Positions 1-64,000 of a DNA stretch of 64,000 bases are shown here, one piece after another. Origin of the DNA: an uncultured bacterium (GTDB lineage: Bacteria > Verrucomicrobiota > Verrucomicrobiia > Limisphaerales > JACDHS01). Numbering within the stretch: position 1 is the stretch's first letter; each line of letters opens with the position of its first letter. Both the position numbers and the translations under genes were made by a program. The stretch covers positions 40,053 to 104,052 of the forward strand of contig CBHWET010000001.1 in assembly GCA_966112985.1 (NCBI GenBank), written 5' to 3'. The notes beneath the pieces were generated by a model, which saw nothing but the letters and a program-made list of their open reading frames with translations, was not told the origin of the DNA and ran no database searches.

Positions 1-1326
1 AAAGACTTTCTGCCCCTTTTCAACAAACGGTTGAACGTACCTCTCGAAAAACATATTTTGCGCCGCGAACTGTTGCGAAGACCAAACCTTGCACGACCGC
101 ACGCAATCGCTCCACCGGTCCGCCAGTGGAAGTAAAAAATTATTCACGTAACTTTTCTCCACCCAGGCAGCGATCTTTTCCATCAGAGCGGTTTGCGCAT
201 ACCGGCGAAAATGGGTCCAGAAACGGCGATAAGCGGTGTCGAGTTTCCACCAGCTTTGGCTGTAACGGATGATGCCGTTGTCGAAGCCATCCAGATTGAG
301 TTCCAGTCCTTCCAGTAATCCTCTAAGCTCAATCGCGTGTTCGAGGGCGCGATAACCGTGCTCATGCGTCGGATACCAGAAAGATCGCCGCCTGCGTTGG
401 AGCACGGAAAGAGATGTATCCCGGGAAGTATTGTTTTCAAAAGCCTGACAAAGCGTGTGGATTATTTTTTTCTCATACGCCTGGAACTCATCTGCGTCCA
501 AGATCTCTGAAATATCTGAGAGCGAATTTAACCGTGATTGAATGTGCATCTCCCGCTCCAGACGGGATGACCAATACTTAAAGGAAGACGCATGATCTTG
601 GCTGTCCTTCCATCGCTGCAAAAATACTTTCGCATGAGCGTGCTGCTGAATCCCGGTTTCCAGCGGCGTTGCCGCTCGAAATAAAGTCACGACAAAATCC
701 ACCAGCGAAGGCTCGTTCGGTTTGTAGCCGAACAGCGCCGAAACATTTTTCCAAAAATGACCGACCAGATTGGCGGATCCGAATACTTCTGTTACCGGAT
801 CAAACAGGGAATCTTTCTTGGCCGATTCAGCCAGGAAACTCAAGAGCATCAGGTCAACGTCTGCCGGTGTGCCTGCGAGCACTGCCATCATTTTTAATCG
901 GATTGACTCAGCGTCATCTTCTTTCGCAGATAATTCTCTAAATGCCTCGACACGCTTAGTCGCGTTGAAGAAGGCCAGATGTTGTTCAACTACGTGTTGG
1001 AAATCGTAGGAAAGACCAGCTTCCTGCAATGCGAGTGAAGCACGGTCAGCTTTGTATTCGTGTCCTTGCAGCAGCAGATCGAGAAGCCAATTGTCCGCGT
1101 CGGCAGGACGGGGAGCCGGAAAAAACAAAAGGAAACGAGCATTTGGATCAGCATGCCGAAGAATTCTGACTTTAGTGCCAAACTCCGTACCTTCAACGCA
1201 GATTTTTTCGACGCCAGCCAAACTGAATGCCTCAAATTCCTTCTCCCATTCTTTCGCTCCGTCGTACCAAAAAACGAGCCTATGCCGGGAAAGAACCTGA
1301 GTCAGGCTGTCGTGAATGCGTTTCAT
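1..1326 (-). CDS. pglZ: BREX PglZ, N-terminal 442 codons (gene continues beyond the left edge of the window)
   Basis: Absent from the ORF track because no stop codon lies inside the window. Manual reverse-complement translation from ATG 1326..1324 gives 442 sense codons with no stop down to position 1: MKRIHDSLTQVLSRHRLVFWYDGAKEWEKEFEAFSLAGVEKICVEG...RYVQPFVEKGQKVF. The opening (hydrophobic-V/I-FWYD...EF) is the usual N-terminus of BREX-1 PglZ. It lies on the same strand 8 nt downstream of the DUF262 gene and after pglX. Confidence 0.75.
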   Translation of the reverse strand, partial: MKRIHDSLTQVLSRHRLVFWYDGAKEWEKEFEAFSLAGVEKICVEGTEFGTKVRILRHADPNARFLLFFPAPRPADADNWLLDLLLQGHEYKADRASLALQEAGLSYDFQHVVEQHLAFFNATKRVEAFRELSAKEDDAESIRLKMMAVLAGTPADVDLMLLSFLAESAKKDSLFDPVTEVFGSANLVGHFWKNVSALFGYKPNEPSLVDFVVTLFRAATPLETGIQQHAHAKVFLQRWKDSQDHASSFKYWSSRLEREMHIQSRLNSLSDISEILDADEFQAYEKKIIHTLCQAFENNTSRDTSLSVLQRRRRSFWYPTHEHGYRALEHAIELRGLLEGLELNLDGFDNGIIRYSQSWWKLDTAYRRFWTHFRRYAQTALMEKIAAWVEKSYVNNFLLPLADRWSDCVRSCKVWSSQQFAAQNMFFERYVQPFVEKGQKVF

Positions 1327-1334
1327 GGATTAAG

Positions 1335-3089
1335 TCATTGAAGAAGCTCTGCGAGTTTCTTCGTCAACAAAGCGTCTCTCGCTTTGGCAAATGCAGGGAA
1401 ATCTCGAAGTGTCAGCTTGGCATCAAGGGGTATCAAGCAACGGTCAAGGAACGAGCCCCGTTCCTTGCGACTTATCTCGGCTTTCACCCATTCCTCCAAC
1501 GTTTTGTCCTTCTTGGATTTGTTCTCGTTGGAATCGAGCATTTGTAAATTCACGATGCTGTTGTTCCATTCCGGAGATAGGAATACAGATTCGTCTTCAG
1601 CCGAAAGACCAAGTGCTGCGACGGCCTTCTTCGTGAATCCCGAAATAGGATGCAGATGATCAAGATGGAAATCGTTATTCCGGTAGTCGAGTTGAGGATT
1701 CAATAAAGCCAGAATACAAAATGCATAACGGTCATCTTTTTGTGTTCCGAGGAGTTCCTGAATAAACTCCAACCCAACGCTGAGGTCGCGTTTTATCTGT
1801 TTCGCGATGTCCTCGACGGGAAACAATTCTACACCCGGGTTGATCTTGGTATTGGATGAAACATCTGGTGTAAACGCTTTGCGAATTTGCGCTAAAACTG
1901 CATCGGACTGAGCGCCAAAGACCCTTTTTAGTGTCATGACGTGAACCCACTTCGCTATCACTTCTCGATCTTTCTTAAAACGAACGGCAGTCCCGAACGT
2001 GGTGTAGATGTCACGATGGTAAAGATAGTAGATGATGGGGATAACCGCGTTTTTGGATGTCAGGGTGAAATCGTTGTAACCGAAGGAGCGAATCAACTCG
2101 AAAGCAGCCAAAATCGCATCCCGAATTTTCTCCCAATCCTGCTCAAAATTGTGGGCGTTCTCCGCCGAGAAATTGGTAACCTTGAAACGAATATCGGTGC
2201 TGTAGAGATACAAATAGGTCTTGAAGATGAAGTCTTTGCTGATCGTAAATCCCGTCGCCTGGATCTGATCAACGAGGTGGTGGATTTCCTTTCGGGCATC
2301 CTTCACTCGCCAGTTGGCTATTGCGATGGACATAATCAAATCAGAAAAATTCAACGGCTCGCCGCCGCTGTTAATCCGAATGAAAATGTTTAGCGCCTTG
2401 TGGAGATCCTGTTCCTTTTCCAGAAAGTAATTGATGATCGGTGACGTAAAGACGACCTCATGTAACTGGCCTAAGATGTCACTGGCGAAATCTCCCAGGT
2501 TCGATTCACGAACGTAACGGTTGAAGACCGAAACGTTCTTCAGGTCGTTAATTTTCCCAACTCGAAACCATTTCTCGTCATAGATGTCGGACTGCTTTGT
2601 CTCACTGTCTTTGAGAAAGCGGAAATCATAGATGCGATCATCTTCTTCGTCTTCGAGCTTATTCTGAATGTTGAGGTAGAGCCTTCGCGTCGGACAATTT
2701 CTCTCGTCATTAGCGTCCTTCCGCCCGTAGGGCTCCCTCCATGCGTAGCTTCCTCTGAGACCAATGTTCAAAGAGGTTAGCCTTTGCTGACCATCAAGGA
2801 CGGCTGTGAATCCTGAAATACCTTCTACATTTGCCTCTTCGTTGTGGGTCTTGAATCGCTCTCGGTAATGCCGAAGGAATTCGTAAAACCGATACCCCGA
2901 GACAGATGCTCCCTCCACGTTCCAGAAAAGGAAGGAACTCACCGGATACCCGCGCATCAGAGAATCGAAAAGCCATTCGATCTTTGATGGAGGCCAGACA
3001 AACTCTCGCTGAATCGCCGGGAGCAAATAACGGCGTTGCTCAATATGGCTCAGAGCTTCGGCGATAGTGATCGGCCTTTCGAATGACAT
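1335..3089 (-). CDS. brxU: DUF262/DUF1524 two-domain nuclease, GmrSD family (BrxU-like type IV restriction enzyme embedded in BREX)
   Basis: 584-aa ORF. The N-terminal half has the DUF262 signature (LLPAIQREFVW, MRGYPVSSFLFW, VLDGQQRLTSL). The C-terminus has a DUF1524/His-Me-finger-like block (FHLDHLHPIS...NLQMLDSNENKSKKDK). ATG 3089 lies 1 nt after the pglX stop (TAG 3093..3091), with GGAGGA inside the pglX 3' end. Its position between pglX and pglZ matches the described brxU arrangement. Confidence 0.75.
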   Translation of the reverse strand: MSFERPITIAEALSHIEQRRYLLPAIQREFVWPPSKIEWLFDSLMRGYPVSSFLFWNVEGASVSGYRFYEFLRHYRERFKTHNEEANVEGISGFTAVLDGQQRLTSLNIGLRGSYAWREPYGRKDANDERNCPTRRLYLNIQNKLEDEEDDRIYDFRFLKDSETKQSDIYDEKWFRVGKINDLKNVSVFNRYVRESNLGDFASDILGQLHEVVFTSPIINYFLEKEQDLHKALNIFIRINSGGEPLNFSDLIMSIAIANWRVKDARKEIHHLVDQIQATGFTISKDFIFKTYLYLYSTDIRFKVTNFSAENAHNFEQDWEKIRDAILAAFELIRSFGYNDFTLTSKNAVIPIIYYLYHRDIYTTFGTAVRFKKDREVIAKWVHVMTLKRVFGAQSDAVLAQIRKAFTPDVSSNTKINPGVELFPVEDIAKQIKRDLSVGLEFIQELLGTQKDDRYAFCILALLNPQLDYRNNDFHLDHLHPISGFTKKAVAALGLSAEDESVFLSPEWNNSIVNLQMLDSNENKSKKDKTLEEWVKAEISRKERGSFLDRCLIPLDAKLTLRDFPAFAKARDALLTKKLAELLQ

Positions 3090-3090
3090 T

Positions 3091-6000
3091 CTATTCCTCC
3101 TCCTTGTCAGCCAGACCAGCGATAGGCACGAGAGCTTTGCCGAGTTTGAGATAGTTGACTTTTACGCCGTCATCCAGATCAAGTTCGACACGTTGTTGCG
3201 CGAGCGGCAGGAGGATTTCACGCTCATATTCTTCGCAATCGCGCTGGGATTTTTTGAGTTTGTCGATTTCCTTTCGTGCTGCCGTTTTGTCGCGGGCGGA
3301 AACGGATTCGCTTTCCAAGGCGTGTTCAAGATGCTCAATGCGCGAACGGAGTTTGTGCAGGAATTCGCGCAGGTATCGGTTCAAGACCGTGTTCGCCGTG
3401 TCTTTCGTGTAGCGATGCAGATAGACCAGCGCGTTGAAGCTTTTCTTCGGACTGGAAAACATCCAGTAGATGGGACGCTTCTTGTAGGTTTGCAAATGGT
3501 CTTTGTAAAAGTCGGTGAGGAAGTATTTGCGCAAATCCCGGCCCAGTGATTCTTCAATGAAGCGTAGGTTTTCTTCCAATGTGGCATCGCCGAAAGTGGC
3601 GCGGAGAAATTCGCGGGTGCGGGCAACGATGTCGTCCTCAAACCACTCGCTGTCGAGGATGGGAATGATTCCGTCTTCATCGGGGGCAAACGTGAGCGCG
3701 TCGAGAGGCTTTTGCAGTTTCGCCAGGAACTCGGGCAAAGAATCTCCCGCATTTGCCAGAATCAAACCGGGGTGATCCAAGGAATATCGTCCCATGATGC
3801 AGCCGGTGACGTAGGAGAGAAACGCGGCGGTATCTTTGCGGACATCGGCGCGGGCGAGAGTGATTTGGTCCTCGGGCACTTCGGGCGCGAGTTCGTCCTG
3901 CAAGCCGTAAGCGGCAATGAATAGCCGGTTGTTCTCCGTTTCCAGTTCCTGCATTCGGCGAACGGCATAATCGCAATGCGTTTTCCAATTCTGCCAACTT
4001 GAAGCCAGCGTTGCGCCCTTCAGTTCTGAACGGAGCAAAGGCAAGTCGCGGAAGTCCCATGATGTTTCGAAATTGTCCCAATCAGCGCGAGCAATTGAGA
4101 CTGCGGAACTCACACAAACTTTGATTTTTTCCCGATCCGACTTCGATGGTATCGGCAGTTCTCGTACAGTACCTACGAGGAAATGAAGTGCCGGATTGAG
4201 TATCGACATCAAGAGCGAGGCCGGAGCAGAGTTTAATAATCCTAAAAAATAAAAGGGTTCTGCGGCAAAAAGCGTTGGCCCTTCCACGTTAGAGATCGCG
4301 CCAACTGGTGAATATCTGGCACTGAAAAAACTAGCAGTTGAATGGGACCATGCGACTCCCTCTCGGAAAAAAAAGCCGCGATCCTTAATAACATAGTCGA
4401 TGTTACCCTTTAGATAAGGATAGCGGCTATCGACATACTCTTTGATTTCCTTTCCATCATCCTTCCAGTTAACAATGAGTTCTCGATTGCCATACCACTT
4501 TCTGACAGCCCCTCCTTTGTTATGAGGAAACCACTTCCGACCGGATCGAACCGCAGCAGCATTGCTGTCGCACTCAAGAGCTAACTGGGAAAGATGCACT
4601 TCATGCCACACCCGTAAGAAACGCTCATTATCGCTGGTTTGCAGTCCTACCTGTGGATCCGCCGAATCCTTGAGACGGCCCGAATCGGTGAATAGCGCTT
4701 TAACTTGAGCGCTCGCCCAGTAGGCAATTGGCGCTCCAGGTATCGATAAAAGATCAACAAGCGAGCGCCTATACTCCTGATGAACCTGGTTATCAAAAAA
4801 ATTGCGCTCTATCTCTTGAATATATTGTACTTCACCTTCTCTTCGGAAAAGTCTTCTGAAGACGGTTTTAGTCCTACCTGGTGCCCGGCTAGAAATTACA
4901 AATGCACACGAACCAAAATCTGAGCCGAAGACTCCTCGGCCATTGTCCAACAGCGAAATAAAAGTTGTCTCCCGCAAAAGTCGCAGCCGAAATTTCTCGA
5001 AAGAGCCCAAAAACATCCAATTCGGTATAGTGATAGCGGCAACGTAACCCTGGCGATGAAGTAACTGGAGCGATTGCTGTACAAACGCTCCAAACGTGTC
5101 CTGTTTTCCTTCGACAAAGTGTTTTTTCAGATGGGCCTTTAGTATCGGATTCATTGTCGCGCTTCCCATGTATGGTGGATTGGTAACAACGACGTGATAC
5201 CTCCGGGTGAGCGCTTCCGCTTGTTCGAGAACCCGCAAGACTTTCTGATGCGTCCCGTGTAGGAAAAGCTGGCCGCCCTGGTCTTTTGCCTCAATCGCAC
5301 GGCGGGCAAAAACAATCGCTCCTTCATCAAGACACGGCTGAATGAGCGAGCCAAAGGTCGTGGCCGCTTCAAACTGATTTAGCAGCTTGAGCATCGGCTG
5401 ATTGAAGAGATCGCCCAAGCCGAACGCTTGGCTGTAATCGCGCAACTCTCGTTCCTCAAAACGCACATTCTCCAACGCGGTGATTTGGGGTTTCACCAGT
5501 TTATCCGCTTGAAAAAACCGGCGAGATTTTCCTCGCGCTTTGAATACCAGCGCCAATTCCGCAAGCTGGGCCGCTCGAGGGCAGATTTCCACGCCATGTA
5601 AATTGTTTTCTAAAACCAGGCCGGGAATGTCGGCAGGCGCATAACCTTCCTCTTCGTATATGAGAGCCAGCAGATCGAACGCATAGGTTAGCATGTGCCC
5701 GCTGCCGGAAGCGGGATCAAGCAACCTGATTTCCTCCGGCTTATTGATCTTCAGGAAGTCCGTTTCCTGATCGCCTTCGATGTAATAAGGCATCTGCTCG
5801 CGCAGTTTCGAATTGGGTCGATTGAGCAGCCAAAGACGGCCCAGCGAGTTCTCGACCAGATAACGCACGATCCAATGAGGAGTGAAAAGTTGCGTGACGG
5901 CTGGAATATCTTCCGTCGGCACCGCGCTCTTGCGAGCCATCACCTGGTCCTTCTTCTCCGAAATATAAAATTGATAAAGCCAGCCCAGGATTTCGACGTT

Positions 6001-6597
6001 GGCACGTTCCTGATCACCACAATCCTCGTCCGCAATTTCACTGCGGAAGCCATGCGCCACGGAATGTTCGGTCAACAAATCATCCGGCAGCAACAGTTCC
6101 GTCTCGTCATTCAACGGCTCGAAAAGAAACGGCATCAATTTGTGATAAAACCGGCACGCCGCGAGTACGAGATGCCGATACACTTCGCCTTGAGGATCAG
6201 CGGATGGAATCCGGCCATCCAAGAGATCATTGAGACGCGACGGATTGGTGAACGCAGTTAGTTCGGGCGGAAGCGCACCATCGCGTGTCGCACGAAGAAT
6301 CTCCGGTTGAGTTTCGCCAGGAGTCGCTGGAGTCAGGACACGAGTCCGAAAGGGATGCCAGCCACGCGCATCCAGAAATCGCAGCGCCGCAAACCGGTTG
6401 AACCAGGTATAGGCGACCCGGTCAATCAAACCGACGCGATTGGATTGGGCTTCGAGACACAATGCTTTGACCTGTGGTGCCAAAGCCCGTAAATCGGGCG
6501 TATCGCCTGTTAAAACAAAATCGAGCTTTCGTCCGACAGCTTCAATGAGTTGTTTTCGGACGGCTGGCGCAAAATTTTTCAGGGAGGAAAGATTCAT
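3091..6597 (-). CDS. pglX: BREX adenine-specific DNA methyltransferase PglX
   Basis: Large ORF with SAM-binding motif LLDPASGSGHML and catalytic motif VVVTNPPYMG (NPPY, N6-adenine MTase). The size (~1170 aa) and position after brxC fit PglX. I trimmed the start from 6666 to ATG 6597 (MNLSSLKNFAPAVRKQL...), which lies 2 nt after the brxC stop. The longer ORF would overlap brxC by 67 nt. Confidence 0.9.
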   Translation of the reverse strand: MNLSSLKNFAPAVRKQLIEAVGRKLDFVLTGDTPDLRALAPQVKALCLEAQSNRVGLIDRVAYTWFNRFAALRFLDARGWHPFRTRVLTPATPGETQPEILRATRDGALPPELTAFTNPSRLNDLLDGRIPSADPQGEVYRHLVLAACRFYHKLMPFLFEPLNDETELLLPDDLLTEHSVAHGFRSEIADEDCGDQERANVEILGWLYQFYISEKKDQVMARKSAVPTEDIPAVTQLFTPHWIVRYLVENSLGRLWLLNRPNSKLREQMPYYIEGDQETDFLKINKPEEIRLLDPASGSGHMLTYAFDLLALIYEEEGYAPADIPGLVLENNLHGVEICPRAAQLAELALVFKARGKSRRFFQADKLVKPQITALENVRFEERELRDYSQAFGLGDLFNQPMLKLLNQFEAATTFGSLIQPCLDEGAIVFARRAIEAKDQGGQLFLHGTHQKVLRVLEQAEALTRRYHVVVTNPPYMGSATMNPILKAHLKKHFVEGKQDTFGAFVQQSLQLLHRQGYVAAITIPNWMFLGSFEKFRLRLLRETTFISLLDNGRGVFGSDFGSCAFVISSRAPGRTKTVFRRLFRREGEVQYIQEIERNFFDNQVHQEYRRSLVDLLSIPGAPIAYWASAQVKALFTDSGRLKDSADPQVGLQTSDNERFLRVWHEVHLSQLALECDSNAAAVRSGRKWFPHNKGGAVRKWYGNRELIVNWKDDGKEIKEYVDSRYPYLKGNIDYVIKDRGFFFREGVAWSHSTASFFSARYSPVGAISNVEGPTLFAAEPFYFLGLLNSAPASLLMSILNPALHFLVGTVRELPIPSKSDREKIKVCVSSAVSIARADWDNFETSWDFRDLPLLRSELKGATLASSWQNWKTHCDYAVRRMQELETENNRLFIAAYGLQDELAPEVPEDQITLARADVRKDTAAFLSYVTGCIMGRYSLDHPGLILANAGDSLPEFLAKLQKPLDALTFAPDEDGIIPILDSEWFEDDIVARTREFLRATFGDATLEENLRFIEESLGRDLRKYFLTDFYKDHLQTYKKRPIYWMFSSPKKSFNALVYLHRYTKDTANTVLNRYLREFLHKLRSRIEHLEHALESESVSARDKTAARKEIDKLKKSQRDCEEYEREILLPLAQQRVELDLDDGVKVNYLKLGKALVPIAGLADKEEE

Positions 6598-6599
6598 GT

Positions 6600-9500
6600 T
6601 CAGAGGCTGATCCGATTCCCTTTCTTGATTTCCGCCACAGCGGCCTTTCGGAGCGCATCGAGCCATTTATCTACGTCAGCTTCGGAAGCGACATAAGCCA
6701 ACCCGCAATCAACCTTCAGATTCGTCATGGGAACAAAGCGAGCTTCCTCGGTTGCTTTCGCCGCACCGGACTTCGGCGATTCTTTGATTTCAGGAGTTGC
6801 CAGCCGATTAGCCAAGGCGAGTTGCGAAGGATAATCTTCGGAGACATAGCGGTTCAGCCGGTCGCGAATGGCACTGATGAACCGGGCCGATTGCACCGAC
6901 TCACGAGCGTCTCCGGTTTTCTGGAGCATTTGCTTTTTTTGCGGATCGGTCAGGCGTTCGAATTCAGGCAACAATTTCAATTTTGCTTCCTGTTCGCTCA
7001 ACGTAGCCAACGCTCGGTCCCGTTCCTGAACGAGCTTCGCATCAATAATATCGCGGACACGATTTACCGCATTTTTCGCATTGGGAATCACTGAGCCACA
7101 AAATGGGGTTTCAGCCCCCGCCAGAAGACGCAAAGGATCAAGTTCTTCCTGCGGAACTTCGGAGAAATTCGCCTGTTCCTCACGCAGAAATGCGGTTGCT
7201 TCATCGTAAGCCTTGCGTTGAGGGCCGTGCATGAATGTTTTGAGCGGATCGAGAAGATCTTCCTTGGCATCGAGCAGTTCGCCTTGGAATTCGGCGACGT
7301 GATTCAGGAGGTAGGAATAATCTTTGTCTGCAAGCTCCTTGATGCGCTGCATGAGTGATTCCAGCTTCTTCAAGAACGGATAACGGGAGCTTTGATCCAC
7401 CAGCAATTGCAGGTCTTCAAACTCGCCGAGGAGAGCTTCAGATGTGACTTGTCCCACGGAGCGGGCATCGCTCGCTTCATTCACGCGATCAAAGAACTCC
7501 TGATGAAACCGCTTCAGGGCCGCAACTTTGGCCGGCTCAAATTGCTCCTGAAGCCGGACGCGAACGCCCCCATGTTGCCGCGCATTCTTGAGGGCTTCCA
7601 AAGCCGTTCTCGCATCGAGTAAATCCGTGCTTCGCAGTTCGACTTTGCCCATGCGGAACAGACGAGCAATCAGTGTTAAAACAGCCGTCGGATACCATCC
7701 GTAAGGCCGACGATTGAACTGCCGAATAATTTCTTCGACGGAGACTCTTTCACCATTGTTCTGATTTCTCGTCACGTAGGTCAAAATTTCCTGTTCCGCC
7801 TCTGAAACTGTGACGCCCGAACCGGAAAAAAGATCGCTCGAATCAAGGAGGGTCTTTGACAGCGTGGTCTCATCATACTGGCCCTTGAGCATCTTCAAGC
7901 TGGGATAGGCGAAACGAATCAGTTCCTGAGCAGCCTTGGCGTAACGATTTCGGGCTTCACCTTCGGGAACTGAATCCAATCGCGATGCGTTCAAATAGAG
8001 AGGTGCTTTACCCAAAAGTTCAGAGCATCGCGTTCGCAATTCAGTTCGACGACGGCTGTTTTGCTGACCCCGTTCCTGCAAAATGGAACGACGTGCTTCA
8101 TCCAGGCCCGCACCGGTATTCTGCTGAATGTACTTTTGGGTTTTCAGAAACAGCCGTGCATCGTCCAGCATTCGCAGATCAGCCGGAAGCACGGCGAGGA
8201 GTTCCGCCTTGCCAGTATTTTGGGCAGCGAGTGTCGCGAGGTTGCTGTGATTGGGATGATCCGGGGTGATGACATTGATACTGATTTCCGAATCTCTCCC
8301 CACAAGCTGATCGTCCAGCCGGCGAGCGTAAACGTAATCTTGGGAATTGTTTTCAAAACGAATTTTCGGATCACGCAGGACATCGCCAAACAAAACGTCA
8401 CCAAGAAGTTTGGTCAGGAGCGAATCATCAACCTCGGTATTCTTGATTTCAACTTCGATGTCCTTCTCAGTGTCGGTAAGGAATTCGTAAGCTTCACCGT
8501 TGCGTTGCAGATACGATTGATTCTCTAAAAGGTTCAAAGCCTCCTTCACTGACTTTTCGTGGGCCGCAATGTCGAGGTCGGCTTTTTCGATAAGAAGGAT
8601 GGCGATGTTTCGCGGTGTGGCTTTGAATTCCCGCACCCATTTGAGGAGGAACAAGGCTTTCAGAATTCGCACAGCCACGATGTTGTCGAGTTGACGTTCA
8701 GCTTGCCTGATTGAAGTCTGGAAATCGCCACGGATTGAGGCGGAGATTCCATCAAACATTAAATCGAACGTGGCAAGGCGACCGACATTTTCGTTTCGCA
8801 GCTTTTTGGCGACTTCTTGGAAAACAGCCAGCATGGACCGTTCACCAACGGCTGTATGTTTACCAGTGAAAGCATCGTGCTGCGAAAGCCGTTCGATGCA
8901 GCGTTGAAACAAATCGAACTGATAAAGGCAGAACGGATAGAACTCGCAGAACTGGTCGCTGCCTCGCCAACCTTTGTATTCCACGGAGCCATCGCTGAAA
9001 CGATACAGCGTTTGGAGATTTTCTTTTTCGGCATCGTAGATCGACACCAATGATTTCGGCTCTGCTTCCTTTTTTGCCAAAAGACGTTTTTGGATGACTT
9101 CGCGAACATCCGCGCTCGTCAAGGTAAGGCGTGTTTTGAAACGGGCTGCGATTTTAGTAAAATCCTGGCCTTGTTCGACCTTGAGATCTCCCAAGACGCG
9201 CTGCAAATCACCCTGCGACGTGACAAACACCCAGGCGCGGCCGTTGCAAACAGTCGCGAGAGTTTCGGCGACCGTCTGCAAATTAAGCATCAGCTTCGAG
9301 TCCTGACCGATAAACTGGCCCACTTCATCGACAAAGAAGTTCAGTCTGAAGCCGGGGGACTGCTTTTCGATAAACGCTTTGACGCGCTGGGCGAAGGACT
9401 GGATGGAAACCTTGTAGGTTTCTCGTTTTCGGTCAAAGAGGCGGAGGCATTCATCCAACGGCTTTCCAGAATGTTCGGAAAAAGCTTTGGCAAAAGTGTC

Positions 9501-10100
9501 ATTTTCCAGCGATTCAATGACAGGCAAATCTTTCTCCCACGAGCGTCCGCTGATTCGGGCGTAAGTTTTTTTGAAAGACTCCAATTCGCCACGGGAATCC
9601 AGGTCGCTCTCAAATTCCGCGATGTGGCCCTGCTTGGCGTAGTAGCCTTGCAACTCGTTCAGAACCTTGACGAAGACCTCCAAAATCGGAGCAGAATGAT
9701 CACCACCGATCGCATCTGCCTTCTGGTCGATATTGAAAAGCAAACTTGTGGAAGGAATCGCAGCGGCTCGTCGCAACTCTCCCTGAACAACCTCATCTTC
9801 GATTTTCGGAAGTAGGACATCCGAAGCCATTTTACCATTGGGGAGAGCACGGCTATCCAGCAATAGCGAGAGAATCTTCAACAGATGTGATTTGCCCGAT
9901 CCAAAAAAGCCGGAAATCCAAACGCCGTTGGCATTGGTTTCATTCAGATAACGTTCTGCGAATTGTTCGAGCCCTTTGCTGATTTCGGAAGTGATTACGT
10001 ATTCCTCTACTTCCGTCGAAAGGTAGCGGTCGTCATCTGCCTTGATAACGCCCTCAATGGGGCGCTCGACAGGTTTGATAAATAGTTCGTGGATTTTCAT
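6600..10100 (-). CDS. brxC: BREX P-loop ATPase BrxC/PglY
   Basis: 1166-aa ORF with Walker A near the N-terminus (GVWISGFFGSGKSHLLKIL). The size and the position between brxB and pglX are canonical for BREX type 1. Confidence 0.9.
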   Translation of the reverse strand: MKIHELFIKPVERPIEGVIKADDDRYLSTEVEEYVITSEISKGLEQFAERYLNETNANGVWISGFFGSGKSHLLKILSLLLDSRALPNGKMASDVLLPKIEDEVVQGELRRAAAIPSTSLLFNIDQKADAIGGDHSAPILEVFVKVLNELQGYYAKQGHIAEFESDLDSRGELESFKKTYARISGRSWEKDLPVIESLENDTFAKAFSEHSGKPLDECLRLFDRKRETYKVSIQSFAQRVKAFIEKQSPGFRLNFFVDEVGQFIGQDSKLMLNLQTVAETLATVCNGRAWVFVTSQGDLQRVLGDLKVEQGQDFTKIAARFKTRLTLTSADVREVIQKRLLAKKEAEPKSLVSIYDAEKENLQTLYRFSDGSVEYKGWRGSDQFCEFYPFCLYQFDLFQRCIERLSQHDAFTGKHTAVGERSMLAVFQEVAKKLRNENVGRLATFDLMFDGISASIRGDFQTSIRQAERQLDNIVAVRILKALFLLKWVREFKATPRNIAILLIEKADLDIAAHEKSVKEALNLLENQSYLQRNGEAYEFLTDTEKDIEVEIKNTEVDDSLLTKLLGDVLFGDVLRDPKIRFENNSQDYVYARRLDDQLVGRDSEISINVITPDHPNHSNLATLAAQNTGKAELLAVLPADLRMLDDARLFLKTQKYIQQNTGAGLDEARRSILQERGQQNSRRRTELRTRCSELLGKAPLYLNASRLDSVPEGEARNRYAKAAQELIRFAYPSLKMLKGQYDETTLSKTLLDSSDLFSGSGVTVSEAEQEILTYVTRNQNNGERVSVEEIIRQFNRRPYGWYPTAVLTLIARLFRMGKVELRSTDLLDARTALEALKNARQHGGVRVRLQEQFEPAKVAALKRFHQEFFDRVNEASDARSVGQVTSEALLGEFEDLQLLVDQSSRYPFLKKLESLMQRIKELADKDYSYLLNHVAEFQGELLDAKEDLLDPLKTFMHGPQRKAYDEATAFLREEQANFSEVPQEELDPLRLLAGAETPFCGSVIPNAKNAVNRVRDIIDAKLVQERDRALATLSEQEAKLKLLPEFERLTDPQKKQMLQKTGDARESVQSARFISAIRDRLNRYVSEDYPSQLALANRLATPEIKESPKSGAAKATEEARFVPMTNLKVDCGLAYVASEADVDKWLDALRKAAVAEIKKGNRISL

Positions 10101-10105
10101 GTTGT

Positions 10106-10690
10106 TCAGAGACGATAGTGATCGACGTTAAACGCTCGGTAGTAACGTTGATCCGGCAGACAACCGAACAAACGCAGTCGTGAACCCAAGCCCTCTTGGA
10201 AAGTGTATTCTCCGGGAAAAAACATGACTACCGGATGCGGCATCATCGCGGGTTGCAGCGATTCAAGAATGGTGTGGGTTCGCAGGAATGGATATACGTG
10301 TCCGACACCTGTAATTAACGAGAGTTTGATTTCCGGGCCGCTGATTAGACGAACCAGACGCGGAATTAGAGTAGCTTTCGGATCGGCCACGTTGTTCAGC
10401 ATTTCAAGCATTTTGCGTTTGCCAAGGGAGGCTTCCTTCTCAATTGCTTTGTCGAGGCGACCGGCTTCCGACAGAATATCCAAAACCAACTCAAAAAGAT
10501 CAGCCCGGGCCACCGAAACGCCGGCGTTTTGAAGTCGGGCGAGCAACGCCTTTACCGTTTGGTTCATCTTGTCCTCGTCTTGAGGCTGATACGTCTTGAT
10601 GAAAATGGGCACTTCATTTGCCAACCCTTTCATACAGAGAAAATCTGGATGACTGAGTAGACGAAAAAGTTGGTCTGCTGACGCGCTCAT
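10106..10690 (-). CDS. brxB: BREX protein BrxB (DUF1788)
   Basis: About 194 aa after trimming to ATG 10690 (MSASADQLFRLLSHPDF...), which overlaps the brxA stop as ATGA. The C-terminal block GVGHVYPFLRTHTILESL resembles the conserved BrxB motif. It lies between brxA and brxC. Confidence 0.8.
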   Translation of the reverse strand: MSASADQLFRLLSHPDFLCMKGLANEVPIFIKTYQPQDEDKMNQTVKALLARLQNAGVSVARADLFELVLDILSEAGRLDKAIEKEASLGKRKMLEMLNNVADPKATLIPRLVRLISGPEIKLSLITGVGHVYPFLRTHTILESLQPAMMPHPVVMFFPGEYTFQEGLGSRLRLFGCLPDQRYYRAFNVDHYRL

Positions 10691-11328
10691 TTCACACTCG
10701 CTTTCGAGATTTCTTCGTCCGTCCAAAGAAATGCCGCCATGAGTTGTGGTTCGTCGGTCATAACGCATCCGAGCACGCCGGCGGGGACGGATGGTCGTTG
10801 AATCCGGTATTCCTTATTCTGTTCTTGAACAAGTCCCGCCTCCTGCAACATCAAAAACAAAACCGTTCGGATCTTCGTTTGCGTCGTTTTTGAAAAACCT
10901 TCGAGGTCGGGATGCGCGAGAATCTGACTCGCAACGAAACTTTCATAATCGGAGGGCCGAAGTATAGGGTCGAAATGTGCCAGTTTTTCGCGGAGAACGT
11001 TTTCCACGAATTCCCAAATAAATGCTGAGTGTTTGACTGCGGCGATCCATGATATTGCGAGCCGCTCGTCTTTCGTGCCATCACTCAACAAGCGAAGTTG
11101 CTCGTGGGTGAGGCATTGCAGGCGCTGACGGAATTCTCGCTCGATTCTTTTCAGCGAACCTGCGCTTCGGCATTGAATGGCATTCGTTCTCAAAATCTCA
11201 CCCTTCGCGGTGTCCCAACTGCCATGTTCCAAATACTTCTCCGCCACCACCCGCGCAATTTCAGGGCGTAGAGACGCGGCGGTGAAGCTAAAGCTGTAAA
11301 AACCTGAAATTGACGAAGCACTACGCAT
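10687..11328 (-). CDS. brxA: BREX protein BrxA (DUF1819)
   Basis: 213-aa ORF and the first gene of the brxA-brxB-brxC-pglX string. It is translationally coupled to brxB. The size fits BrxA. The call rests mainly on synteny. Confidence 0.7.
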   Translation of the reverse strand: MRSASSISGFYSFSFTAASLRPEIARVVAEKYLEHGSWDTAKGEILRTNAIQCRSAGSLKRIEREFRQRLQCLTHEQLRLLSDGTKDERLAISWIAAVKHSAFIWEFVENVLREKLAHFDPILRPSDYESFVASQILAHPDLEGFSKTTQTKIRTVLFLMLQEAGLVQEQNKEYRIQRPSVPAGVLGCVMTDEPQLMAAFLWTDEEISKASVK

Positions 11329-11403
11329 GCTTCCCTTTCATTGAATCGATGCTCGTGGCGGTGGGAATTGGCGCAGGCTTATGGAAATCCGCGAGGCTTA
11401 CGC

Positions 11404-11422
11404 CGCGATAAGTTCTATCGCG
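11404..11422. promoter_or_regulatory. 7-bp inverted repeat (CGCGATA-agttc-TATCGCG) in the brxA upstream region; candidate operator or weak hairpin
   Basis: Read directly: cgcgata (11404-11410) and tatcgcg (11416-11422). It sits in the 231-bp gap between the cap3 stop (11560) and the brxA start (11328). Confidence 0.25.
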
Positions 11423-11559
11423 TTCTGTGAGCCCTGATCGAGGTGCTTTGCATGATACGCTAATTTTTTGCACGCTTAGACTTGCCCCAGCGACGGTAAT
11501 GAAAAACGGATGGCGTCGGAAGATTTTTCTGTGCTTTGTTCGTTAGGCTGCTGGAGGGA

Positions 11560-12105
11560 TTAGCTTGATTTTTCAAACAGCTTTTTGCCAATACCCTTCG
11601 GGCTTTCATGATTTGTAAACGGAGAAAAGCGGTAATAGCCCTCCTTGTCGTGGAGGCTCACCCACAGACCTGCCGGGAAATCGGCCTGGCCCACGATCAC
11701 CATCACAAATGATTTGAGTTGATGACGGGACTTGCTGAAGCAGTCCTGCATACTCTTCAAATCGGTGCCAGACGGCGAAGGGATTGGTTCAGGATGAGTA
11801 TGCCAGTCGCCAACGAAATGAAGGCGCTCCTTAAACAGCTTTTGGATCTCGGCGTTTTGCCGTTGCTGATTCGGGATGAACCAAAACCGTCCGCGTTTGT
11901 CTTCGTTTGCCGGCCCTGTCGCAACTCGAATACAAACGCGGCCAGGTGAAAACTCCGCAAAGAGTTGTCCGCCCACCTCAGGAGCGTTTACTGAAGCCTG
12001 TCTGTGCTTGTTAAAATGCAGGAGCACGTCAGAACAGACGAAAAGTTCCTGCCCGGCTTTCTCACCGCGAAAAGACAGCGATTCAAATTTGGCATTTCGG
12101 CTCAT
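11560..12105 (-). CDS. cap3: CBASS Cap3, JAB/JAMM (MPN+) isopeptidase
   Basis: 181 aa with a JAMM motif HTHPEPIPSPSGTD (HxHx7Sx2D) and an upstream Glu (PEVGGQLFAE). The start ATG shares one base with the cap2 stop (TGATG at 12107..12103). Confidence 0.85.
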   Translation of the reverse strand: MSRNAKFESLSFRGEKAGQELFVCSDVLLHFNKHRQASVNAPEVGGQLFAEFSPGRVCIRVATGPANEDKRGRFWFIPNQQRQNAEIQKLFKERLHFVGDWHTHPEPIPSPSGTDLKSMQDCFSKSRHQLKSFVMVIVGQADFPAGLWVSLHDKEGYYRFSPFTNHESPKGIGKKLFEKSS

Positions 12106-13967
12106 CAGTCCTTACAAAGTGGACAGCGTGGCTCGCGTTGCCAAGGCTGGCAGAAAAATCGTTTACCCAGGTCCGTTGGTGTCATTCTATTTTTCCATGT
12201 TGTACAAAGCGCTCCATTAAGGCTTGAGAGACGGGAAAGGTCACCAATCCAAGTACGCCATTCAGGGCGTTCGGTTTTCTGATTGAGAACATCAAGAGCG
12301 AGTTCGGCGATGATCGCTTTGGTGGAAATGACATCGGTAACACCATACGGTTGATAAAAATCGCTGCATCCAGCCGCATGTATCAGAGTTTCGTCTGGCT
12401 TCTGCCATTCGACGACCTGCCCTTGAAACGACCCATGCTCTGTCATCCCGCACGCGAGACACCCGCCTTGGTCGTTTACCAATAACGCGTGTCCTGCTAT
12501 GCCGTAGGCTTCCGTCCATCCAAAAACAATTGGCGGAAACGTAGGCCACTGACGAGACGCCACATTAAGGGCACAATCGCTGGCCCAATCGCCCGTGGTC
12601 GAGATGACAAGATCGAGTCGGTCAAAAACTCCGGGTGTCTCACGCAGAATAAACTCGATGTCACGACCACCACTCGTTTCGACGGAAAGACCCGGCAATT
12701 GCTTTTGCATAAATGCCGCGAGCGCGTCGCTTTTCCTCTGGTGGACAGAATCGACGCCCAAGAGGTGTCGCCCAACGTTATCAAGGGAAAGCAATTGATT
12801 GTCGGCGAGGTAAAAGCCACCAACTCCACTTTTCGCGAGAAGGAAAGCAATGTCAGCCCCCAATGAACCGCAGCCAAAGATTCCGACACGTTTTTCGGCT
12901 AAGGCAGCAGAAAGCCCGTTTCCACCACGCGCATGGATCCACTCGCTATCTCCGCGAAACGCATTGGCCCCCATCGCGGGCATTGAGCCGAAATAGCGGT
13001 TCAAGAGAACATCAGGAGGAAGCTTACCGTGACGGAAACCATCGTTCCTACAATCGCGAGAATTCTCGCTTACGATGTTGGAAATCTTTGGCTCTTTCAG
13101 CACGAGGCCGGCCAATACCGGTCCGGCACTCGTCCGAAATCCAAACATGACGGCCAATGTTCGAGATTCCTGGGGAATAATCTGCAAAAGTAGCTGGTCG
13201 ATATTGGCGTTCGATTCTTGCGCTAATCGTCGAAAAGCTCCGCTTGTCCCTGGATACTCTTGCGGGTAAAGCGGCTTTTCCAACCAAACAAATACAGATG
13301 GGCGAATTTCCATTCCTTTTGGTGAAACTCCGCCATTGAGATTTTTTACCCATTGTCGGCACTGCTCAGGGGTTTCCGCGAACAATGTGAAGTTGTTTCC
13401 CGACCAATAATAAACAAGCCGTGTTTCCTCCCTCGGCGTCAGGACCGACCAAAATGGAGTCGCTCTTTCAACCAGATGCCCCGGCCAATAGCTCTGAAAT
13501 TCAGTAATGAAATCCTCTCGGTTTTTGCCCGCAACGGAATCCGCAAGCAACTGACCGGCCTGATCAAGAAGGTACTTCACAGTCCCTGTCGGGCGGGCGG
13601 GAGAAAAAGAAGCTGGTCCGGGAGCCAGGCAAAGCTTCCCCGTTTTCTCTACATGCGGAAATTCGAGGTGATACGACGTTTCCTTTAGAAAAATTTCCGG
13701 CGGATGAAATGGAAAATCGCGACCAATCAAAATACGGACAGCGAATTTCTGGGCATTCACGGACAAATCGGCGAACCAACCCGCGAGTCTGTTACCTTCG
13801 CGAGCCAGTTCACCGTCGTTCATCCGTCGGGCAGCATAGTGCGAAACCAAAAATTCGTTAATCTGTTCGATTTGCGCGTCACGTACTCGCCGAACAAGTT
13901 TAGACCGTTCAGCCAAATCGACCTCCTCCGGCCTTTTGAACTGGTGCCGTCGGTTCTTCGTTGGCAA
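12105..13967 (-). CDS. cap2: CBASS Cap2, E2-like/E1-like (ThiF) fusion
   Basis: The N-terminal region has a UBC-like HPP motif and a Cys (FPFHPPEIFL...KTGKLCLAP). The centre has a ThiF/E1 Rossmann block (RVGIFGCGSLGADIAFLLAKSGVGGFYLADNQLLSLDNVGRHLLG). CxxC pairs are present (GGCLACG, RCPLCKD). The ORF-track start 13967 is a TTG. An alternative TTG at 13916 is preceded by GGAGGAGG and would overlap the CD-NTase stop by 8 nt. The first ATG is 13823. Confidence 0.85.
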   Translation of the reverse strand: MPTKNRRHQFKRPEEVDLAERSKLVRRVRDAQIEQINEFLVSHYAARRMNDGELAREGNRLAGWFADLSVNAQKFAVRILIGRDFPFHPPEIFLKETSYHLEFPHVEKTGKLCLAPGPASFSPARPTGTVKYLLDQAGQLLADSVAGKNREDFITEFQSYWPGHLVERATPFWSVLTPREETRLVYYWSGNNFTLFAETPEQCRQWVKNLNGGVSPKGMEIRPSVFVWLEKPLYPQEYPGTSGAFRRLAQESNANIDQLLLQIIPQESRTLAVMFGFRTSAGPVLAGLVLKEPKISNIVSENSRDCRNDGFRHGKLPPDVLLNRYFGSMPAMGANAFRGDSEWIHARGGNGLSAALAEKRVGIFGCGSLGADIAFLLAKSGVGGFYLADNQLLSLDNVGRHLLGVDSVHQRKSDALAAFMQKQLPGLSVETSGGRDIEFILRETPGVFDRLDLVISTTGDWASDCALNVASRQWPTFPPIVFGWTEAYGIAGHALLVNDQGGCLACGMTEHGSFQGQVVEWQKPDETLIHAAGCSDFYQPYGVTDVISTKAIIAELALDVLNQKTERPEWRTWIGDLSRLSSLNGALCTTWKNRMTPTDLGKRFFCQPWQREPRCPLCKD

Positions 13968-14922
13968 TCACCAACGAATTCTTCGAACTGTTTTCTTCAA
14001 TAAGGTCATCGAAATAATCGGTATCGAAGACCTTCCGCCATGCTTTGAGTGCCTGCTTTTTAGAGTCGGTGGTTTCAAGGACTTTCAATTCGTTAATTGC
14101 CCATGCCAACCGCTCGCGCAATTCCTTCATGCAAGCATCTTCAGTTGTCTTAGTGAGCGTCTCCGATAGAACTGGATGTTGAACAACTAACGAGCCATCG
14201 AGTCGTGATTTGATCGCCTTGATAAGGCTGTAGAAGGCTCGGTCGTCGCGCTCGTCAAATGTCCAGTAGCGCTCATCCGTAAGCACTGTGAGAATGAAAC
14301 CGCTCGGCATGTTCCAACTCGCCCGACTGATGCAGAATTTTTTGAGGAGCCGAATCATGCGCCGCATTTGGTGTTGGCCTTCCTTTTCCTGCGAGGAATG
14401 TTTGGCTTTCAATTGCTTTTGAAACCATTCTGTCACTGCTTCCGGATTGGACTTTTTCCAATCGCCGCTCGCAATTTCGTAAAGCGTACTTTTGGAGTCC
14501 GGGTTCTCCATCCGATATACAGGAACATCGACGTGATGGCCCTCGTTGTAATAGACACGGACGCAATTCTCTCGAACCTCCGGCTTCGTTTTGAAGGCTT
14601 CGTCGTAAAGCGCATCGCAGACCATTTTGCGAGCATCGAGCGCCGTCTTGTCGGCTCCTTGCTTTCCTTTGAGCGATTCCTTTGTGAAGACAACACCGTC
14701 ATCAATGTCGTAATCGTTTTTGGGGTGCTGAACGGTTGTGCGCATGGCGTATGAGCCTTGAAGAACGAAACGGTTGGGCGCCGGCTCCTCCGCGTCCTTC
14801 AACCCTTCCTTTAGCCGCCGTTCATTTGCCTCGGCTTGGTCTGAAAGTTTTTTCCGAATATCCTCCGATAGCTTGACGCGATCGTCGTGGAATTTTCTGA
14901 CTTCTTTACTGCAATCAATCAT
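13909..14922 (-). CDS. CBASS cGAS/DncV-like nucleotidyltransferase (CD-NTase)
   Basis: 337 aa. It has the GS motif and the first two catalytic acids (LQGSYAMRTTVQHPKNDYDIDDGVVF) and a third Asp strand (GHHVDVPVY). The ATG overlaps the capV stop as ATGA. The C-terminus ends ...KAGGGRFG-stop. Confidence 0.85.
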   Translation of the reverse strand: MIDCSKEVRKFHDDRVKLSEDIRKKLSDQAEANERRLKEGLKDAEEPAPNRFVLQGSYAMRTTVQHPKNDYDIDDGVVFTKESLKGKQGADKTALDARKMVCDALYDEAFKTKPEVRENCVRVYYNEGHHVDVPVYRMENPDSKSTLYEIASGDWKKSNPEAVTEWFQKQLKAKHSSQEKEGQHQMRRMIRLLKKFCISRASWNMPSGFILTVLTDERYWTFDERDDRAFYSLIKAIKSRLDGSLVVQHPVLSETLTKTTEDACMKELRERLAWAINELKVLETTDSKKQALKAWRKVFDTDYFDDLIEENSSKNSLVIANEEPTAPVQKAGGGRFG

Positions 14923-16043
14923 AACGATTTCCTTTCTGGTGTTTGTAATGGGGGCATATTCTGAAAAACTCCTGAGATGATACGTCCGTCCTCATTGCTA
15001 TCCTTTTCCTGGCAGAGCCGGTACGCCTCAATAGCATCGTCAGCACCGAAGCTTGAAAAAGCGAGAAGCGCATCTTCACTGGCGAGATCCATCTGAAGAA
15101 ACTTTAAGTGTGCCTCGGAACGACGGGCTTCAGGAAAACGGATGATTTTGATCTCACGACCATTTTGGGATAAACATTTCGCGAGAAAATGCGCGGCGAA
15201 GTCTGCGCTCGACGCCTGCGCGTTCATCGCAAGTGTTAATGCCTTCGCTCCAGCCTTCCATTTCAATAGCCCCCGTCGAAGATCTTTTGATTTTAATACG
15301 TTTCCTTCCGGGGCGGAACAGGTTCCTACCGAAAGAATATGAATAGGTTGATCTTTCTCCGCTACCAACATAGCCTCTATCAATCCAATTAGAACCGGAT
15401 TATTTGCCGCAAGCCCGCCGTCCGCATACGTTTCGATCACTAAAGGATCTTGAGGTGAAGCAATGCCAGCCAGGGGCAAAAAGATCGGCGCTGCGCTTGT
15501 AGCGAGACAAATATCGACAAGCTTGTACTGATTATCCAAATCCTTTTTCGGCAGATGAGGCGTCTTGAAAACACGAAACTTTTCGTCAAGGAGTTTGACC
15601 GAGGTCAGGCACAATCCAATTTTTCGACGGTCATAGAGGCGAGCCACCGTTTCATTTCCGAAAAGTTCGTCCAACTTTTCTTTCAACGGAGCCGCTGAGT
15701 TAGCTGGTTTGAAGAAACTACCCAAGCTCCACCACAAAAACGGGAGCAGCCTTTGCGGTTGGGGCCGCATAAAAATCTTTGGCCCGACCTTTCGGTACAT
15801 CTCGATGATGTCATTTATTGAAAGGCCATAAGCCAAGGCGGTCGCTAGAATTCCACCGGTGCTGGTTCCGACAATGAGGTCAAAACCTTTTCCGATGTCT
15901 AATTCGACAGTTTTGTTCTGCTCGACAAATCGACCAGCCAATCGTTGCAGAAGAGTCGCCGTATAAAGGCCACGCATTCCACCACCATCGAGCGACAGCA
16001 CTACAAAAGGTTTTCGGTTCTTGGTCTGACAATCTTTCTCCAT
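14919..16043 (-). CDS. capV: CBASS effector CapV, patatin-like phospholipase
   Basis: 374 aa with an oxyanion hole motif (LSLDGGGMRGLY), a nucleophile elbow (GTSTGG) and a catalytic Asp motif (ADGGLAANNP). It is the first gene of the four-gene operon. Confidence 0.9.
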   Translation of the reverse strand: MEKDCQTKNRKPFVVLSLDGGGMRGLYTATLLQRLAGRFVEQNKTVELDIGKGFDLIVGTSTGGILATALAYGLSINDIIEMYRKVGPKIFMRPQPQRLLPFLWWSLGSFFKPANSAAPLKEKLDELFGNETVARLYDRRKIGLCLTSVKLLDEKFRVFKTPHLPKKDLDNQYKLVDICLATSAAPIFLPLAGIASPQDPLVIETYADGGLAANNPVLIGLIEAMLVAEKDQPIHILSVGTCSAPEGNVLKSKDLRRGLLKWKAGAKALTLAMNAQASSADFAAHFLAKCLSQNGREIKIIRFPEARRSEAHLKFLQMDLASEDALLAFSSFGADDAIEAYRLCQEKDSNEDGRIISGVFQNMPPLQTPERKSL

Positions 16044-16155
16044 ACATTGATCATTGATATGCTCCGAATCTCGGTTTCAACGAACGAGATGAACCTAGAA
16101 GAAAATTCCCTCGCTCGTAAACGCATGAAATCGTAAGGTCCATGACTAAATAATC

Positions 16156-17076
16156 ATGTTCGAAAATCTATTCGACCGGCAGGGGCTATCCCTTGATCGA
16201 TTACGGACGTTTTGCGAAATCGCTCAATCCCGTGGAATTACCCGTGCCGCCAAGGGGAACACAGTCCGCCAATCCCAATTCAGTCGACAACTGAAAGAGT
16301 TGGAAAACTATTTCGGTGCGGAATTGTTCGTTAGAAAACGCAATACATTTCGACTGACACCTGCCGGCGAAAAATTGCTCCGTGTCGCAAACGAGTTCTT
16401 TGCGTCCCTCGTCACGGCAAACAACGAAATACAAAACCTTCCTCAAACAATTTCCTTTGGAGCAGGAGAAAGTATTTTCAACTGGCTGCTTTTCCCGCGT
16501 TTCTCGAACCTGCATCAATTGTTCCCAAATTTTTGCTTTCAGTTCCGGAACCTGCAATCCAATGAAATCATTCGCGAGATACAAGAATCTGAACTCGATT
16601 TTGGGATAGTTCGGGAAGACGCCTGTCCGCGGACGCTCGAAAAAAGGAAGCTTGGCTCAATCAGTTATTGCCTGTTCATGCCCAAGCAGATTAAGGCACC
16701 CAGAGGATCGCTCCCACAAAATACGGTTCTAAAAAATCTCCCGCTCGCGACACTCGAAGGGGATGGCCAGTTTAAGACCATTCTATTTGAGTCGGCAGAG
16801 AAGCACGCCATATCGCTCAACATCAAAGTCGTGTGCAGTTCATTCCCACTAATGACGGAAATTCTGAAGCACGGACATGTAGCCGCAATCCTGCCAAGCA
16901 TCGCTGAAAGCGAACTCCCAAAAAGTCAATTCGAACGGATAGACCTTCCCATGTTGAAACAAATGCAGCGACAATACGTTTTATGCTACCGAGCAAGAAC
17001 ACTTGAGCGCCGAGATTGCTTGCAGCGTGCCTTGGCAGCACTCGTTAAACATCTCCAAATTGGAGGAACTTGTTGA
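16156..17076 (+). CDS. LysR-type transcriptional regulator (LTTR)
   Basis: 306 aa. The N-terminal wHTH is typical of LTTRs (LDRLRTFCEIAQSRGITRAAKGNTVRQSQFSRQLKELENYFGAELFVRK), followed by a periplasmic-binding-protein-like effector domain of the right length. It is divergent from capV, with a 112-bp intergenic region. Confidence 0.85.
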   Translation: MFENLFDRQGLSLDRLRTFCEIAQSRGITRAAKGNTVRQSQFSRQLKELENYFGAELFVRKRNTFRLTPAGEKLLRVANEFFASLVTANNEIQNLPQTISFGAGESIFNWLLFPRFSNLHQLFPNFCFQFRNLQSNEIIREIQESELDFGIVREDACPRTLEKRKLGSISYCLFMPKQIKAPRGSLPQNTVLKNLPLATLEGDGQFKTILFESAEKHAISLNIKVVCSSFPLMTEILKHGHVAAILPSIAESELPKSQFERIDLPMLKQMQRQYVLCYRARTLERRDCLQRALAALVKHLQIGGTC

Positions 17077-17080
17077 GCGA

Positions 17081-17094
17081 GGCAGAGCTCTGCC
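17081..17094. terminator. Perfect 14-bp palindrome GGCAGAGCTCTGCC between the convergent LTTR gene and druE; candidate bidirectional terminator hairpin
   Basis: Read directly, 5 nt after the LTTR stop (17074-17076). There is no strong U-tract, so the call is weak. Confidence 0.3.
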
Positions 17095-17152
17095 GTGACG
17101 CAATGCGACACCGAAAAAGTCCCGTAGCAGTGGAGTTTACGAGGACCTCAAA

Positions 17153-20100
17153 TTACGCCTCGACAATGCGATAAAGCCGACACTCCTTGTCCGTGGTCAT
17201 CAGCCGGTAGATTCCTCCAGAAAGTTCGACAACTACACGCAATGTTTTGACAGCCGCTGGTCCGGTTTTACTACGTCGCACCGTAGGAGCGTTCTCGTCA
17301 ACTATTGCAAATTCAATTCGACGATCATGGAAATCACGCGCTCTTACCCGGGAAAGCTCAAACACGTCAATTTCGGCAGTTGGGTTCACCGAACTCAGAA
17401 ATGTCCGCGTCAAAGCCGCGATTTGCTTTCGCAGTTCCTGCTCAGCCAATTTGCTGGACTGAGCGTACTGCACTTTGATGACTTTCGGCGGACTGGCCCA
17501 AAGCTTCTCCATAACGCCAAAAAGCCCTTTCAAAGATGCCAAAGCGTCTTGGTCGGCCGTAATGTACGGATCACTGATTATTATCCGCTCGATTTTGGTT
17601 CCTTTTAAGAAACTGAAATCCTGATCGAGTTTTCTAGAGGATCCAGGAGTGTACTCCCGTCGATAAAACGCGGCAGGCGGCTGGATTTTTTGGGCAGGAA
17701 TCAATTCGCTTGTCGCTTTGATGGCCTCCAAGACGCTAGTCCCCGGTGCTTTGCCGAGAAAAACATGCTCGCCCAATAGCTTGTGTAGAACTGCAGCCGG
17801 AGCACCAGCATCGTAAAGACATACACAACCGTCTTTGCTCTCCGCGATCATTCTCAAGCGCGATGGCAAACTCTGTTGGTTTTTAATCCGGTGGAAGACG
17901 AGGCGGCCTTCCTTGCAGTAAGGCGAAAACCATTCCGTTGCAAACGCTGCTTTGGGCAAGTGAGAATCGCCAAAATCGGGAAAGACCGAGCAATAAATTG
18001 ACACCGTCTTTTTATCAACGAGCCATTTGTGAATTCTTTCCCATTCTGGAAAAAAATGTTCCAATCCAGAGGTGTTGTCATCGCTCCACAGCGGACCGAC
18101 AAATTCTCCAAGGCTTGGAGCAAGAATGTGAATCGCACGGGCTTTGTCGAGCGCTGCGAACGCGCCGGACTTCGAGATTCCCTCCAAACTCAAGCCAGCG
18201 TTCCAATCTTTGACGGCCAGGTTCGAGAGACGGTTAACCCATTCCAGAGCAGCAATTCTCTTGAACTGGTCCCAGTAAGTTTGGTTCGAGTAGGTGCAAA
18301 CACAGTGGCTGCACCCGTTGGAACAGCTCCTCGCACAGTCAAGAATCTTGCCGGCTCGCTTAAGAAGATCTTGTGCTGTGTAGTTTTTGAAAAACATGCC
18401 TACATATCCGGCTCCCCCGGGGACAGTATCAAAAATAATGATCTCCGGTCCTTCACTCAGTCGCCAACGAAAGGTTGCTGAAAGCTGCCCTTCCTCGATC
18501 TCGATGGCCTCACTCAATGCGATGCGACATGCTTCGGTGACGGTTCTAGCAACAGCGGTGCGAAAGGCGCCATGCTCATTCGGGTTTAGATTGTCAGGCA
18601 CCTGAATCCTATGGTCGATTCTCACCTGCAAGACGTCGGTTCGAAACTGGTGTGCAAGGTCTTGAGCCTTGTGTTGGAACTGTCCGTTGCACTCGGTGCC
18701 CGTGTAAGGATCCCGGTGGGCTGACAATCGGAACGCGTTCGGGTCGCCAGTGATAACTTCGGTATATCGACAACTGCAACGTTTGAAGCCGTGTCCTCTA
18801 CCCTGATTGACGACGAGCATTGTCCCTTCCTTTGCACTCTGAATCGCCCAGCTAATACCTTGGAGTGGCGAGTCACAAAAATCTTCGTCCCGGGCAGAGG
18901 AAACCAATTGGGTTTCCATTGCTGCTGGCGGTCGAATGCGCGTTGCCCCAGGTTCTTTACCCTGGCTCTCGTGAACGGAGGTCACGAAGCTTCGTGGTTC
19001 GACAAACTCGCGGGGAACCCCGGGTATAGGCTGCTGACATTTGGGACAGGTTTGCGGAATTAAGTCAGGGGCCTCTCCAATCGCGACGTGACGACACATT
19101 CGGCAGACCTTGTAATACCTCTCTGGCATGAAATGTTTCGGATAAAAACCGATACCACGAGAAGTCCATACGCGTCCCTTCGCCACAATTTCGGCTCCTG
19201 GCGCGTACTCTACAATTCCCATTCTAGCGTCACGATCCAGTTCTAGGTCCTGTTCCCAAGGTGAACCAAAGCGCTGCTTCCGACTGGTCAGAATTTCTAA
19301 GCAGATGTTGTTAACTGGAAACGTGTACGTTGGAATAACACCAAAACGGCTTAAAAAATTTATCAACTGTTGCATCGACCATTTGTAAGCCATTTTCAAA
19401 AACCGATCGGCACGTCTGTTCTGCTGCCGGTCGGTTTCGGTCCCACCCTTCAATTCGTCGAACTTTGAAAAATAAAAGCGATGTCGATCACCGAATTCCT
19501 TCGCGATGTCAGAAAGCTCAGCAAAAAAGTCCTGTTTCAGAACCGCTGGGTCGCACTGCAGTTCCTTCAAACAATCAGCGGAGAGGTTGCTTCTGACCGA
19601 CTTTTCGAGTGTTTCGGCCAGCTTCAAATGCTTATTTGCATCTGCTGATTGCAACCATTTGGTAAGGCGCGAGAGAAAGTTCAGTTGATCCTCTTCCGAA
19701 AAACGCACCCTGGACTGATCTTCTGCATCTGGATCGTCTTCAGGGCCGGTGATTCTGGACAGCCCGAATAGTTGTCCGATTTGAAGCGACGATTCGTCCG
19801 GCACAACATGCTGTAAGAAACCTGCCAGCAGAATGGAATACTGGTGCCTTCGAAACAAACGCTGATTGTTCAAATGCACGAATGGGGTCCGAGGGTCTTT
19901 GGAAAGGAACTGCTCGGCGGTTTCGTAAACGATTTGGTCGAATCGGCGGTTCCTGGCGTAGGTAACACTGACTGGCGCCGCTTGCGCCCGCCGTCCTGCT
20001 CGTCCCGCTCGCTGTTGGTAATTACCTATGTCGGGAGGAACATTGCGCAGCATCACTCCTTCAAGATCCCCGAGATCGATCCCCATCTCCATGGTTGTTG

Positions 20101-23100
20101 AACAACTCAACACGTTAATGCGACCCTCTTTGAATTCCTTCTCTGTTTTTTCCCTGAGGTTTGTCGAAAGAGCCGCGGTATGCTCTCTTGCCACAGCACT
20201 GGGCATCTGCCGCAGTTGGCAGTAGAGGTACGCGTAATGGTGCTTTGTGAGGTGCTCGTTCCATACGCCTTCGTTAAGGTTAATCAACCGACCATTGCAG
20301 CCGAACTGAGGGCAAATCTCCCCGAGATCAAGGGTTGTGACAAACGAGCAGTCCTTGCACTTTCGAATTGCAGTTGGAGCAGAAAGGCAAAACTGCATGC
20401 GTTTGTAATCCAGCACCATTCCGGGATGCTGTGTAGTCATTGGAACAAGTAGTTGAATTTCTGGATCGGTAAGCAGTTCCCAAAATCGAGTGAGGATCTG
20501 CTGCCATTGAGAAAGGCACAGTTTACGACCAATAAATTCACCCCATCGATTTCTATAAAACGATCCATTCGGTTTCAGTTTCGGGATCAGCCGAAATGGA
20601 ACATCCGTTAATGGCGCAAGTGAGAACGATCTCTCGGGCTGGGCGTACGCTCCCCAAATGAATTCGTCATCTCCAGTAATCCCCGGTGGCATTCGAATCG
20701 CACGATTATTGCGAATTCCATCCAATATCCATGTGAGAATCGACAGTGACCGCTGTTCGTGTTTTCCAAACAAACTTTTGATCCCCGATTCTGTGTCAAT
20801 TTCTTCGAGCGATGGCCCGTAGCTGACTGTAATTATACCTAAGTCGTCTAACGAATTCCGTGCTCCGCCCGGGAGGCAAAACTCTGCCAACACCTTTCCT
20901 CGAATAACCGTTTCCAAGTTGTCCTTTGGACTCTCACCATCACGATCAAGAACGCCGCGCTTAATTTCGGGTAACTTCAACAATTCGCTGACCAGCATCT
21001 CCACATTCAGCTTAACGCCTTGATGCTGCTTCATTATGTTCACGATTGCCCAACGAAGCAGGATTTCCTCGTGCCTGCGTTGAAAACTCGGCGCGAAAAA
21101 CGCCGCATCTTGACGATTGTCGCTGAACACGAGCAAGCTTCGACCATTGCCCGGTAATTTCCACGCGTCCTTTTTGTTTGTTGGGAGATGCGAATAAAGA
21201 ACCTCACTCACGACTTCAGACATTGCCTGGTCGCCCGGGTGAAATGGCGTGACGATCTCGTAGCGGTCCCGCCCACCACAAGACGGGCACGAGGTCATTG
21301 AGCCGTCGTTCCAGTCTTCATCAGCATCAGGCTCCCGCAGTGAGGCTCGAGTAGTTTCCAACCATTCATTAACGCGATCCTCCGGCAGCAGCCGATCTTT
21401 GATCTTCCCGTTGATCACATGTACAAAGCATTTTCCGACGGCTTCATCCTCCTCGGCTTCATCCTCGGCGCTCACCAAATTATTTTTTGGCTTCAACCAG
21501 AAGATTGACCTTTGCCACGCGCCGTGCCCGGGCCGGCGGCCTTTTAATTGACCCTGAGCGGCGGACTCGTATGCCTCGAAGTAAAGCTCGCCGCATTTTC
21601 TGCAAGTCAACAGCCGATACCGCTCACGATGTGCCTCCTCATCGTAAAAAAGGCGAGCGAATCGGAAATCTGAAAAACAGTCTTCGCAGTCGGAAGGGTG
21701 CTCCAAGCGAATGGTCGCTTCGTCGATCCCGGTGACAAAAAAATGATAGCGTGCTGGCAAGAGCGGGTAGCCTTGAGGTGTTTCTTTTGCAAATGCCCCC
21801 AGAGCAATGAGTCCTTTCAATGCGCCAGCGGCAGTATCCAGGGCAGCGGCTGGGAATAGCTCCGCAGCGAGTTTGCGAAACGCCAGGAACTTGTGGGTAG
21901 ACAGCAATTCAGAAGCTTTCTGAAGAGTCGGCTCCTTTGACAGAAGGGAGCACAAGCCTGCGGCTAGTGACCCGGCAGAAGGGTCCACGCTGCATCGAAC
22001 ATCAGCGGTTGTTACCTCTTGGTTCCATAATGAGACATGGTCTGGGCCGTCGTTATCCACGTCGGAGAGCACGTTCAAAATACCATGGAGTTTGATCCAG
22101 TCGCCGGGCTCCAAAGGCGAAATTTTGTTGCGTTGGGCGAGAAGACGGTGGGCCTTTCGCCTCGCTGTAATCGGCGGTTGAAATTCCGCGCCGAACAAAT
22201 CAGCAGCAAATTTCTTAATTCCGTCGGAGCTACGAGAATCCTGGGACAGGCTCGCACTGGTTCCAATGCATATCACTTTGCTGTCCGTGCAGTGCCGGTT
22301 CTTAAGCTTTCGAAGGAGCAAAGCAACTTCAGTTGCTTGGGCACCTCGATAGGAATGAATTTCGTCTAGAACCAGAAAATTCAGATTGCTTCCAGCGAAC
22401 AGGCGTGAGTTCTTTGGAAGCAAAAGCAAATGCTCCAACATTGCATAGTTGGTCACGAGAATATGGGGCGGCGTTTCTAGCATCTCTGCTCTACTTAGAA
22501 GCCAGTTATCCGGAATCGACCTTTGAAAAAGCGTCTGGAAATACGGATCTTGCAAATATGAGGCGACAAATTCATCCCGTGTCCACTTCGCATTGGTCTG
22601 GCCGGTGTAGCGTCCTACGGTAATTCCAAATTCCTGTAGACGGACAGCCAGCATCGGAAGTAGGCGATGGTACAGTTGGTCATTTGCCAGTGCGTTAAGC
22701 GGATATACTAACAACGCTCGAATGCCGGGTTTTCCCTTTACCTTTTGCTTCAACAACGAATCGATGATTGGGTAGAGAAAGCATTCAGTTTTTCCGGATC
22801 CTGTTCCAGTGGCAACAATCACATTTTGACCGTTGCTCGCAACCGCTTCAACAGCGTGTTGTTGGTGCAAGTGCATAGGACGTCCGTATTCCTCTTGAGA
22901 TAATTTGCTAAAACCTTCATGCAGGCTTCCGCTCTCAACGAGTTGTTTCAGTGATTTACCTTTTGGGAAATCCGGCAAAGCCTCCACGAAGGGGCCTTTT
23001 ACCAGCTTGTCTGGCTCCGAAAGCGTTTTCCCAGCGACTTGCCGCACTTTTGAAAATCGCTCGCTAATCGGAAGTGCTGTGAGCAGATACCGGAGAACGC

Positions 23101-23146
23101 GCTGTTTCAAGTCGTCGTGAAGCTGTAGTGGATCAATTTCCTTCAT
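17153..23146 (-). CDS. druE: Giant DEXH helicase with DUF1998 zinc module; DruE-like (Druantia)
   Basis: 1997 aa. It has motif I ([15 protein letters not shown]), motif II ([11 protein letters not shown]), the [10 protein letters not shown] block, motif VI ([11 protein letters not shown]), and a Cys cluster typical of DUF1998 ([19 protein letters not shown]). About 365 further residues follow. A protein of 1800-2100 aa that fuses a helicase with DUF1998 is the Druantia hallmark. The start overlaps the upstream gene by 14 nt. Confidence 0.75.
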
Positions 23147-26100
23147 ATCGTCGTAACGGTTTGAGAGTTGCCTCCCAGTAGAGCATAAAGAACGAAAACA
23201 TCTCTGGCGCTAAACTAGCCAACAGGGAGAGACGAGTCGTCCGCTGTGCAACGCTGTTACGGCGGGGGCTTAGCAGCGTGTTAATCCGCTCCATGAACAA
23301 TTCCCTCGACAGCAATCCGTAACCAACAGAACGGCCGAGCCCGTTAATACACAGGAGTAGGTCGCACACCGTTTGGACAAGGCTGCTTTCTGCTATTCGA
23401 ATTGCAATCGAGAGTTCAGCGTAATTCGGAACTCCTGCAATGCTTTTGAGGGTCGGGGCAACAAGATCCAACTGGTTGCCCATCGCTTGAATTTCGCTAG
23501 TCAAACGACCAAGAGTTGTCCCGGTTTCATTCGCATTTCGTACTTGCTCCAAGGGACGAAAACGCCGGTTCAGCGCACGGACTGCAGAGAGTAAATGTTC
23601 GGGAGTTAATAACAGCGGTTTTTCGATCTCTGCCTGCTTAAAGTCTAATTCCTGGGTCTCGGTTGAAAGATAATTGAAGAACCGACAATGATCAAAATTC
23701 CGGAATTCCGCTTCCCGCCGACAAAATACTGAATGGGCATTTGCAAAATGATTAAGGAATTGAGCGTGAGCACAACCTTTTGGCGGGTGAAAATTGTTCG
23801 CGGCATATTCCGTCAGCGTAGCCGCACGAGCAACATGCCCAAGCTCTCGGAAGACCTGGGCTACGAACATTTGTTCAGGGCCAGCATCGCAAAATGTCGA
23901 GCCACGTTGAGTAAGTAGCGTCTCCTGACTGCTAAATATTAGGGCGGACTGAATGCTGAGTGATGTCTCGCTTTTCCGCGCTAAGCTATCCACTGCCAAA
24001 TCGGCAAATAAACGCAGCCGCTCTTCATCAACTGTCGAATACGCATGTTGACAAGCGAGAACAAGAGCAGTTTCAAGCCATTGAACAGTTGGCCAAACGG
24101 CCGATGAGTATTTGAATAAAAGAACGTCTTGCAGGGAGGAAATTACGCGGCGCAGTTGTTCATCTGAAATCTGGAAGTCAAATTGCGATTCGAAACAGTC
24201 TCCTTTGCATTGGTCGTTCGAGGCTGCGTTCAACAAGCGTGCTAGTTGCGAGTCGGATTTTCCGCCGACAGGATCGTGTCGAATAGCCAATCGACTTTCA
24301 GATAAACCGTGCTTGTCAGCGACGTGCAAGGCCTGCCACCGAGTCTGCCCTTCCTTTTTTGATCGAAAGTCTATGAAGAATAAACCTGGATCCAATTTAC
24401 CAAGGTCAACATGCACGGTTAAAACCCAATCGAACGCATCCAGCGAAACATTCAGATGAACACAACACTCAGTGGTGCTGTAAATTTCGAAAGCCCCTTC
24501 TTTGATTCCTATTTCTTTGTCTGCCAGCGAACTGTTATCCAGATCGAATTGCCATAATCGCACCCTAAGCATTTTGAGTTGGTTTTGACCAATTCTAAAG
24601 GTACTGCGATGCGAATTGCTTCCTGGCGTATGTTCAATCGTGAGATCTCGAGCAAGATTCGCCTTCGCGAACGAAAGTAAATCCACTCTGCGTCCTAATT
24701 GGTTCTCAGCATAAATCGTCGCGCTTTCTCCGAACTGACCCAAGAGTGCACCCAAACTCAGCGCTTGTTTCGACCGGCCGGGTTTAATCAAAGCGAGATC
24801 TTTGTGCGCACAGCGCAGAACCCAAGGCACTGTATCGCCAGACTGGATAATCAATTGTTCGGCTCCAGCAACCTCAATATTGCTCCCGACCGCCACCGAC
24901 CGAGTTTCAAGCTTCTCTGGATCAAATATCCGTAACCAAATGCCGGGTTTAGCTAAGACAAACATCCGCGACGGATGCTGAACCCCAATTGTAACTTCTG
25001 GACCGAGATGTTCTTGGGCAATCTCCAATCCTTTCGAAGACTGACGGATCCCAATCGAGGTGTTGGGATCCAGGTTCTCCGGCGGTTTATCGCATACGAA
25101 GCCGAAGTTCTTGGTAGTTCTTTGAAAGCCTTTCCAGTAATCGAACTTTCGCCTGAAGCTTCGCAACCGCCCTTCGGCACTCACCAGGATTTCGTGAATT
25201 CCGGCGGGCAGATTTTTGAGGAACGGAGAAACGAGAGTCGCAGAAACATCGTAGCTGAAGGACTGCCCAACCTTAACTCCACAGTCGAACGAACATGTCA
25301 TCGCCGGAACCCCGTGGTTGTCGAGGCATTCAATCCTGAATTGCATCGAGACGTCTCCATCTCCAGGCATGGGGGTGAAGGCAACAACTGAAAGATCAGG
25401 CCCGTAAAAGATCGGCACCCTATCGACTGTTTCTATCACTTTTCCGTGCTCGTCTCGAATGATCACTTCCGAGCCAACCCTGGGGCTTACAGAAAATTTT
25501 TGGTCTACACAGAATATTTCCAACGGCACCCGTTCAGGAAATATTTCCACCTCTGCCGTTTTGAATTTGTCGCCTGTCCTGAAGTCCGCATCCTCACTTG
25601 TTGCATGTTCGATCGGCAAAAGGACGTGATAGTTTCCAGCAGCCAAATCGATCTCGCGCCTGCCATTGAGTTGCAGGCGTTTTCCGTCTGTTGAGCGGAA
25701 AATGAAAAACGGCTCGATTATATCTGGCTGGAGTTTGATCGTGAATGCTTGATCTTGGAACTCGTTTCTCAACCCGGTCAATCGTACCTGCAAGGTTGGT
25801 TCAGGGAACTCTGATGCCTCCAAGGCTCGTTCGATCAGCGCGTTATAGGTGTTCGATCCAATTATCCAGCACGAATTAAAGCTCACCAACTTGGAACTCT
25901 GTTTTGGTAGGACCACTTGCATCGAGGCACTCTCAGGGCTGAAGCGCAGGTATGGTGATTTAATACTCTCGCCGCCTGTTTTTTGCCGAGCCTCCCGCAT
26001 CGGCTCGCGCCAGTGCGGCGGCAATTGATCAAAATCACGAGTACTGAAAGCTCGCAGAATAGCGCGACTAACCAATGGACCGACCGTACTATCCAAAGTG

Positions 26101-26666
26101 CGCCGGAGCCGGCTTTGGGCGAGTGGAACCTTCTCCTTGAGAACGCGAGCAAAACGGATGACTTGGCTGTCATCATCCAGGTCTGGACATGGATTTTTTT
26201 CGAGGTAAGTGACCACCGAAGCAGTGAGATGTGGCACCCAGTACGGAAGAATTCCCGCTTGGAAAATCACCGGTCGCAGATTGCGATCGGTGTGAGTTTC
26301 TTCTTCTGCTGGCGGCATAACGAGGCCCAGAGCCTTACATGCCTCTTCGAAGGCTACCGAGACTCGTGTTCGGCAGCTCATTGGAAAACCCATTTCCAGT
26401 TGCTGTTCGAGTGGGCGATAAAAATTCGCCTCGGTGACCCCTTTACCTATTGCAAGGGCGATTGCATAAGCGGTTGAGGCAGGAAAATTATTCAGAAAAA
26501 AAAGAAGCCGTTCAACGCGCCCATTAAGCTCACGTTTCGTTTCGGAAAGGATCTGTTCCTGCACGTTGGTCTCGACTGGAAGGAGGCCCAAAATCGTTGG
26601 AGTTTTGCTGGCTCCTATTAAGCCCGCTACATGATTGTTCAATCTGGTCAGTTGTGGGCTGGTCAT
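23133..26666 (-). CDS. 1177-aa protein with no recognisable motif, upstream partner of druE (DruH-like by position and size)
   Basis: A long uninterrupted ORF co-oriented with and overlapping the helicase gene. I could read no catalytic or nucleotide-binding motif. The assignment rests purely on architecture (Druantia type III = druH + druE). Confidence 0.5.
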
Positions 26667-27383
26667 GTTGCTTGGGTCGCAGGATGTTTATGCTTTTATC
26701 GTAATTTACGCAGCAAAAATGTTCTCTCGTTCGCGGCCGCGTTAATGATCAGGAATTTTTGTTATTGCATCATTGCCTATAACGCAGACGCGAATCTTCG
26801 ATCAGTGAAGGTAATCGAAAGAGGCTATGACAAATGCAACCACTATTTGCTACAACGGCTGCAACCATCGGGTTCCCGGAAGGGGGAAGGGCAAACGTGG
26901 ACTGCTTTCGCCAGGGTCGTCACTCTTTAGTACATTTGAGATCCAGTGGGCAGATCTACGCACTGAGCTAAAGAATATGCGACTTCGATTTTATTCGAAA
27001 TCTCCAATATTTTCTGGGGGACAACAGTCGTTAGCTAACACCCATCGAGCTTACCTGCCTCCCTTTGCTTCTGTACAAAATCACGTTTATATATAATTGT
27101 GGCTCGAAGGCGCAGCTTTGTTGTTCCGAGGGACGAACAGTTTCGTGCGCCGGGTATCCACAATGTGACGGATAAAAGATGAGTTGGACTTTCCGCTGAA
27201 TAGAAGAGCCAACTCAGCTTGGAAATTGCGGGAGGCTAATCCTGCCGCGACCGGACGGTAACCGGGCTGGAATCCTATCGAAATACAACTTCTGGAACTC
27301 GACTCGAAGGTTGAGCGGGTCATCACTTGTCTTCTCAGCCACTTCGCCGCCGCTCATCACTGTAGCTCGTATGTCTGCGCTAC

Positions 27384-28079
27384 ATGAAGCGTGGCTCAAT
27401 TTCGAAAAATTTTTGTACAATGAATTCAGAATCAAATCACCATAATGGTGGAGACAGCGGTATCAGCAATCAACCTCCGCGCAGCGCGATAGGCGATGTT
27501 CGATTGCAGCCGGCCGAACAAGCCGTATTGGAAAAGTGTGAGCAAACGATCGCTATGGGAGTTGGAACATTTGTGCTGGTTGGGAGCGCTCTCGCTCAAA
27601 TCAAAGACCAAAAATTGTATCGCCAGAAGTATCACACTTTTGCCGACTACTGCCGCGACCGATGGGGTTTCGGGAAGTCGCATGCCCACCGGCTGATAGA
27701 TGCAGCTGAAGTCGTTAAAAAGCTGTGCCCAATTGGGGACACGGCGTCTGCACTCCAGAATGAGGCGCAAGCCCGGGCGCTGATCAAAGTGCCCGAACAA
27801 AAACGAGCGCAAGTTCTCTCGCTCGCCAAACAACGTGCTGGCTCCTCCTCGATCACCGCCAAACTCATAGAGTCGTGTGGAATTGAGGTCCTGGGCCAGA
27901 ACCAAACGCGGAAGTCTACGCGGTCACCCGCGGTCAACCGGGGGGTGTTTTTGAAATGGGTGGGGTATCTGCGTGAAGTTCTCGCCAAGGAGGGAACGGA
28001 AAGGGTGCTCTGCGTCCTAACGGAAGCTGAGCAGCGCCAAATGCCGGTCCTTCCGCGTAACCGAAAGGAGGTAAAATGA
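27384..28079 (+). CDS. Hypothetical DNA-binding protein with a ParB/KorB-like HTH segment
   Basis: 231 aa. The segment YHTFADYCRDRWGFGKSHAHRLIDAAEVV resembles the HTH and neighbouring helix seen in many phage/plasmid ParB-type proteins. The stop overlaps the start of the next gene (ATGA at 28076-28079). An alternative start is ATG 27420. Confidence 0.35.
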   Translation: MKRGSISKNFCTMNSESNHHNGGDSGISNQPPRSAIGDVRLQPAEQAVLEKCEQTIAMGVGTFVLVGSALAQIKDQKLYRQKYHTFADYCRDRWGFGKSHAHRLIDAAEVVKKLCPIGDTASALQNEAQARALIKVPEQKRAQVLSLAKQRAGSSSITAKLIESCGIEVLGQNQTRKSTRSPAVNRGVFLKWVGYLREVLAKEGTERVLCVLTEAEQRQMPVLPRNRKEVK

Positions 28080-29174
28080 CGAACACAGGCATTCAGTGGT
28101 GTGATGACACTGTCAATCCAGTGGCTGGTTGCGATGGCTGCGAGCTATTCACGGGAATAGGCGCCATGCGCGAGGCGTTGATTTCCGGGTTGGCCCCCGT
28201 TGTTGCCAGTCGAACATGAGCAGCGAATTGCGAAAGTGGTGGAGCAGACGGTTGAAGGCATGTCTCAAACGGACTTATACCGTCACCGATGGAGCGTTGT
28301 AGCACGCATTGCGACCAAGGTCGGTCGTCCCGCTGACAACTCGGTGATCACGCGAGGTGCCGCGACGATCGAGAGTTCGGTAAAGTGCTACGCGGCTCAT
28401 CTCACGTTACGGTATGGAGGGAAAAATAAAGGGTATCCAAGCAAATTTGAAGAGCCGGAGTTGTTTCCGGGCAGAATGGCGCAAGCCGCGAAAGCGAAAG
28501 ATCTGCGCGGCCAAGTGCGTACGGAGAAGCCATGGCTGAACGATTTGCCGAGGTTGATCTTCATCAGCGACATGGGGGATTCGTTTTCAGCAACCGCACC
28601 ATTCGGTTACCTACGAGAGGAAATCATTGAGGTCGTGAAATCACCGGCTGGATGCCGGCACACCTGGCTGTGGCTAACGAAACGCCCGGATCGCATGCTC
28701 AAATTCGATAGGTGGCTGGAAAGCCAGAAAATCGATTGGCCTGAGAATGTGGTCGCGATGACGTCGGTCACATCCAGCAGAACGACGCATCGCGTGTTGC
28801 CACTCGCGAAGTTGCGAGCAAGATGCAAGGGTATATCGGTCGAACCGTTATGGACGCCGGTCTCGCTGCCGCTTCAAGGGATTGATTGGGTGATCCTGGG
28901 CGGCGAGTCAGGCAAGCACGCCAAACCGTTCGATTTGGAGTGGGCTCGCAACATACTGACGCAGTGCCGGGCAGCTGGAACGGCCTTTTTCTTGAAGCAA
29001 CTGGGTCGTTGCCCCGTGGACTACGGCGTCCCCATCCAGGTGAAGGATAAGCATGGGGGCGACTGGAGTGAATGGCCGGAATGTTTCCGGATTCGCCAAG
29101 TTCCTCAAATGTTCAATCGTTTGGTCGTCTCAACGACTGGTGCAATGAACAGGGATACCGGCAAAGGAAGATAG
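28076..29174 (+). pseudogene. DUF5131 (phage Gp37/Gp68 family) gene, split by a frameshift
   Basis: The frame from ATG 28076 gives MTNTGIQWCDDTVNPVAGCDGCELF... (the typical DUF5131 N-terminus) and stops at 28217-28219. The rest of the family (IFISDMGDSF, WLWLTKRPDRM, SVEPLW, IDWVILGGESG, FFLKQLG) is in another frame that is open from 28182 (track ORF 28200..29174, TTG start). The two frames overlap at 28182-28219, which contains a C5 run (28194-28198). Confidence 0.7.
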
Positions 29175-29199
29175 CGCGTCGGGCTTTCCATATAACCGA

Positions 29200-29229
29200 A
29201 CTCCACGCGGTATGCCAGTCGCGTGGAGT
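29200..29229. terminator. 10-bp perfect stem hairpin (ACTCCACGCG-10 nt-CGCGTGGAGT) between the convergent DUF5131 and XRE genes
   Basis: Read directly: arms at 29200-29209 and 29220-29229. It lies 26 nt after the DUF5131 stop and is not followed by a clean T-run. Confidence 0.4.
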
Positions 29230-29297
29230 CTCTTATCTGACCACTGGATGCATCGCCCTGATTCCCGCCGAAGCTAGATCATCGTGATAGAACACGT

Positions 29298-29510
29298 TCA
29301 AAACTCTTCGGGAAAAACATCACAAAGCCGCATTTTTAGTTTGTTCAAAATGATCTGAAGTTTGCTCAATGTAAGATGATGTTCGCCCCGTTTGAGCCGA
29401 AGGTAGGTAGTATGCGATATGCCGATCGACCGTGAAAATTCACGATACGGCCGGTTAGCTCGCGTTTTCTCCAGGAAGTCACGTAGTTGCTTGTCAAAAT
29501 TTCGCCGCAC
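29298..29510 (-). CDS. XRE/Cro-CI family HTH transcriptional regulator
   Basis: 70 aa with a GTG start. The HTH is YREFSRSIGISHTTYLRLKRGEHHLTLSKLQIILNKL. Confidence 0.75.
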   Translation of the reverse strand: MRRNFDKQLRDFLEKTRANRPYREFSRSIGISHTTYLRLKRGEHHLTLSKLQIILNKLKMRLCDVFPEEF

Positions 29511-29532
29511 GTTTTCACGGTTTCACAACCGC

Positions 29533-29550
29533 TGGAACGTATGCGTTCCA
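29533..29550. promoter_or_regulatory. Candidate operator: 7-bp inverted repeat TGGAACG-tatg-CGTTCCA in the divergent XRE/secreted-protein intergenic region
   Basis: Read directly. Two TTTCAC direct repeats (29513-18, 29521-26) are also present. It sits in the 83-bp gap between the divergent starts 29510 and 29594. Confidence 0.35.
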
Positions 29551-29593
29551 TTGTTCTTTACTCACAGACTGCGCTCAGTAAGCTGGCACGGGT

Positions 29594-30361
29594 ATGGCAA
29601 AACGACTGTTGATATTAAGTTTCCTGCTCATCGTGCGTTTGACAGTGTTCTCTCAGTCTCACGCTTTTACTTATCAAGGCCGGCTTTGCGACGGAGGGGC
29701 TCCATCTTCTGGAACTTACGAGTTTATTGTTTCGCTTTATGATGGTCTGACCGGAAGCGGTAAAGTTGCTGGGCCTACAACGAACGCCGCCGTTAACGTA
29801 TCTAATGGCTTATTCGTGGTAACAGTCGATTTAGGTGCCCAGGCATTTCCGGGTGCTGACCGTTGGCTTGAAATATCAGTTCGTCGATCCGGAACAAACG
29901 TACCTTTCACGACCCTAACGCCGCGCCAACAGATTAGCGCCACACCGTATTCCTTGATGGCGATGACTGCAGGAACCGCTGTTTCCGCCTTGAACGTTGC
30001 TCCCGGGTCCGTTGGAAGTGATCAGCTTGGCGTGGGTGCGGTTTCGATGACGAACTTGAATTCAAATCTTCTAGAGCGCGTTTTGGCGTTCGAACGTTGG
30101 CAATTCGACAACAAGCCGGTTATCACCAGCACAAACGTCGTACGCGCCACAGCAGGCGATATGGTGTGGTATCGCGTCATAGCACAGAACAATCCTCCGT
30201 TTCAGTACTCGTTTGACGCGCTGCCACCGGGAATGGGCTACAGTTCCGATCCAAGAGAGATCGGTGGCACCCCACCAGCGGGGACATATACAGTTTATGT
30301 CTCTGCCAAAAACATCGCGGGTACGACCACTTTACCAGTCACAATAATCGTGTCTCCTTAG
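29594..30361 (+). CDS. Secreted protein: signal peptide, tail-fibre-type N-terminal module, C-terminal putative Ig (He_PIG-like) domain
   Basis: 255 aa. The signal peptide is MAKRLLILSFLLIVRLTVFSQS. FTYQGRLCDGGAPSSGTYEFIVSLYDGLTGSG...VSNGLFVVTVDLG matches a module common at the N-terminus of proteins annotated as tail-fibre-domain proteins. The C-terminus (YSFDALPPGMGYSSDPREIGGTPPAGTYTVYVSAKN) resembles the putative Ig domain. Confidence 0.5.
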   Translation: MAKRLLILSFLLIVRLTVFSQSHAFTYQGRLCDGGAPSSGTYEFIVSLYDGLTGSGKVAGPTTNAAVNVSNGLFVVTVDLGAQAFPGADRWLEISVRRSGTNVPFTTLTPRQQISATPYSLMAMTAGTAVSALNVAPGSVGSDQLGVGAVSMTNLNSNLLERVLAFERWQFDNKPVITSTNVVRATAGDMVWYRVIAQNNPPFQYSFDALPPGMGYSSDPREIGGTPPAGTYTVYVSAKNIAGTTTLPVTIIVSP

Positions 30362-30604
30362 CTCGGCGTGGGTCAATATCTACGGGAGGAATGATCAATT
30401 AACCCGCTCGCAGCAAGTACAGCGGTGCCTTACCAAACTTTAGAACAACAGTTTTACGCCGCGGAGGAACGACCCACGGGACATTGTTGTCGTTAACGCT
30501 CATCGCCAGATCGTAAATGAGCAGGAGCTTCATCAAGCAAATCGGATCCCCAAACAATACGGAGAAAGTAGTAGCAACGTTAGACGCCGGGTGGCAATGC
30601 CCTT

Positions 30605-30937
30605 GTCAGTGTCAGCGTGCACGTAGGGCAACTCTCCAAGAGTGTTAGTAGAAGTGTTACTTTTACGCCTGTTTACCTCTTCGATGGCGCTGTAAGTCTC
30701 ACGAATACAATATTTTGCGCCTTTTGAAAACCGCCGTAGGGGGAAGTGTTACAGTGTTAAAACATCAAAAGCGTTGGCCTTTTCGCGTTACAAAAAGTGT
30801 TACTTGGGCATTTTACAAAAATCTGACCTCCAAAGTACCCATTTTTTTGCACCACTTTCAGCCTGCCGTTGCCGTAAACGCCCAGTTGCCTTCAAAACAC
30901 AGTGTGATGTCAGTGGTACGTCAGTAGTGTGTCAGTG
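30605..30937 (+). repeat. Two families of short direct repeats (iteron-like) in a ~700-bp gene-poor stretch
   Basis: AGTGTTA(C) occurs at 30641, 30653, 30745, 30753 and 30796, all in the same orientation, plus GCGTTAC at 30785. GTCAGTG/GTCAGTA/GTCAGTG occur at 30909, 30920 and 30931, exactly 11 bp apart. GTCAGTG/GTCAGCG also occur at 30605/30611. Confidence 0.6.
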
Positions 30938-31072
30938 CTTCGATCACGTCCGCCCTCTTCGATTGTTCCTCCTGACTGCATCATGCACCCGGCGGCGCTT
31001 TCGCACCGCCGGGTATCGATGCAGTCACGAGAACATCAAAGCGGCCGTCGACCATGTGTGCCGGGATTCGGG

Positions 31073-32446
31073 CTACCAATTGGCTCCTTGAACCGATCCC
31101 GCCGGCATGACCTCCGCTTTGATATCGACCGTTCGGCCCGGTCTCAAACGCCCGCTCTCCTCTTCAATAATCCGCCCATCGGCTAGCAGTCGTTGAATCA
31201 CGGGCTCATGAACCGCCTTACGCTGGTCAGAAAACGTTCTGAAAAGTTCCCGCCGACGTATTGCTCCTTTTGCCCTGATCCTTGAGAGGATGACTTCGTC
31301 CGAATGGCCGAATCGACTGCGATCACTGCTTCGACGGAAATCAGCGTGTCTCGATCGGATCATACGCGTGACCCGGATGGCCGCTGAGGCAATTGAGAGG
31401 TCAACAGGCTGCTTGTGGTCGGTTCCTGCCAGCCAGATCGCAAGCGCAATGCGCACCGAGAGTTCGGAGTGAGCAAAGTTGCTGTAGGCATCGAACGGGA
31501 AATCGATGTTCGATTCGCCTGCTAATTCGTTGCGAAACCCCCAAAGGAGAGATCGTGCGTCGTCGGTCGCTTCGATCCCAAATCTCGGTGCATGGCGCAG
31601 GTTGATAATCCGCTGGAGTTGGCCTTCCCATAGACGTTGCTCCGGCATTGGCTTCAATCCCGGATGTGCCGTTTGATTCGGGGTGCCACTTTCTGTCAGC
31701 CAAATTATGCCGGAGTGAATTTCCGGTCGATCGATCTGCTCAAACAGCTTGAAGGCGTCGTCCGGGAGAACTATCCCCAAACCGCTGATCACCGGTGAGA
31801 GAGCGGCGGCCGGTGTATCACTCTTAAAAAGGTCTGCGACTGAAAGGTTTCGAATACACCGTGACAAGAGGTCAGCGTCCAGGTCACGGGGGTGGATGAG
31901 GAAGCCTTTCGATGCAAGCAGCAGGCTGCCATCTGCGCTCTGCAGAAGAGTGCTCCGGACGGTGTTCTTATCGAGCCGATCCAGCGTCACTGCCGGATAC
32001 AGCTTCGGTAGTAGCCGTTGAATTGCAAAGGTGTGGTATTGGTAATCGCTATCGAATCGACAGGCACCACTACGGGGCATCCGATCGCATCGCCATTTCT
32101 CGTGTTTCTTAATTTCCGAGCGCACGACATCTTTAGCTTCTATTGTTGCGTCCGCCAGCATCTCGTTTTGCATGGCCCGGATTGGTGCGACGATGTCATT
32201 CCACGTTAGGCAGAGATTCGCGGTTGTCGTTGTGGCCAAGCAGAAAAGGTTTCCCGGCGTGACAGTCTCGTTGAACACCCGTTGTATGGCAGCCTTTCGG
32301 CCCGCCGTTCCCGTCGCTGCTACTAGGCAACCTGCCAGCGCTGATAGAGGTTCAACCCCATAGCGGGCGGAGACTGAGTTGACGTAATTGGCCAGGGCTC
32401 CGGGTAAGGTCGGAACTTCGCTCTGAATTGTCGTGGCTGGATTCAT
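31073..32446 (-). CDS. DUF3987-like protein (YfjI-type, common in P4-like/integrative elements); P-loop not evident
   Basis: 457 aa. The N-terminal pattern (VPTLPGALANYVNSVSARYGVEPLSALAGCLVAATGTAG...PGNLFCLA) resembles the start of DUF3987 proteins. A GxGKS is absent at the expected place. The context fits (integrase, excisionase, Rep-like gene in the same operon). Confidence 0.4.
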   Translation of the reverse strand: MNPATTIQSEVPTLPGALANYVNSVSARYGVEPLSALAGCLVAATGTAGRKAAIQRVFNETVTPGNLFCLATTTTANLCLTWNDIVAPIRAMQNEMLADATIEAKDVVRSEIKKHEKWRCDRMPRSGACRFDSDYQYHTFAIQRLLPKLYPAVTLDRLDKNTVRSTLLQSADGSLLLASKGFLIHPRDLDADLLSRCIRNLSVADLFKSDTPAAALSPVISGLGIVLPDDAFKLFEQIDRPEIHSGIIWLTESGTPNQTAHPGLKPMPEQRLWEGQLQRIINLRHAPRFGIEATDDARSLLWGFRNELAGESNIDFPFDAYSNFAHSELSVRIALAIWLAGTDHKQPVDLSIASAAIRVTRMIRSRHADFRRSSDRSRFGHSDEVILSRIRAKGAIRRRELFRTFSDQRKAVHEPVIQRLLADGRIIEEESGRLRPGRTVDIKAEVMPAGSVQGANW

Positions 32447-32448
32447 AA

Positions 32449-32859
32449 CTATCGGGCGGGTAAAGGTGCATTAAATGGCCAGACCCAAAAACTCGGTGTG
32501 CGGGGGAATAAGCGCGAAATGGAGATGTGATGTTTGGGTTCATCACTGTAATAGCAATGGCTCACTTGAACCGTAGCGGTCGTCCCCGCAAGCGAGTTCA
32601 GATCGGTCAATGTTGTCATGCGCGAAGGCGCATCTTCGCCCAGCCAATCTTTAAGTTTCTTGAGAAGTCCGGAGCCGGGAGTCAGACCGAGTTTGCTGTC
32701 ACAACATGCGAAATAGAGTCGGTTATCCGTCGCCACTTCGAACACGAGGCGAAGGCGAACCCCGTCGTTCCGCGAAGGATTTTTGGGCTCTGCATATCGA
32801 AAGACAGCGGGCCAGACACCCGGAGGACAATTCCATTTGGGGCGTGATGAAGCTTTCAT
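32449..32859 (-). CDS. Hypothetical protein, paralogue A of a tandem pair
   Basis: 136 aa. It shares WxCPPGxWxAxxRxxEP...LVFEV...GSxL...WLG...DLxxL with the next gene upstream. Confidence 0.6.
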   Translation of the reverse strand: MKASSRPKWNCPPGVWPAVFRYAEPKNPSRNDGVRLRLVFEVATDNRLYFACCDSKLGLTPGSGLLKKLKDWLGEDAPSRMTTLTDLNSLAGTTATVQVSHCYYSDEPKHHISISRLFPRTPSFWVWPFNAPLPAR

Positions 32860-32860
32860 G

Positions 32861-33326
32861 TTAATTTCGGGATTGGAAGCTGTAAGGTCGCTGGGGAAGC
32901 ATGATCACAAGCTTGCGTGGTTGGGGGACCGTCGGCTCCACCACCGAGCTTGTAGGACCGTCTTCAACGACAGGGCGAATCTCTGCTGCATGGATGAAGG
33001 CCGTATCATGACCGGGCCTTAATTTGTGTTCGACGGTCAACACTGCCTCGGGCTCCGACCAACGCTGACAGTTGGGTTAGATCTGAGATCGCATCAGTGA
33101 CCTTTCGCCCAAGCCATCCGATCAAGGTGCTGGAGAGGGCGGAACCCGGCCATAGTTCGGGTTTTGCGTAATGAGCCACTAGGTAATCGCGACCACCAAC
33201 GCTCACTTCGAAGACGAGCCTAACCAGAGTAGCGCCTCCGTTCTTTGGCTTGTATTCAGGTTCGACGTGTCGCAAGCGGGCTCGCCAGAGGCCCGGAGGG
33301 CAATGCCATATTGATTTTGTGTTCAT
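32861..33326 (-). pseudogene. Paralogue B of the tandem pair, apparently split by a 1-nt frameshift near 33040
   Basis: Track ORF 33006..33326 (MNTKSIWHCPPGLWRARLRHVEPEYKP...LSALVGARGS) aligns with the first ~95 aa of paralogue A. The equivalent of A's C-terminus (ATVQVSHCYYSDEPKHHISISRLFP) appears as VLTVEHKLRPGHDTAFIHAAEIRP in the other frame (ORF 32861..33043). Confidence 0.5.
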
Positions 33327-33380
33327 GGAGGATCGGGGACCGTCGTCCCGCCTTTTGGAGCGGGACGACGGTGTTCATTT

Positions 33381-33653
33381 CTATTTCACAGAGGAGGCGA
33401 GTGCTTCAGCGTCGGACTGAACTTCACGGGCAGGCATTACACACACCGCCATCATTCGGACCTCCTCTTGTTCGATGGCGATCCGCTCAGCGGTAAGGGC
33501 CGCTTCGCGAATGGATTCAGCTTCGATGAGATAAACGTCGCTACACCCGCAGCGTATTTCGACCATCGTCTCATCAAGGACGTCTTCATACGCGAGCACG
33601 ACCAACCAGCGTTGATGCTCGGTTGCATACAAGTCAGTCATGGTGCCCTCCAT
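33381..33653 (-). CDS. Small hypothetical protein (~86-90 aa)
   Basis: I trimmed the track ORF (33381..33833) to ATG 33653 or 33641 (MEGTMTDLYATEHQRWLVVLAYE...). The long version would overlap the upstream gene heavily. It shows weak similarity to the neighbouring small protein. Confidence 0.45.
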   Translation of the reverse strand: MEGTMTDLYATEHQRWLVVLAYEDVLDETMVEIRCGCSDVYLIEAESIREAALTAERIAIEQEEVRMMAVCVMPAREVQSDAEALASSVK

Positions 33654-33873
33654 CGAGTTCGTCTGCCCACGTCCGTAGTTCAGCCGCTTTGAAGCAGGCC
33701 ACCGCGTGCATCCCTTCACCGAGTTCGGATTGCTGCTCGGCCAGTTCCGCCGCTTCGATCGAGTCTTTGGCTTCGACGGCAATTGTTTCCGTAGCTCGAG
33801 ACTCGAAATCTTCACAGTGAATCGCTGCCACACAGGTAACGACTACGAGATATTTGTTCTTTTTCGTTTTCAT
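33634..33873 (-). CDS. Small hypothetical protein (79 aa)
   Basis: I trimmed the track ORF (33634..34041) to ATG 33873 (MKTKKNKYLVVVTCVAAIHCEDFESR...). Confidence 0.45.
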   Translation of the reverse strand: MKTKKNKYLVVVTCVAAIHCEDFESRATETIAVEAKDSIEAAELAEQQSELGEGMHAVACFKAAELRTWADELDGGHHD

Positions 33874-34045
33874 GTTTGTCAGTGCGCTCCAATTGAACCC
33901 GCGAGCGCGATGCGGGTGTTGTCCCGGCTGACGCACCAGCCGGGAAAATTTAGAAACAAGCCAAAGGCAAGCCCGGAAGGACTGGTATCGGCACGAAAAG
34001 CGTGGTCGCAGTTTCGATAAAGCACAGAAATTAGGATCCAAAGCG

Positions 34046-35032
34046 TCATTTCAGGGATGGCGTTATAAGGTCAATCGACTGAGTTTCGATAGGCGCGGTG
34101 TTGTCCGTGCGGGCCACAGCGGCCTCTGAAGCAATTGCCAATGGCGGTATTAGTTTATCCCAGTCGATACCAAAGTATTCCGGACGAAGTGCTGCCATTT
34201 GGTTGCGCAGGTTATATTGCTGCCGCGTGGTAACTGAACGAAGATGCACCGCTGATAAGAGTTCCCCGTCACCTGTCCGGCAATCATTAGCGTCGGCCAA
34301 TACCAGGAGAGAGGCGATGCTCGAGACCTTCGCCACTTTTCTTGGCTGAAGCCGCAGCACCATCCGACGCAATGCTTCGTAGCAGCGGTCGTATCGAAGT
34401 GCCGTTACGGGCTGGCCATCGCCGAGGAGTTTAGGCACGTAGTCACCGCGGAGTTCAACTTCCACGCGGATGAAATCGCCTCGTTCGCCCCGTTGCTCAA
34501 GGGCCTTGTCGTACATGCGCAATTTAATCTTGGATCCATTCCAATTGATGGACTCGCCGGGATAGATGACTGGCAGCCTATGGATACCTGAACAGCGACA
34601 GTGTTGATGGGCCGGAATAAAGTCAGTGATCCTGCCGGGGACATGCGCGAAGATGTCGACTCGGGTGAATCGCCAAGACAGGTCTCGGAGGTAAACGACT
34701 TCTCCCATAATTCGTCGAGCTTCACTCAAACCTTGGTCGATTAGGCCCTGGCTGTTAGCCGGGGTTTCGTTGGTTTCGAAGAGCAGACGTGGAAGCGAGA
34801 ATTCGACCCAGGTAACTTCGCTGTTTCGCAGCTTGATACGCAGTCCGGTGGATACGTGTTTGAGAATATAACCCGGGACAGAGATGATGGCACCGCCCTT
34901 CACTGCTTCTTCACTTGAACAATCAGACTTTTTCCAGCCGGGGCGAAGGTCATTGATGAGGCGGCGAGCCGATGGGACAGCGCGGAGGGTGTCAAGACTG
35001 ACAGGAGGACAGTTGCCAGAACTGAAATTCAT
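34046..35032 (-). CDS. Putative replication initiation protein (phage gene II/X-like, rolling-circle type)
   Basis: 328 aa. The pattern EFSLPRLLFETNE ... FTRVDIFAHV ... IKLRMYDK ... FIRVEVELRG resembles phage/plasmid replication initiator families. It is located between the excisionase-type gene and the DUF3987-like gene. Confidence 0.35.
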   Translation of the reverse strand: MNFSSGNCPPVSLDTLRAVPSARRLINDLRPGWKKSDCSSEEAVKGGAIISVPGYILKHVSTGLRIKLRNSEVTWVEFSLPRLLFETNETPANSQGLIDQGLSEARRIMGEVVYLRDLSWRFTRVDIFAHVPGRITDFIPAHQHCRCSGIHRLPVIYPGESINWNGSKIKLRMYDKALEQRGERGDFIRVEVELRGDYVPKLLGDGQPVTALRYDRCYEALRRMVLRLQPRKVAKVSSIASLLVLADANDCRTGDGELLSAVHLRSVTTRQQYNLRNQMAALRPEYFGIDWDKLIPPLAIASEAAVARTDNTAPIETQSIDLITPSLK

Positions 35033-35049
35033 TTCCGAATTCCTTGGTG

Positions 35050-35289
35050 CTACTGGCAGTTTGATGTTCCCACTCGGCTGCGGATGAACTGTTCCAACTC
35101 GGACCGAGAAACAAAAACGGCGCGGCCTTTCTTGTAGAAGGCCAGCCCTTGTTGGTGATATTTGCGAATGGTATTCGGAGCGAGGTCCACGATCTCCTTG
35201 CTCTTGGAAAGTCGAAAGAGGTCAAACGAGCCTGCCGCAATTTGAAGATTAGAGCATGAATTTGAATTCATGCTCGAAGGGTAAAACAC
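35050..35289 (-). CDS. Excisionase/AlpA-type helix-turn-helix protein
   Basis: 79 aa. LSKSKEIVDLAPNTIRKYHQQGLAFYKKGRAVFVSRSELEQFI fits the excisionase-family HTH (target-site HTH followed by the 'wing' and xSELEQFI). It is two genes downstream of the integrase. Confidence 0.6.
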   Translation of the reverse strand: MFYPSSMNSNSCSNLQIAAGSFDLFRLSKSKEIVDLAPNTIRKYHQQGLAFYKKGRAVFVSRSELEQFIRSRVGTSNCQ

Positions 35290-35298
35290 TTAAAAAAC

Positions 35299-36279
35299 TC
35301 AAATGGGGGCAAAGGTCCGTTGCCTGATGAACTGGCCTTCAATCCAAAGTTCCTTGTCGGCCCCGATTGGTGCGACCCATTTGGCTAAACTTTGCATCGG
35401 AACTTCGCATCCTGCCTGCCGGCCTATACGGGCGGATCCGGCGATTGAAAGTTTCAAGTTTAAGGCTTTGCATCGATCTTCCGTTGGCCTCGCTTTTTTC
35501 CCCAATGGAATTTTCGTACTAAACTCAAAAAGGTCACAGGCAACCAGCCAGACGTCATGATAGCTCCACCCGTACAGGGTCACGATCGGCCAAGTCTCGA
35601 TCATCCACGTTTCAAATTGTGGCATCGTCCACTGCACCTTTCCTTTCGATCGTTTTGCGTCGGCAAACGCTTTGGCGGCACAAGGGGTGCAAATCCGGGC
35701 TAGTTCGCTGCTGAAGATCTCTGGCGGCAGGCCATCGCAGTGGCGATCCAAAAAACCCAACAATGCTGCTTCCCTGTTATTCGTTTCGGTGCGAAGAGCA
35801 TAGGACTGTTTTCTTAAGTATAAGTTCAGAGATTGTTCAGCCGCCGTTCTCCACTCCTGAAAGCGTTTCAACCAGAAACCCGGCTCCATTTCCTGCACCA
35901 GATTCGTTGACTCTGGTTTTAGCAACGCCGCTTCAAGCTTCCATCGCTCATTCGCAACAATGTGCGCACCAAGGTCACCGAGCCACAGGGGAATTGGCGA
36001 ATACGTTTGTTTCGCCCATTGAACAACGGCGGAACACCACGCCGGCACAATAAAGCATCTGAAGTAAAAATCTCGATCTACCCCCAGAGGAAACTGAATC
36101 TTTAGCTTTTCAGCTGCGGCATGTGCGGCTCGTTCGAGTGGGGTTGCCAAGCGCAGAGGCGGAGCGAGTAGCACCTCTGACGACTCAAGCTTTTTCGCAA
36201 TCCTTTGTCCTTGCGAAAGGATGTTCTGGATTTCCTTTTTGGTCGTCAATTTTTTCAAGGAATGTGGGGGCACGGTCAT
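35299..36279 (-). CDS. Hypothetical protein (326 aa)
   Basis: A long ORF overlapping the integrase stop by 4 nt. No motif was recognised. Confidence 0.55.
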   Translation of the reverse strand: MTVPPHSLKKLTTKKEIQNILSQGQRIAKKLESSEVLLAPPLRLATPLERAAHAAAEKLKIQFPLGVDRDFYFRCFIVPAWCSAVVQWAKQTYSPIPLWLGDLGAHIVANERWKLEAALLKPESTNLVQEMEPGFWLKRFQEWRTAAEQSLNLYLRKQSYALRTETNNREAALLGFLDRHCDGLPPEIFSSELARICTPCAAKAFADAKRSKGKVQWTMPQFETWMIETWPIVTLYGWSYHDVWLVACDLFEFSTKIPLGKKARPTEDRCKALNLKLSIAGSARIGRQAGCEVPMQSLAKWVAPIGADKELWIEGQFIRQRTFAPI

Positions 36280-37448
36280 CGACCCGCTTCATTGGACTGC
36301 TCGAATGCGGGTAGTTGGTTCACTGCCTTGCTCAATACGTCCATTGGCAAGTGCGTATACAGGTTATTGATCTCGTCGCTGCTGTGACCGACGAGTGCTT
36401 TCGCGACCTCACTGTTGCTGCCGGTTGCCTTTAGGAATGTGACATTTGTATGTCGCAGCGAGTGAAATGACAGACCGTTATAATCGTGTTTGCCGCTGCG
36501 CCCGTTTTTCTTGCCTTCATGTGTGCGAGGTGAAGCTAGTCCTGCGGGAACCAGGATCTGTTCGTAAAACTGATTGCTAAAGACTTTCGCCTTTAAGCGT
36601 TCGTAGCGTTCAGCCTGCTCGGGCCAGACATAATCGGATGCTTTCGTCGTCTTGGGGAGTCCGCTGAAAACTTCTTCCAACACCTTTCGAAAACCCTGAG
36701 CGATCGGAATATGAACAGTTTTGCCGGTCTTGCGGGTTAAAATATTGATTTCATTCCTCTCAAAATCCACGGCTCCCTTCGGGATGGTAATCAGATCTCC
36801 CATTCGCAAGCCGGTATAAAAGCCACCTGAAATCATGTATCTCCAAAAAAGATCCGGGGCCTTATCGTAAATCCGCTTCAGTTCCGAAAGTGTAAATGGC
36901 CGGCGATTGAGTCCCTCGTCTCTGCTCTGCTTGAAGACCTTAATTGGTGCGACAGGATTGGTCGTGAGTTTGGAGTTTTTGACTGCCCAAATGAAAAAGA
37001 CGGCGAGAATCGTTCGATAAAGATTCGCGGTACTGGCTGTAACGGTCGCTCGCTTTCGTATCAGAAACGATCGGAGAACGTCAGTACTGATGTCTCGCAG
37101 AAGTGGTGCTTTGTCAGAAGCGTTTACGAACACGGAAAGCTCGTCCGCTACCTTTTGGTACTTTGCAAGCGTTGCCTCGGCTGTGCTTCCCTCGCATTCC
37201 TTGAGCCATTCGGCCACACAAGTCTTTAGTGTGATCTTCGGGGTTGGGGACGAGCCGGTCAGAGATTCAATCAATTGTTCGGTCAATTTGCCGCTCGACC
37301 TGGCGTTGTGCAAAAAGTTGAACTCTTGCAATTTTTCCTCGGCCTTCTTCCGATCCGTTTCGCCCGTGCTTTGTAAGAATTGTTTGCCATTGACTCTCCA
37401 TCCGATCCACCATTTCCCGCTATCAGGTCTCTTGTATAACCATGCCAT
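36276..37448 (-). CDS. Tyrosine recombinase / phage-type integrase
   Basis: The C-terminal catalytic region is LSFHSLRHTNVTFLKATG...LVGHSSDEINNLYTH (R...HxxR...Y). The N-terminus MAWLYKRPDSGKWWIGWRVNGKQF is typical of integrase SAM-like/arm-binding starts. I trimmed the start to ATG 37448. Confidence 0.9.
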   Translation of the reverse strand: MAWLYKRPDSGKWWIGWRVNGKQFLQSTGETDRKKAEEKLQEFNFLHNARSSGKLTEQLIESLTGSSPTPKITLKTCVAEWLKECEGSTAEATLAKYQKVADELSVFVNASDKAPLLRDISTDVLRSFLIRKRATVTASTANLYRTILAVFFIWAVKNSKLTTNPVAPIKVFKQSRDEGLNRRPFTLSELKRIYDKAPDLFWRYMISGGFYTGLRMGDLITIPKGAVDFERNEINILTRKTGKTVHIPIAQGFRKVLEEVFSGLPKTTKASDYVWPEQAERYERLKAKVFSNQFYEQILVPAGLASPRTHEGKKNGRSGKHDYNGLSFHSLRHTNVTFLKATGSNSEVAKALVGHSSDEINNLYTHLPMDVLSKAVNQLPAFEQSNEAGR

Positions 37449-37554
37449 CTTGCAGCAACATAGACCGTATGTAAAACGTATGCAAATCACTGATATTCAT
37501 TGTTGCTCATACCCAATAAAATCAATGGTTTTGAACGTTGATGAAGATGGTTGC

Positions 37555-37588
37555 CGAAGCCCGGGTTCGATTCCCGGTAGGGTCGCCA
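37555..37588 (+). other. Truncated tRNA 3' end (T-arm + 3' acceptor strand + discriminator + CCA); probable att core of the integrative element
   Basis: CCGGG-TTCGATT-CCCGG (37561-37577) is a canonical T-stem/loop. It is followed by TAGGGTC (acceptor 3' strand), G and CCA (37586-37588). The complementary 5' acceptor strand GACCCTA and a D-arm are not present in the ~75 nt upstream, so this is not an intact tRNA gene. Confidence 0.65.
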
Positions 37589-37598
37589 ATTTTTTGTA

Positions 37599-38335
37599 CT
37601 AATCCACCTTTCGGAGTCATCGGAAACGTCTTTTGACAGTCAAAATTCGGTTGCGGACGTCCGCGAGCATCTTTTGAGCATCAGAATTCTCTTGCGGGCG
37701 TTCGCGACCGTTTTTTGAGCCTCAAAATTTTGTTTCGGAGGTCCGCGACGGTTTTTTGGGCGTCAGAATTCCGTTGCGGAGCTCACCGACCGTTTTCTGA
37801 GCGTCAAAATTGCGTCTCGGAACTCCGCGACGGTTTTGTGACGGTCAGAATTCGCTTATGAACGTCCGCGACGGCTTTTCGCGCGTCAAAATTTCCTCTC
37901 GATCGTCCCCGACGATTTTTGGGCGATCCGTTTTCGGTTGCGTACGTTCCTGACGGGTTTTTTGCTGTCAGATTTGGTTGTGCACGTCAGCGAAGATTTT
38001 TTGATGATAAAAATTCTGTTGCGGACGTCCACAAAGGTTATTTAACGGTCAAAATTTCCTTTCAAGCGACTTGGGGGCGGTTTGCGCGCCAATTTTTGCT
38101 CGTGCACGTTCGCAACTCTTTTTTGAGTGTCGAAATTGTCTTGCAGACGTGCGCGGGTGTTTTTTGACCGTAAAAATTTGCTCGTTTACGTCGCCGGCTG
38201 TCTTTGAGCGACGAAATTTGGCCGGGGACGTCCTCGGGTATTTTGTAATCGCCAAAATTCCGTTGTGAACGTTCGCGACGATCTTTTCAGCGTCAAATTT
38301 TGCTCGCAGACGTTCGCGAGCATCTACTACGAGTT
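37599..38335 (+). repeat. About 17 tandem copies of a degenerate 41-bp unit (approximate consensus TCAAAATTnnGTTGCGGACGTCCGCGACGnTTTTTTGAGCG)
   Basis: The unit-start motif TCA[A/G]AATT (or a degenerate form) occurs at 37640, 37681, 37722, 37763, 37804, 37845, 37886, 37927, 37968, 38008, 38049, ~38089, 38130, 38171, ~38211, 38252 and 38293. Spacing is 41 bp throughout, with one 40. The best-conserved core is nACGTn inside an imperfect palindrome, which is perfect (GCGGACGTCCGC) at 37653-37664. Confidence 0.85.
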
Positions 38336-38432
38336 AAGAACTAGCCGCTTACGTTTTTTACACCGTCCCAAACCTCATCCGGTCGTCGAAATCAATTTCC
38401 AACGTGCCCGGGAGGGGATTTTGGCAATCACT

Positions 38433-39905
38433 CTAAGCCAGAAGCTTGGTTATCAATTCCCCGTGGACGTCCGTTAGCCTGAAGTCGCGGCCCTGGAACC
38501 GGAATGTCAGGTTCGTATGCTCCAGACCGAGCAAGTGAAGAATCGTCGCGTGAATGTCATGCACGTGGCATCGGTCAGCTACGGGGCTGAATCCGAATTC
38601 GTCCGTTTCGCCCAGCACCTGACCGCTTTTCACTCCGCCGCCAGCAAACCACATCGTGAAAGTATCGATGTGATGATTACGGCCCGTGCTCTCCCGGTTT
38701 TCGCCCATTGGCGTTCGGCCAAATTCACCGCCCCAGACCACGAGCGTTTCGTCGAGCAAACCTCTTTGTTTGAGATCTTTTACAAGCGCGGCTTGTGCCT
38801 GGTCGACTTCCTTGCAGATTTTCTCAAAAGATTTTTCCAAATCTTCGCCCGGACCTCCGTGGCTGTCCCAATTGGTGTGATACAGCTGCACAAACCGGAC
38901 TCCACGCTCGATCAAGCGACGGGACAGCAGACAATTCCGGGCAAAGGAAGCCTCACCGGGTTTGACACCGTACAAGTCAAGGGTCGCCTGGCTTTCGTCG
39001 GAAAGATCAATCAGATCAGGCGCACTCGTCTGCATGCGATACGCCATTTCGTATGCGGAAATACGTGTTCGGATCTCATCATCGCCGGTATCCACCAGTC
39101 GTTTCAGGTTCAGATCGCGAATCGCATCGATCGTCTTGCGCTGACGAGTTGCGGTGACTCCTTGCGGGCTACTTAAATTGAGAATCGGTTCGCCCTGCCC
39201 TCGTAACGGCACACCTTGATAGCTCGTCGGAAGAAAGCCGCTGGTCCAATTCATCGCGCCACCGCGCGGACCGCGTGGCCCGGATTGCAGAACGACAAAA
39301 CCGGGAAGATTCTGGCATTCGCTGCCGATCCCATAGGTAACCCACGCTCCCATGCTCGGACGTCCGAACTGCGTTGAACCAGTGTTCATGAACAACTTGG
39401 CGGGCGCATGGTTAAATACGTCAGTCGCGCAGGTTTTAAGAATTGTAATGTCGTCAACGATTCCGGCTGTGTGCGGAAAGAGTTCAGAAACGAAAGCTCC
39501 GCTTTGACCGTGCTGGCTGAACTTGCGGCGCGTGCCAAGAAGTTTCGGAGGATCCTTTGCAAACGTATCCATGAACGCGAAACGTTTGCCCTCGATGTAC
39601 GACTTCGGAATCGCCTGTCCGTTGTATTTAACAAGGTCAGGCTTGTAATCGAAGAGTTCCAGTTGACTCGGCCCGCCGGCCATGAACAGGTAAATGATGT
39701 TCTTCGCTTTGCCACCAAAGTGCGGAAGTTTTGGTTCCAGCGGGTTAACGAGCTTCGCCGGCCCGGCACCGAACAATTTGTTTTCGCTCATCAACGCGCC
39801 GAGGGCGATTCCACCAAGGCCAATCGCACATTTGCTGAAGAAATGACGGCGGGTGATCTCTTCGAGATTTCCTTGATGCTGCGGATTAACAAAAAAATGG
39901 GACAT
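38433..39905 (-). CDS. DUF1501 domain protein (sulfatase-fold, Tat signal)
   Basis: 490 aa with a twin-arginine-type N-terminus (ITRRHFFSKCAIGLGG) and the conserved block LYHTNWDSHGG. It is paired with an upstream PSD1-type gene, as is usual in Planctomycetes/Verrucomicrobia. Confidence 0.85.
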   Translation of the reverse strand: MSHFFVNPQHQGNLEEITRRHFFSKCAIGLGGIALGALMSENKLFGAGPAKLVNPLEPKLPHFGGKAKNIIYLFMAGGPSQLELFDYKPDLVKYNGQAIPKSYIEGKRFAFMDTFAKDPPKLLGTRRKFSQHGQSGAFVSELFPHTAGIVDDITILKTCATDVFNHAPAKLFMNTGSTQFGRPSMGAWVTYGIGSECQNLPGFVVLQSGPRGPRGGAMNWTSGFLPTSYQGVPLRGQGEPILNLSSPQGVTATRQRKTIDAIRDLNLKRLVDTGDDEIRTRISAYEMAYRMQTSAPDLIDLSDESQATLDLYGVKPGEASFARNCLLSRRLIERGVRFVQLYHTNWDSHGGPGEDLEKSFEKICKEVDQAQAALVKDLKQRGLLDETLVVWGGEFGRTPMGENRESTGRNHHIDTFTMWFAGGGVKSGQVLGETDEFGFSPVADRCHVHDIHATILHLLGLEHTNLTFRFQGRDFRLTDVHGELITKLLA

Positions 39906-39908
39906 AGG

Positions 39909-42434
39909 TCACTCTCTGGAAATCGTTTCGTCGAGGTTCAACAGGACACGAGCGACGGTGATCCACGCAGCCAGGTTTTTGGCGTCGACATCTTTCGGCG
40001 CCTCTTTCCCAACGAACTGCGCTGCCTCCGCGTCCGCAGCAGTGAAACTCTTCAGCTCATCATCGAGTAACTGCTTAAGACGTTCGCGTTCGTCCTTCTT
40101 TGGCTCGCGCGCAAGGCAAAGCTGAAATGCATAATCCAGCCGTTTCGTTTCGTTTCTTGGCTCATCCTTCAACACACGCAACGCCAGTCCCTTCGCCATT
40201 TCGACGAACGCTTGTTCATTCAACAGCGTCAGCGATTGCAACGGTGTGTTCGAACGAATTCGTCGCGTGCACACACTTGTCGAATCCGGAGCATCAAACA
40301 CAACCAATGAAGGCGGCGGCGTCGCGCGGTAGAAGAACGTATACATTCCGCGGCGGTATCGACCGGAACCGCTGCTCACGTTCCAATCCCGCTTTACCTG
40401 CCCGAGAGTCATGACGCCATCGGGAATTGGCGGGTAAACGCTCGGGCCGCCGATATCGCCCGATAGCAAGCCGGCAGCAGCGAGTTCAACGTCACGAACA
40501 ACCTCGGCTTCCAGACGGAATCGGTTTTGCCGCGCCAGCAATTTATTGTACGGATCACGTTCTTTGAGGTCAGGACGCATGTTTGACGATTGCCGGTAAG
40601 TCGCAGAGGTCACAATCAACCGGTGCATCTTTTTCAGACTCCACTGTTGATTCATGAACTCGCGCGCAAGCCAGTCGAGGAGTTCGGGATGGCTTGGAGC
40701 AGTCCCCTGGGTACCGAAATCATTGTCCGTCTCCACAATGCCTTTGCCGAAATAACGCATCCAAATGCGATTGATCGTGACGCGTGCGGTGAGTGGATTT
40801 TTTGGATCAACCAGCCATTTCGCGAGATCAAGACGGTTTGCCGAGTTATCGATGCCCCGCACGGAACCCCCCATTTGGTCACTGACAATCTTGGGAAATC
40901 CGGGAAACACGCGCGCGGCATGGCGGGTGAAGTCGCCTTTTGTGAAAACAAATGACTCACGTGGTTCTTTCCGTTCTTCCAAAACCATTGTGCTTGTGAC
41001 CTGCGGCTTTTGTTTTTCCAACTTCAAGTACTTCGCCTTCTGTTTTTTGTAGGCTTCGTCGCCTTTCTTAACCTCATCGACCAACAAGAGCTTTTCTTTC
41101 AGGGTGCGCTTGTCCGGAGTCGTTTCCAAAACGCGTTTTATCGCGGATGACAATTTGGCAATTTCGGCGGTTGATAGCGCTTTTTGCCACTCGGTCACGG
41201 CGTCCGCCGTTTCGCTGATGTAACGTGTGAGGGCCGACTCGAGTTGATCGAGTTCTTTCTTGTGTCGCTCGATCTTTTCTTGCTCAGGCCCGGTCGCCAG
41301 CTGCAGGTCTGGCTCGTCCTGGTTGTTGAGAAAAGCAAACAGCTGATAATATTCCTTCTGCATTAACGGATCGAACTTGTGGTCGTGGCATTGGCAACAA
41401 CCGACTGTCAGGCCAAGCCAGGTTGTTCCAGTGGTGTTGACACGATCGAACACCGACTCAATGCGAAACTGTTCTTTATCGATGCCACCTTCCTGGTTGA
41501 TCATCGTATTCCGATAAAAGCCCGTCGCGATTTTCTGATCCGCTGTCGCATTGGGGAGCAGGTCGCCGGCAACTTGCTCGATCGTGAACTGATCGAAAGG
41601 CATATCGGCGTTGAACGCGTTGATCACCCAATCGCGGTATTTCCAAATTTGCCGGGGCGCGTCGACGCTATACCCGTTCGAATCGGCATAATGCGCTGCG
41701 TCCAGCCAATGACGCGCCCAGCGTTCGCCGTAATGAGGATTGTTCAACAAGCGATCGACCACTTTCTCGTATGCGTCCGCACTTGTATCTTTTAGGAACA
41801 GATGCACCTCTTCAACTGACGGCGGCAATCCAATGAGGTCCAGGTACACGCGCCGGATTAGAGTAACTTTGTCCGCCCCCGCCGATGGTTTCATATTCTG
41901 CTTTTCCAACTTCGACACAACAAAACTGTCGATTGGATTTCGCACCCATTTTTTATTTCTGACTTTGGGCACTTCGACGACTGCTGGCGGTGGGACAAAA
42001 CTCCAATGTAAAATGGCATCGGGCTTTTCGTTGGCCGGCGCTTTCGCGCCTTCATCCACCCAGCGCTTCAACAACGCGATCTTCTCCTCGTCGAGTGGTG
42101 ATTTTTTGTAGGGCATGCGAGGGAGATCTTTCGCAGTGCCTTGAACCGCTTTGATTAACAAGCTCTCTTCGCCTTTCCCGGCAACGACAGCGGGTCCCGA
42201 TTGCCCCCCTGTGAAAAGTGCTGCCGCGGTGTCAGCACGTAAGCCGTGCTTCTGCTGAGTCGTACTGTGACATTGATAACAAGCCGTCGAGAGGATTGGC
42301 TTGATCTCTTTCATGTAGTCAACGGGTTCGGCTGCAAGACGTGCAAGCGAGGTCAAAAGCACGGCATGTGAAGCAAACAAGAACTTATAGGAACACCAGT
42401 TTCGTATTCGTTTCATCAATGGCGGAGGCAACAA
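39909..42434 (-). CDS. PSD1-type protein: planctomycete cytochrome-c-like domain + DUF1549 + DUF1553
   Basis: 841 aa with CYQCHS near the N-terminus, RRVYLDLIGLPPS (DUF1549) and CCQCHDHKFDP (DUF1553 region). Confidence 0.85.
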   Translation of the reverse strand: MLPPPLMKRIRNWCSYKFLFASHAVLLTSLARLAAEPVDYMKEIKPILSTACYQCHSTTQQKHGLRADTAAALFTGGQSGPAVVAGKGEESLLIKAVQGTAKDLPRMPYKKSPLDEEKIALLKRWVDEGAKAPANEKPDAILHWSFVPPPAVVEVPKVRNKKWVRNPIDSFVVSKLEKQNMKPSAGADKVTLIRRVYLDLIGLPPSVEEVHLFLKDTSADAYEKVVDRLLNNPHYGERWARHWLDAAHYADSNGYSVDAPRQIWKYRDWVINAFNADMPFDQFTIEQVAGDLLPNATADQKIATGFYRNTMINQEGGIDKEQFRIESVFDRVNTTGTTWLGLTVGCCQCHDHKFDPLMQKEYYQLFAFLNNQDEPDLQLATGPEQEKIERHKKELDQLESALTRYISETADAVTEWQKALSTAEIAKLSSAIKRVLETTPDKRTLKEKLLLVDEVKKGDEAYKKQKAKYLKLEKQKPQVTSTMVLEERKEPRESFVFTKGDFTRHAARVFPGFPKIVSDQMGGSVRGIDNSANRLDLAKWLVDPKNPLTARVTINRIWMRYFGKGIVETDNDFGTQGTAPSHPELLDWLAREFMNQQWSLKKMHRLIVTSATYRQSSNMRPDLKERDPYNKLLARQNRFRLEAEVVRDVELAAAGLLSGDIGGPSVYPPIPDGVMTLGQVKRDWNVSSGSGRYRRGMYTFFYRATPPPSLVVFDAPDSTSVCTRRIRSNTPLQSLTLLNEQAFVEMAKGLALRVLKDEPRNETKRLDYAFQLCLAREPKKDERERLKQLLDDELKSFTAADAEAAQFVGKEAPKDVDAKNLAAWITVARVLLNLDETISRE

Positions 42435-42553
42435 GGTTTACTCTGTTGCTAATCCTAAATCCAGATTGTTCTCCGAAATATAGGCGTCGACAGCATGGAT
42501 TCGGTGCGAAGATTGAATTTCAGTCCGATTATGGCTCTTAGGCAGCGGCCCAG

Positions 42554-43222
42554 TTAGCGAAACAGCGATCGCGGTAATTCCATCAATTCGCCTTCTTTGA
42601 TAGCAAATACACGATCGCGTTTTGTAGGCTTTACCGGGTGTGTTCCAGTGAAGCTGCCAAACGCTGGCAGCACAGCGATCTCCTCGCCAAAAAGGAAACA
42701 GGGCAGTCGTAGATTGGATCCAAAATCCTGGTGAAATGAAATCGACGGATGAAGATGCCCGGCCAAAACGTATCGACTCTTCACCGGGTTCGGCTCGTGA
42801 CAGAACGCGAACGGTCCTTCGAGCAATTCATTACCGAGCGGTTCGATATTCCAACATTCGGGCGGACGCCCGGCGAGCCGGTCGTGATTGCCGGTGATCA
42901 ATTGGGTCTTCAATGTTTTGTGCCGACCGCACCACGCATCGAGCGCTTCCATCGTCGCCGCGCTTCGACCGGTTCGGGCGTGAAGAAAATCTCCGAGGAT
43001 CAGAAGCCGTTCGGCACAACTCGTCGTCAGCAAGGTGTCGAGTCGTTGTAAATCGTGTGCCGTCAAATTCTCCGGCACCGCCACTCCCGCATGGCGAAAC
43101 GTCGAGGCTTTACCGAAATGCGGATCGCTGATGATCAGCGTCGAGGCTGACTTCCAAAAAATTGCTGCTTCAGCAAACAATTCGAATTGTTCTCCTGCAC
43201 AGATGAACGCCAATGACTTCAC
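42554..43222 (-). CDS. pdeM: Ligase-associated DNA damage response phosphoesterase PdeM
   Basis: Metallophosphoesterase motifs are present: ISDPHFGK, LLILGDFLHA, TGNHD, AGHLHP. I placed the start at GTG 43222, which overlaps the helicase stop as GTGA. The track ORF start 43285 would overlap by 67 nt. Confidence 0.8.
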   Translation of the reverse strand: MKSLAFICAGEQFELFAEAAIFWKSASTLIISDPHFGKASTFRHAGVAVPENLTAHDLQRLDTLLTTSCAERLLILGDFLHARTGRSAATMEALDAWCGRHKTLKTQLITGNHDRLAGRPPECWNIEPLGNELLEGPFAFCHEPNPVKSRYVLAGHLHPSISFHQDFGSNLRLPCFLFGEEIAVLPAFGSFTGTHPVKPTKRDRVFAIKEGELMELPRSLFR

Positions 43223-45687
43223 GCGGTCTCCTTCGCAGCCGCTGCTTCGAGTTGTTCCGCCATCCGATGAATGCGATCGGTCCATTTTTCCGAACTGACA
43301 TTCGCCTGCACGAACGATGCCCAGAGCGGAAATGAAAGCGGCGTCAAACGCGGCGTTTCCAGCAGCGTGACTTTTAAACGGGACACTTCTTCGAGCGTCG
43401 ATTTCATTCGCTTGATCTCCAATTGCCGCTCGAGCACTTCACGACGCGCCTGCTGCAACAACAGATTCTCAGGATCATAACGGGAAAAGACGTCATAAAA
43501 AAGTCCGCTCGATGCCTGGATTTGCCGCGTGCTCTTGGAGGCGCCGGGAAATCCCTGGAATACCAGGCCGGCGATGCGAGCGATTTCGCGGAATTGACGT
43601 TTCGCCAACTCCGTGGAATTCAGACACGCGAGCAAATCATCGACGAGATGATCCGGCGTAAGAACCCGTTGCCACTGCTTTGCATCAAGGGAAACATCGG
43701 CACTACAGAGAATCCCAAAACCGTAATCATTGATCGTGACCGAAAGTGAACGGGGAAGAATCTGCGCAATGCGATGGGCGAACAATGCCGCAAGCCCTTC
43801 GTGCACCAATCGCCCGCCAAAGGGAAAAATAAAATGATGCGTGCCGTCGCGCAGCGTTAAGCGTTCGATGAGCAACTCGTCGGGATTCGGAATGGTCGAC
43901 CACGAGTTTTGAATTTCCAGCACTGGACGCGCGGCTTTCATCTCGCGCCCTTGGAAGACGCCATTTTTGGCCTCGGACATTTTGACGCGAACAAACGCCG
44001 CGAGCTGGGAGGAGAGCGGCATCTTTCCACCCATCCATTGCGGAACCGCGCCGCCAGCCTTTTTTGCCCGACGCACATACGCCACCATGTCCCGGACGCG
44101 AACAAATTCGAGCGCATGGCCGGCAAAGCTAAAACGCTGGCCGGGTTTCAAACGCGCAACAAACGACTCCTCCGTCGTCCCGAGCGAACCCCCTTTGACG
44201 AAACGAATCGAAACCGCGCTGTCGCTTGTAATGGTGCCGATGGACATGCGATGAAAGTGCGCCAGGTGCGGCTCAGTCATCGAGTATTGGCCATCGGCTT
44301 TTACGACACGTTTGAACTGTGGATACGCCTGCAATGCCGAACCGCCGCGTGTGACGAAGTCGAGACACCATTGCCACTCAGCATCGGTGAGATGTCGATA
44401 AGCGTGGGCGCCTTTTACTTCTTCACGCAACGCGCATTCATCGAAACCACCACCGAGAGCGATCGTCACCATGTGTTGCACGAGCACATCGAGCGGACGA
44501 TCGAGTGGCTCACGTTTTTCCAAAGCCGTTGCAGCAATTGCTTCGCGCACCGCCGCGAACTCAACCAACTCCAACGCGTGAGCAGGCACGCAAATAATTC
44601 GACTCACGGCGCCCATTCGATGCCCGCTGCGCCCGGCACGTTGAAGAATGCGGGCGACACCTTTTGGCGCGCCCACCTGGATCACTTGTTCGACGGGTGG
44701 AAAATCGACGCCAAGATCGAGGCTCGCCGTGCAGACGACGCAGCGAATGGAACCTTCGCGCAAACGATTCTCTACCTGCTCGCGCAATTCACGATCAACC
44801 GAACCGTGATGCAGCGCTACCTCTCCAAGCCACTCGGGCTTGGCCTCAACCAACGCACGAAACCATATTTCTGTTTGCGACCGTGTATTCGTGAACAGCA
44901 AAGTCGTCTTCGCGCGCTCAAGATATTTTAAAACCTGCGGCAGCAGATTGAGTCCCAGGTGGCCCGCCCACGGAAATCCTTCCACATGTTTTGGGATGAG
45001 GACCTTTACTTCGATCTTCTTCTTCAAGTCGGCGGAGATCATGACCGGTTCCGATGCCGGGTTGCTGCCGACGAGAACGCGCATCGCTTCGTCAAGATTG
45101 CCTAACGTTGCAGAAAGCCCCCATGTGCGCAGATGTGGAAACCAGGCACGGAGACGCGCGAGGCAAAGCTCGGTTTGAACACCGCGCTTGCTCCCCATCA
45201 ACTCGTGCCATTCGTCGACAACGACAGTCTTCAACGACTGCATTTTCTCGCGGGTATCCGGATGAGAGAGGAGAAGGGATAAACTTTCCGGCGTTGTGAC
45301 GAGGGCACTGGGAAATTCTTTTCGTTGCTTCGCACGCATTGCCGCGGAGGTGTCCCCGGTTCGCAATTCAACCCGCCAGGGCAGTTTCAAATCGGCCACC
45401 GGTTTCGACATCGCGTTTACCGTATCGTTGGCCAGCGCGCGGAGTGGCGTAATCCAAAGCAGTTGAAGCGGAGCCGTTTCACGGGGCTTTTCGGGGTGCG
45501 CCTCGAGCCACTCCATCAAAGCCGGTATCCACGTCGAATAGGTTTTCCCTACACCAGTCGGTGCGTGCACAAGGCCGCTTTTGCCGTGAAGAAATGCCGA
45601 CCAAACCTCGCGTTGATAGGAGAAAGGTTTCCAATTCTTCGATTGGAACCATTGTTCAAGGATGTCGGTCGCTCGGCCGAACTGCAC
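43219..45687 (-). CDS. Ligase-associated DNA damage response DEXH-box helicase (Lhr-core type)
   Basis: 822 aa with a GTG start. It has motif I (LVHAPTGVGKTY), motif II (VVVDEWHEL) and motif VI (LQRAGRSGHR). It is coupled to pdeM. Confidence 0.85.
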   Translation of the reverse strand: MQFGRATDILEQWFQSKNWKPFSYQREVWSAFLHGKSGLVHAPTGVGKTYSTWIPALMEWLEAHPEKPRETAPLQLLWITPLRALANDTVNAMSKPVADLKLPWRVELRTGDTSAAMRAKQRKEFPSALVTTPESLSLLLSHPDTREKMQSLKTVVVDEWHELMGSKRGVQTELCLARLRAWFPHLRTWGLSATLGNLDEAMRVLVGSNPASEPVMISADLKKKIEVKVLIPKHVEGFPWAGHLGLNLLPQVLKYLERAKTTLLFTNTRSQTEIWFRALVEAKPEWLGEVALHHGSVDRELREQVENRLREGSIRCVVCTASLDLGVDFPPVEQVIQVGAPKGVARILQRAGRSGHRMGAVSRIICVPAHALELVEFAAVREAIAATALEKREPLDRPLDVLVQHMVTIALGGGFDECALREEVKGAHAYRHLTDAEWQWCLDFVTRGGSALQAYPQFKRVVKADGQYSMTEPHLAHFHRMSIGTITSDSAVSIRFVKGGSLGTTEESFVARLKPGQRFSFAGHALEFVRVRDMVAYVRRAKKAGGAVPQWMGGKMPLSSQLAAFVRVKMSEAKNGVFQGREMKAARPVLEIQNSWSTIPNPDELLIERLTLRDGTHHFIFPFGGRLVHEGLAALFAHRIAQILPRSLSVTINDYGFGILCSADVSLDAKQWQRVLTPDHLVDDLLACLNSTELAKRQFREIARIAGLVFQGFPGASKSTRQIQASSGLFYDVFSRYDPENLLLQQARREVLERQLEIKRMKSTLEEVSRLKVTLLETPRLTPLSFPLWASFVQANVSSEKWTDRIHRMAEQLEAAAAKETA

Positions 45688-45700
45688 AGTTCAATGTGTA

Positions 45701-45727
45701 CCAAAAAAGCGCCCGACTAAAGTCGGT
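45701..45727 (-). terminator. Candidate rho-independent terminator after the heme-binding protein gene
   Basis: The minus strand reads AACCGACTTTAGTCGGGCGCTTTTTTGG: a short stem (CCGAC/GTCGG) followed by T6. It lies 17 nt downstream of the stop at 45744. Confidence 0.4.
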
Positions 45728-45743
45728 TCATGAGGCGTCGAAA

Positions 45744-48700
45744 TTAATTCGAACGCAGATATCCAATTAAATCAATTAACTGCTGCGGCTGCAGTGGCTC
45801 CAAAAGTCCTTCGGGCATCAAGGACGTTGCCGACTCGTTCAATGTTTTGATGTTATCTCGCGGGACAACACGCTTTTCATTGCTGCGGCTCAAAATGGTG
45901 ACGGAACCCGGATTGGAATCGGCCATCAACCCAGAAACAACTTCCCCATCTTTCGTTTCAAGTTCGAAGGCAACGTACTCGTTCCGGATATAACCACTGG
46001 GGTTCACGATGTTAGCCAGCAGGAAATCGATGTCTTTGCGGTCAACACCGGTCAGGTCGGGGCCAATCGAATTTCCTTCTCCGAACAACTTGTGGCAAAC
46101 ACCGCACGATTGCTGAAAGAGCTTCTTTCCTTCCACAAGATTTGGTTTCGGCTCACGGCCCGCAGCGCCAGAGGGTTTAAGGACCAGCTTCAACTCGTTA
46201 ATGAAATTCTGTTTGTCCGTCGGTGAGTCGCTTTGGAATTTTCCCCACATTTTCTGAATGCGGGCTGTGAGCGCAGGGACTTTTAAACCGGCCATTTGTC
46301 GCACCTGCTCCATCGAAACTTCTTTCAAAGGAATCACCCCTGCTTCCACAGCCGTCATCAACTCTGCAGCAGATGCAGGCCGGGCGGCGAGAAGTTGAAT
46401 GGCCCTCGCGCGCAACGGCGGCGAGAACTTCGGATAGAATGCGATGATTTTTTGCGTCGCCTGTTCTGAGGGCAGTTGCTGCAACGCTCCGAGCGCAGCC
46501 GAGCGCACCCCTTCCGATGAAGCGTGTTCCAGAATAGTAAGGAAGTGTGGAATCAGTTCCGGCTTGCGCGTCGCCGCCAGAGTTTCGATCAACGTGATGT
46601 GTTCAGCTTCGTTGCGTTTGTCGTCGCGGATTCGTTCGAGCGCACTCGCGTGCGCTTCTGGCACTCCGAATCGAACGCCTGTTTGCAATACTAACGGATG
46701 TTCCCGGGCTTCTGCGGGCAATGCTGCAAACCATTGCCCCACAGCGCCAGATGGTTTCGGCGACGTCCGTCCCGCTAATGCTTCGTTCATACCCCGAAGC
46801 AACGCCTCGGTTTCGGCGGTCAAACGCCAACCATTCACCGGAGGCGCAAATTTTGCCGCATCGTTTAACAACGTCACACACGCTCCGAGATCAATCGCGG
46901 TTCCTTCAGTGGTATAACGACGTGAAATGCGTTGCAAAATATCCTTACGAACAAGCCGGGATTGCCAAACGCGTTTGTCTGCAAAAATCTTCAGGATGCC
47001 CGCGCGGTTAGTAATTGCATGCTCCTCCATCGCCCACCAGAGCAGTAAAGGAATATGCGGATCTTCACTGTCGTCGCGCAAAAGAAGTTCGTGCAGGACC
47101 GGGAGTGCGATGTTGGGCGACAACCGGCGAATGGAACAAGCCAACTGGGCGCGGACATCGGGGCTGCTGTCCGTCTTCGCCATGTAAACCAACGCCGCAG
47201 CGGGTTTTTGTGAAATCCTCCTTTTATCGCCAAGGAAACGAACGGACCATTTGCGGACGGTTTCATTGGAATGGACGAGACCGCTGAGGGCGACTTTGTC
47301 ATCAAATCCGCCACTAACATACAGCGCCCATAATACTTCGGTTTGGAGATGGCTGCTACCGCGCGACAGTTGTTCTATCAGACGGGGGACAACGGTCCGG
47401 TCGTGACGCTCTGCGAGCAGCCGCTGCGCGCCGCGAACAAACCAGTCGTTAGTATGGCCAAGCAAATCTACGAGCTGGCTGCTGGAAAGCTTTTGGAGGT
47501 TGAACGGAACCGGAACTTTGTTCGCGTCCGCATCATTCCGTTCAATTTTATAAACGCGCCCGTTGCTCCGGTCCCACGTATCCAGCGGATCGACGTGGGT
47601 TGCTCGTTTGTCACACCAATCCGCAATATAGAGCGCTCCGTCCGGCCCAGCGGCGCAGTCGACCGGGCGAAACAATTCGTCGTCCGTCTTCATTAAAAAT
47701 CCGCCAAAGGTTGATGTGAACGTTGAGCGCTGCCGATCGAGGGTCGCCCAATAAACAGCGTGATCCAGTGTGTTTCCAAAAACATATTTTCCTTCGAACT
47801 CATTCCCGAACGCGCCTCCGTGGTAAACGATTCCGCCAATAGATATATGCAATCCTTTGTAGCCGGAGAATGGGACATGATCGAAATAGCCGTAGGCGTG
47901 AGGATTGTGCAGGGCGCCGTGTTTGCCGAAGTTTTTGATGTAATAGGCGCCCTGCCGCATGTGGAGCATTTTTTCGTAATAGTTCGTTCCCGCGAAAATT
48001 TCGCCGTCCGAATCAAAATCCATTCCCCATGTATTACCGCCACCTTCAGCAAACACTTCGAACGCGTGGGTCACTGGATGGTACCGCCAGATTGCCTGCT
48101 GAAACTCCTTCCCGTGAACATTTGCCGTAACCGTGCTGCCTTGGGCACCGTAAAGCCAGCCGTCTGGACCCCAGGTCAATGAATTCGCCAACGCGTGTGC
48201 GTCTTCCATTCCGAAGCCGGAAAGCAACACTTCTGGATCACTGTCCGGGATGTCATCACCGTTCTTGTCGGGATAGAAGAGTAGATAGGGTGCCTGCAGG
48301 ACGAACGCACCGCCGTAGCCGAGCGCCAATCCCGAACAAAGATTCAGTCCAGTGAGGAAATCTTTAAATTGATCCATCCGACCATCGCCATCGGTATCCT
48401 CGCAAATTGTAATTCTGTCGGCGCCTTGTGGACCACGCGGTGGAGGCTCTGGCACACGGTCGTAGGTGGTCCGCAAATATGAGTCGACCTTCACCGGCTT
48501 CAATCCCGCAGGTGTTGGGTACTGAAGATATTGAATCACCCACATGCGACCCCGATTATCAAACGTGACAGAAATGGGCTGGCGAATCTCGGGTTCGCTC
48601 GCAACGAGTTTTACTCGAAAACCATCGATGACTTTCATCCGCTGAAGGGCATCGGCCGGTGTAGCGGCTCGCATCGGCAATACCGTCGCGCAAAAGAGAG

Positions 48701-48767
48701 TCGCAGCGAAAGCGAACGTTTGGTGGTACACAGCGATAGTTTTCGCAAACCGATCGGTTCCTGACAA
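45744..48767 (-). CDS. PVC-type membrane-bound-dehydrogenase-domain / HEAT-repeat / heme-binding CxxCH protein
   Basis: 1007 aa. The N-terminus (FRVKLVASEPEIRQPISVTFDNRGRMWV) is typical of the 'putative membrane-bound dehydrogenase' domain. The C-terminal cytochrome c motif is GKKLFQQSCGVCHKLFGEGNSIGPDLTG. Confidence 0.8.
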   Translation of the reverse strand: MSGTDRFAKTIAVYHQTFAFAATLFCATVLPMRAATPADALQRMKVIDGFRVKLVASEPEIRQPISVTFDNRGRMWVIQYLQYPTPAGLKPVKVDSYLRTTYDRVPEPPPRGPQGADRITICEDTDGDGRMDQFKDFLTGLNLCSGLALGYGGAFVLQAPYLLFYPDKNGDDIPDSDPEVLLSGFGMEDAHALANSLTWGPDGWLYGAQGSTVTANVHGKEFQQAIWRYHPVTHAFEVFAEGGGNTWGMDFDSDGEIFAGTNYYEKMLHMRQGAYYIKNFGKHGALHNPHAYGYFDHVPFSGYKGLHISIGGIVYHGGAFGNEFEGKYVFGNTLDHAVYWATLDRQRSTFTSTFGGFLMKTDDELFRPVDCAAGPDGALYIADWCDKRATHVDPLDTWDRSNGRVYKIERNDADANKVPVPFNLQKLSSSQLVDLLGHTNDWFVRGAQRLLAERHDRTVVPRLIEQLSRGSSHLQTEVLWALYVSGGFDDKVALSGLVHSNETVRKWSVRFLGDKRRISQKPAAALVYMAKTDSSPDVRAQLACSIRRLSPNIALPVLHELLLRDDSEDPHIPLLLWWAMEEHAITNRAGILKIFADKRVWQSRLVRKDILQRISRRYTTEGTAIDLGACVTLLNDAAKFAPPVNGWRLTAETEALLRGMNEALAGRTSPKPSGAVGQWFAALPAEAREHPLVLQTGVRFGVPEAHASALERIRDDKRNEAEHITLIETLAATRKPELIPHFLTILEHASSEGVRSAALGALQQLPSEQATQKIIAFYPKFSPPLRARAIQLLAARPASAAELMTAVEAGVIPLKEVSMEQVRQMAGLKVPALTARIQKMWGKFQSDSPTDKQNFINELKLVLKPSGAAGREPKPNLVEGKKLFQQSCGVCHKLFGEGNSIGPDLTGVDRKDIDFLLANIVNPSGYIRNEYVAFELETKDGEVVSGLMADSNPGSVTILSRSNEKRVVPRDNIKTLNESATSLMPEGLLEPLQPQQLIDLIGYLRSN

Positions 48768-48826
48768 GCCGCCGCAGCCGAACCAAAACTCTCGCCGCCG
48801 CGAACATGATTCTCTAAGTTCGCATC

Positions 48827-51136
48827 ATGAAACCCACCGTGACGGCATTTGCGTTGGCTTTTTCTTTGAGGCTCTTCGCAGCCGAAGAACATTTGCCGAA
48901 AACCGAGCCGCTCACCATGAGTGGCGATATCTCTGCGCAGATGGTTTCGGGAATCAGCAGATTTCTCGACGCGGAAACAGAACGCTCCATCGAACGACGA
49001 AAATCACGTTGGCATTATGACTTTACGTCTATCGCAGCTTACGAGCGCTCTATCGTCGGAAATCGCAATCATCTTCGAACGATAATCGGTGCAGTAGACG
49101 AGCGCGTTCCCGTGCGGGATGATCTGCAGTTTGTAAGCAGCACGCAAAGTTCGGCTGTCCTTGCTGAGACAGAACGGTTCACCGTTTATGTTGTACGCTG
49201 GCCCGTCTTCGACGACGTCTTTGCGGAAGGACTGTGGGTAAAGCCGAAAGGTTCAGCCATCGCGAAGGTAATTGCTTTGCCTGATGCTGACCAAACACCC
49301 GAGATGGTCATGGGCCTGGCGCCCGGAATCGCTCCCGAATCGCAATTTGCACGTCGGCTGGCCGAAAGCGGATGCGAAGTAATCGTTCCGACCCTTATCA
49401 GTCGAGAGGATACATTTTCGGGTAATCCAAAGATCAATCGCTTCACAAATCAGCCGCACCGCGAGTGGATTTATCGTCAGGCATTTGAATTAGGCAGGCA
49501 CATCATTGGTTATGAAGTTCAGGAAGTTTTGGCCGCAGTGGATTTCTATTCGGCGACGAACAGCTCAGCAAACATTGGTGTGATTGGCTATGGTGAAGGT
49601 GGATTGATCGCTTTTTACGCTGCTGCGCTCGATACACGAATTAAAGCTACGGTTGTCAGCGGTTATTTCGACTCCCGGCAAGGCCTCGCGACCGAGCCGA
49701 TTTACCGCAACGTATTTGGATTGTTGGAGGAATTCGGCGACGCAGAGATTGCGAGCCTCATCATGCCTCGACGTCTCGTGCTCGAGTACAGCCCTTCACC
49801 AGAAGTTAGCGGACCGCCGTCCCCACACGATGCCCGCGCTGGTGCCGCACCGGGAAAAATTTCGACACCGGATTTCGGCGTTGTGTCGAATGAATTCAAT
49901 CGGTTGGCGGCGTTGTTGGGCAATACGAATAAAGAACTGTTAAACGCTTCTTTCATTGCCCACGGAAAGCCGGTCATCCCCGGGTCCCCTGAAGCGCTCG
50001 TCCCGTTTTTAACCGCGTTCGGCATTTCGTCCGATCAATTGGACCTAAGTAGCAAGGGTGCGTTAACCACGCACGCAAATGCATCAGTTGCCGAACGGCA
50101 AAAGCGTCTCGTCACTCAACTGACGGAGCACACACAAAAAATCTTTCGAGAGTCGGAACGCAAACGGGAGGAGTTCTTCTGGAGTCGGCTGAATTACGAT
50201 TCTTTGGCGAACTACGAATCATCAACAAAGCCGTTTAGGGAGATATTTCGGGATCAGGTGATTGGGCGTTTCACGAACTCATTTCTGCGGGCGAACGCAA
50301 AAACGCGGAAAATAAATCAGACTGACACGTGGACGGCATACGAAGTCGTGCTCGACGTCTACCCGGAAGTGTTTGCGTGGGGACAGTTGCTCATTCCATT
50401 CGATATAAACGGAAACGAAAAGCGACCGGTTGTCGTTTGCCAGCACGGACTCGAAGGTCTCCCGCAGGACATAGTCACAACAGATATCAACGCAGAGCCG
50501 TACCGCTACTACCAAGGCTTCGCATCGAAGCTCGCGGACCGCGGCTTCGTTGTTTTCGCGCCGCATAATCCTTATCGCGGCGGCGATCGTTTCCGCGTGC
50601 TACAGCGCAAAGCGAACCCGCTCAATAAGTCGCTGTTCTCGGTGATCGCCGCCCAGCACGAGCAGATTCTGAATTGGCTTGAGACATTGCCGTTCGTCGA
50701 TTCTTCCCGCATCGGCTTTTACGGCCTCTCCTACGGCGGCAAATCGGCGATGCGCCTTCCCGCATTGATCGATCGCTATGCGCTGTCTATTTGTTCTGGC
50801 GATTTCAATGAGTGGGTTGGAAAAAATGTCTCCGTTGATTTTCGAAATAGTTACATGTTCACGGGCGAATATGAGATGCCTGAATTCAATCTGGGCAGCA
50901 CCTTCAACTACGCAGAGATGGCCGCGCTCATCGCGCCTCGTCCGTTTATGGTCGAGCGAGGTCATAGTGATGCGGTGGGGTTGGATTCATGGGTGGCCGC
51001 CGAATATGCCAAGGTCCGGAAACTCTACGACGAACTTGGCATTGGAGATCGAACCAAGATTGAGTATTTCAACGGGCCGCATCGCATTAATGGAATTGAG
51101 AGCTTTCGTTTCGTCGAACGTTTGAAGAAAGATTAG
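48827..51136 (+). CDS. Secreted alpha/beta-hydrolase-fold protein (two esterase/dienelactone-hydrolase-like regions)
   Basis: 769 aa with a signal peptide and a nucleophile elbow GLSYGGK. A second hydrolase-like region surrounds IGYGEGG. Confidence 0.6.
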   Translation: MKPTVTAFALAFSLRLFAAEEHLPKTEPLTMSGDISAQMVSGISRFLDAETERSIERRKSRWHYDFTSIAAYERSIVGNRNHLRTIIGAVDERVPVRDDLQFVSSTQSSAVLAETERFTVYVVRWPVFDDVFAEGLWVKPKGSAIAKVIALPDADQTPEMVMGLAPGIAPESQFARRLAESGCEVIVPTLISREDTFSGNPKINRFTNQPHREWIYRQAFELGRHIIGYEVQEVLAAVDFYSATNSSANIGVIGYGEGGLIAFYAAALDTRIKATVVSGYFDSRQGLATEPIYRNVFGLLEEFGDAEIASLIMPRRLVLEYSPSPEVSGPPSPHDARAGAAPGKISTPDFGVVSNEFNRLAALLGNTNKELLNASFIAHGKPVIPGSPEALVPFLTAFGISSDQLDLSSKGALTTHANASVAERQKRLVTQLTEHTQKIFRESERKREEFFWSRLNYDSLANYESSTKPFREIFRDQVIGRFTNSFLRANAKTRKINQTDTWTAYEVVLDVYPEVFAWGQLLIPFDINGNEKRPVVVCQHGLEGLPQDIVTTDINAEPYRYYQGFASKLADRGFVVFAPHNPYRGGDRFRVLQRKANPLNKSLFSVIAAQHEQILNWLETLPFVDSSRIGFYGLSYGGKSAMRLPALIDRYALSICSGDFNEWVGKNVSVDFRNSYMFTGEYEMPEFNLGSTFNYAEMAALIAPRPFMVERGHSDAVGLDSWVAAEYAKVRKLYDELGIGDRTKIEYFNGPHRINGIESFRFVERLKKD

Positions 51137-51226
51137 CCGCAGGAGGTTCTCTTAGCGGGCGACAATCTGAAGCACTGATTGCAAGGAAGTCACTCACACT
51201 TACGTTCGTTACGATTGGATGCCGCT

Positions 51227-51793
51227 ATGACGGACGTACACTGGATCGGTTATCGACTTGCATGCAAAGTGGCATTGGCGCTGATCGCGTTGATCGTTGT
51301 CGTCGGCTTTTCGCAGAGTGGAATTCTGGACACCGTGATTTCAGTGGCATGCCTGGCCGTTCCCGCCACTTTGATTGTTGTTCACGGACGTATGCCGGCA
51401 GCGCTCGCCTTCATTTTCGTTACTGCAGCGTTACTCAGTGCAGCCGGATGGGCATGGAATCTTTACCAAAGAATTCCGCATTTCGACGGCATCGTTCACG
51501 TTCTCAGCACGCTGGCGATGACACTGTTCGTCGCGTTTTATTTCTATGGCGAGTTTCTACAAGTTTACAGAGGCCATTCGCTGTTGCTGGCAATTACATT
51601 AATCTCGATCGGTGTCGCCATAGGCGCGACCTGGGAAGTCATCGAATATTTTCTCATCCCAGCAGCAAAGATGGGCTTTTACGACACGATCACCGACCTG
51701 ATCGCAGATTTCCTCGGAGCAACCCTTTCAGTCCCGCTGGTTCATTGGGCACGAATGGATCGAATTACATCTGACCGTGCTAATCGAGCTTAA
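51227..51793 (+). CDS. Integral membrane protein of unknown function
   Basis: About 188 aa from ATG 51227 (MTDVHWIGYRLACKVALALIALIVVVGF...), with five or more hydrophobic segments. The overlapping frame (51262..51774) is Arg/Ser-rich and was rejected. Confidence 0.6.
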   Translation: MTDVHWIGYRLACKVALALIALIVVVGFSQSGILDTVISVACLAVPATLIVVHGRMPAALAFIFVTAALLSAAGWAWNLYQRIPHFDGIVHVLSTLAMTLFVAFYFYGEFLQVYRGHSLLLAITLISIGVAIGATWEVIEYFLIPAAKMGFYDTITDLIADFLGATLSVPLVHWARMDRITSDRANRA

Positions 51794-53280
51794 GGCAACG
51801 CAGCACGCCAGCCGCGTTTTAATTGTGCGCTTAAATCTTCGACGATACTCGCGTGGTCAGCATGACCGGCAATGTTTATATTTTCGTCAGGATCGTTTTT
51901 GTGATCGTACAATTCGCGCCCCGCTACAGCTTTCGTGTCGCGATTGATCCACTCCACGTATCGATAACGATCAGTGCGCATGGCATAGCCCATCAGGTTA
52001 TTGGGGCGTGGATATTGGCTGAACGCCGCTTTCTTCCACGGCTGACTTGGTTTTGAGAGAAGTGGAACGAAGCTTTTGCCTTCGAGTCCATCCGGACGTG
52101 TTAAGCCGGCCAATTCAGCGAGCGTTGGAAAAATATCGACGAATTCGACGAGGGCATCGGTCTTCGATCCACGCTTTTTCTGCCCAGGCACACTGATCAT
52201 CAGCACCGAACGCGTCGCGATTTCAAAGTTGGTGTGTTTGCACCACATGCCGTGTTCCCCCAATTGCCAGCCATGATCTCCCCAAAGGATAATGATCGTG
52301 TTATCGCGAAGACCGAGTTTGTCGAGAGCAGTGAGAACTTTTCCAACTTGTGCATCCATATAGGTCGTCGCGGCGTAGTACCCGCGAATCAATTCCCGTG
52401 CCTGTTGATCTGAAACGGGGCCTTGTTGTGGCATGCCGTCATAATTCCGCAGCTCTCTCCAATCAATCATTGCCGGCGGGAAAACGTCCTTCGGTGGAAA
52501 AGGATTTTTTGCCAGCTTCATGTTTTCGGCCTTGTACAGATCGTAATATTTTTTCGGCGCATCGAATGACAGGTGAGGCTTATGAAACCCAACCGCGAGG
52601 AAGAAAGGCTGGTTTTTAACTTTCGTCATTACTTCTATTGCCTTTTCTGCAGTTTGACCATCAGGCAACGCCGCGTCGTCGACATCTGGTGCAGACCAGG
52701 GTGGACGGCCTTTGGCACCTTTTCTCGTCTTTGTTTTGCCGTTAGGACCCGAGGGCTTCTTCTCCGCGACAAACGTAAACGGAAAGCTGTGTTCCGTGAC
52801 GTCATCCGGATCAACAATCCGTCGGCCGTCCTTCGTGTTTCCGAGGTCGACTACAAATGATGGGGCGCTCCACGACTTCGGATCATCAAGGCCGCTATGA
52901 TAAATCTTTCCGAACGATTGGCAGAAGTACCCGTTGTTCTTGAAATGTTGCGGTAGAGTTACGACGTCGGGAATCGTATCGCGAAAATGGTCTTCCAAAT
53001 TGTAGATCTTCGTTGTGTCTGGGCGGCGGCCGGTAAGGAGGGATGTCCGGGATGGAGAACAGACGGCCTGCTGGCAATAGGCGCGATTGAAGAGAAGCCC
53101 GCGTTTGGCCAAAGCATCGATGTTTGGCGATTTAATTCCCTTCACACCATAACATCCCAACTCAGGTCGAAGGTCATCCACGGCAATGAATAAAACGTTT
53201 AGTTTCTTTTCAGCCGCCTGGGCGGAAAAGGCTCCGCTGACAACAAGCACACCGAGGGCAAACGCAAAAAACTTTTTCAT
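51790..53280 (-). CDS. Sulfatase (iduronate-2-sulfatase-like arylsulfatase family)
   Basis: It has NVLFIAVDDLRPELGCYG and the formylglycine motif CSPSRTSLLTGRRP. I trimmed the start to ATG 53280 (MKKFFAFALGVLVVSGAFSAQA, signal peptide). Confidence 0.9.
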   Translation of the reverse strand: MKKFFAFALGVLVVSGAFSAQAAEKKLNVLFIAVDDLRPELGCYGVKGIKSPNIDALAKRGLLFNRAYCQQAVCSPSRTSLLTGRRPDTTKIYNLEDHFRDTIPDVVTLPQHFKNNGYFCQSFGKIYHSGLDDPKSWSAPSFVVDLGNTKDGRRIVDPDDVTEHSFPFTFVAEKKPSGPNGKTKTRKGAKGRPPWSAPDVDDAALPDGQTAEKAIEVMTKVKNQPFFLAVGFHKPHLSFDAPKKYYDLYKAENMKLAKNPFPPKDVFPPAMIDWRELRNYDGMPQQGPVSDQQARELIRGYYAATTYMDAQVGKVLTALDKLGLRDNTIIILWGDHGWQLGEHGMWCKHTNFEIATRSVLMISVPGQKKRGSKTDALVEFVDIFPTLAELAGLTRPDGLEGKSFVPLLSKPSQPWKKAAFSQYPRPNNLMGYAMRTDRYRYVEWINRDTKAVAGRELYDHKNDPDENINIAGHADHASIVEDLSAQLKRGWRAALP

Positions 53281-53319
53281 GCTTTGACCGTCAGACGTAA
53301 TCTGAGACAAATCGTTACG

Positions 53320-54420
53320 ATGAAATTTCCCAGGCCAATGTTCCGGACGATTTTTCAATCACATCGGTTCTTGCCGCTGCTCTTTGTAATCCTTTCTGCG
53401 TCATTGACTGCTCTCGCGGTAGAACCCAAAAAAGCCCCTTTGACGCCCCACCTGTCCCCTCTGTTGGTGAACAAGGAAGGGCATCCAATCACCACCAAGA
53501 AAGCGTGGCTGGAGCAACGCGAAAACATTCGTAGTAACTGGCTTGCCGCTCTCGGCACCGACCTGCCCACGAAATCCATTCCACTGAAAACTGAATTCCT
53601 GGAAAAAGAAGATTTGCCAGCCTTCACGCGACAACACGTTAGATATCAAATCGAGGAAAGGGTCTCCCGGGACGGTTACTTACTAACGCCTAAACAAATG
53701 AAAGGCAAAGCTCCGGCGATCGTTGTATTCCACCCGACCACTTACTTGCAGGCAAAGGGCGTCGCCGGCCTCGCAGCCGAATATGCCGACGAAAAACGAC
53801 AGGGGATCCAACTCGTCGAACGGGGATTTATCGTCTGGTGTCCGCGAAACTTTATCTTCGACGAAGTGCCCGATGTCAAAGATGGCATTCAGTTATACAC
53901 AGCGAATGTCGAAAAACTTCACAAAAAACATCCACAACGAACGGGAATGGGTCAAATGGTTTTGGACGCAATTCGGGCCGCTGATTTTGTCGAGTCACTG
54001 CCAAATGTGGCGAAGGATCGAATTGGAGCCATCGGCCACTCTCTGGGAGGCAAACAAGTTCTTTACGCAGCGGCATTCGACGACCGCTACAAAGCCGTCG
54101 TATCCAGCGAGGGAGGTATCGGCCTTTCATTTAGCAATTGGGAAGCCGTGTGGTATTTGGGGCCGCAAATCAAAAGGCCTGAATGGAACTTAGAAAATCA
54201 CCAGGTATTGGCATTGGTTGCGCCTCGCGCCTTTTTCTTGCTCGCAGGCAATTCAGCTGACGACGACCGCAGTAGCAATTTCATCGAGGCGGTTCGACCA
54301 GTCTACAAACTCTTTAAGGCAGAAGATCGCGTGACATGGCTGAATCATCATCTCGGGCATCGTTATGCGCCCGAAGCGCGGGAGGCGGCAGAGGGCTTTT
54401 TGGATAAAAACCTGAAGTAG
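53320..54420 (+). CDS. Secreted alpha/beta hydrolase (dienelactone-hydrolase/glucuronoyl-esterase-like)
   Basis: It has a signal peptide after ATG 53320 and a nucleophile elbow GHSLGGK. It is divergent from the sulfatase gene. Confidence 0.65.
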   Translation: MKFPRPMFRTIFQSHRFLPLLFVILSASLTALAVEPKKAPLTPHLSPLLVNKEGHPITTKKAWLEQRENIRSNWLAALGTDLPTKSIPLKTEFLEKEDLPAFTRQHVRYQIEERVSRDGYLLTPKQMKGKAPAIVVFHPTTYLQAKGVAGLAAEYADEKRQGIQLVERGFIVWCPRNFIFDEVPDVKDGIQLYTANVEKLHKKHPQRTGMGQMVLDAIRAADFVESLPNVAKDRIGAIGHSLGGKQVLYAAAFDDRYKAVVSSEGGIGLSFSNWEAVWYLGPQIKRPEWNLENHQVLALVAPRAFFLLAGNSADDDRSSNFIEAVRPVYKLFKAEDRVTWLNHHLGHRYAPEAREAAEGFLDKNLK

Positions 54421-54466
54421 GCCCACTCCAGCCAAATTGACACGTCGGCAGATTTCCGGTAACACT

Positions 54467-54495
54467 GTGAATGTTCATTCTGAATAAATATTCAC
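54467..54495. promoter_or_regulatory. Two adjacent palindromes (GAATG-TT-CATTC and TGAAT-AAAT-ATTCA) abutting the SorC-regulator start; candidate operator
   Basis: Read directly: 54469-54480 and 54481-54494. The GTG start of the regulator is at 54496. Confidence 0.35.
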
Positions 54496-55479
54496 GTGGA
54501 AACAATCAATTTGCAGAACGTTCATCTCGCAGCGCGGTTGTATTACATCGACAACCTGCCGCAGTCCGAGATTGCACGGTCTTTACACGTGTCTCAGGCG
54601 AAAGTATCCCGACTCCTGACGGAAGCACGCGAGCGCGGCATTGTTCGCATTTCCGTGGCTGATTTTGATTTCCGCGATTCCACGCTGGAAACGAAGCTGG
54701 TGCGCCATCTTGGAATTCTCTCTGCCATCGTAGTTCGGACGGCCGCTGCTGAGAATAACGGTGAACAGCGAAAGATCGTCGCGCACCTCGTCGCCCGTGC
54801 CATTGCCGACAGCATCAACGCAAACCATACGGTAGCCGTTTCCGGTGGACGCACGTTGTGCGAGGTTGCACGACATCTACCGTCATCCCACAAAAATGGG
54901 GTTACGGTTCTTCCGGCCATGGGAAGCGTTCGAGCGCAAATCGGGACGGTGGATGCTGTTGAAGTCGCGCGCACCATTGCCAATCACTGTGGCGCATCCG
55001 TCGTGATGCTGAATTCGCCGGCGTTTTTACCAGACAAGAAGACGCGCGATACATTTTTGGCCCTTGAGCAAATCCGCTCCGTCCGCAGTAGGCTTTCACA
55101 GGCAAATCTCGCTCTCGTGGGAATCGGCACTCTTTCCAATTCGGTGTTCATCGAAAATAAATTACTCACCAAAGCGCATGTTGAGGAACTGCACGACGCC
55201 GGTGTTGTTGGAGAAATTTGTGGACGGTTCTTCGATAAAAACGGAACGGAATGCGACACGAAGTGGCGTGATCGGGTGGTAAGTATCGAATTCTCTCAAT
55301 TGCGCCGCATCCCCAACGTCACGGCTATTGTCTTGGGTGAAGATCGCGTGCAGGCAATCCGCGCCGCAGCCGCAGGTCAGTTGATCAAATCGCTCGTCAC
55401 CGATGAGCGGACGGCGATGGCTTTACTCGATAGCGAACTAAATAGTTCGTCCGGAAAAACCAGAAAACGAAAAGTATGA
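54496..55479 (+). CDS. SorC/DeoR-type sugar-binding transcriptional regulator
   Basis: 327 aa. The N-terminal HTH (AARLYYIDNLPQSEIARSLHVSQAKVSRLLTEARERGIVRISV) is characteristic of the SorC family. Confidence 0.85.
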   Translation: METINLQNVHLAARLYYIDNLPQSEIARSLHVSQAKVSRLLTEARERGIVRISVADFDFRDSTLETKLVRHLGILSAIVVRTAAAENNGEQRKIVAHLVARAIADSINANHTVAVSGGRTLCEVARHLPSSHKNGVTVLPAMGSVRAQIGTVDAVEVARTIANHCGASVVMLNSPAFLPDKKTRDTFLALEQIRSVRSRLSQANLALVGIGTLSNSVFIENKLLTKAHVEELHDAGVVGEICGRFFDKNGTECDTKWRDRVVSIEFSQLRRIPNVTAIVLGEDRVQAIRAAAAGQLIKSLVTDERTAMALLDSELNSSSGKTRKRKV

Positions 55480-56402
55480 AAACTCTTGTTTTAACTGTGC
55501 TACTGCTAGCGCCGTCGGTATTTGCCGACTCAAAATCGACACAAACTCTCAAGAGCGACTGGAATGTCACCGCCCATGTTCCGTTCGAACAATTCAAAAT
55601 CCAAAGCCACCGCGGCGCTGGCGTGCTCGCGCCGGAAAATACCCTCGAGGCGTTCCAACTGGGATGGAAGATTGGAACCATTCCAGAGTCGGATTTGCGG
55701 ACAACGAAAGATGGCGTGATCGTCGCATTTCATGACAACGACTTCAGTCGCGTTGTCAAAAATGCCAGCGAGGAACTCAAAAAGAAAGGCGTGCAAGACC
55801 TCACGTTTGAGGAACTCCGCAAACTCGATGTGAGTCGATCCGTCGGCAACAACTTCACCGAAGGCCACGTCTCCAAGATTACCGAAGTGTTTGCTTTAAT
55901 GAAAGGACATCCGGAAAGGCACCTTTATTTGGATATCAAAAATGTCGATCTGAAACAGCTCGCCTCCGAAGTGAAAGAGTTTACCGTGGAAAAACAGGTA
56001 ATCCTCGCCAGCACAAAATACGAAATCATCCATCAATGGAAGAAGCTCGTTCCGGAATCCAACACGCTTCTCTGGATGGGTGGCGACGAAAAGAAACTGA
56101 AGCAGCGTTTTGAGGAACTACGAAAAAGTGATTTCTCGGACGTTACCCAATTGCAGATTCATACTCGGCTAAACAAAAGCGGCGACAGTAATGAACCGTT
56201 TAACGTTCCACAGAAGTTTCTGATCGATGTAGGGAAGGAATTACGCGCGCACGGAATCCTATATCAAACATTGCCTTGGGACAGTTCAGACAAGCAAACC
56301 TTCTGGACCCTTTTAGATTTGGGCTTTGCATCTTTTTCAACGGATTTCCCGGATGCCGCTTTGAAAGCAGTCAAAGACTATTACAGCGAACACAATCATT
56401 GA
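55476..56402 (+). CDS. Secreted glycerophosphodiester phosphodiesterase family protein
   Basis: It has a signal peptide and the GDPD motif IQSHRGAGVLAPENTLEAF. The ATGA overlaps the regulator stop. Confidence 0.8.
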   Translation: MKTLVLTVLLLAPSVFADSKSTQTLKSDWNVTAHVPFEQFKIQSHRGAGVLAPENTLEAFQLGWKIGTIPESDLRTTKDGVIVAFHDNDFSRVVKNASEELKKKGVQDLTFEELRKLDVSRSVGNNFTEGHVSKITEVFALMKGHPERHLYLDIKNVDLKQLASEVKEFTVEKQVILASTKYEIIHQWKKLVPESNTLLWMGGDEKKLKQRFEELRKSDFSDVTQLQIHTRLNKSGDSNEPFNVPQKFLIDVGKELRAHGILYQTLPWDSSDKQTFWTLLDLGFASFSTDFPDAALKAVKDYYSEHNH

Positions 56403-56406
56403 GAAC

Positions 56407-57774
56407 ATGATCCCCACACCACTTACGCTTGCTGAGGCGCTCGCTTCTGCCCGCGAAACGCGGGACCTGGAAATCGGTTCGAAAATCTTAGCGAAAACCG
56501 TCGATGTCTTTTGCCGTCAATTTCCCAAGCGCAGCGCTGTCATCATCGCTGATGAAAACACTTTTCGCGTCGCTGGCCGGGAAATAGCCAAGGCCTTCGC
56601 TAAAAGCGGGGTTTCATGTGAATCTCCATTTATTTTCACAGCGCCCGACCTCTACGCCGAATTCCGGTTTGTCGAGGAGTTGGAGCAATCATTGAAGGCA
56701 CACAACGCGATCCCTGTGGCCGTCGGCTCAGGAGTTATCAACGATCTTACCAAACTCGCGGCGCATCGAACGGCACGGCCTTACCTGTGTGTCGCAACTG
56801 CGGCATCGATGGATGGTTATACAGCATTCGGCGCCTCAGTGACGTACAAAGGGGCGAAGCAGACCTTCACGTGCCCCGCACCCGTAGCAGTCGTGGCCGA
56901 TGTTGACGTGATTCGCGCCGCGCCACCGGAAATGACCGCTTCAGGTTACGCCGATTTATTGGCAAAGATAACTGCCGGCGCGGATTGGATTTTCGCGGAC
57001 GCGCTGGGGGCAGAGCGAATTGATACGCAATCGTGGAACATTGTCCAAGGGCGTTTGCGCGAGTGCCTCAAAAACCCAAAAGCCGCACGTTCTGGTGACG
57101 CGAATGCAATCTTTGGCCTGACGGAAGGCCTGATGCTCGGCGGATTCGCAATGCAATCTTCGAAGTCCAGTCGTCCCGCTTCTGGTGCTGAACACCAGTT
57201 CAGCCATTTGTGGGACATGCAACACCACACGCATAATGGCGTCGCTCCGTCACACGGTTTTAAAGTTGGAGTTGCCACGCTCGCCGTCACCGCTCTCTAC
57301 GAACAAATTTTCCAAGCGCCGATCGAGCGCCTCGATGTGTCCTCCTGCGTAGCAAACTGGCCGGATGAAAAGGCTCTTGAAAAGTCCGTTCGCACCGTCT
57401 TCGCCGGTGACGAGTTCCTCGATACGATATGGGAAGAAACGCGCGCAAAATACGTGAGCCGCGACCAACTCACCAATCAGCTCAATCAATTGCGCAGCGC
57501 CTGGCCCGACATCAAAACCAAGCTACAGCGACAATTGATTCCCTTTACCGAAGCGAAACAGATGCTGGAAGACGTCGGAGCCCCAACCGAGCCTGAGCAA
57601 ATTGGTATATCGCGCGAGCGGTTACGTAATTCATTCATGCCCGCGTATTACTTGCGCCGTCGCTTTACGATCCTTGATGTGGCAGTCCGTACTGGCCTGC
57701 TTGAGTCCAGCCTTGCCTCGATTTTCGGGCCTAGAGGCCGGTGGCCAATGACAAAGAACCAAATCGCCGCATGA
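56407..57774 (+). CDS. Iron/zinc-dependent alcohol-dehydrogenase-fold enzyme, sn-glycerol-1-phosphate dehydrogenase-like
   Basis: 455 aa. It has GSGVINDLTKLAA, ASMDGY, GYADLLAK, SGAEHQFSHLWD and HGFKVG, the nucleotide-binding and metal-binding pattern of the G1PDH/AraM branch of the dehydroquinate-synthase-like superfamily. Confidence 0.6.
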   Translation: MIPTPLTLAEALASARETRDLEIGSKILAKTVDVFCRQFPKRSAVIIADENTFRVAGREIAKAFAKSGVSCESPFIFTAPDLYAEFRFVEELEQSLKAHNAIPVAVGSGVINDLTKLAAHRTARPYLCVATAASMDGYTAFGASVTYKGAKQTFTCPAPVAVVADVDVIRAAPPEMTASGYADLLAKITAGADWIFADALGAERIDTQSWNIVQGRLRECLKNPKAARSGDANAIFGLTEGLMLGGFAMQSSKSSRPASGAEHQFSHLWDMQHHTHNGVAPSHGFKVGVATLAVTALYEQIFQAPIERLDVSSCVANWPDEKALEKSVRTVFAGDEFLDTIWEETRAKYVSRDQLTNQLNQLRSAWPDIKTKLQRQLIPFTEAKQMLEDVGAPTEPEQIGISRERLRNSFMPAYYLRRRFTILDVAVRTGLLESSLASIFGPRGRWPMTKNQIAA

Positions 57775-57818
57775 CACCAACGCTGCCATCCTCGCCACAG
57801 GCCACACAGAAAAGAACC

Positions 57819-59147
57819 ATGTGCGACATCTTCAAACCCTCGCCCCCGGCGAAGGTGATGTTGACTGATCCTGTCGAAATCAAAGAAACATTCGGCTACT
57901 GGCAACGGCGTATCTTACTTTCCAGCCTCATTGGCTACGCAGTTTTTTATTTCGTTCGCAAAAACATCAGCATTGCGATGCCTGCACTGGAAAAAGACCT
58001 GCACATTTCCAAAGAACAACTCGGATTGTTCCTTACATTACACGGCGTTCTCTACGGTTGTTCCAAATTCGCGCATGGTTTTGTTGCCGATCGGGCGAAC
58101 GCCCGAACGTTGATGGTTGCCGGGCTCGTTGTATCCGCACTGATGAATGTCTGCTTTGGATTAAGTTCCGCAGTAATTACGTTTGGCATTTTTTGGATGT
58201 TAAACGGCTGGTTCCAAGGCGCGGGTTTTCCGCCATGCGCACGGCTTATGACGCATTGGTTTTCGCCGAAAGAGCTCGCGACGAAGATGTCCATTTGGAA
58301 CACGTCACATTCCATTGGGGCGGGACTTGTTCTCGTATTGTGCGGCTATTTATTGAAGCACTTTGGGAATTGGCGACTTTGTTTTCTTGTACCGGCAGCG
58401 ATTGCTGGAGTGGCGTCCATCTTTCTTTGGGTGACCCTACGCGATACCCCTCGGTCACTTGGACTGCCTGATGTAGAAGGAACAAGTTCGTCTTCAACAG
58501 CTGCCAGCGCCGAAGCGACAAGCGCCGAATTCAAACAATTCCTTCGTAAGAAAGTATTCGGCAATCCCTTTATTTGGTTACTGGCAGGAGCAAACTTCTT
58601 TGTCTACACGGTGCGATATGCCGTTTTGGATTGGGGTCCAACACTCTTGCACGAGTACAAAGGACTCGCGATCGACAAAGCGGGTTGGATGACCGCGGCG
58701 TTTGAACTCTCGGGTGTTGCTGGAATGCTCGCCAGCGGATGGTTGACGGACAAAATATTCAAAGGCCGCGGCGCTCGAATGTGCGTATTTTGCATGGCGC
58801 TTACTGCCGTATCGATTTTCGTGTTCTGGAAATTACCGGCTGATTCGTTCCTGCTGAACACCAGTGTCCTCTGCTGCGCGGGATTCTTTATTTATGGCCC
58901 GCAAGCTCTGGTTGGCATCACCGCGGCGAACCTGGCGACAAAACGTGCAGCCGCTACCGCAATCGGGCTGACCGGGATTTTCGGCTACGCCAGCACGGTC
59001 TTATCCGGCTGGGGCGTGGGTAAACTCGCAAAGGATTATGGCTGGAACGTAACGTTCCAGCTGATCCTGCTGATGGCTGTCCTTGGAGCTGTGCTGTTCG
59101 CAGCGGTGTGGCCGGCTAAAGCAACCGGCTACGACAACGAACATTAA
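57819..59147 (+). CDS. glpT: MFS organophosphate:phosphate antiporter, GlpT/UhpC family
   Basis: [10 protein letters not shown]...[20 protein letters not shown]...FVADRANAR aligns with the GlpT N-terminus as I recall it (MLSIFKPAP...YYLVRKNF...). I therefore prefer ATG 57819. Earlier in-frame ATGs exist at 57771 (ATGA with the upstream stop) and 57741. Confidence 0.8.
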
Positions 59148-60646
59148 GCAATCAAGTCTTTGATCACGTGTGAGGGCTCCACGCCAGTCAACCTCTGATC
59201 CAGGCCAAGATAACGGAACGTAAACCGTTCATGATCCATGCCGAGAAGATTCAGAACAGTCGCGTGGAAGTCGTGAATGTGAACAGGATCTTTCACGATG
59301 TTATAGGAAAACTCGTCCGTTTCACCGTAAACCGTCCCCGGGCGTGAACCACCGCCCGCCATCCACATCGTGAAGCAGCGCGGATGATGATCGCGTCCGT
59401 AGTTTTCTTTGCTCAATCCGCCTTGCGAGTAAATCGTTCGACCGAATTCTCCACCCCACACAACCAAGGTAGAATCCAACATGCCGCGTTGCTTTAAGTC
59501 TTGAATCAAACCGTAACACGCCTGGTCGACATCACGGCATTGATCCGGTAAACGACCTGATACGTTTGCATGCGTGTCCCAGTTATTGTGATAAATCTGC
59601 ACGAAACGCACTCCCCTCTCCACCATGCGGCGAGCAAGCAATGCTGAATTCGCAAACGAGCCGGCCTTCTTCGCGTCATCTCCATACAGTTTGTAGGTCG
59701 CTTCCGACTCGGTCCCGATATTCGTCAACTCCGGAACGCTCGACTGCATGCGAAACGCCAATTCAAATTGTTGGATCCGCGTATGCGTTTCTGGGTCGCC
59801 TACTTCTTTATAATTTAATTCGTTGAGAGCTCTCAACCCGTCCAAAGTCTTGCGACGAACCTTCGCATCCACTCCGTTCGGATTGTTGATAAACAAAATG
59901 GGATCACCAGCGCTCCTGAATGAAACGCCGGCATGTTCGCCCGGCAAATAACCGGACGACCAAAGCCGAGCTGAGATGGCCTGCACCTGTTCGGTGTTGG
60001 AAGGCTTCGCAACCAAAACCACGAATGTCGGAAGATTTTCGTTCAGCGACCCCAAACCATACGATACCCAGGAGCCCAAACAGGGCCGGCCTGTGATCTG
60101 ATTGCCGGTCTGCATGTAGGTAATCGCCGGCTCGTGATTGATTGCTTCTGTGTGCATCGAACGAATGAAGCACATGTCATCAACGATCTTTGAGGTCCAC
60201 GGCAACAGTTCGCTGACCCACATTCCACTTTTACCGTATTGTTTAAACTTAAACTTTGACGGTGCGATCGGAAATCGCGCCTGCCCCGATGTCATCGTCG
60301 TCAGACGCTGCCCCATTCGGATCGATTCCGGCAAATCTTTGTCGTACCAATCGCCCATCACCGGCTTGTAATCGTATAAATCCATCTGCGGCGGGCCCCC
60401 AACCATGTGCAGATAAATGACATTCTTCGCCTTCGGCGCAAAATGTGGGCCGACAGCTTTCTTAATCGCATCAACAGCGGCTGCACCATCCTTGCGCTTG
60501 CCAGCGCCGAACAGTTGCGGCACCAGCAGCCCAAGGGCAGCTGTTCCTAAGAAGCTCGCACCGCGTTTAAAGAATTGCCGACGCGTCTCATAACGGACGT
60601 ACTCTTCGAACAACGGATGCGGCGTAAATGGTTTGAACGGTTGCAT
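59144..60646 (-). CDS. DUF1501 domain protein (second copy)
   Basis: 500 aa with a Tat-like N-terminus ([15 protein letters not shown]) and the block [11 protein letters not shown]. It is paired with the upstream PSD1-type gene. Confidence 0.85.
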
Positions 60647-60650
60647 AAAA

Positions 60651-63600
60651 TTATTTGTTCAATACTTCGTCGAGATTCATCAACTCATTGGCAACCATCG
60701 TGTAAGCGGCCAGAGTAGGCTTATCGATCGTTGGGTCTACTTTGGATTCGCCAACAGATATCAAAGCTTCGGCGTCCTTTGGTGCTGCTTTGTAATGCTT
60801 CAGCAAGTCGTTTAAAACAGTTTCAGTCACCTTTCGTTCGTCAAATTTCAAGTTCCGTGCTAAAAGCTTTTCTGCCATGTAATCGAGTCGCTCCTTTGAC
60901 TTTGCGCCACCCTCTTTGATGGTGTGTTCGGCAAGATTGCGCGCAGCTTCAACGAACTGAGGATCATTCAAAGTCACGAGCGCCTGAAGTGGTGTATCCG
61001 TCCGTTCACGTTTTACGGTGCACGTTTCACGGGTCGGTGCATTGAAGATCTCCATCGATGCTGGCGGCGCAGAACGCTTCCAGAAAGTATACATGCTTCG
61101 ACGATAAAGATTCTCACCATTGTCCCGCTTGTAGTTCCGGGTGTCGCTGCCAATCATCGTCACCGCTTCCCAGACTCCATCCGGCTGATAAGGCTTCACA
61201 CTCGGCCCCCCGATTTTCGGCACAAGCAAACCGCTTGCCTGAAGTGCATAATCACGCAACATCTCTCCGTCCATACGGAATCGTGGCCCGCGAGACAGTA
61301 GACGGTTTTGAGGGTCTTTCAAAAGTTTCTCTGGCGTATTGATAGCTGCCTGGCGGTAGGTGGATGACATCACCAACATCTTGTAAAACTTCTTTACGTC
61401 CCAACCTGTTTCGCGGAACTCCACGGCCATCCAGTCCAACAACTCTTGATGAGACGGCATCTCGCCAGTCACGCCGAAATCTCCTGCTGTCTTTACAATT
61501 CCAGTGCCGAATAATTCCTGCCAAAAGCGATTCACCGTCACACGTGTCATGAGCGGGTGCTCAGGAAGCAACAGCCATTTCGCAAAGCCGAGGCGATTAT
61601 GTGGAAAATCCTTTGGCAAAGGTGGAAGTGCCGCCGGTGTATTCGCTTCGACTTTATCACGGCGTTTGTCGTATTCACCTCGAAACAACAGGTAAGCTTG
61701 TGGTGCGTTTGTCGTTTCCTGCATCACATGCGCAACAGTTGCACGACTGCGCATCTCGGCATCGATTTTCTCCAGAGAATCAAGAGCCGTAGAAGCCTGA
61801 AGATATTCTTCATCGAGCGACGTCAACCAACGCGTATACAACTCGTCCGATTCTTCTTTGCTCCGTTTTTCCGCAGTTTTGGAAATCAGCCAACCAAGCC
61901 GTTGTGCATTGCCGAGGTCCTTGATTTCCTCGTGACCCAATAACCGGCCGTAGATTCTTACATCCTGAATGCCTGTCTTCTCGATTGGACTTGTTTTATT
62001 ACGCTGACCAATCTTGAAGGGCACCTTCGTCTTTATTGTAGCCCTCAATTTGTCGTCCAACTTGTCCGCCTGAACCTCGAACTCCTGCAATTCTCCGTCG
62101 ATATACACTTTAACGCCACTCGCTTTGACCGATCCGTCATACGTTACAAAAACATGACTCCAACGGTTCGGCTCAAGCGCTTTCCGAGACACTACTTTGA
62201 TCGCAATATCCGGCCACTTGCTAATGATATGCGTTCCCGGACGTCCCTTCTCTAACCAAAGATCCCATCCACGATACGAGTCGTCCTCATCCATACGCGC
62301 CAGCACAGATCCATCGCGGCTATCAGATAATTTCACCCAAGCGCCGTAGCTGAAGGAACTGTTATATTCGAAGTTCCCAACATCCTTGAACACCGGTGTC
62401 GTCGCCGAAGTAAACGTAAATGCCTTCGCCGCGACCGCTCCGTCTTGCCAGGCGACAGGAGCATTCGTGAACTCGACCGTCGATGGCTTGCCCGCAATGT
62501 TTACTTTCAATGAATTCGTAGACTCGTCTGCCAATGGCGCGTGAAACACCAACTTATCTTTAGGCGCCCGAGCACGTATTGATTCTACGGATGAATCGGC
62601 AACCCATGCGTCAAATTTTGGCTTCGCCTTCGCCTTTCGATCGTCCATCCGTTTGCGCACGTCCGCTTTTTCGTTAGGCAAAGCGTCCCACCGTGCTCGA
62701 TCCTCCGGTTTAGGCAACAGTATCACCGGCGGCGTGTCTTTCACATTGCCGTCCATCGCCTTCTGCGTGGTGTTGTTGAAGAAAGCCGACAGGGAATAGA
62801 ACTCCTTCTGCGTGAGCCGATCATATTTGTGATCGTGACAGACGGCACAGCCCGCGGTGAGCCCCAGGAAAACCTGCGACGTCGTTTCTGTCCGGTCGCG
62901 GGCGTATAGCACCAGATATTCCTCATCGATCGCGCCACCTTCGCTTGTCGTAATATTGCAACGATTGAATCCCGTCGCGATTTTCTGCTCCAACGTAGGC
63001 GACGGCAACAGATCACCAGCTAATTGCTCAACGGTAAACTGGTCGAACGGTTTATTTTGGTTGTAAGCATTAATGACCCAATCGCGGTATGCCCAGATTT
63101 CGCGATAGTTATCAATGTGGATACCGTGGGTATCGCCGTAACGCGCCGCATCCAACCAATAACGACCGCGATGCTCGCCCCAGTGCGGTGACGCCAGAAG
63201 TTGATCCACCAGCTTTTCGTACGCGTTTTTCGAATTATCTTTTACAAATGCCTCAACCTGCTCAGGCGTCGGCGGCAATCCAGTCAGGTCCAACGACACT
63301 CGGCGCGCCAGAGTTCGCTTATCCGCCTCACGCGCCGGTTTTAGTTTCTCTTTCTCCAAGCGCGCGAGGACAAAAGCGTCGATCGGCGAGCGCACCCATT
63401 TCTTATTCTTAACCACCGGCACCGCCGGACGACTCGGAGCGATTAACGACCAGTGCGCCTGATATTTCGCACCATCCGCAATCCAACGTTTCAACGTCTC
63501 CTTCTGCTCCACCGATAGGACTTTATGCGTTTTAGCCGGCGGCATAATGTCATCTTCGTTCGTCGTAAAGATGCGCGATACGACTTCACTCTGGTCCGGC

Positions 63601-63860
63601 TTGCCGGGAACGATCGCCGGTTTGCTGTCCTTCCGTGGCAATACCGCATCTTCAAACCGATCGAGCCGAAGGCTTCCCTTTCGCGCTGCGGAGTCGGCGC
63701 CGTGACAGGCAAAACAGTTTTCTGACAGGATCGGACGAATGTCTCGGTTGTATTCGAGGGGCGCAGAAGCTTTTGAGGTCGCCGTGTTCGCCTGAGCATC
63801 GGCAAAAACGAATGCTGTCCCCAAAGAAAGGGTGCAGGAAAGAAAATGTGTCAGCCGCAT
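60651..63860 (-). CDS. PSD1-type protein: cytochrome-c-like domain + DUF1549 + LamG-like insert + DUF1553
   Basis: 1069 aa with [19 protein letters not shown] and [10 protein letters not shown]. The central ~200 aa (…[12 protein letters not shown]…[12 protein letters not shown]…VKVYIDGE) looks like a concanavalin/LamG jelly-roll. Confidence 0.8.
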
Positions 63861-64000
63861 GGTAATTCGAATCGTTATGTTATCCCTCGCACAACCACTG
63901 TTTCAAGGTGGATTGTGGTATCAAAGAAAGACGACCAGGAAAGAGCCAACATTCAGCGCTCTTCAGTTGAACTTTAACATTCAGGTTTATCGGCAGTTGT

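Follow-up and report, generated by a model that had tools for sequence, protein, structure and literature searches.

A 41-bp tandem array of palindromic, terminator-like units between a tRNA att site and a convergent DUF1501 gene in an uncultured Verrucomicrobiota bacterium

The DNA analysed here is a stretch of 64,000 nucleotides, referred to as the window. In it, a tandem array occupies the interval from the 3' end of a tRNA gene to the stop of a convergent DUF1501 gene. A defence island lies to the left of the array and encodes GmrSD, the BREX components PglX, BrxC, BrxB and BrxA, a CBASS set and a DEAD/MZB helicase. This island is integrase-borne, exceeds 37 kb and now separates the tRNA gene from the array. 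No complete tRNA gene was detected in the 64-kb window by ARAGORN; a 3' fragment is found at the right end of the island. The features that surround the array are:

27384-28079, on the element: ORF without Pfam family
29298-29510, minus strand only, on the element: HTH_3 ORF
35050-35289, on the element, left of the array: HTH_17/excisionase-like ORF
36276..37490, minus strand: tyrosine integrase of the island, with its likely true start at the ATG at 37448
37558..37590, plus strand: 3' fragment of a tRNA (T-arm, 3' strand of the acceptor and CCA), unique in the window; att core and right end of the island
37620-38334, plus strand: the tandem array
38433..39905, minus strand: DUF1501 gene, its 3' end facing the array; convergent partner of the former tRNA gene
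39909-42434: PSCyt/DUF1553 gene, upstream of DUF1501 in the same operon

The nearest named homologues of the DUF1501 protein come from Verrucomicrobiales, Pedosphaera and Limisphaerales MAGs, which assigns the organism to the Verrucomicrobiota.

The right end of the island was located by comparison with another assembly (L227), which encodes a 66%-identical integrase and carries an identical 31-nt tRNA fragment approximately 100 bp upstream of the integrase start. When both loci are aligned, they are moderately similar between the integrase and the fragment, become identical within the fragment and have nothing in common past the CCA. Because the homology ends at the CCA, the tRNA fragment is assigned as the att core and as the right end of the island. 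The host flank of L227 at the same tRNA att site is an ordinary gene end and lacks the array. Judged from these alignments, the array is host chromosomal DNA and not part of the mobile element, and it would have adjoined the tRNA gene before the island arrived. An earlier note on this DNA had placed the array at the island boundary; this is correct for the boundary as such, but the array lies on its host side and not on the element. Relatives of the integrase were not found in viral contigs. Two further candidate features at the edges were rejected. Unit-like sequence to the left of the tRNA fragment is at chance level, as the unit HMM described below scored 1.8 bits against the fragment region, which is within the null distribution (95th percentile 3.2). 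Likewise, an inverted repeat flanking the array (I2) does not exceed chance, with about 0.7 such repeats expected by our own estimate.

The array itself was delimited by a layout in rows of 41 bases and by a profile HMM of the unit. It consists of a partial leading unit and 17 head-to-tail units of approximately 41 bp, which are arranged as follows:

about 37620-37639, plus strand: partial leading unit, left edge of the array
37640, 37681, 37722, 37763, 37804, 37845, 37886, 37927 and 37968, plus strand: starts of units 1-9
38008, 38049, 38089, 38130, 38171, 38211, 38252 and 38293, plus strand: starts of units 10-17
37640..37926, plus strand: left block (units 1-7), best conserved, identity at lag 41 of 0.70
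37927..38334, plus strand: right block (units 8-17), more decayed, identity at lag 41 of 0.50
37650..37667, plus strand: best-preserved GC hairpin, in unit 1 (GTTGCGG-ACGT-CCGCGAG, then a T-run), corresponding to alignment columns 11-28

When the unit HMM was run against the whole 64-kb window, all 17 units were recovered (37640-38333), 15 of them with E<1e-3, while u08 (E=0.016) and u11 (E=0.14) scored more weakly. Self-identity at lag 41 across the array is 0.585 compared to a background of 0.246 +/- 0.034. Tandem Repeats Finder detects only the better-preserved left part, both with a period of 41 (37627-37893, 6.5 copies, 72% matches) and with a period of 82 (37627-37920, 73% matches). Each of the six reading frames is interrupted by 5-8 stops, the longest open stretch being 101 codons, and a six-frame translation of the array, compared with 5.8 billion proteins as a check for spurious ORFs on homologous arrays, returned no match. 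The segment 37620-38334 is a real tandem array and is non-coding, which agrees with the earlier note on the approximate number of units, on the period of 41 bp and on the lack of coding capacity.

The strict phasing that had been claimed for the array does not hold. Fourteen units are 41 bp long and three (u09, u11 and u14) have 40 bp, so that the register slips by 3 bp along the array and the distance from the first to the last unit start (38293-37640) is 653 instead of 656. Nor does the motif TCA[A/G]AATT start every unit, since exact TCA[AG]AATT is present in only eight. Nevertheless, these three changes of 1 bp each are the only length changes across approximately 700 bp of array, despite its many T-runs. 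The units share a mean pairwise identity of 61% (range 39-78%), for which we estimate about 0.27 substitutions per site per unit lineage by the Jukes-Cantor formula, and the consensus of the 41-bp unit is TCAAAATTtgGTTGCGGACGTCCGCGACGGTTTTTTGAGCG.

Superimposed on the 41-bp period are faint higher orders, which differ between both halves of the array. In the left half, identity is 0.72 at lag 82 and 0.70 at lag 41. The A/G alternation at unit position 4, from which an 82-bp higher-order repeat had been deduced, is real in units 1-7, but the 82-bp order itself is marginal and does not extend into the right block. The latter displays a three-unit order of approximately 122 bp (identity 0.56 versus 0.50 at lag 41), holds all three 40-bp units and has kept the ACGT core in 9 of its 10 units. 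A further variant, CGCGAGCATCT, occurs only at 37662 and 38315, i.e. in the first and the last unit, as had been noticed before. The two- and three-unit block orders, the variant common to the edge units and the gradient of decay suggest that the array has grown in the manner of a satellite.

Within each unit, an A-tract (TCAAAATT) precedes a 7-bp G+C stem that carries an ACGT loop, and two G residues and a run of T4-7 come next. The consensus hairpin reads GTTGCGG-ACGT-CCGCGAC; columns 11-17 pair with columns 22-28 around a 4-nt loop and the dyad symmetry spans 18 bp. Columns 1-6 (TCAAAA) are in addition complementary to columns 33-38 (TTTTGA), and the unit is an imperfect palindrome over nearly its full length, centred on ACGT. 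The perfect ACGT-centred palindrome described in the earlier note, GCGGACGTCCGC at 37653, is present and is unique in the 64-kb window. The note had also pointed to a second inverted repeat across the unit junctions. Complementarity between TTTTGA and TCAAAA is indeed found there in 80% of the cells and represents the same pairing of A-tract and T-tract, taken between neighbouring units, but its covariation is not above that of shuffles. The junction palindrome was consequently rejected as a selected structure, and the outer helix within the unit was rejected on the same grounds.

The inner stem behaves differently from these outer helices. On the plus strand 73% of its cells are paired, which drops to 38-48% when the partner is slid along the alignment. 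Six of the seven stem pairs have changed on both sides, a value that was reached by 2 of 500 shuffles. Compensatory change in the stem is modest, and there are signs of pairing being maintained. Conservation does not follow the stem, but peaks at AATT and at the ACGT loop. T7 and T8 are invariant, at least 90% of the units retain T12, T21, T33 and T34, and the most conserved columns are AATT, T12, CGT (19-21), CGA (25-27) and T33-T34; 11 of the 17 units still have ACGT as their loop. Column conservation is over-dispersed, with a variance of 7.2 compared to about 3.4-3.8 expected under an equal-rate model.

Conservation of this kind could be explained if the array were bound by a protein, as in a centromere-like, iteron-like or nucleoid/insulator array, in which a dimer would occupy the ACGT palindrome and/or the AATT at a spacing of 41 bp (about four helical turns). 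The sequence-specific conservation of the AATT and ACGT columns, the unit length held at 40-41 bp and the 18-bp dyad symmetry are consistent with such a function. A comparable hint comes from L001, the closest relative, in which a second, unrelated 41/82-bp palindromic array (6933-7178) is located beside the orthologous PSCyt-DUF1501 operon. On the other hand, ParA/ParB, Rep or any other candidate partner was not found beside the array or on the element, where the ORFs scanned from 27384 to 37490 match only integrase, HTH_17, HTH_3, DUF5131 and He_PIG in Pfam and PHROGs and contain no ParA, ParB or Rep domains. The array is located off the element, has no counterpart at the corresponding att site of L227 and has diverged far more than working centromeres have. 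Moreover, blastn searches against 72,556 plasmids and 50,697 phages returned no match. Finally, two-sided changes in the stem alter both half-sites, and pairing is therefore favoured over sequence read-out. Taken together, we consider a protein-binding array improbable.

The best-known array of this type is sopC of the F-plasmid, which contains 12 near-identical repeats of 43 bp beside sopAB and is bound by the ParB-type protein SopB. The units described here resemble sopC in their head-to-tail arrangement, in their length of approximately 41-43 bp and in the inverted repeat that each of them carries. They differ in being only 61% identical, chromosomal and off-element, with no ParA/ParB nearby and no plasmid match. 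A ParB/SopB-type partition site was rejected because no cognate ParA/ParB was found among the scanned ORFs of the element and because the array does not reside on a mobile replicon; an iteron-type origin, for which a rep gene, an A+T-rich region and DnaA boxes are expected beside the iterons, was rejected because neighbouring ORFs lack a Rep domain and plasmid similarity is absent. The proposal of a sopC-like centromere served by ParB-like proteins of the element is thus not supported, in view of the location of the array outside the element, the divergence of its units and the plasmid and phage searches. The element genes that had been called 'ParB-HTH-like' give no ParB signal and correspond to the HTH_17/excisionase-like ORF, the HTH_3 ORF on the minus strand and the ORF without Pfam family.

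The second suggestion of the earlier note, according to which each unit forms a GC hairpin on the plus strand with a U-run behind it, is supported by the anatomy of the unit. The unit consensus shows the layout of an intrinsic and roughly bidirectional terminator, i.e. a G+C-rich stem-loop followed by a U-rich tract within 0-2 nt. The plus strand is favoured in several respects. Paired stem cells amount to 87/119 on the plus strand and to 72/119 (60%) on the minus strand. The whole-array RNA fold reaches -300.1 kcal/mol (z -13.6) on the plus strand and -232.3 kcal/mol (z -4.35) on the minus strand. The advantage of the plus strand counts as approximately one event and not as seventeen, because much of it stems from a single inherited T13-G26 wobble (founder effect). 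Six terminator-like sites are predicted on the plus strand within the 0.72-kb array and one on the minus strand, while their density in the rest of the window is about 1.4 per kb, the same as in shuffles. On the minus strand, the U-run begins 5 nt past the stem, and the module is therefore not truly bidirectional. Strong hairpins (about -10 to -11 kcal/mol) are retained only in u01, u05, u15, u16 and u17, whereas the other units have decayed; the mean unit MFE is -5.5 compared to a shuffle mean of -4.1 +/- 2.4, approximately 2 SE lower. Thus, the unit can be described as a terminator-like hairpin that is better on the plus strand and for which termination activity is predicted from the sequence.

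The similarity to intrinsic terminators includes the G+C stem, the 4-nt loop, the T4-7 run within 2 nt and the upstream A-tract. It also includes the location, because the array is placed where a tRNA gene and a convergent operon lead one to expect a terminator. What sets the array apart is the number of copies, 17 in tandem instead of one or two, and the fact that most of them are degraded.

The strong plus-strand fold would also be expected if the array were transcribed into a train of small structured RNAs, comparable to toxI or to an sRNA, with a role in trans that may be tied to the defence island. The adjoining defence island and the resemblance of the unit of approximately 41 nt to type III antitoxin repeats fit this possibility. 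Repeats of the toxI type consist of tandem 34-46-nt units that are located directly upstream of a ToxN/CptN/TenpN-type toxin gene. No such toxin gene adjoins the array, and a type III toxin-antitoxin repeat was rejected for this reason. The array abuts neither a ToxN-like gene nor another partner gene, as it is flanked by the tRNA fragment on one side and by the 3' end of DUF1501 on the other, and it is located outside the island. A promoter-like site aimed into the array on the plus strand was not found, and the units appear too diverged for a stoichiometric RNA partner. Rfam, which the earlier note had proposed to consult, gave no match at the gathering threshold and two miRNA matches at chance level at E<=1. 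A role as an RNA train in trans is considered very improbable.

The search for relatives of the unit was extended from the window to other genomes and to environmental sequences. In the 64-kb window, the unit HMM detected no second copy outside the array, and nhmmer gave no match in 225 fetched loci. Neither a singleton nor a second cluster was present in about 100 kb of related genomes. Orthologues of DUF1501 with 94-87% amino acid identity and 74-76% nucleotide identity were found in five loci, all of which have different genes downstream and lack the array; it is absent downstream of DUF1501 in L001, L100-L103 and L226. Since the divergence within the array is below the saturated synonymous divergence, absence from the nearest sampled relatives is to be expected whether the array is functional or not.

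A scan of 185,579 species genomes for AATT-N10-CGT, repeated three times at a spacing of 40/41 bp, returned 98 loci, and nearly all that were checked are 40/41-bp tandem arrays of unrelated units, which were recovered because the search patterns select for that period. The best ungapped identity of these loci to the consensus of the window is 23/41, with a shuffle maximum of 21. A scan of JGI metagenomes with three copies of TCANAATT returned at least 120 arrays, and all those among the matches listed are unrelated. A pattern scan of viral contigs gave two matches, both of them unrelated. Finally, the literature on 41-bp repeats yielded only vertebrate satellites. As judged by these comparisons, the array matches nothing described at the sequence level, as the earlier note had supposed. 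Its kind, in contrast, is already known, and it would be classified as an intergenic minisatellite of palindromic, terminator-like units. It is akin to REP/BIME clusters, to tandem terminators and to minisatellites of the BrickBuilt type, but is a member of no named family.

REP sequences occur in hundreds of dispersed copies, alternate in orientation in BIMEs, carry GTAG/CGTC tags and are associated with RAYT transposases (PMC3733652). Like the array described here, REP clusters and BIMEs are arrays of imperfect G+C palindromes that are 3' or intergenic and often located between convergent genes. The present array differs from them in occupying a single locus in the available sequence, in its head-to-tail order, in its lack of tags and in the T-run of every unit. 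It might still belong to a hairpin element of the REP/BIME or MITE type that is dispersed through the genome and depends for its mobility on a transposase gene at another locus, with the window containing just this one cluster by chance. The palindromic hairpin has a REP-like size and a 3' intergenic position between convergent genes, GTAG is found on the minus strand at the right edge of the array, many other genomes possess 40/41-bp arrays in multi-locus families, and REP families are known in the PVC superphylum (PMC3733652). However, no further copy was detected in the 64-kb window or in the approximately 100 kb of related genomes, all 17 units share one orientation instead of the alternating one of BIMEs, and the consensus lacks a GTAG/CGTC tag outside the stem. 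There is no RAYT/IS200-like gene among the scanned ORFs, and I2, the inverted repeat around the array, does not exceed chance. A BIME in the strict sense was rejected because of the single orientation and because the consensus contains no unpaired tag. A dispersed element of this type is, in our view, distinctly improbable.

In a different respect, REP elements provide a functional model. The REP325 cluster of Escherichia coli (yjdMN), located in a 3' region, works in cis: as a partial terminator it attenuates read-through, it stabilises the 3' end of the upstream mRNA, and ladders of truncated transcripts result (bioRxiv 10.64898/2026.03.23.713779). By analogy, any partial-terminator or stabiliser action of the present array should resemble that of REP325.

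BrickBuilt elements of Porphyromonas gingivalis consist of 23-nt units with a leader and a tail that have inverted-repeat ends, and 19 copies are present per genome (PMC4596501). They are similar to the array in being spacer-less, non-coding, intergenic bacterial minisatellites that may affect transcription. The array has 41-bp units instead, lacks credible inverted repeats at its ends and is represented once in the available sequence. Another tandem and non-coding repeat directly downstream of a tRNA gene is found at tyrT of E. coli, where the tRNA-linked repeat units of 178 bp contain the 3' end of the tRNA. The 41-bp unit is not significantly similar to the 3' fragment of the tRNA, and the period is different. 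A tyrT-like repeat was therefore rejected, as the unit contains no copy of a tRNA 3' end. A CRISPR array was already excluded in the earlier note, with which we agree. The units abut without spacers, a near-identical repeat core is missing and cas domains were not found among the scanned ORFs.

A neutral origin has to be weighed as well. The array may be a relic, i.e. a palindromic intergenic segment that was amplified by slippage, has no activity and represents merely non-coding DNA that has not been deleted. This would account for the divergence of the units to 61% identity and for the fact that most hairpins are no better than shuffles. It would equally fit the single copy in the 64-kb window, the absence of the array from all sampled relatives (L001, L100-L103, L226 and L227) and the block-duplication structure, which is typical of satellites. 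Yet bacteria lose useless DNA fast, whereas these 715 bp have persisted to approximately 0.27 substitutions per site. The over-dispersed column conservation, the compensatory stem changes (2/500 shuffles) and the restriction of length changes to three of 1 bp, despite the many T-runs, also speak against neutrality. An inactive relic is thus a serious possibility, but on balance a somewhat unlikely one.

The explanation that we favour, although tentatively and with slightly less than even confidence, is a locus-specific minisatellite that has originated from the in-register duplication of a terminator-like hairpin and that is now decaying; its activity would at most be that of stacked partial terminators or of an insulator. 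We chose it as the simplest account that fits the position of the array, its anatomy and its orphan status. The ancestor would have been a single terminator-like hairpin between the convergent transcription units of the tRNA (rightward) and of DUF1501 (leftward). Slippage or unequal exchange probably multiplied this hairpin in register, one to three units at a time, and the copies would afterwards have diverged to about 61% identity. No action in trans is envisaged. In cis and at the RNA level, the modules of hairpin and U-run could serve as a stack of partial terminators and as hairpins that protect 3' ends. Such a stack would work mainly on rightward (plus-strand) transcripts, and DUF1501 would be insulated from transcription leaving the tRNA/island side. 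The anatomy of the array, its position off the element, the difference between the strands and the orphan status are observed here, whereas its origin and any termination activity are inferred.

Some observations hint at constraints that go beyond a plain terminator model. The conservation of AATT and ACGT, the over-dispersion of the columns and the scarcity of indels may reflect a constraint on sequence or on spacing. In the extreme case, selection would maintain the array as a cis element with constrained phase, be it a protein-coated insulator or centromere-like site or a structured RNA train, and 41-bp dyad-symmetric arrays of Pedosphaerales-like Verrucomicrobiota would form an unrecognised class to which this array belongs. 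The array at 6933-7178 in L001, the over-dispersed columns and the scarce indels hint at this reading, to which we assign only a small probability.

If the decaying minisatellite that we favour is the correct explanation, the finding is of little consequence. The locus would then show how a terminator-like hairpin can develop into a 0.7-kb minisatellite at the junction of a tRNA gene and a genomic island, and the array might be useful as a VNTR marker for this uncultured lineage. To our knowledge, almost nothing is known about the organisation of the chromosome or of transcription in Verrucomicrobiota. Should a binding protein or a processed RNA prove to lie behind the conserved AATT and ACGT columns and the 41-bp spacing, the array would offer an entry point into the way in which these bacteria organise their chromosome and its transcription.

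The integrase-borne island in the window carries densely packed defence genes (1335-26666), and a tRNA 3' fragment lies at its right end, between the integrase and the array:

1335-3089, GmrSD
3091-6666, PglX-like methylase of a BREX set
6600-10100, BrxC of the BREX set
10106-10768, BrxB of the BREX set
10687-11328, BrxA of the BREX set
11560-12105, JAB protein of a CBASS type II-like set
12105-13967, E2/E1 protein of the CBASS set
13909-14922, CD-NTase of the CBASS set
14919-16043, patatin of the CBASS set
16156-17076, LysR
17153-23146, DEAD/MZB helicase of 1997 aa
23133-26666, protein of 1177 aa without a Pfam family
37558-37590, tRNA 3' fragment (T-arm, acceptor, CCA); counterpart at 1673-1703 of L227, a locus with a related integrase

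The fragment is identical over 31 nt in L227, where it adjoins an integrase that is 66% identical to that of the window. This identity beside a related integrase in another assembly identifies the fragment as the att core for this family of islands. The 64-kb window contains no intact tRNA, and either the island extends beyond 37.5 kb or the tRNA was lost. In its longest version, the integrase ORF spans 36276-37490 and starts with GTG at 37490. Its homologues begin with MAWLYK, which corresponds to ATG 37448 in the window, and the database copy comprises 390 aa; translation probably leaves out the first 14 codons of the mechanical ORF.

The right half of the array (37927-38334) displays a higher-order period of about 122 bp, i.e. 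three units, with a self-identity of 0.56 at lag 122 versus 0.50 at lag 41. This excess indicates that the right half grew via duplication of three-unit blocks. The two-unit order of the left half is faint and distinct from it.

Tandem arrays with a 40/41-bp period, with units that are often palindromic and contain A/T runs, were also observed as multi-locus families in many unrelated genomes, including Prevotella, Mediterranea, Ca. Parabeggiatoa, Aquimarina and Magasanikbacteria (scan loci L044/L074, L006/L082, L007-L099 from Parabeggiatoa, L072/L086 and L024-L069 from Magasanikbacteria); as the scans themselves selected for this period, its enrichment cannot be claimed.

A second, independent 41-bp/82-bp array with fully palindromic units (GGTACAAGGTCCGAAAATTTTCTATTTTCGGACCTTGTACC) is present at 6933-7178 of L001, the closest relative (DUF1501 94% identical at the aa level), and is unrelated in sequence to the unit of the window array. 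It sits upstream of the orthologous PSCyt-DUF1501 operon at a distance of about 350 bp, on the opposite edge of the conserved two-gene block compared with the window array. Across 168 kb of unselected DNA of the lineage, no large non-coding tandem array other than these two is present.

The block itself, the PSCyt/DUF1553-DUF1501 pair at 38433-42434, is conserved at 74-76% nt identity in the relatives sampled (L001, L100-L102 and L226), and its flanking genes differ in each of them. From these changing flanks it follows that the block either undergoes frequent rearrangement or is a member of a paralogous family.
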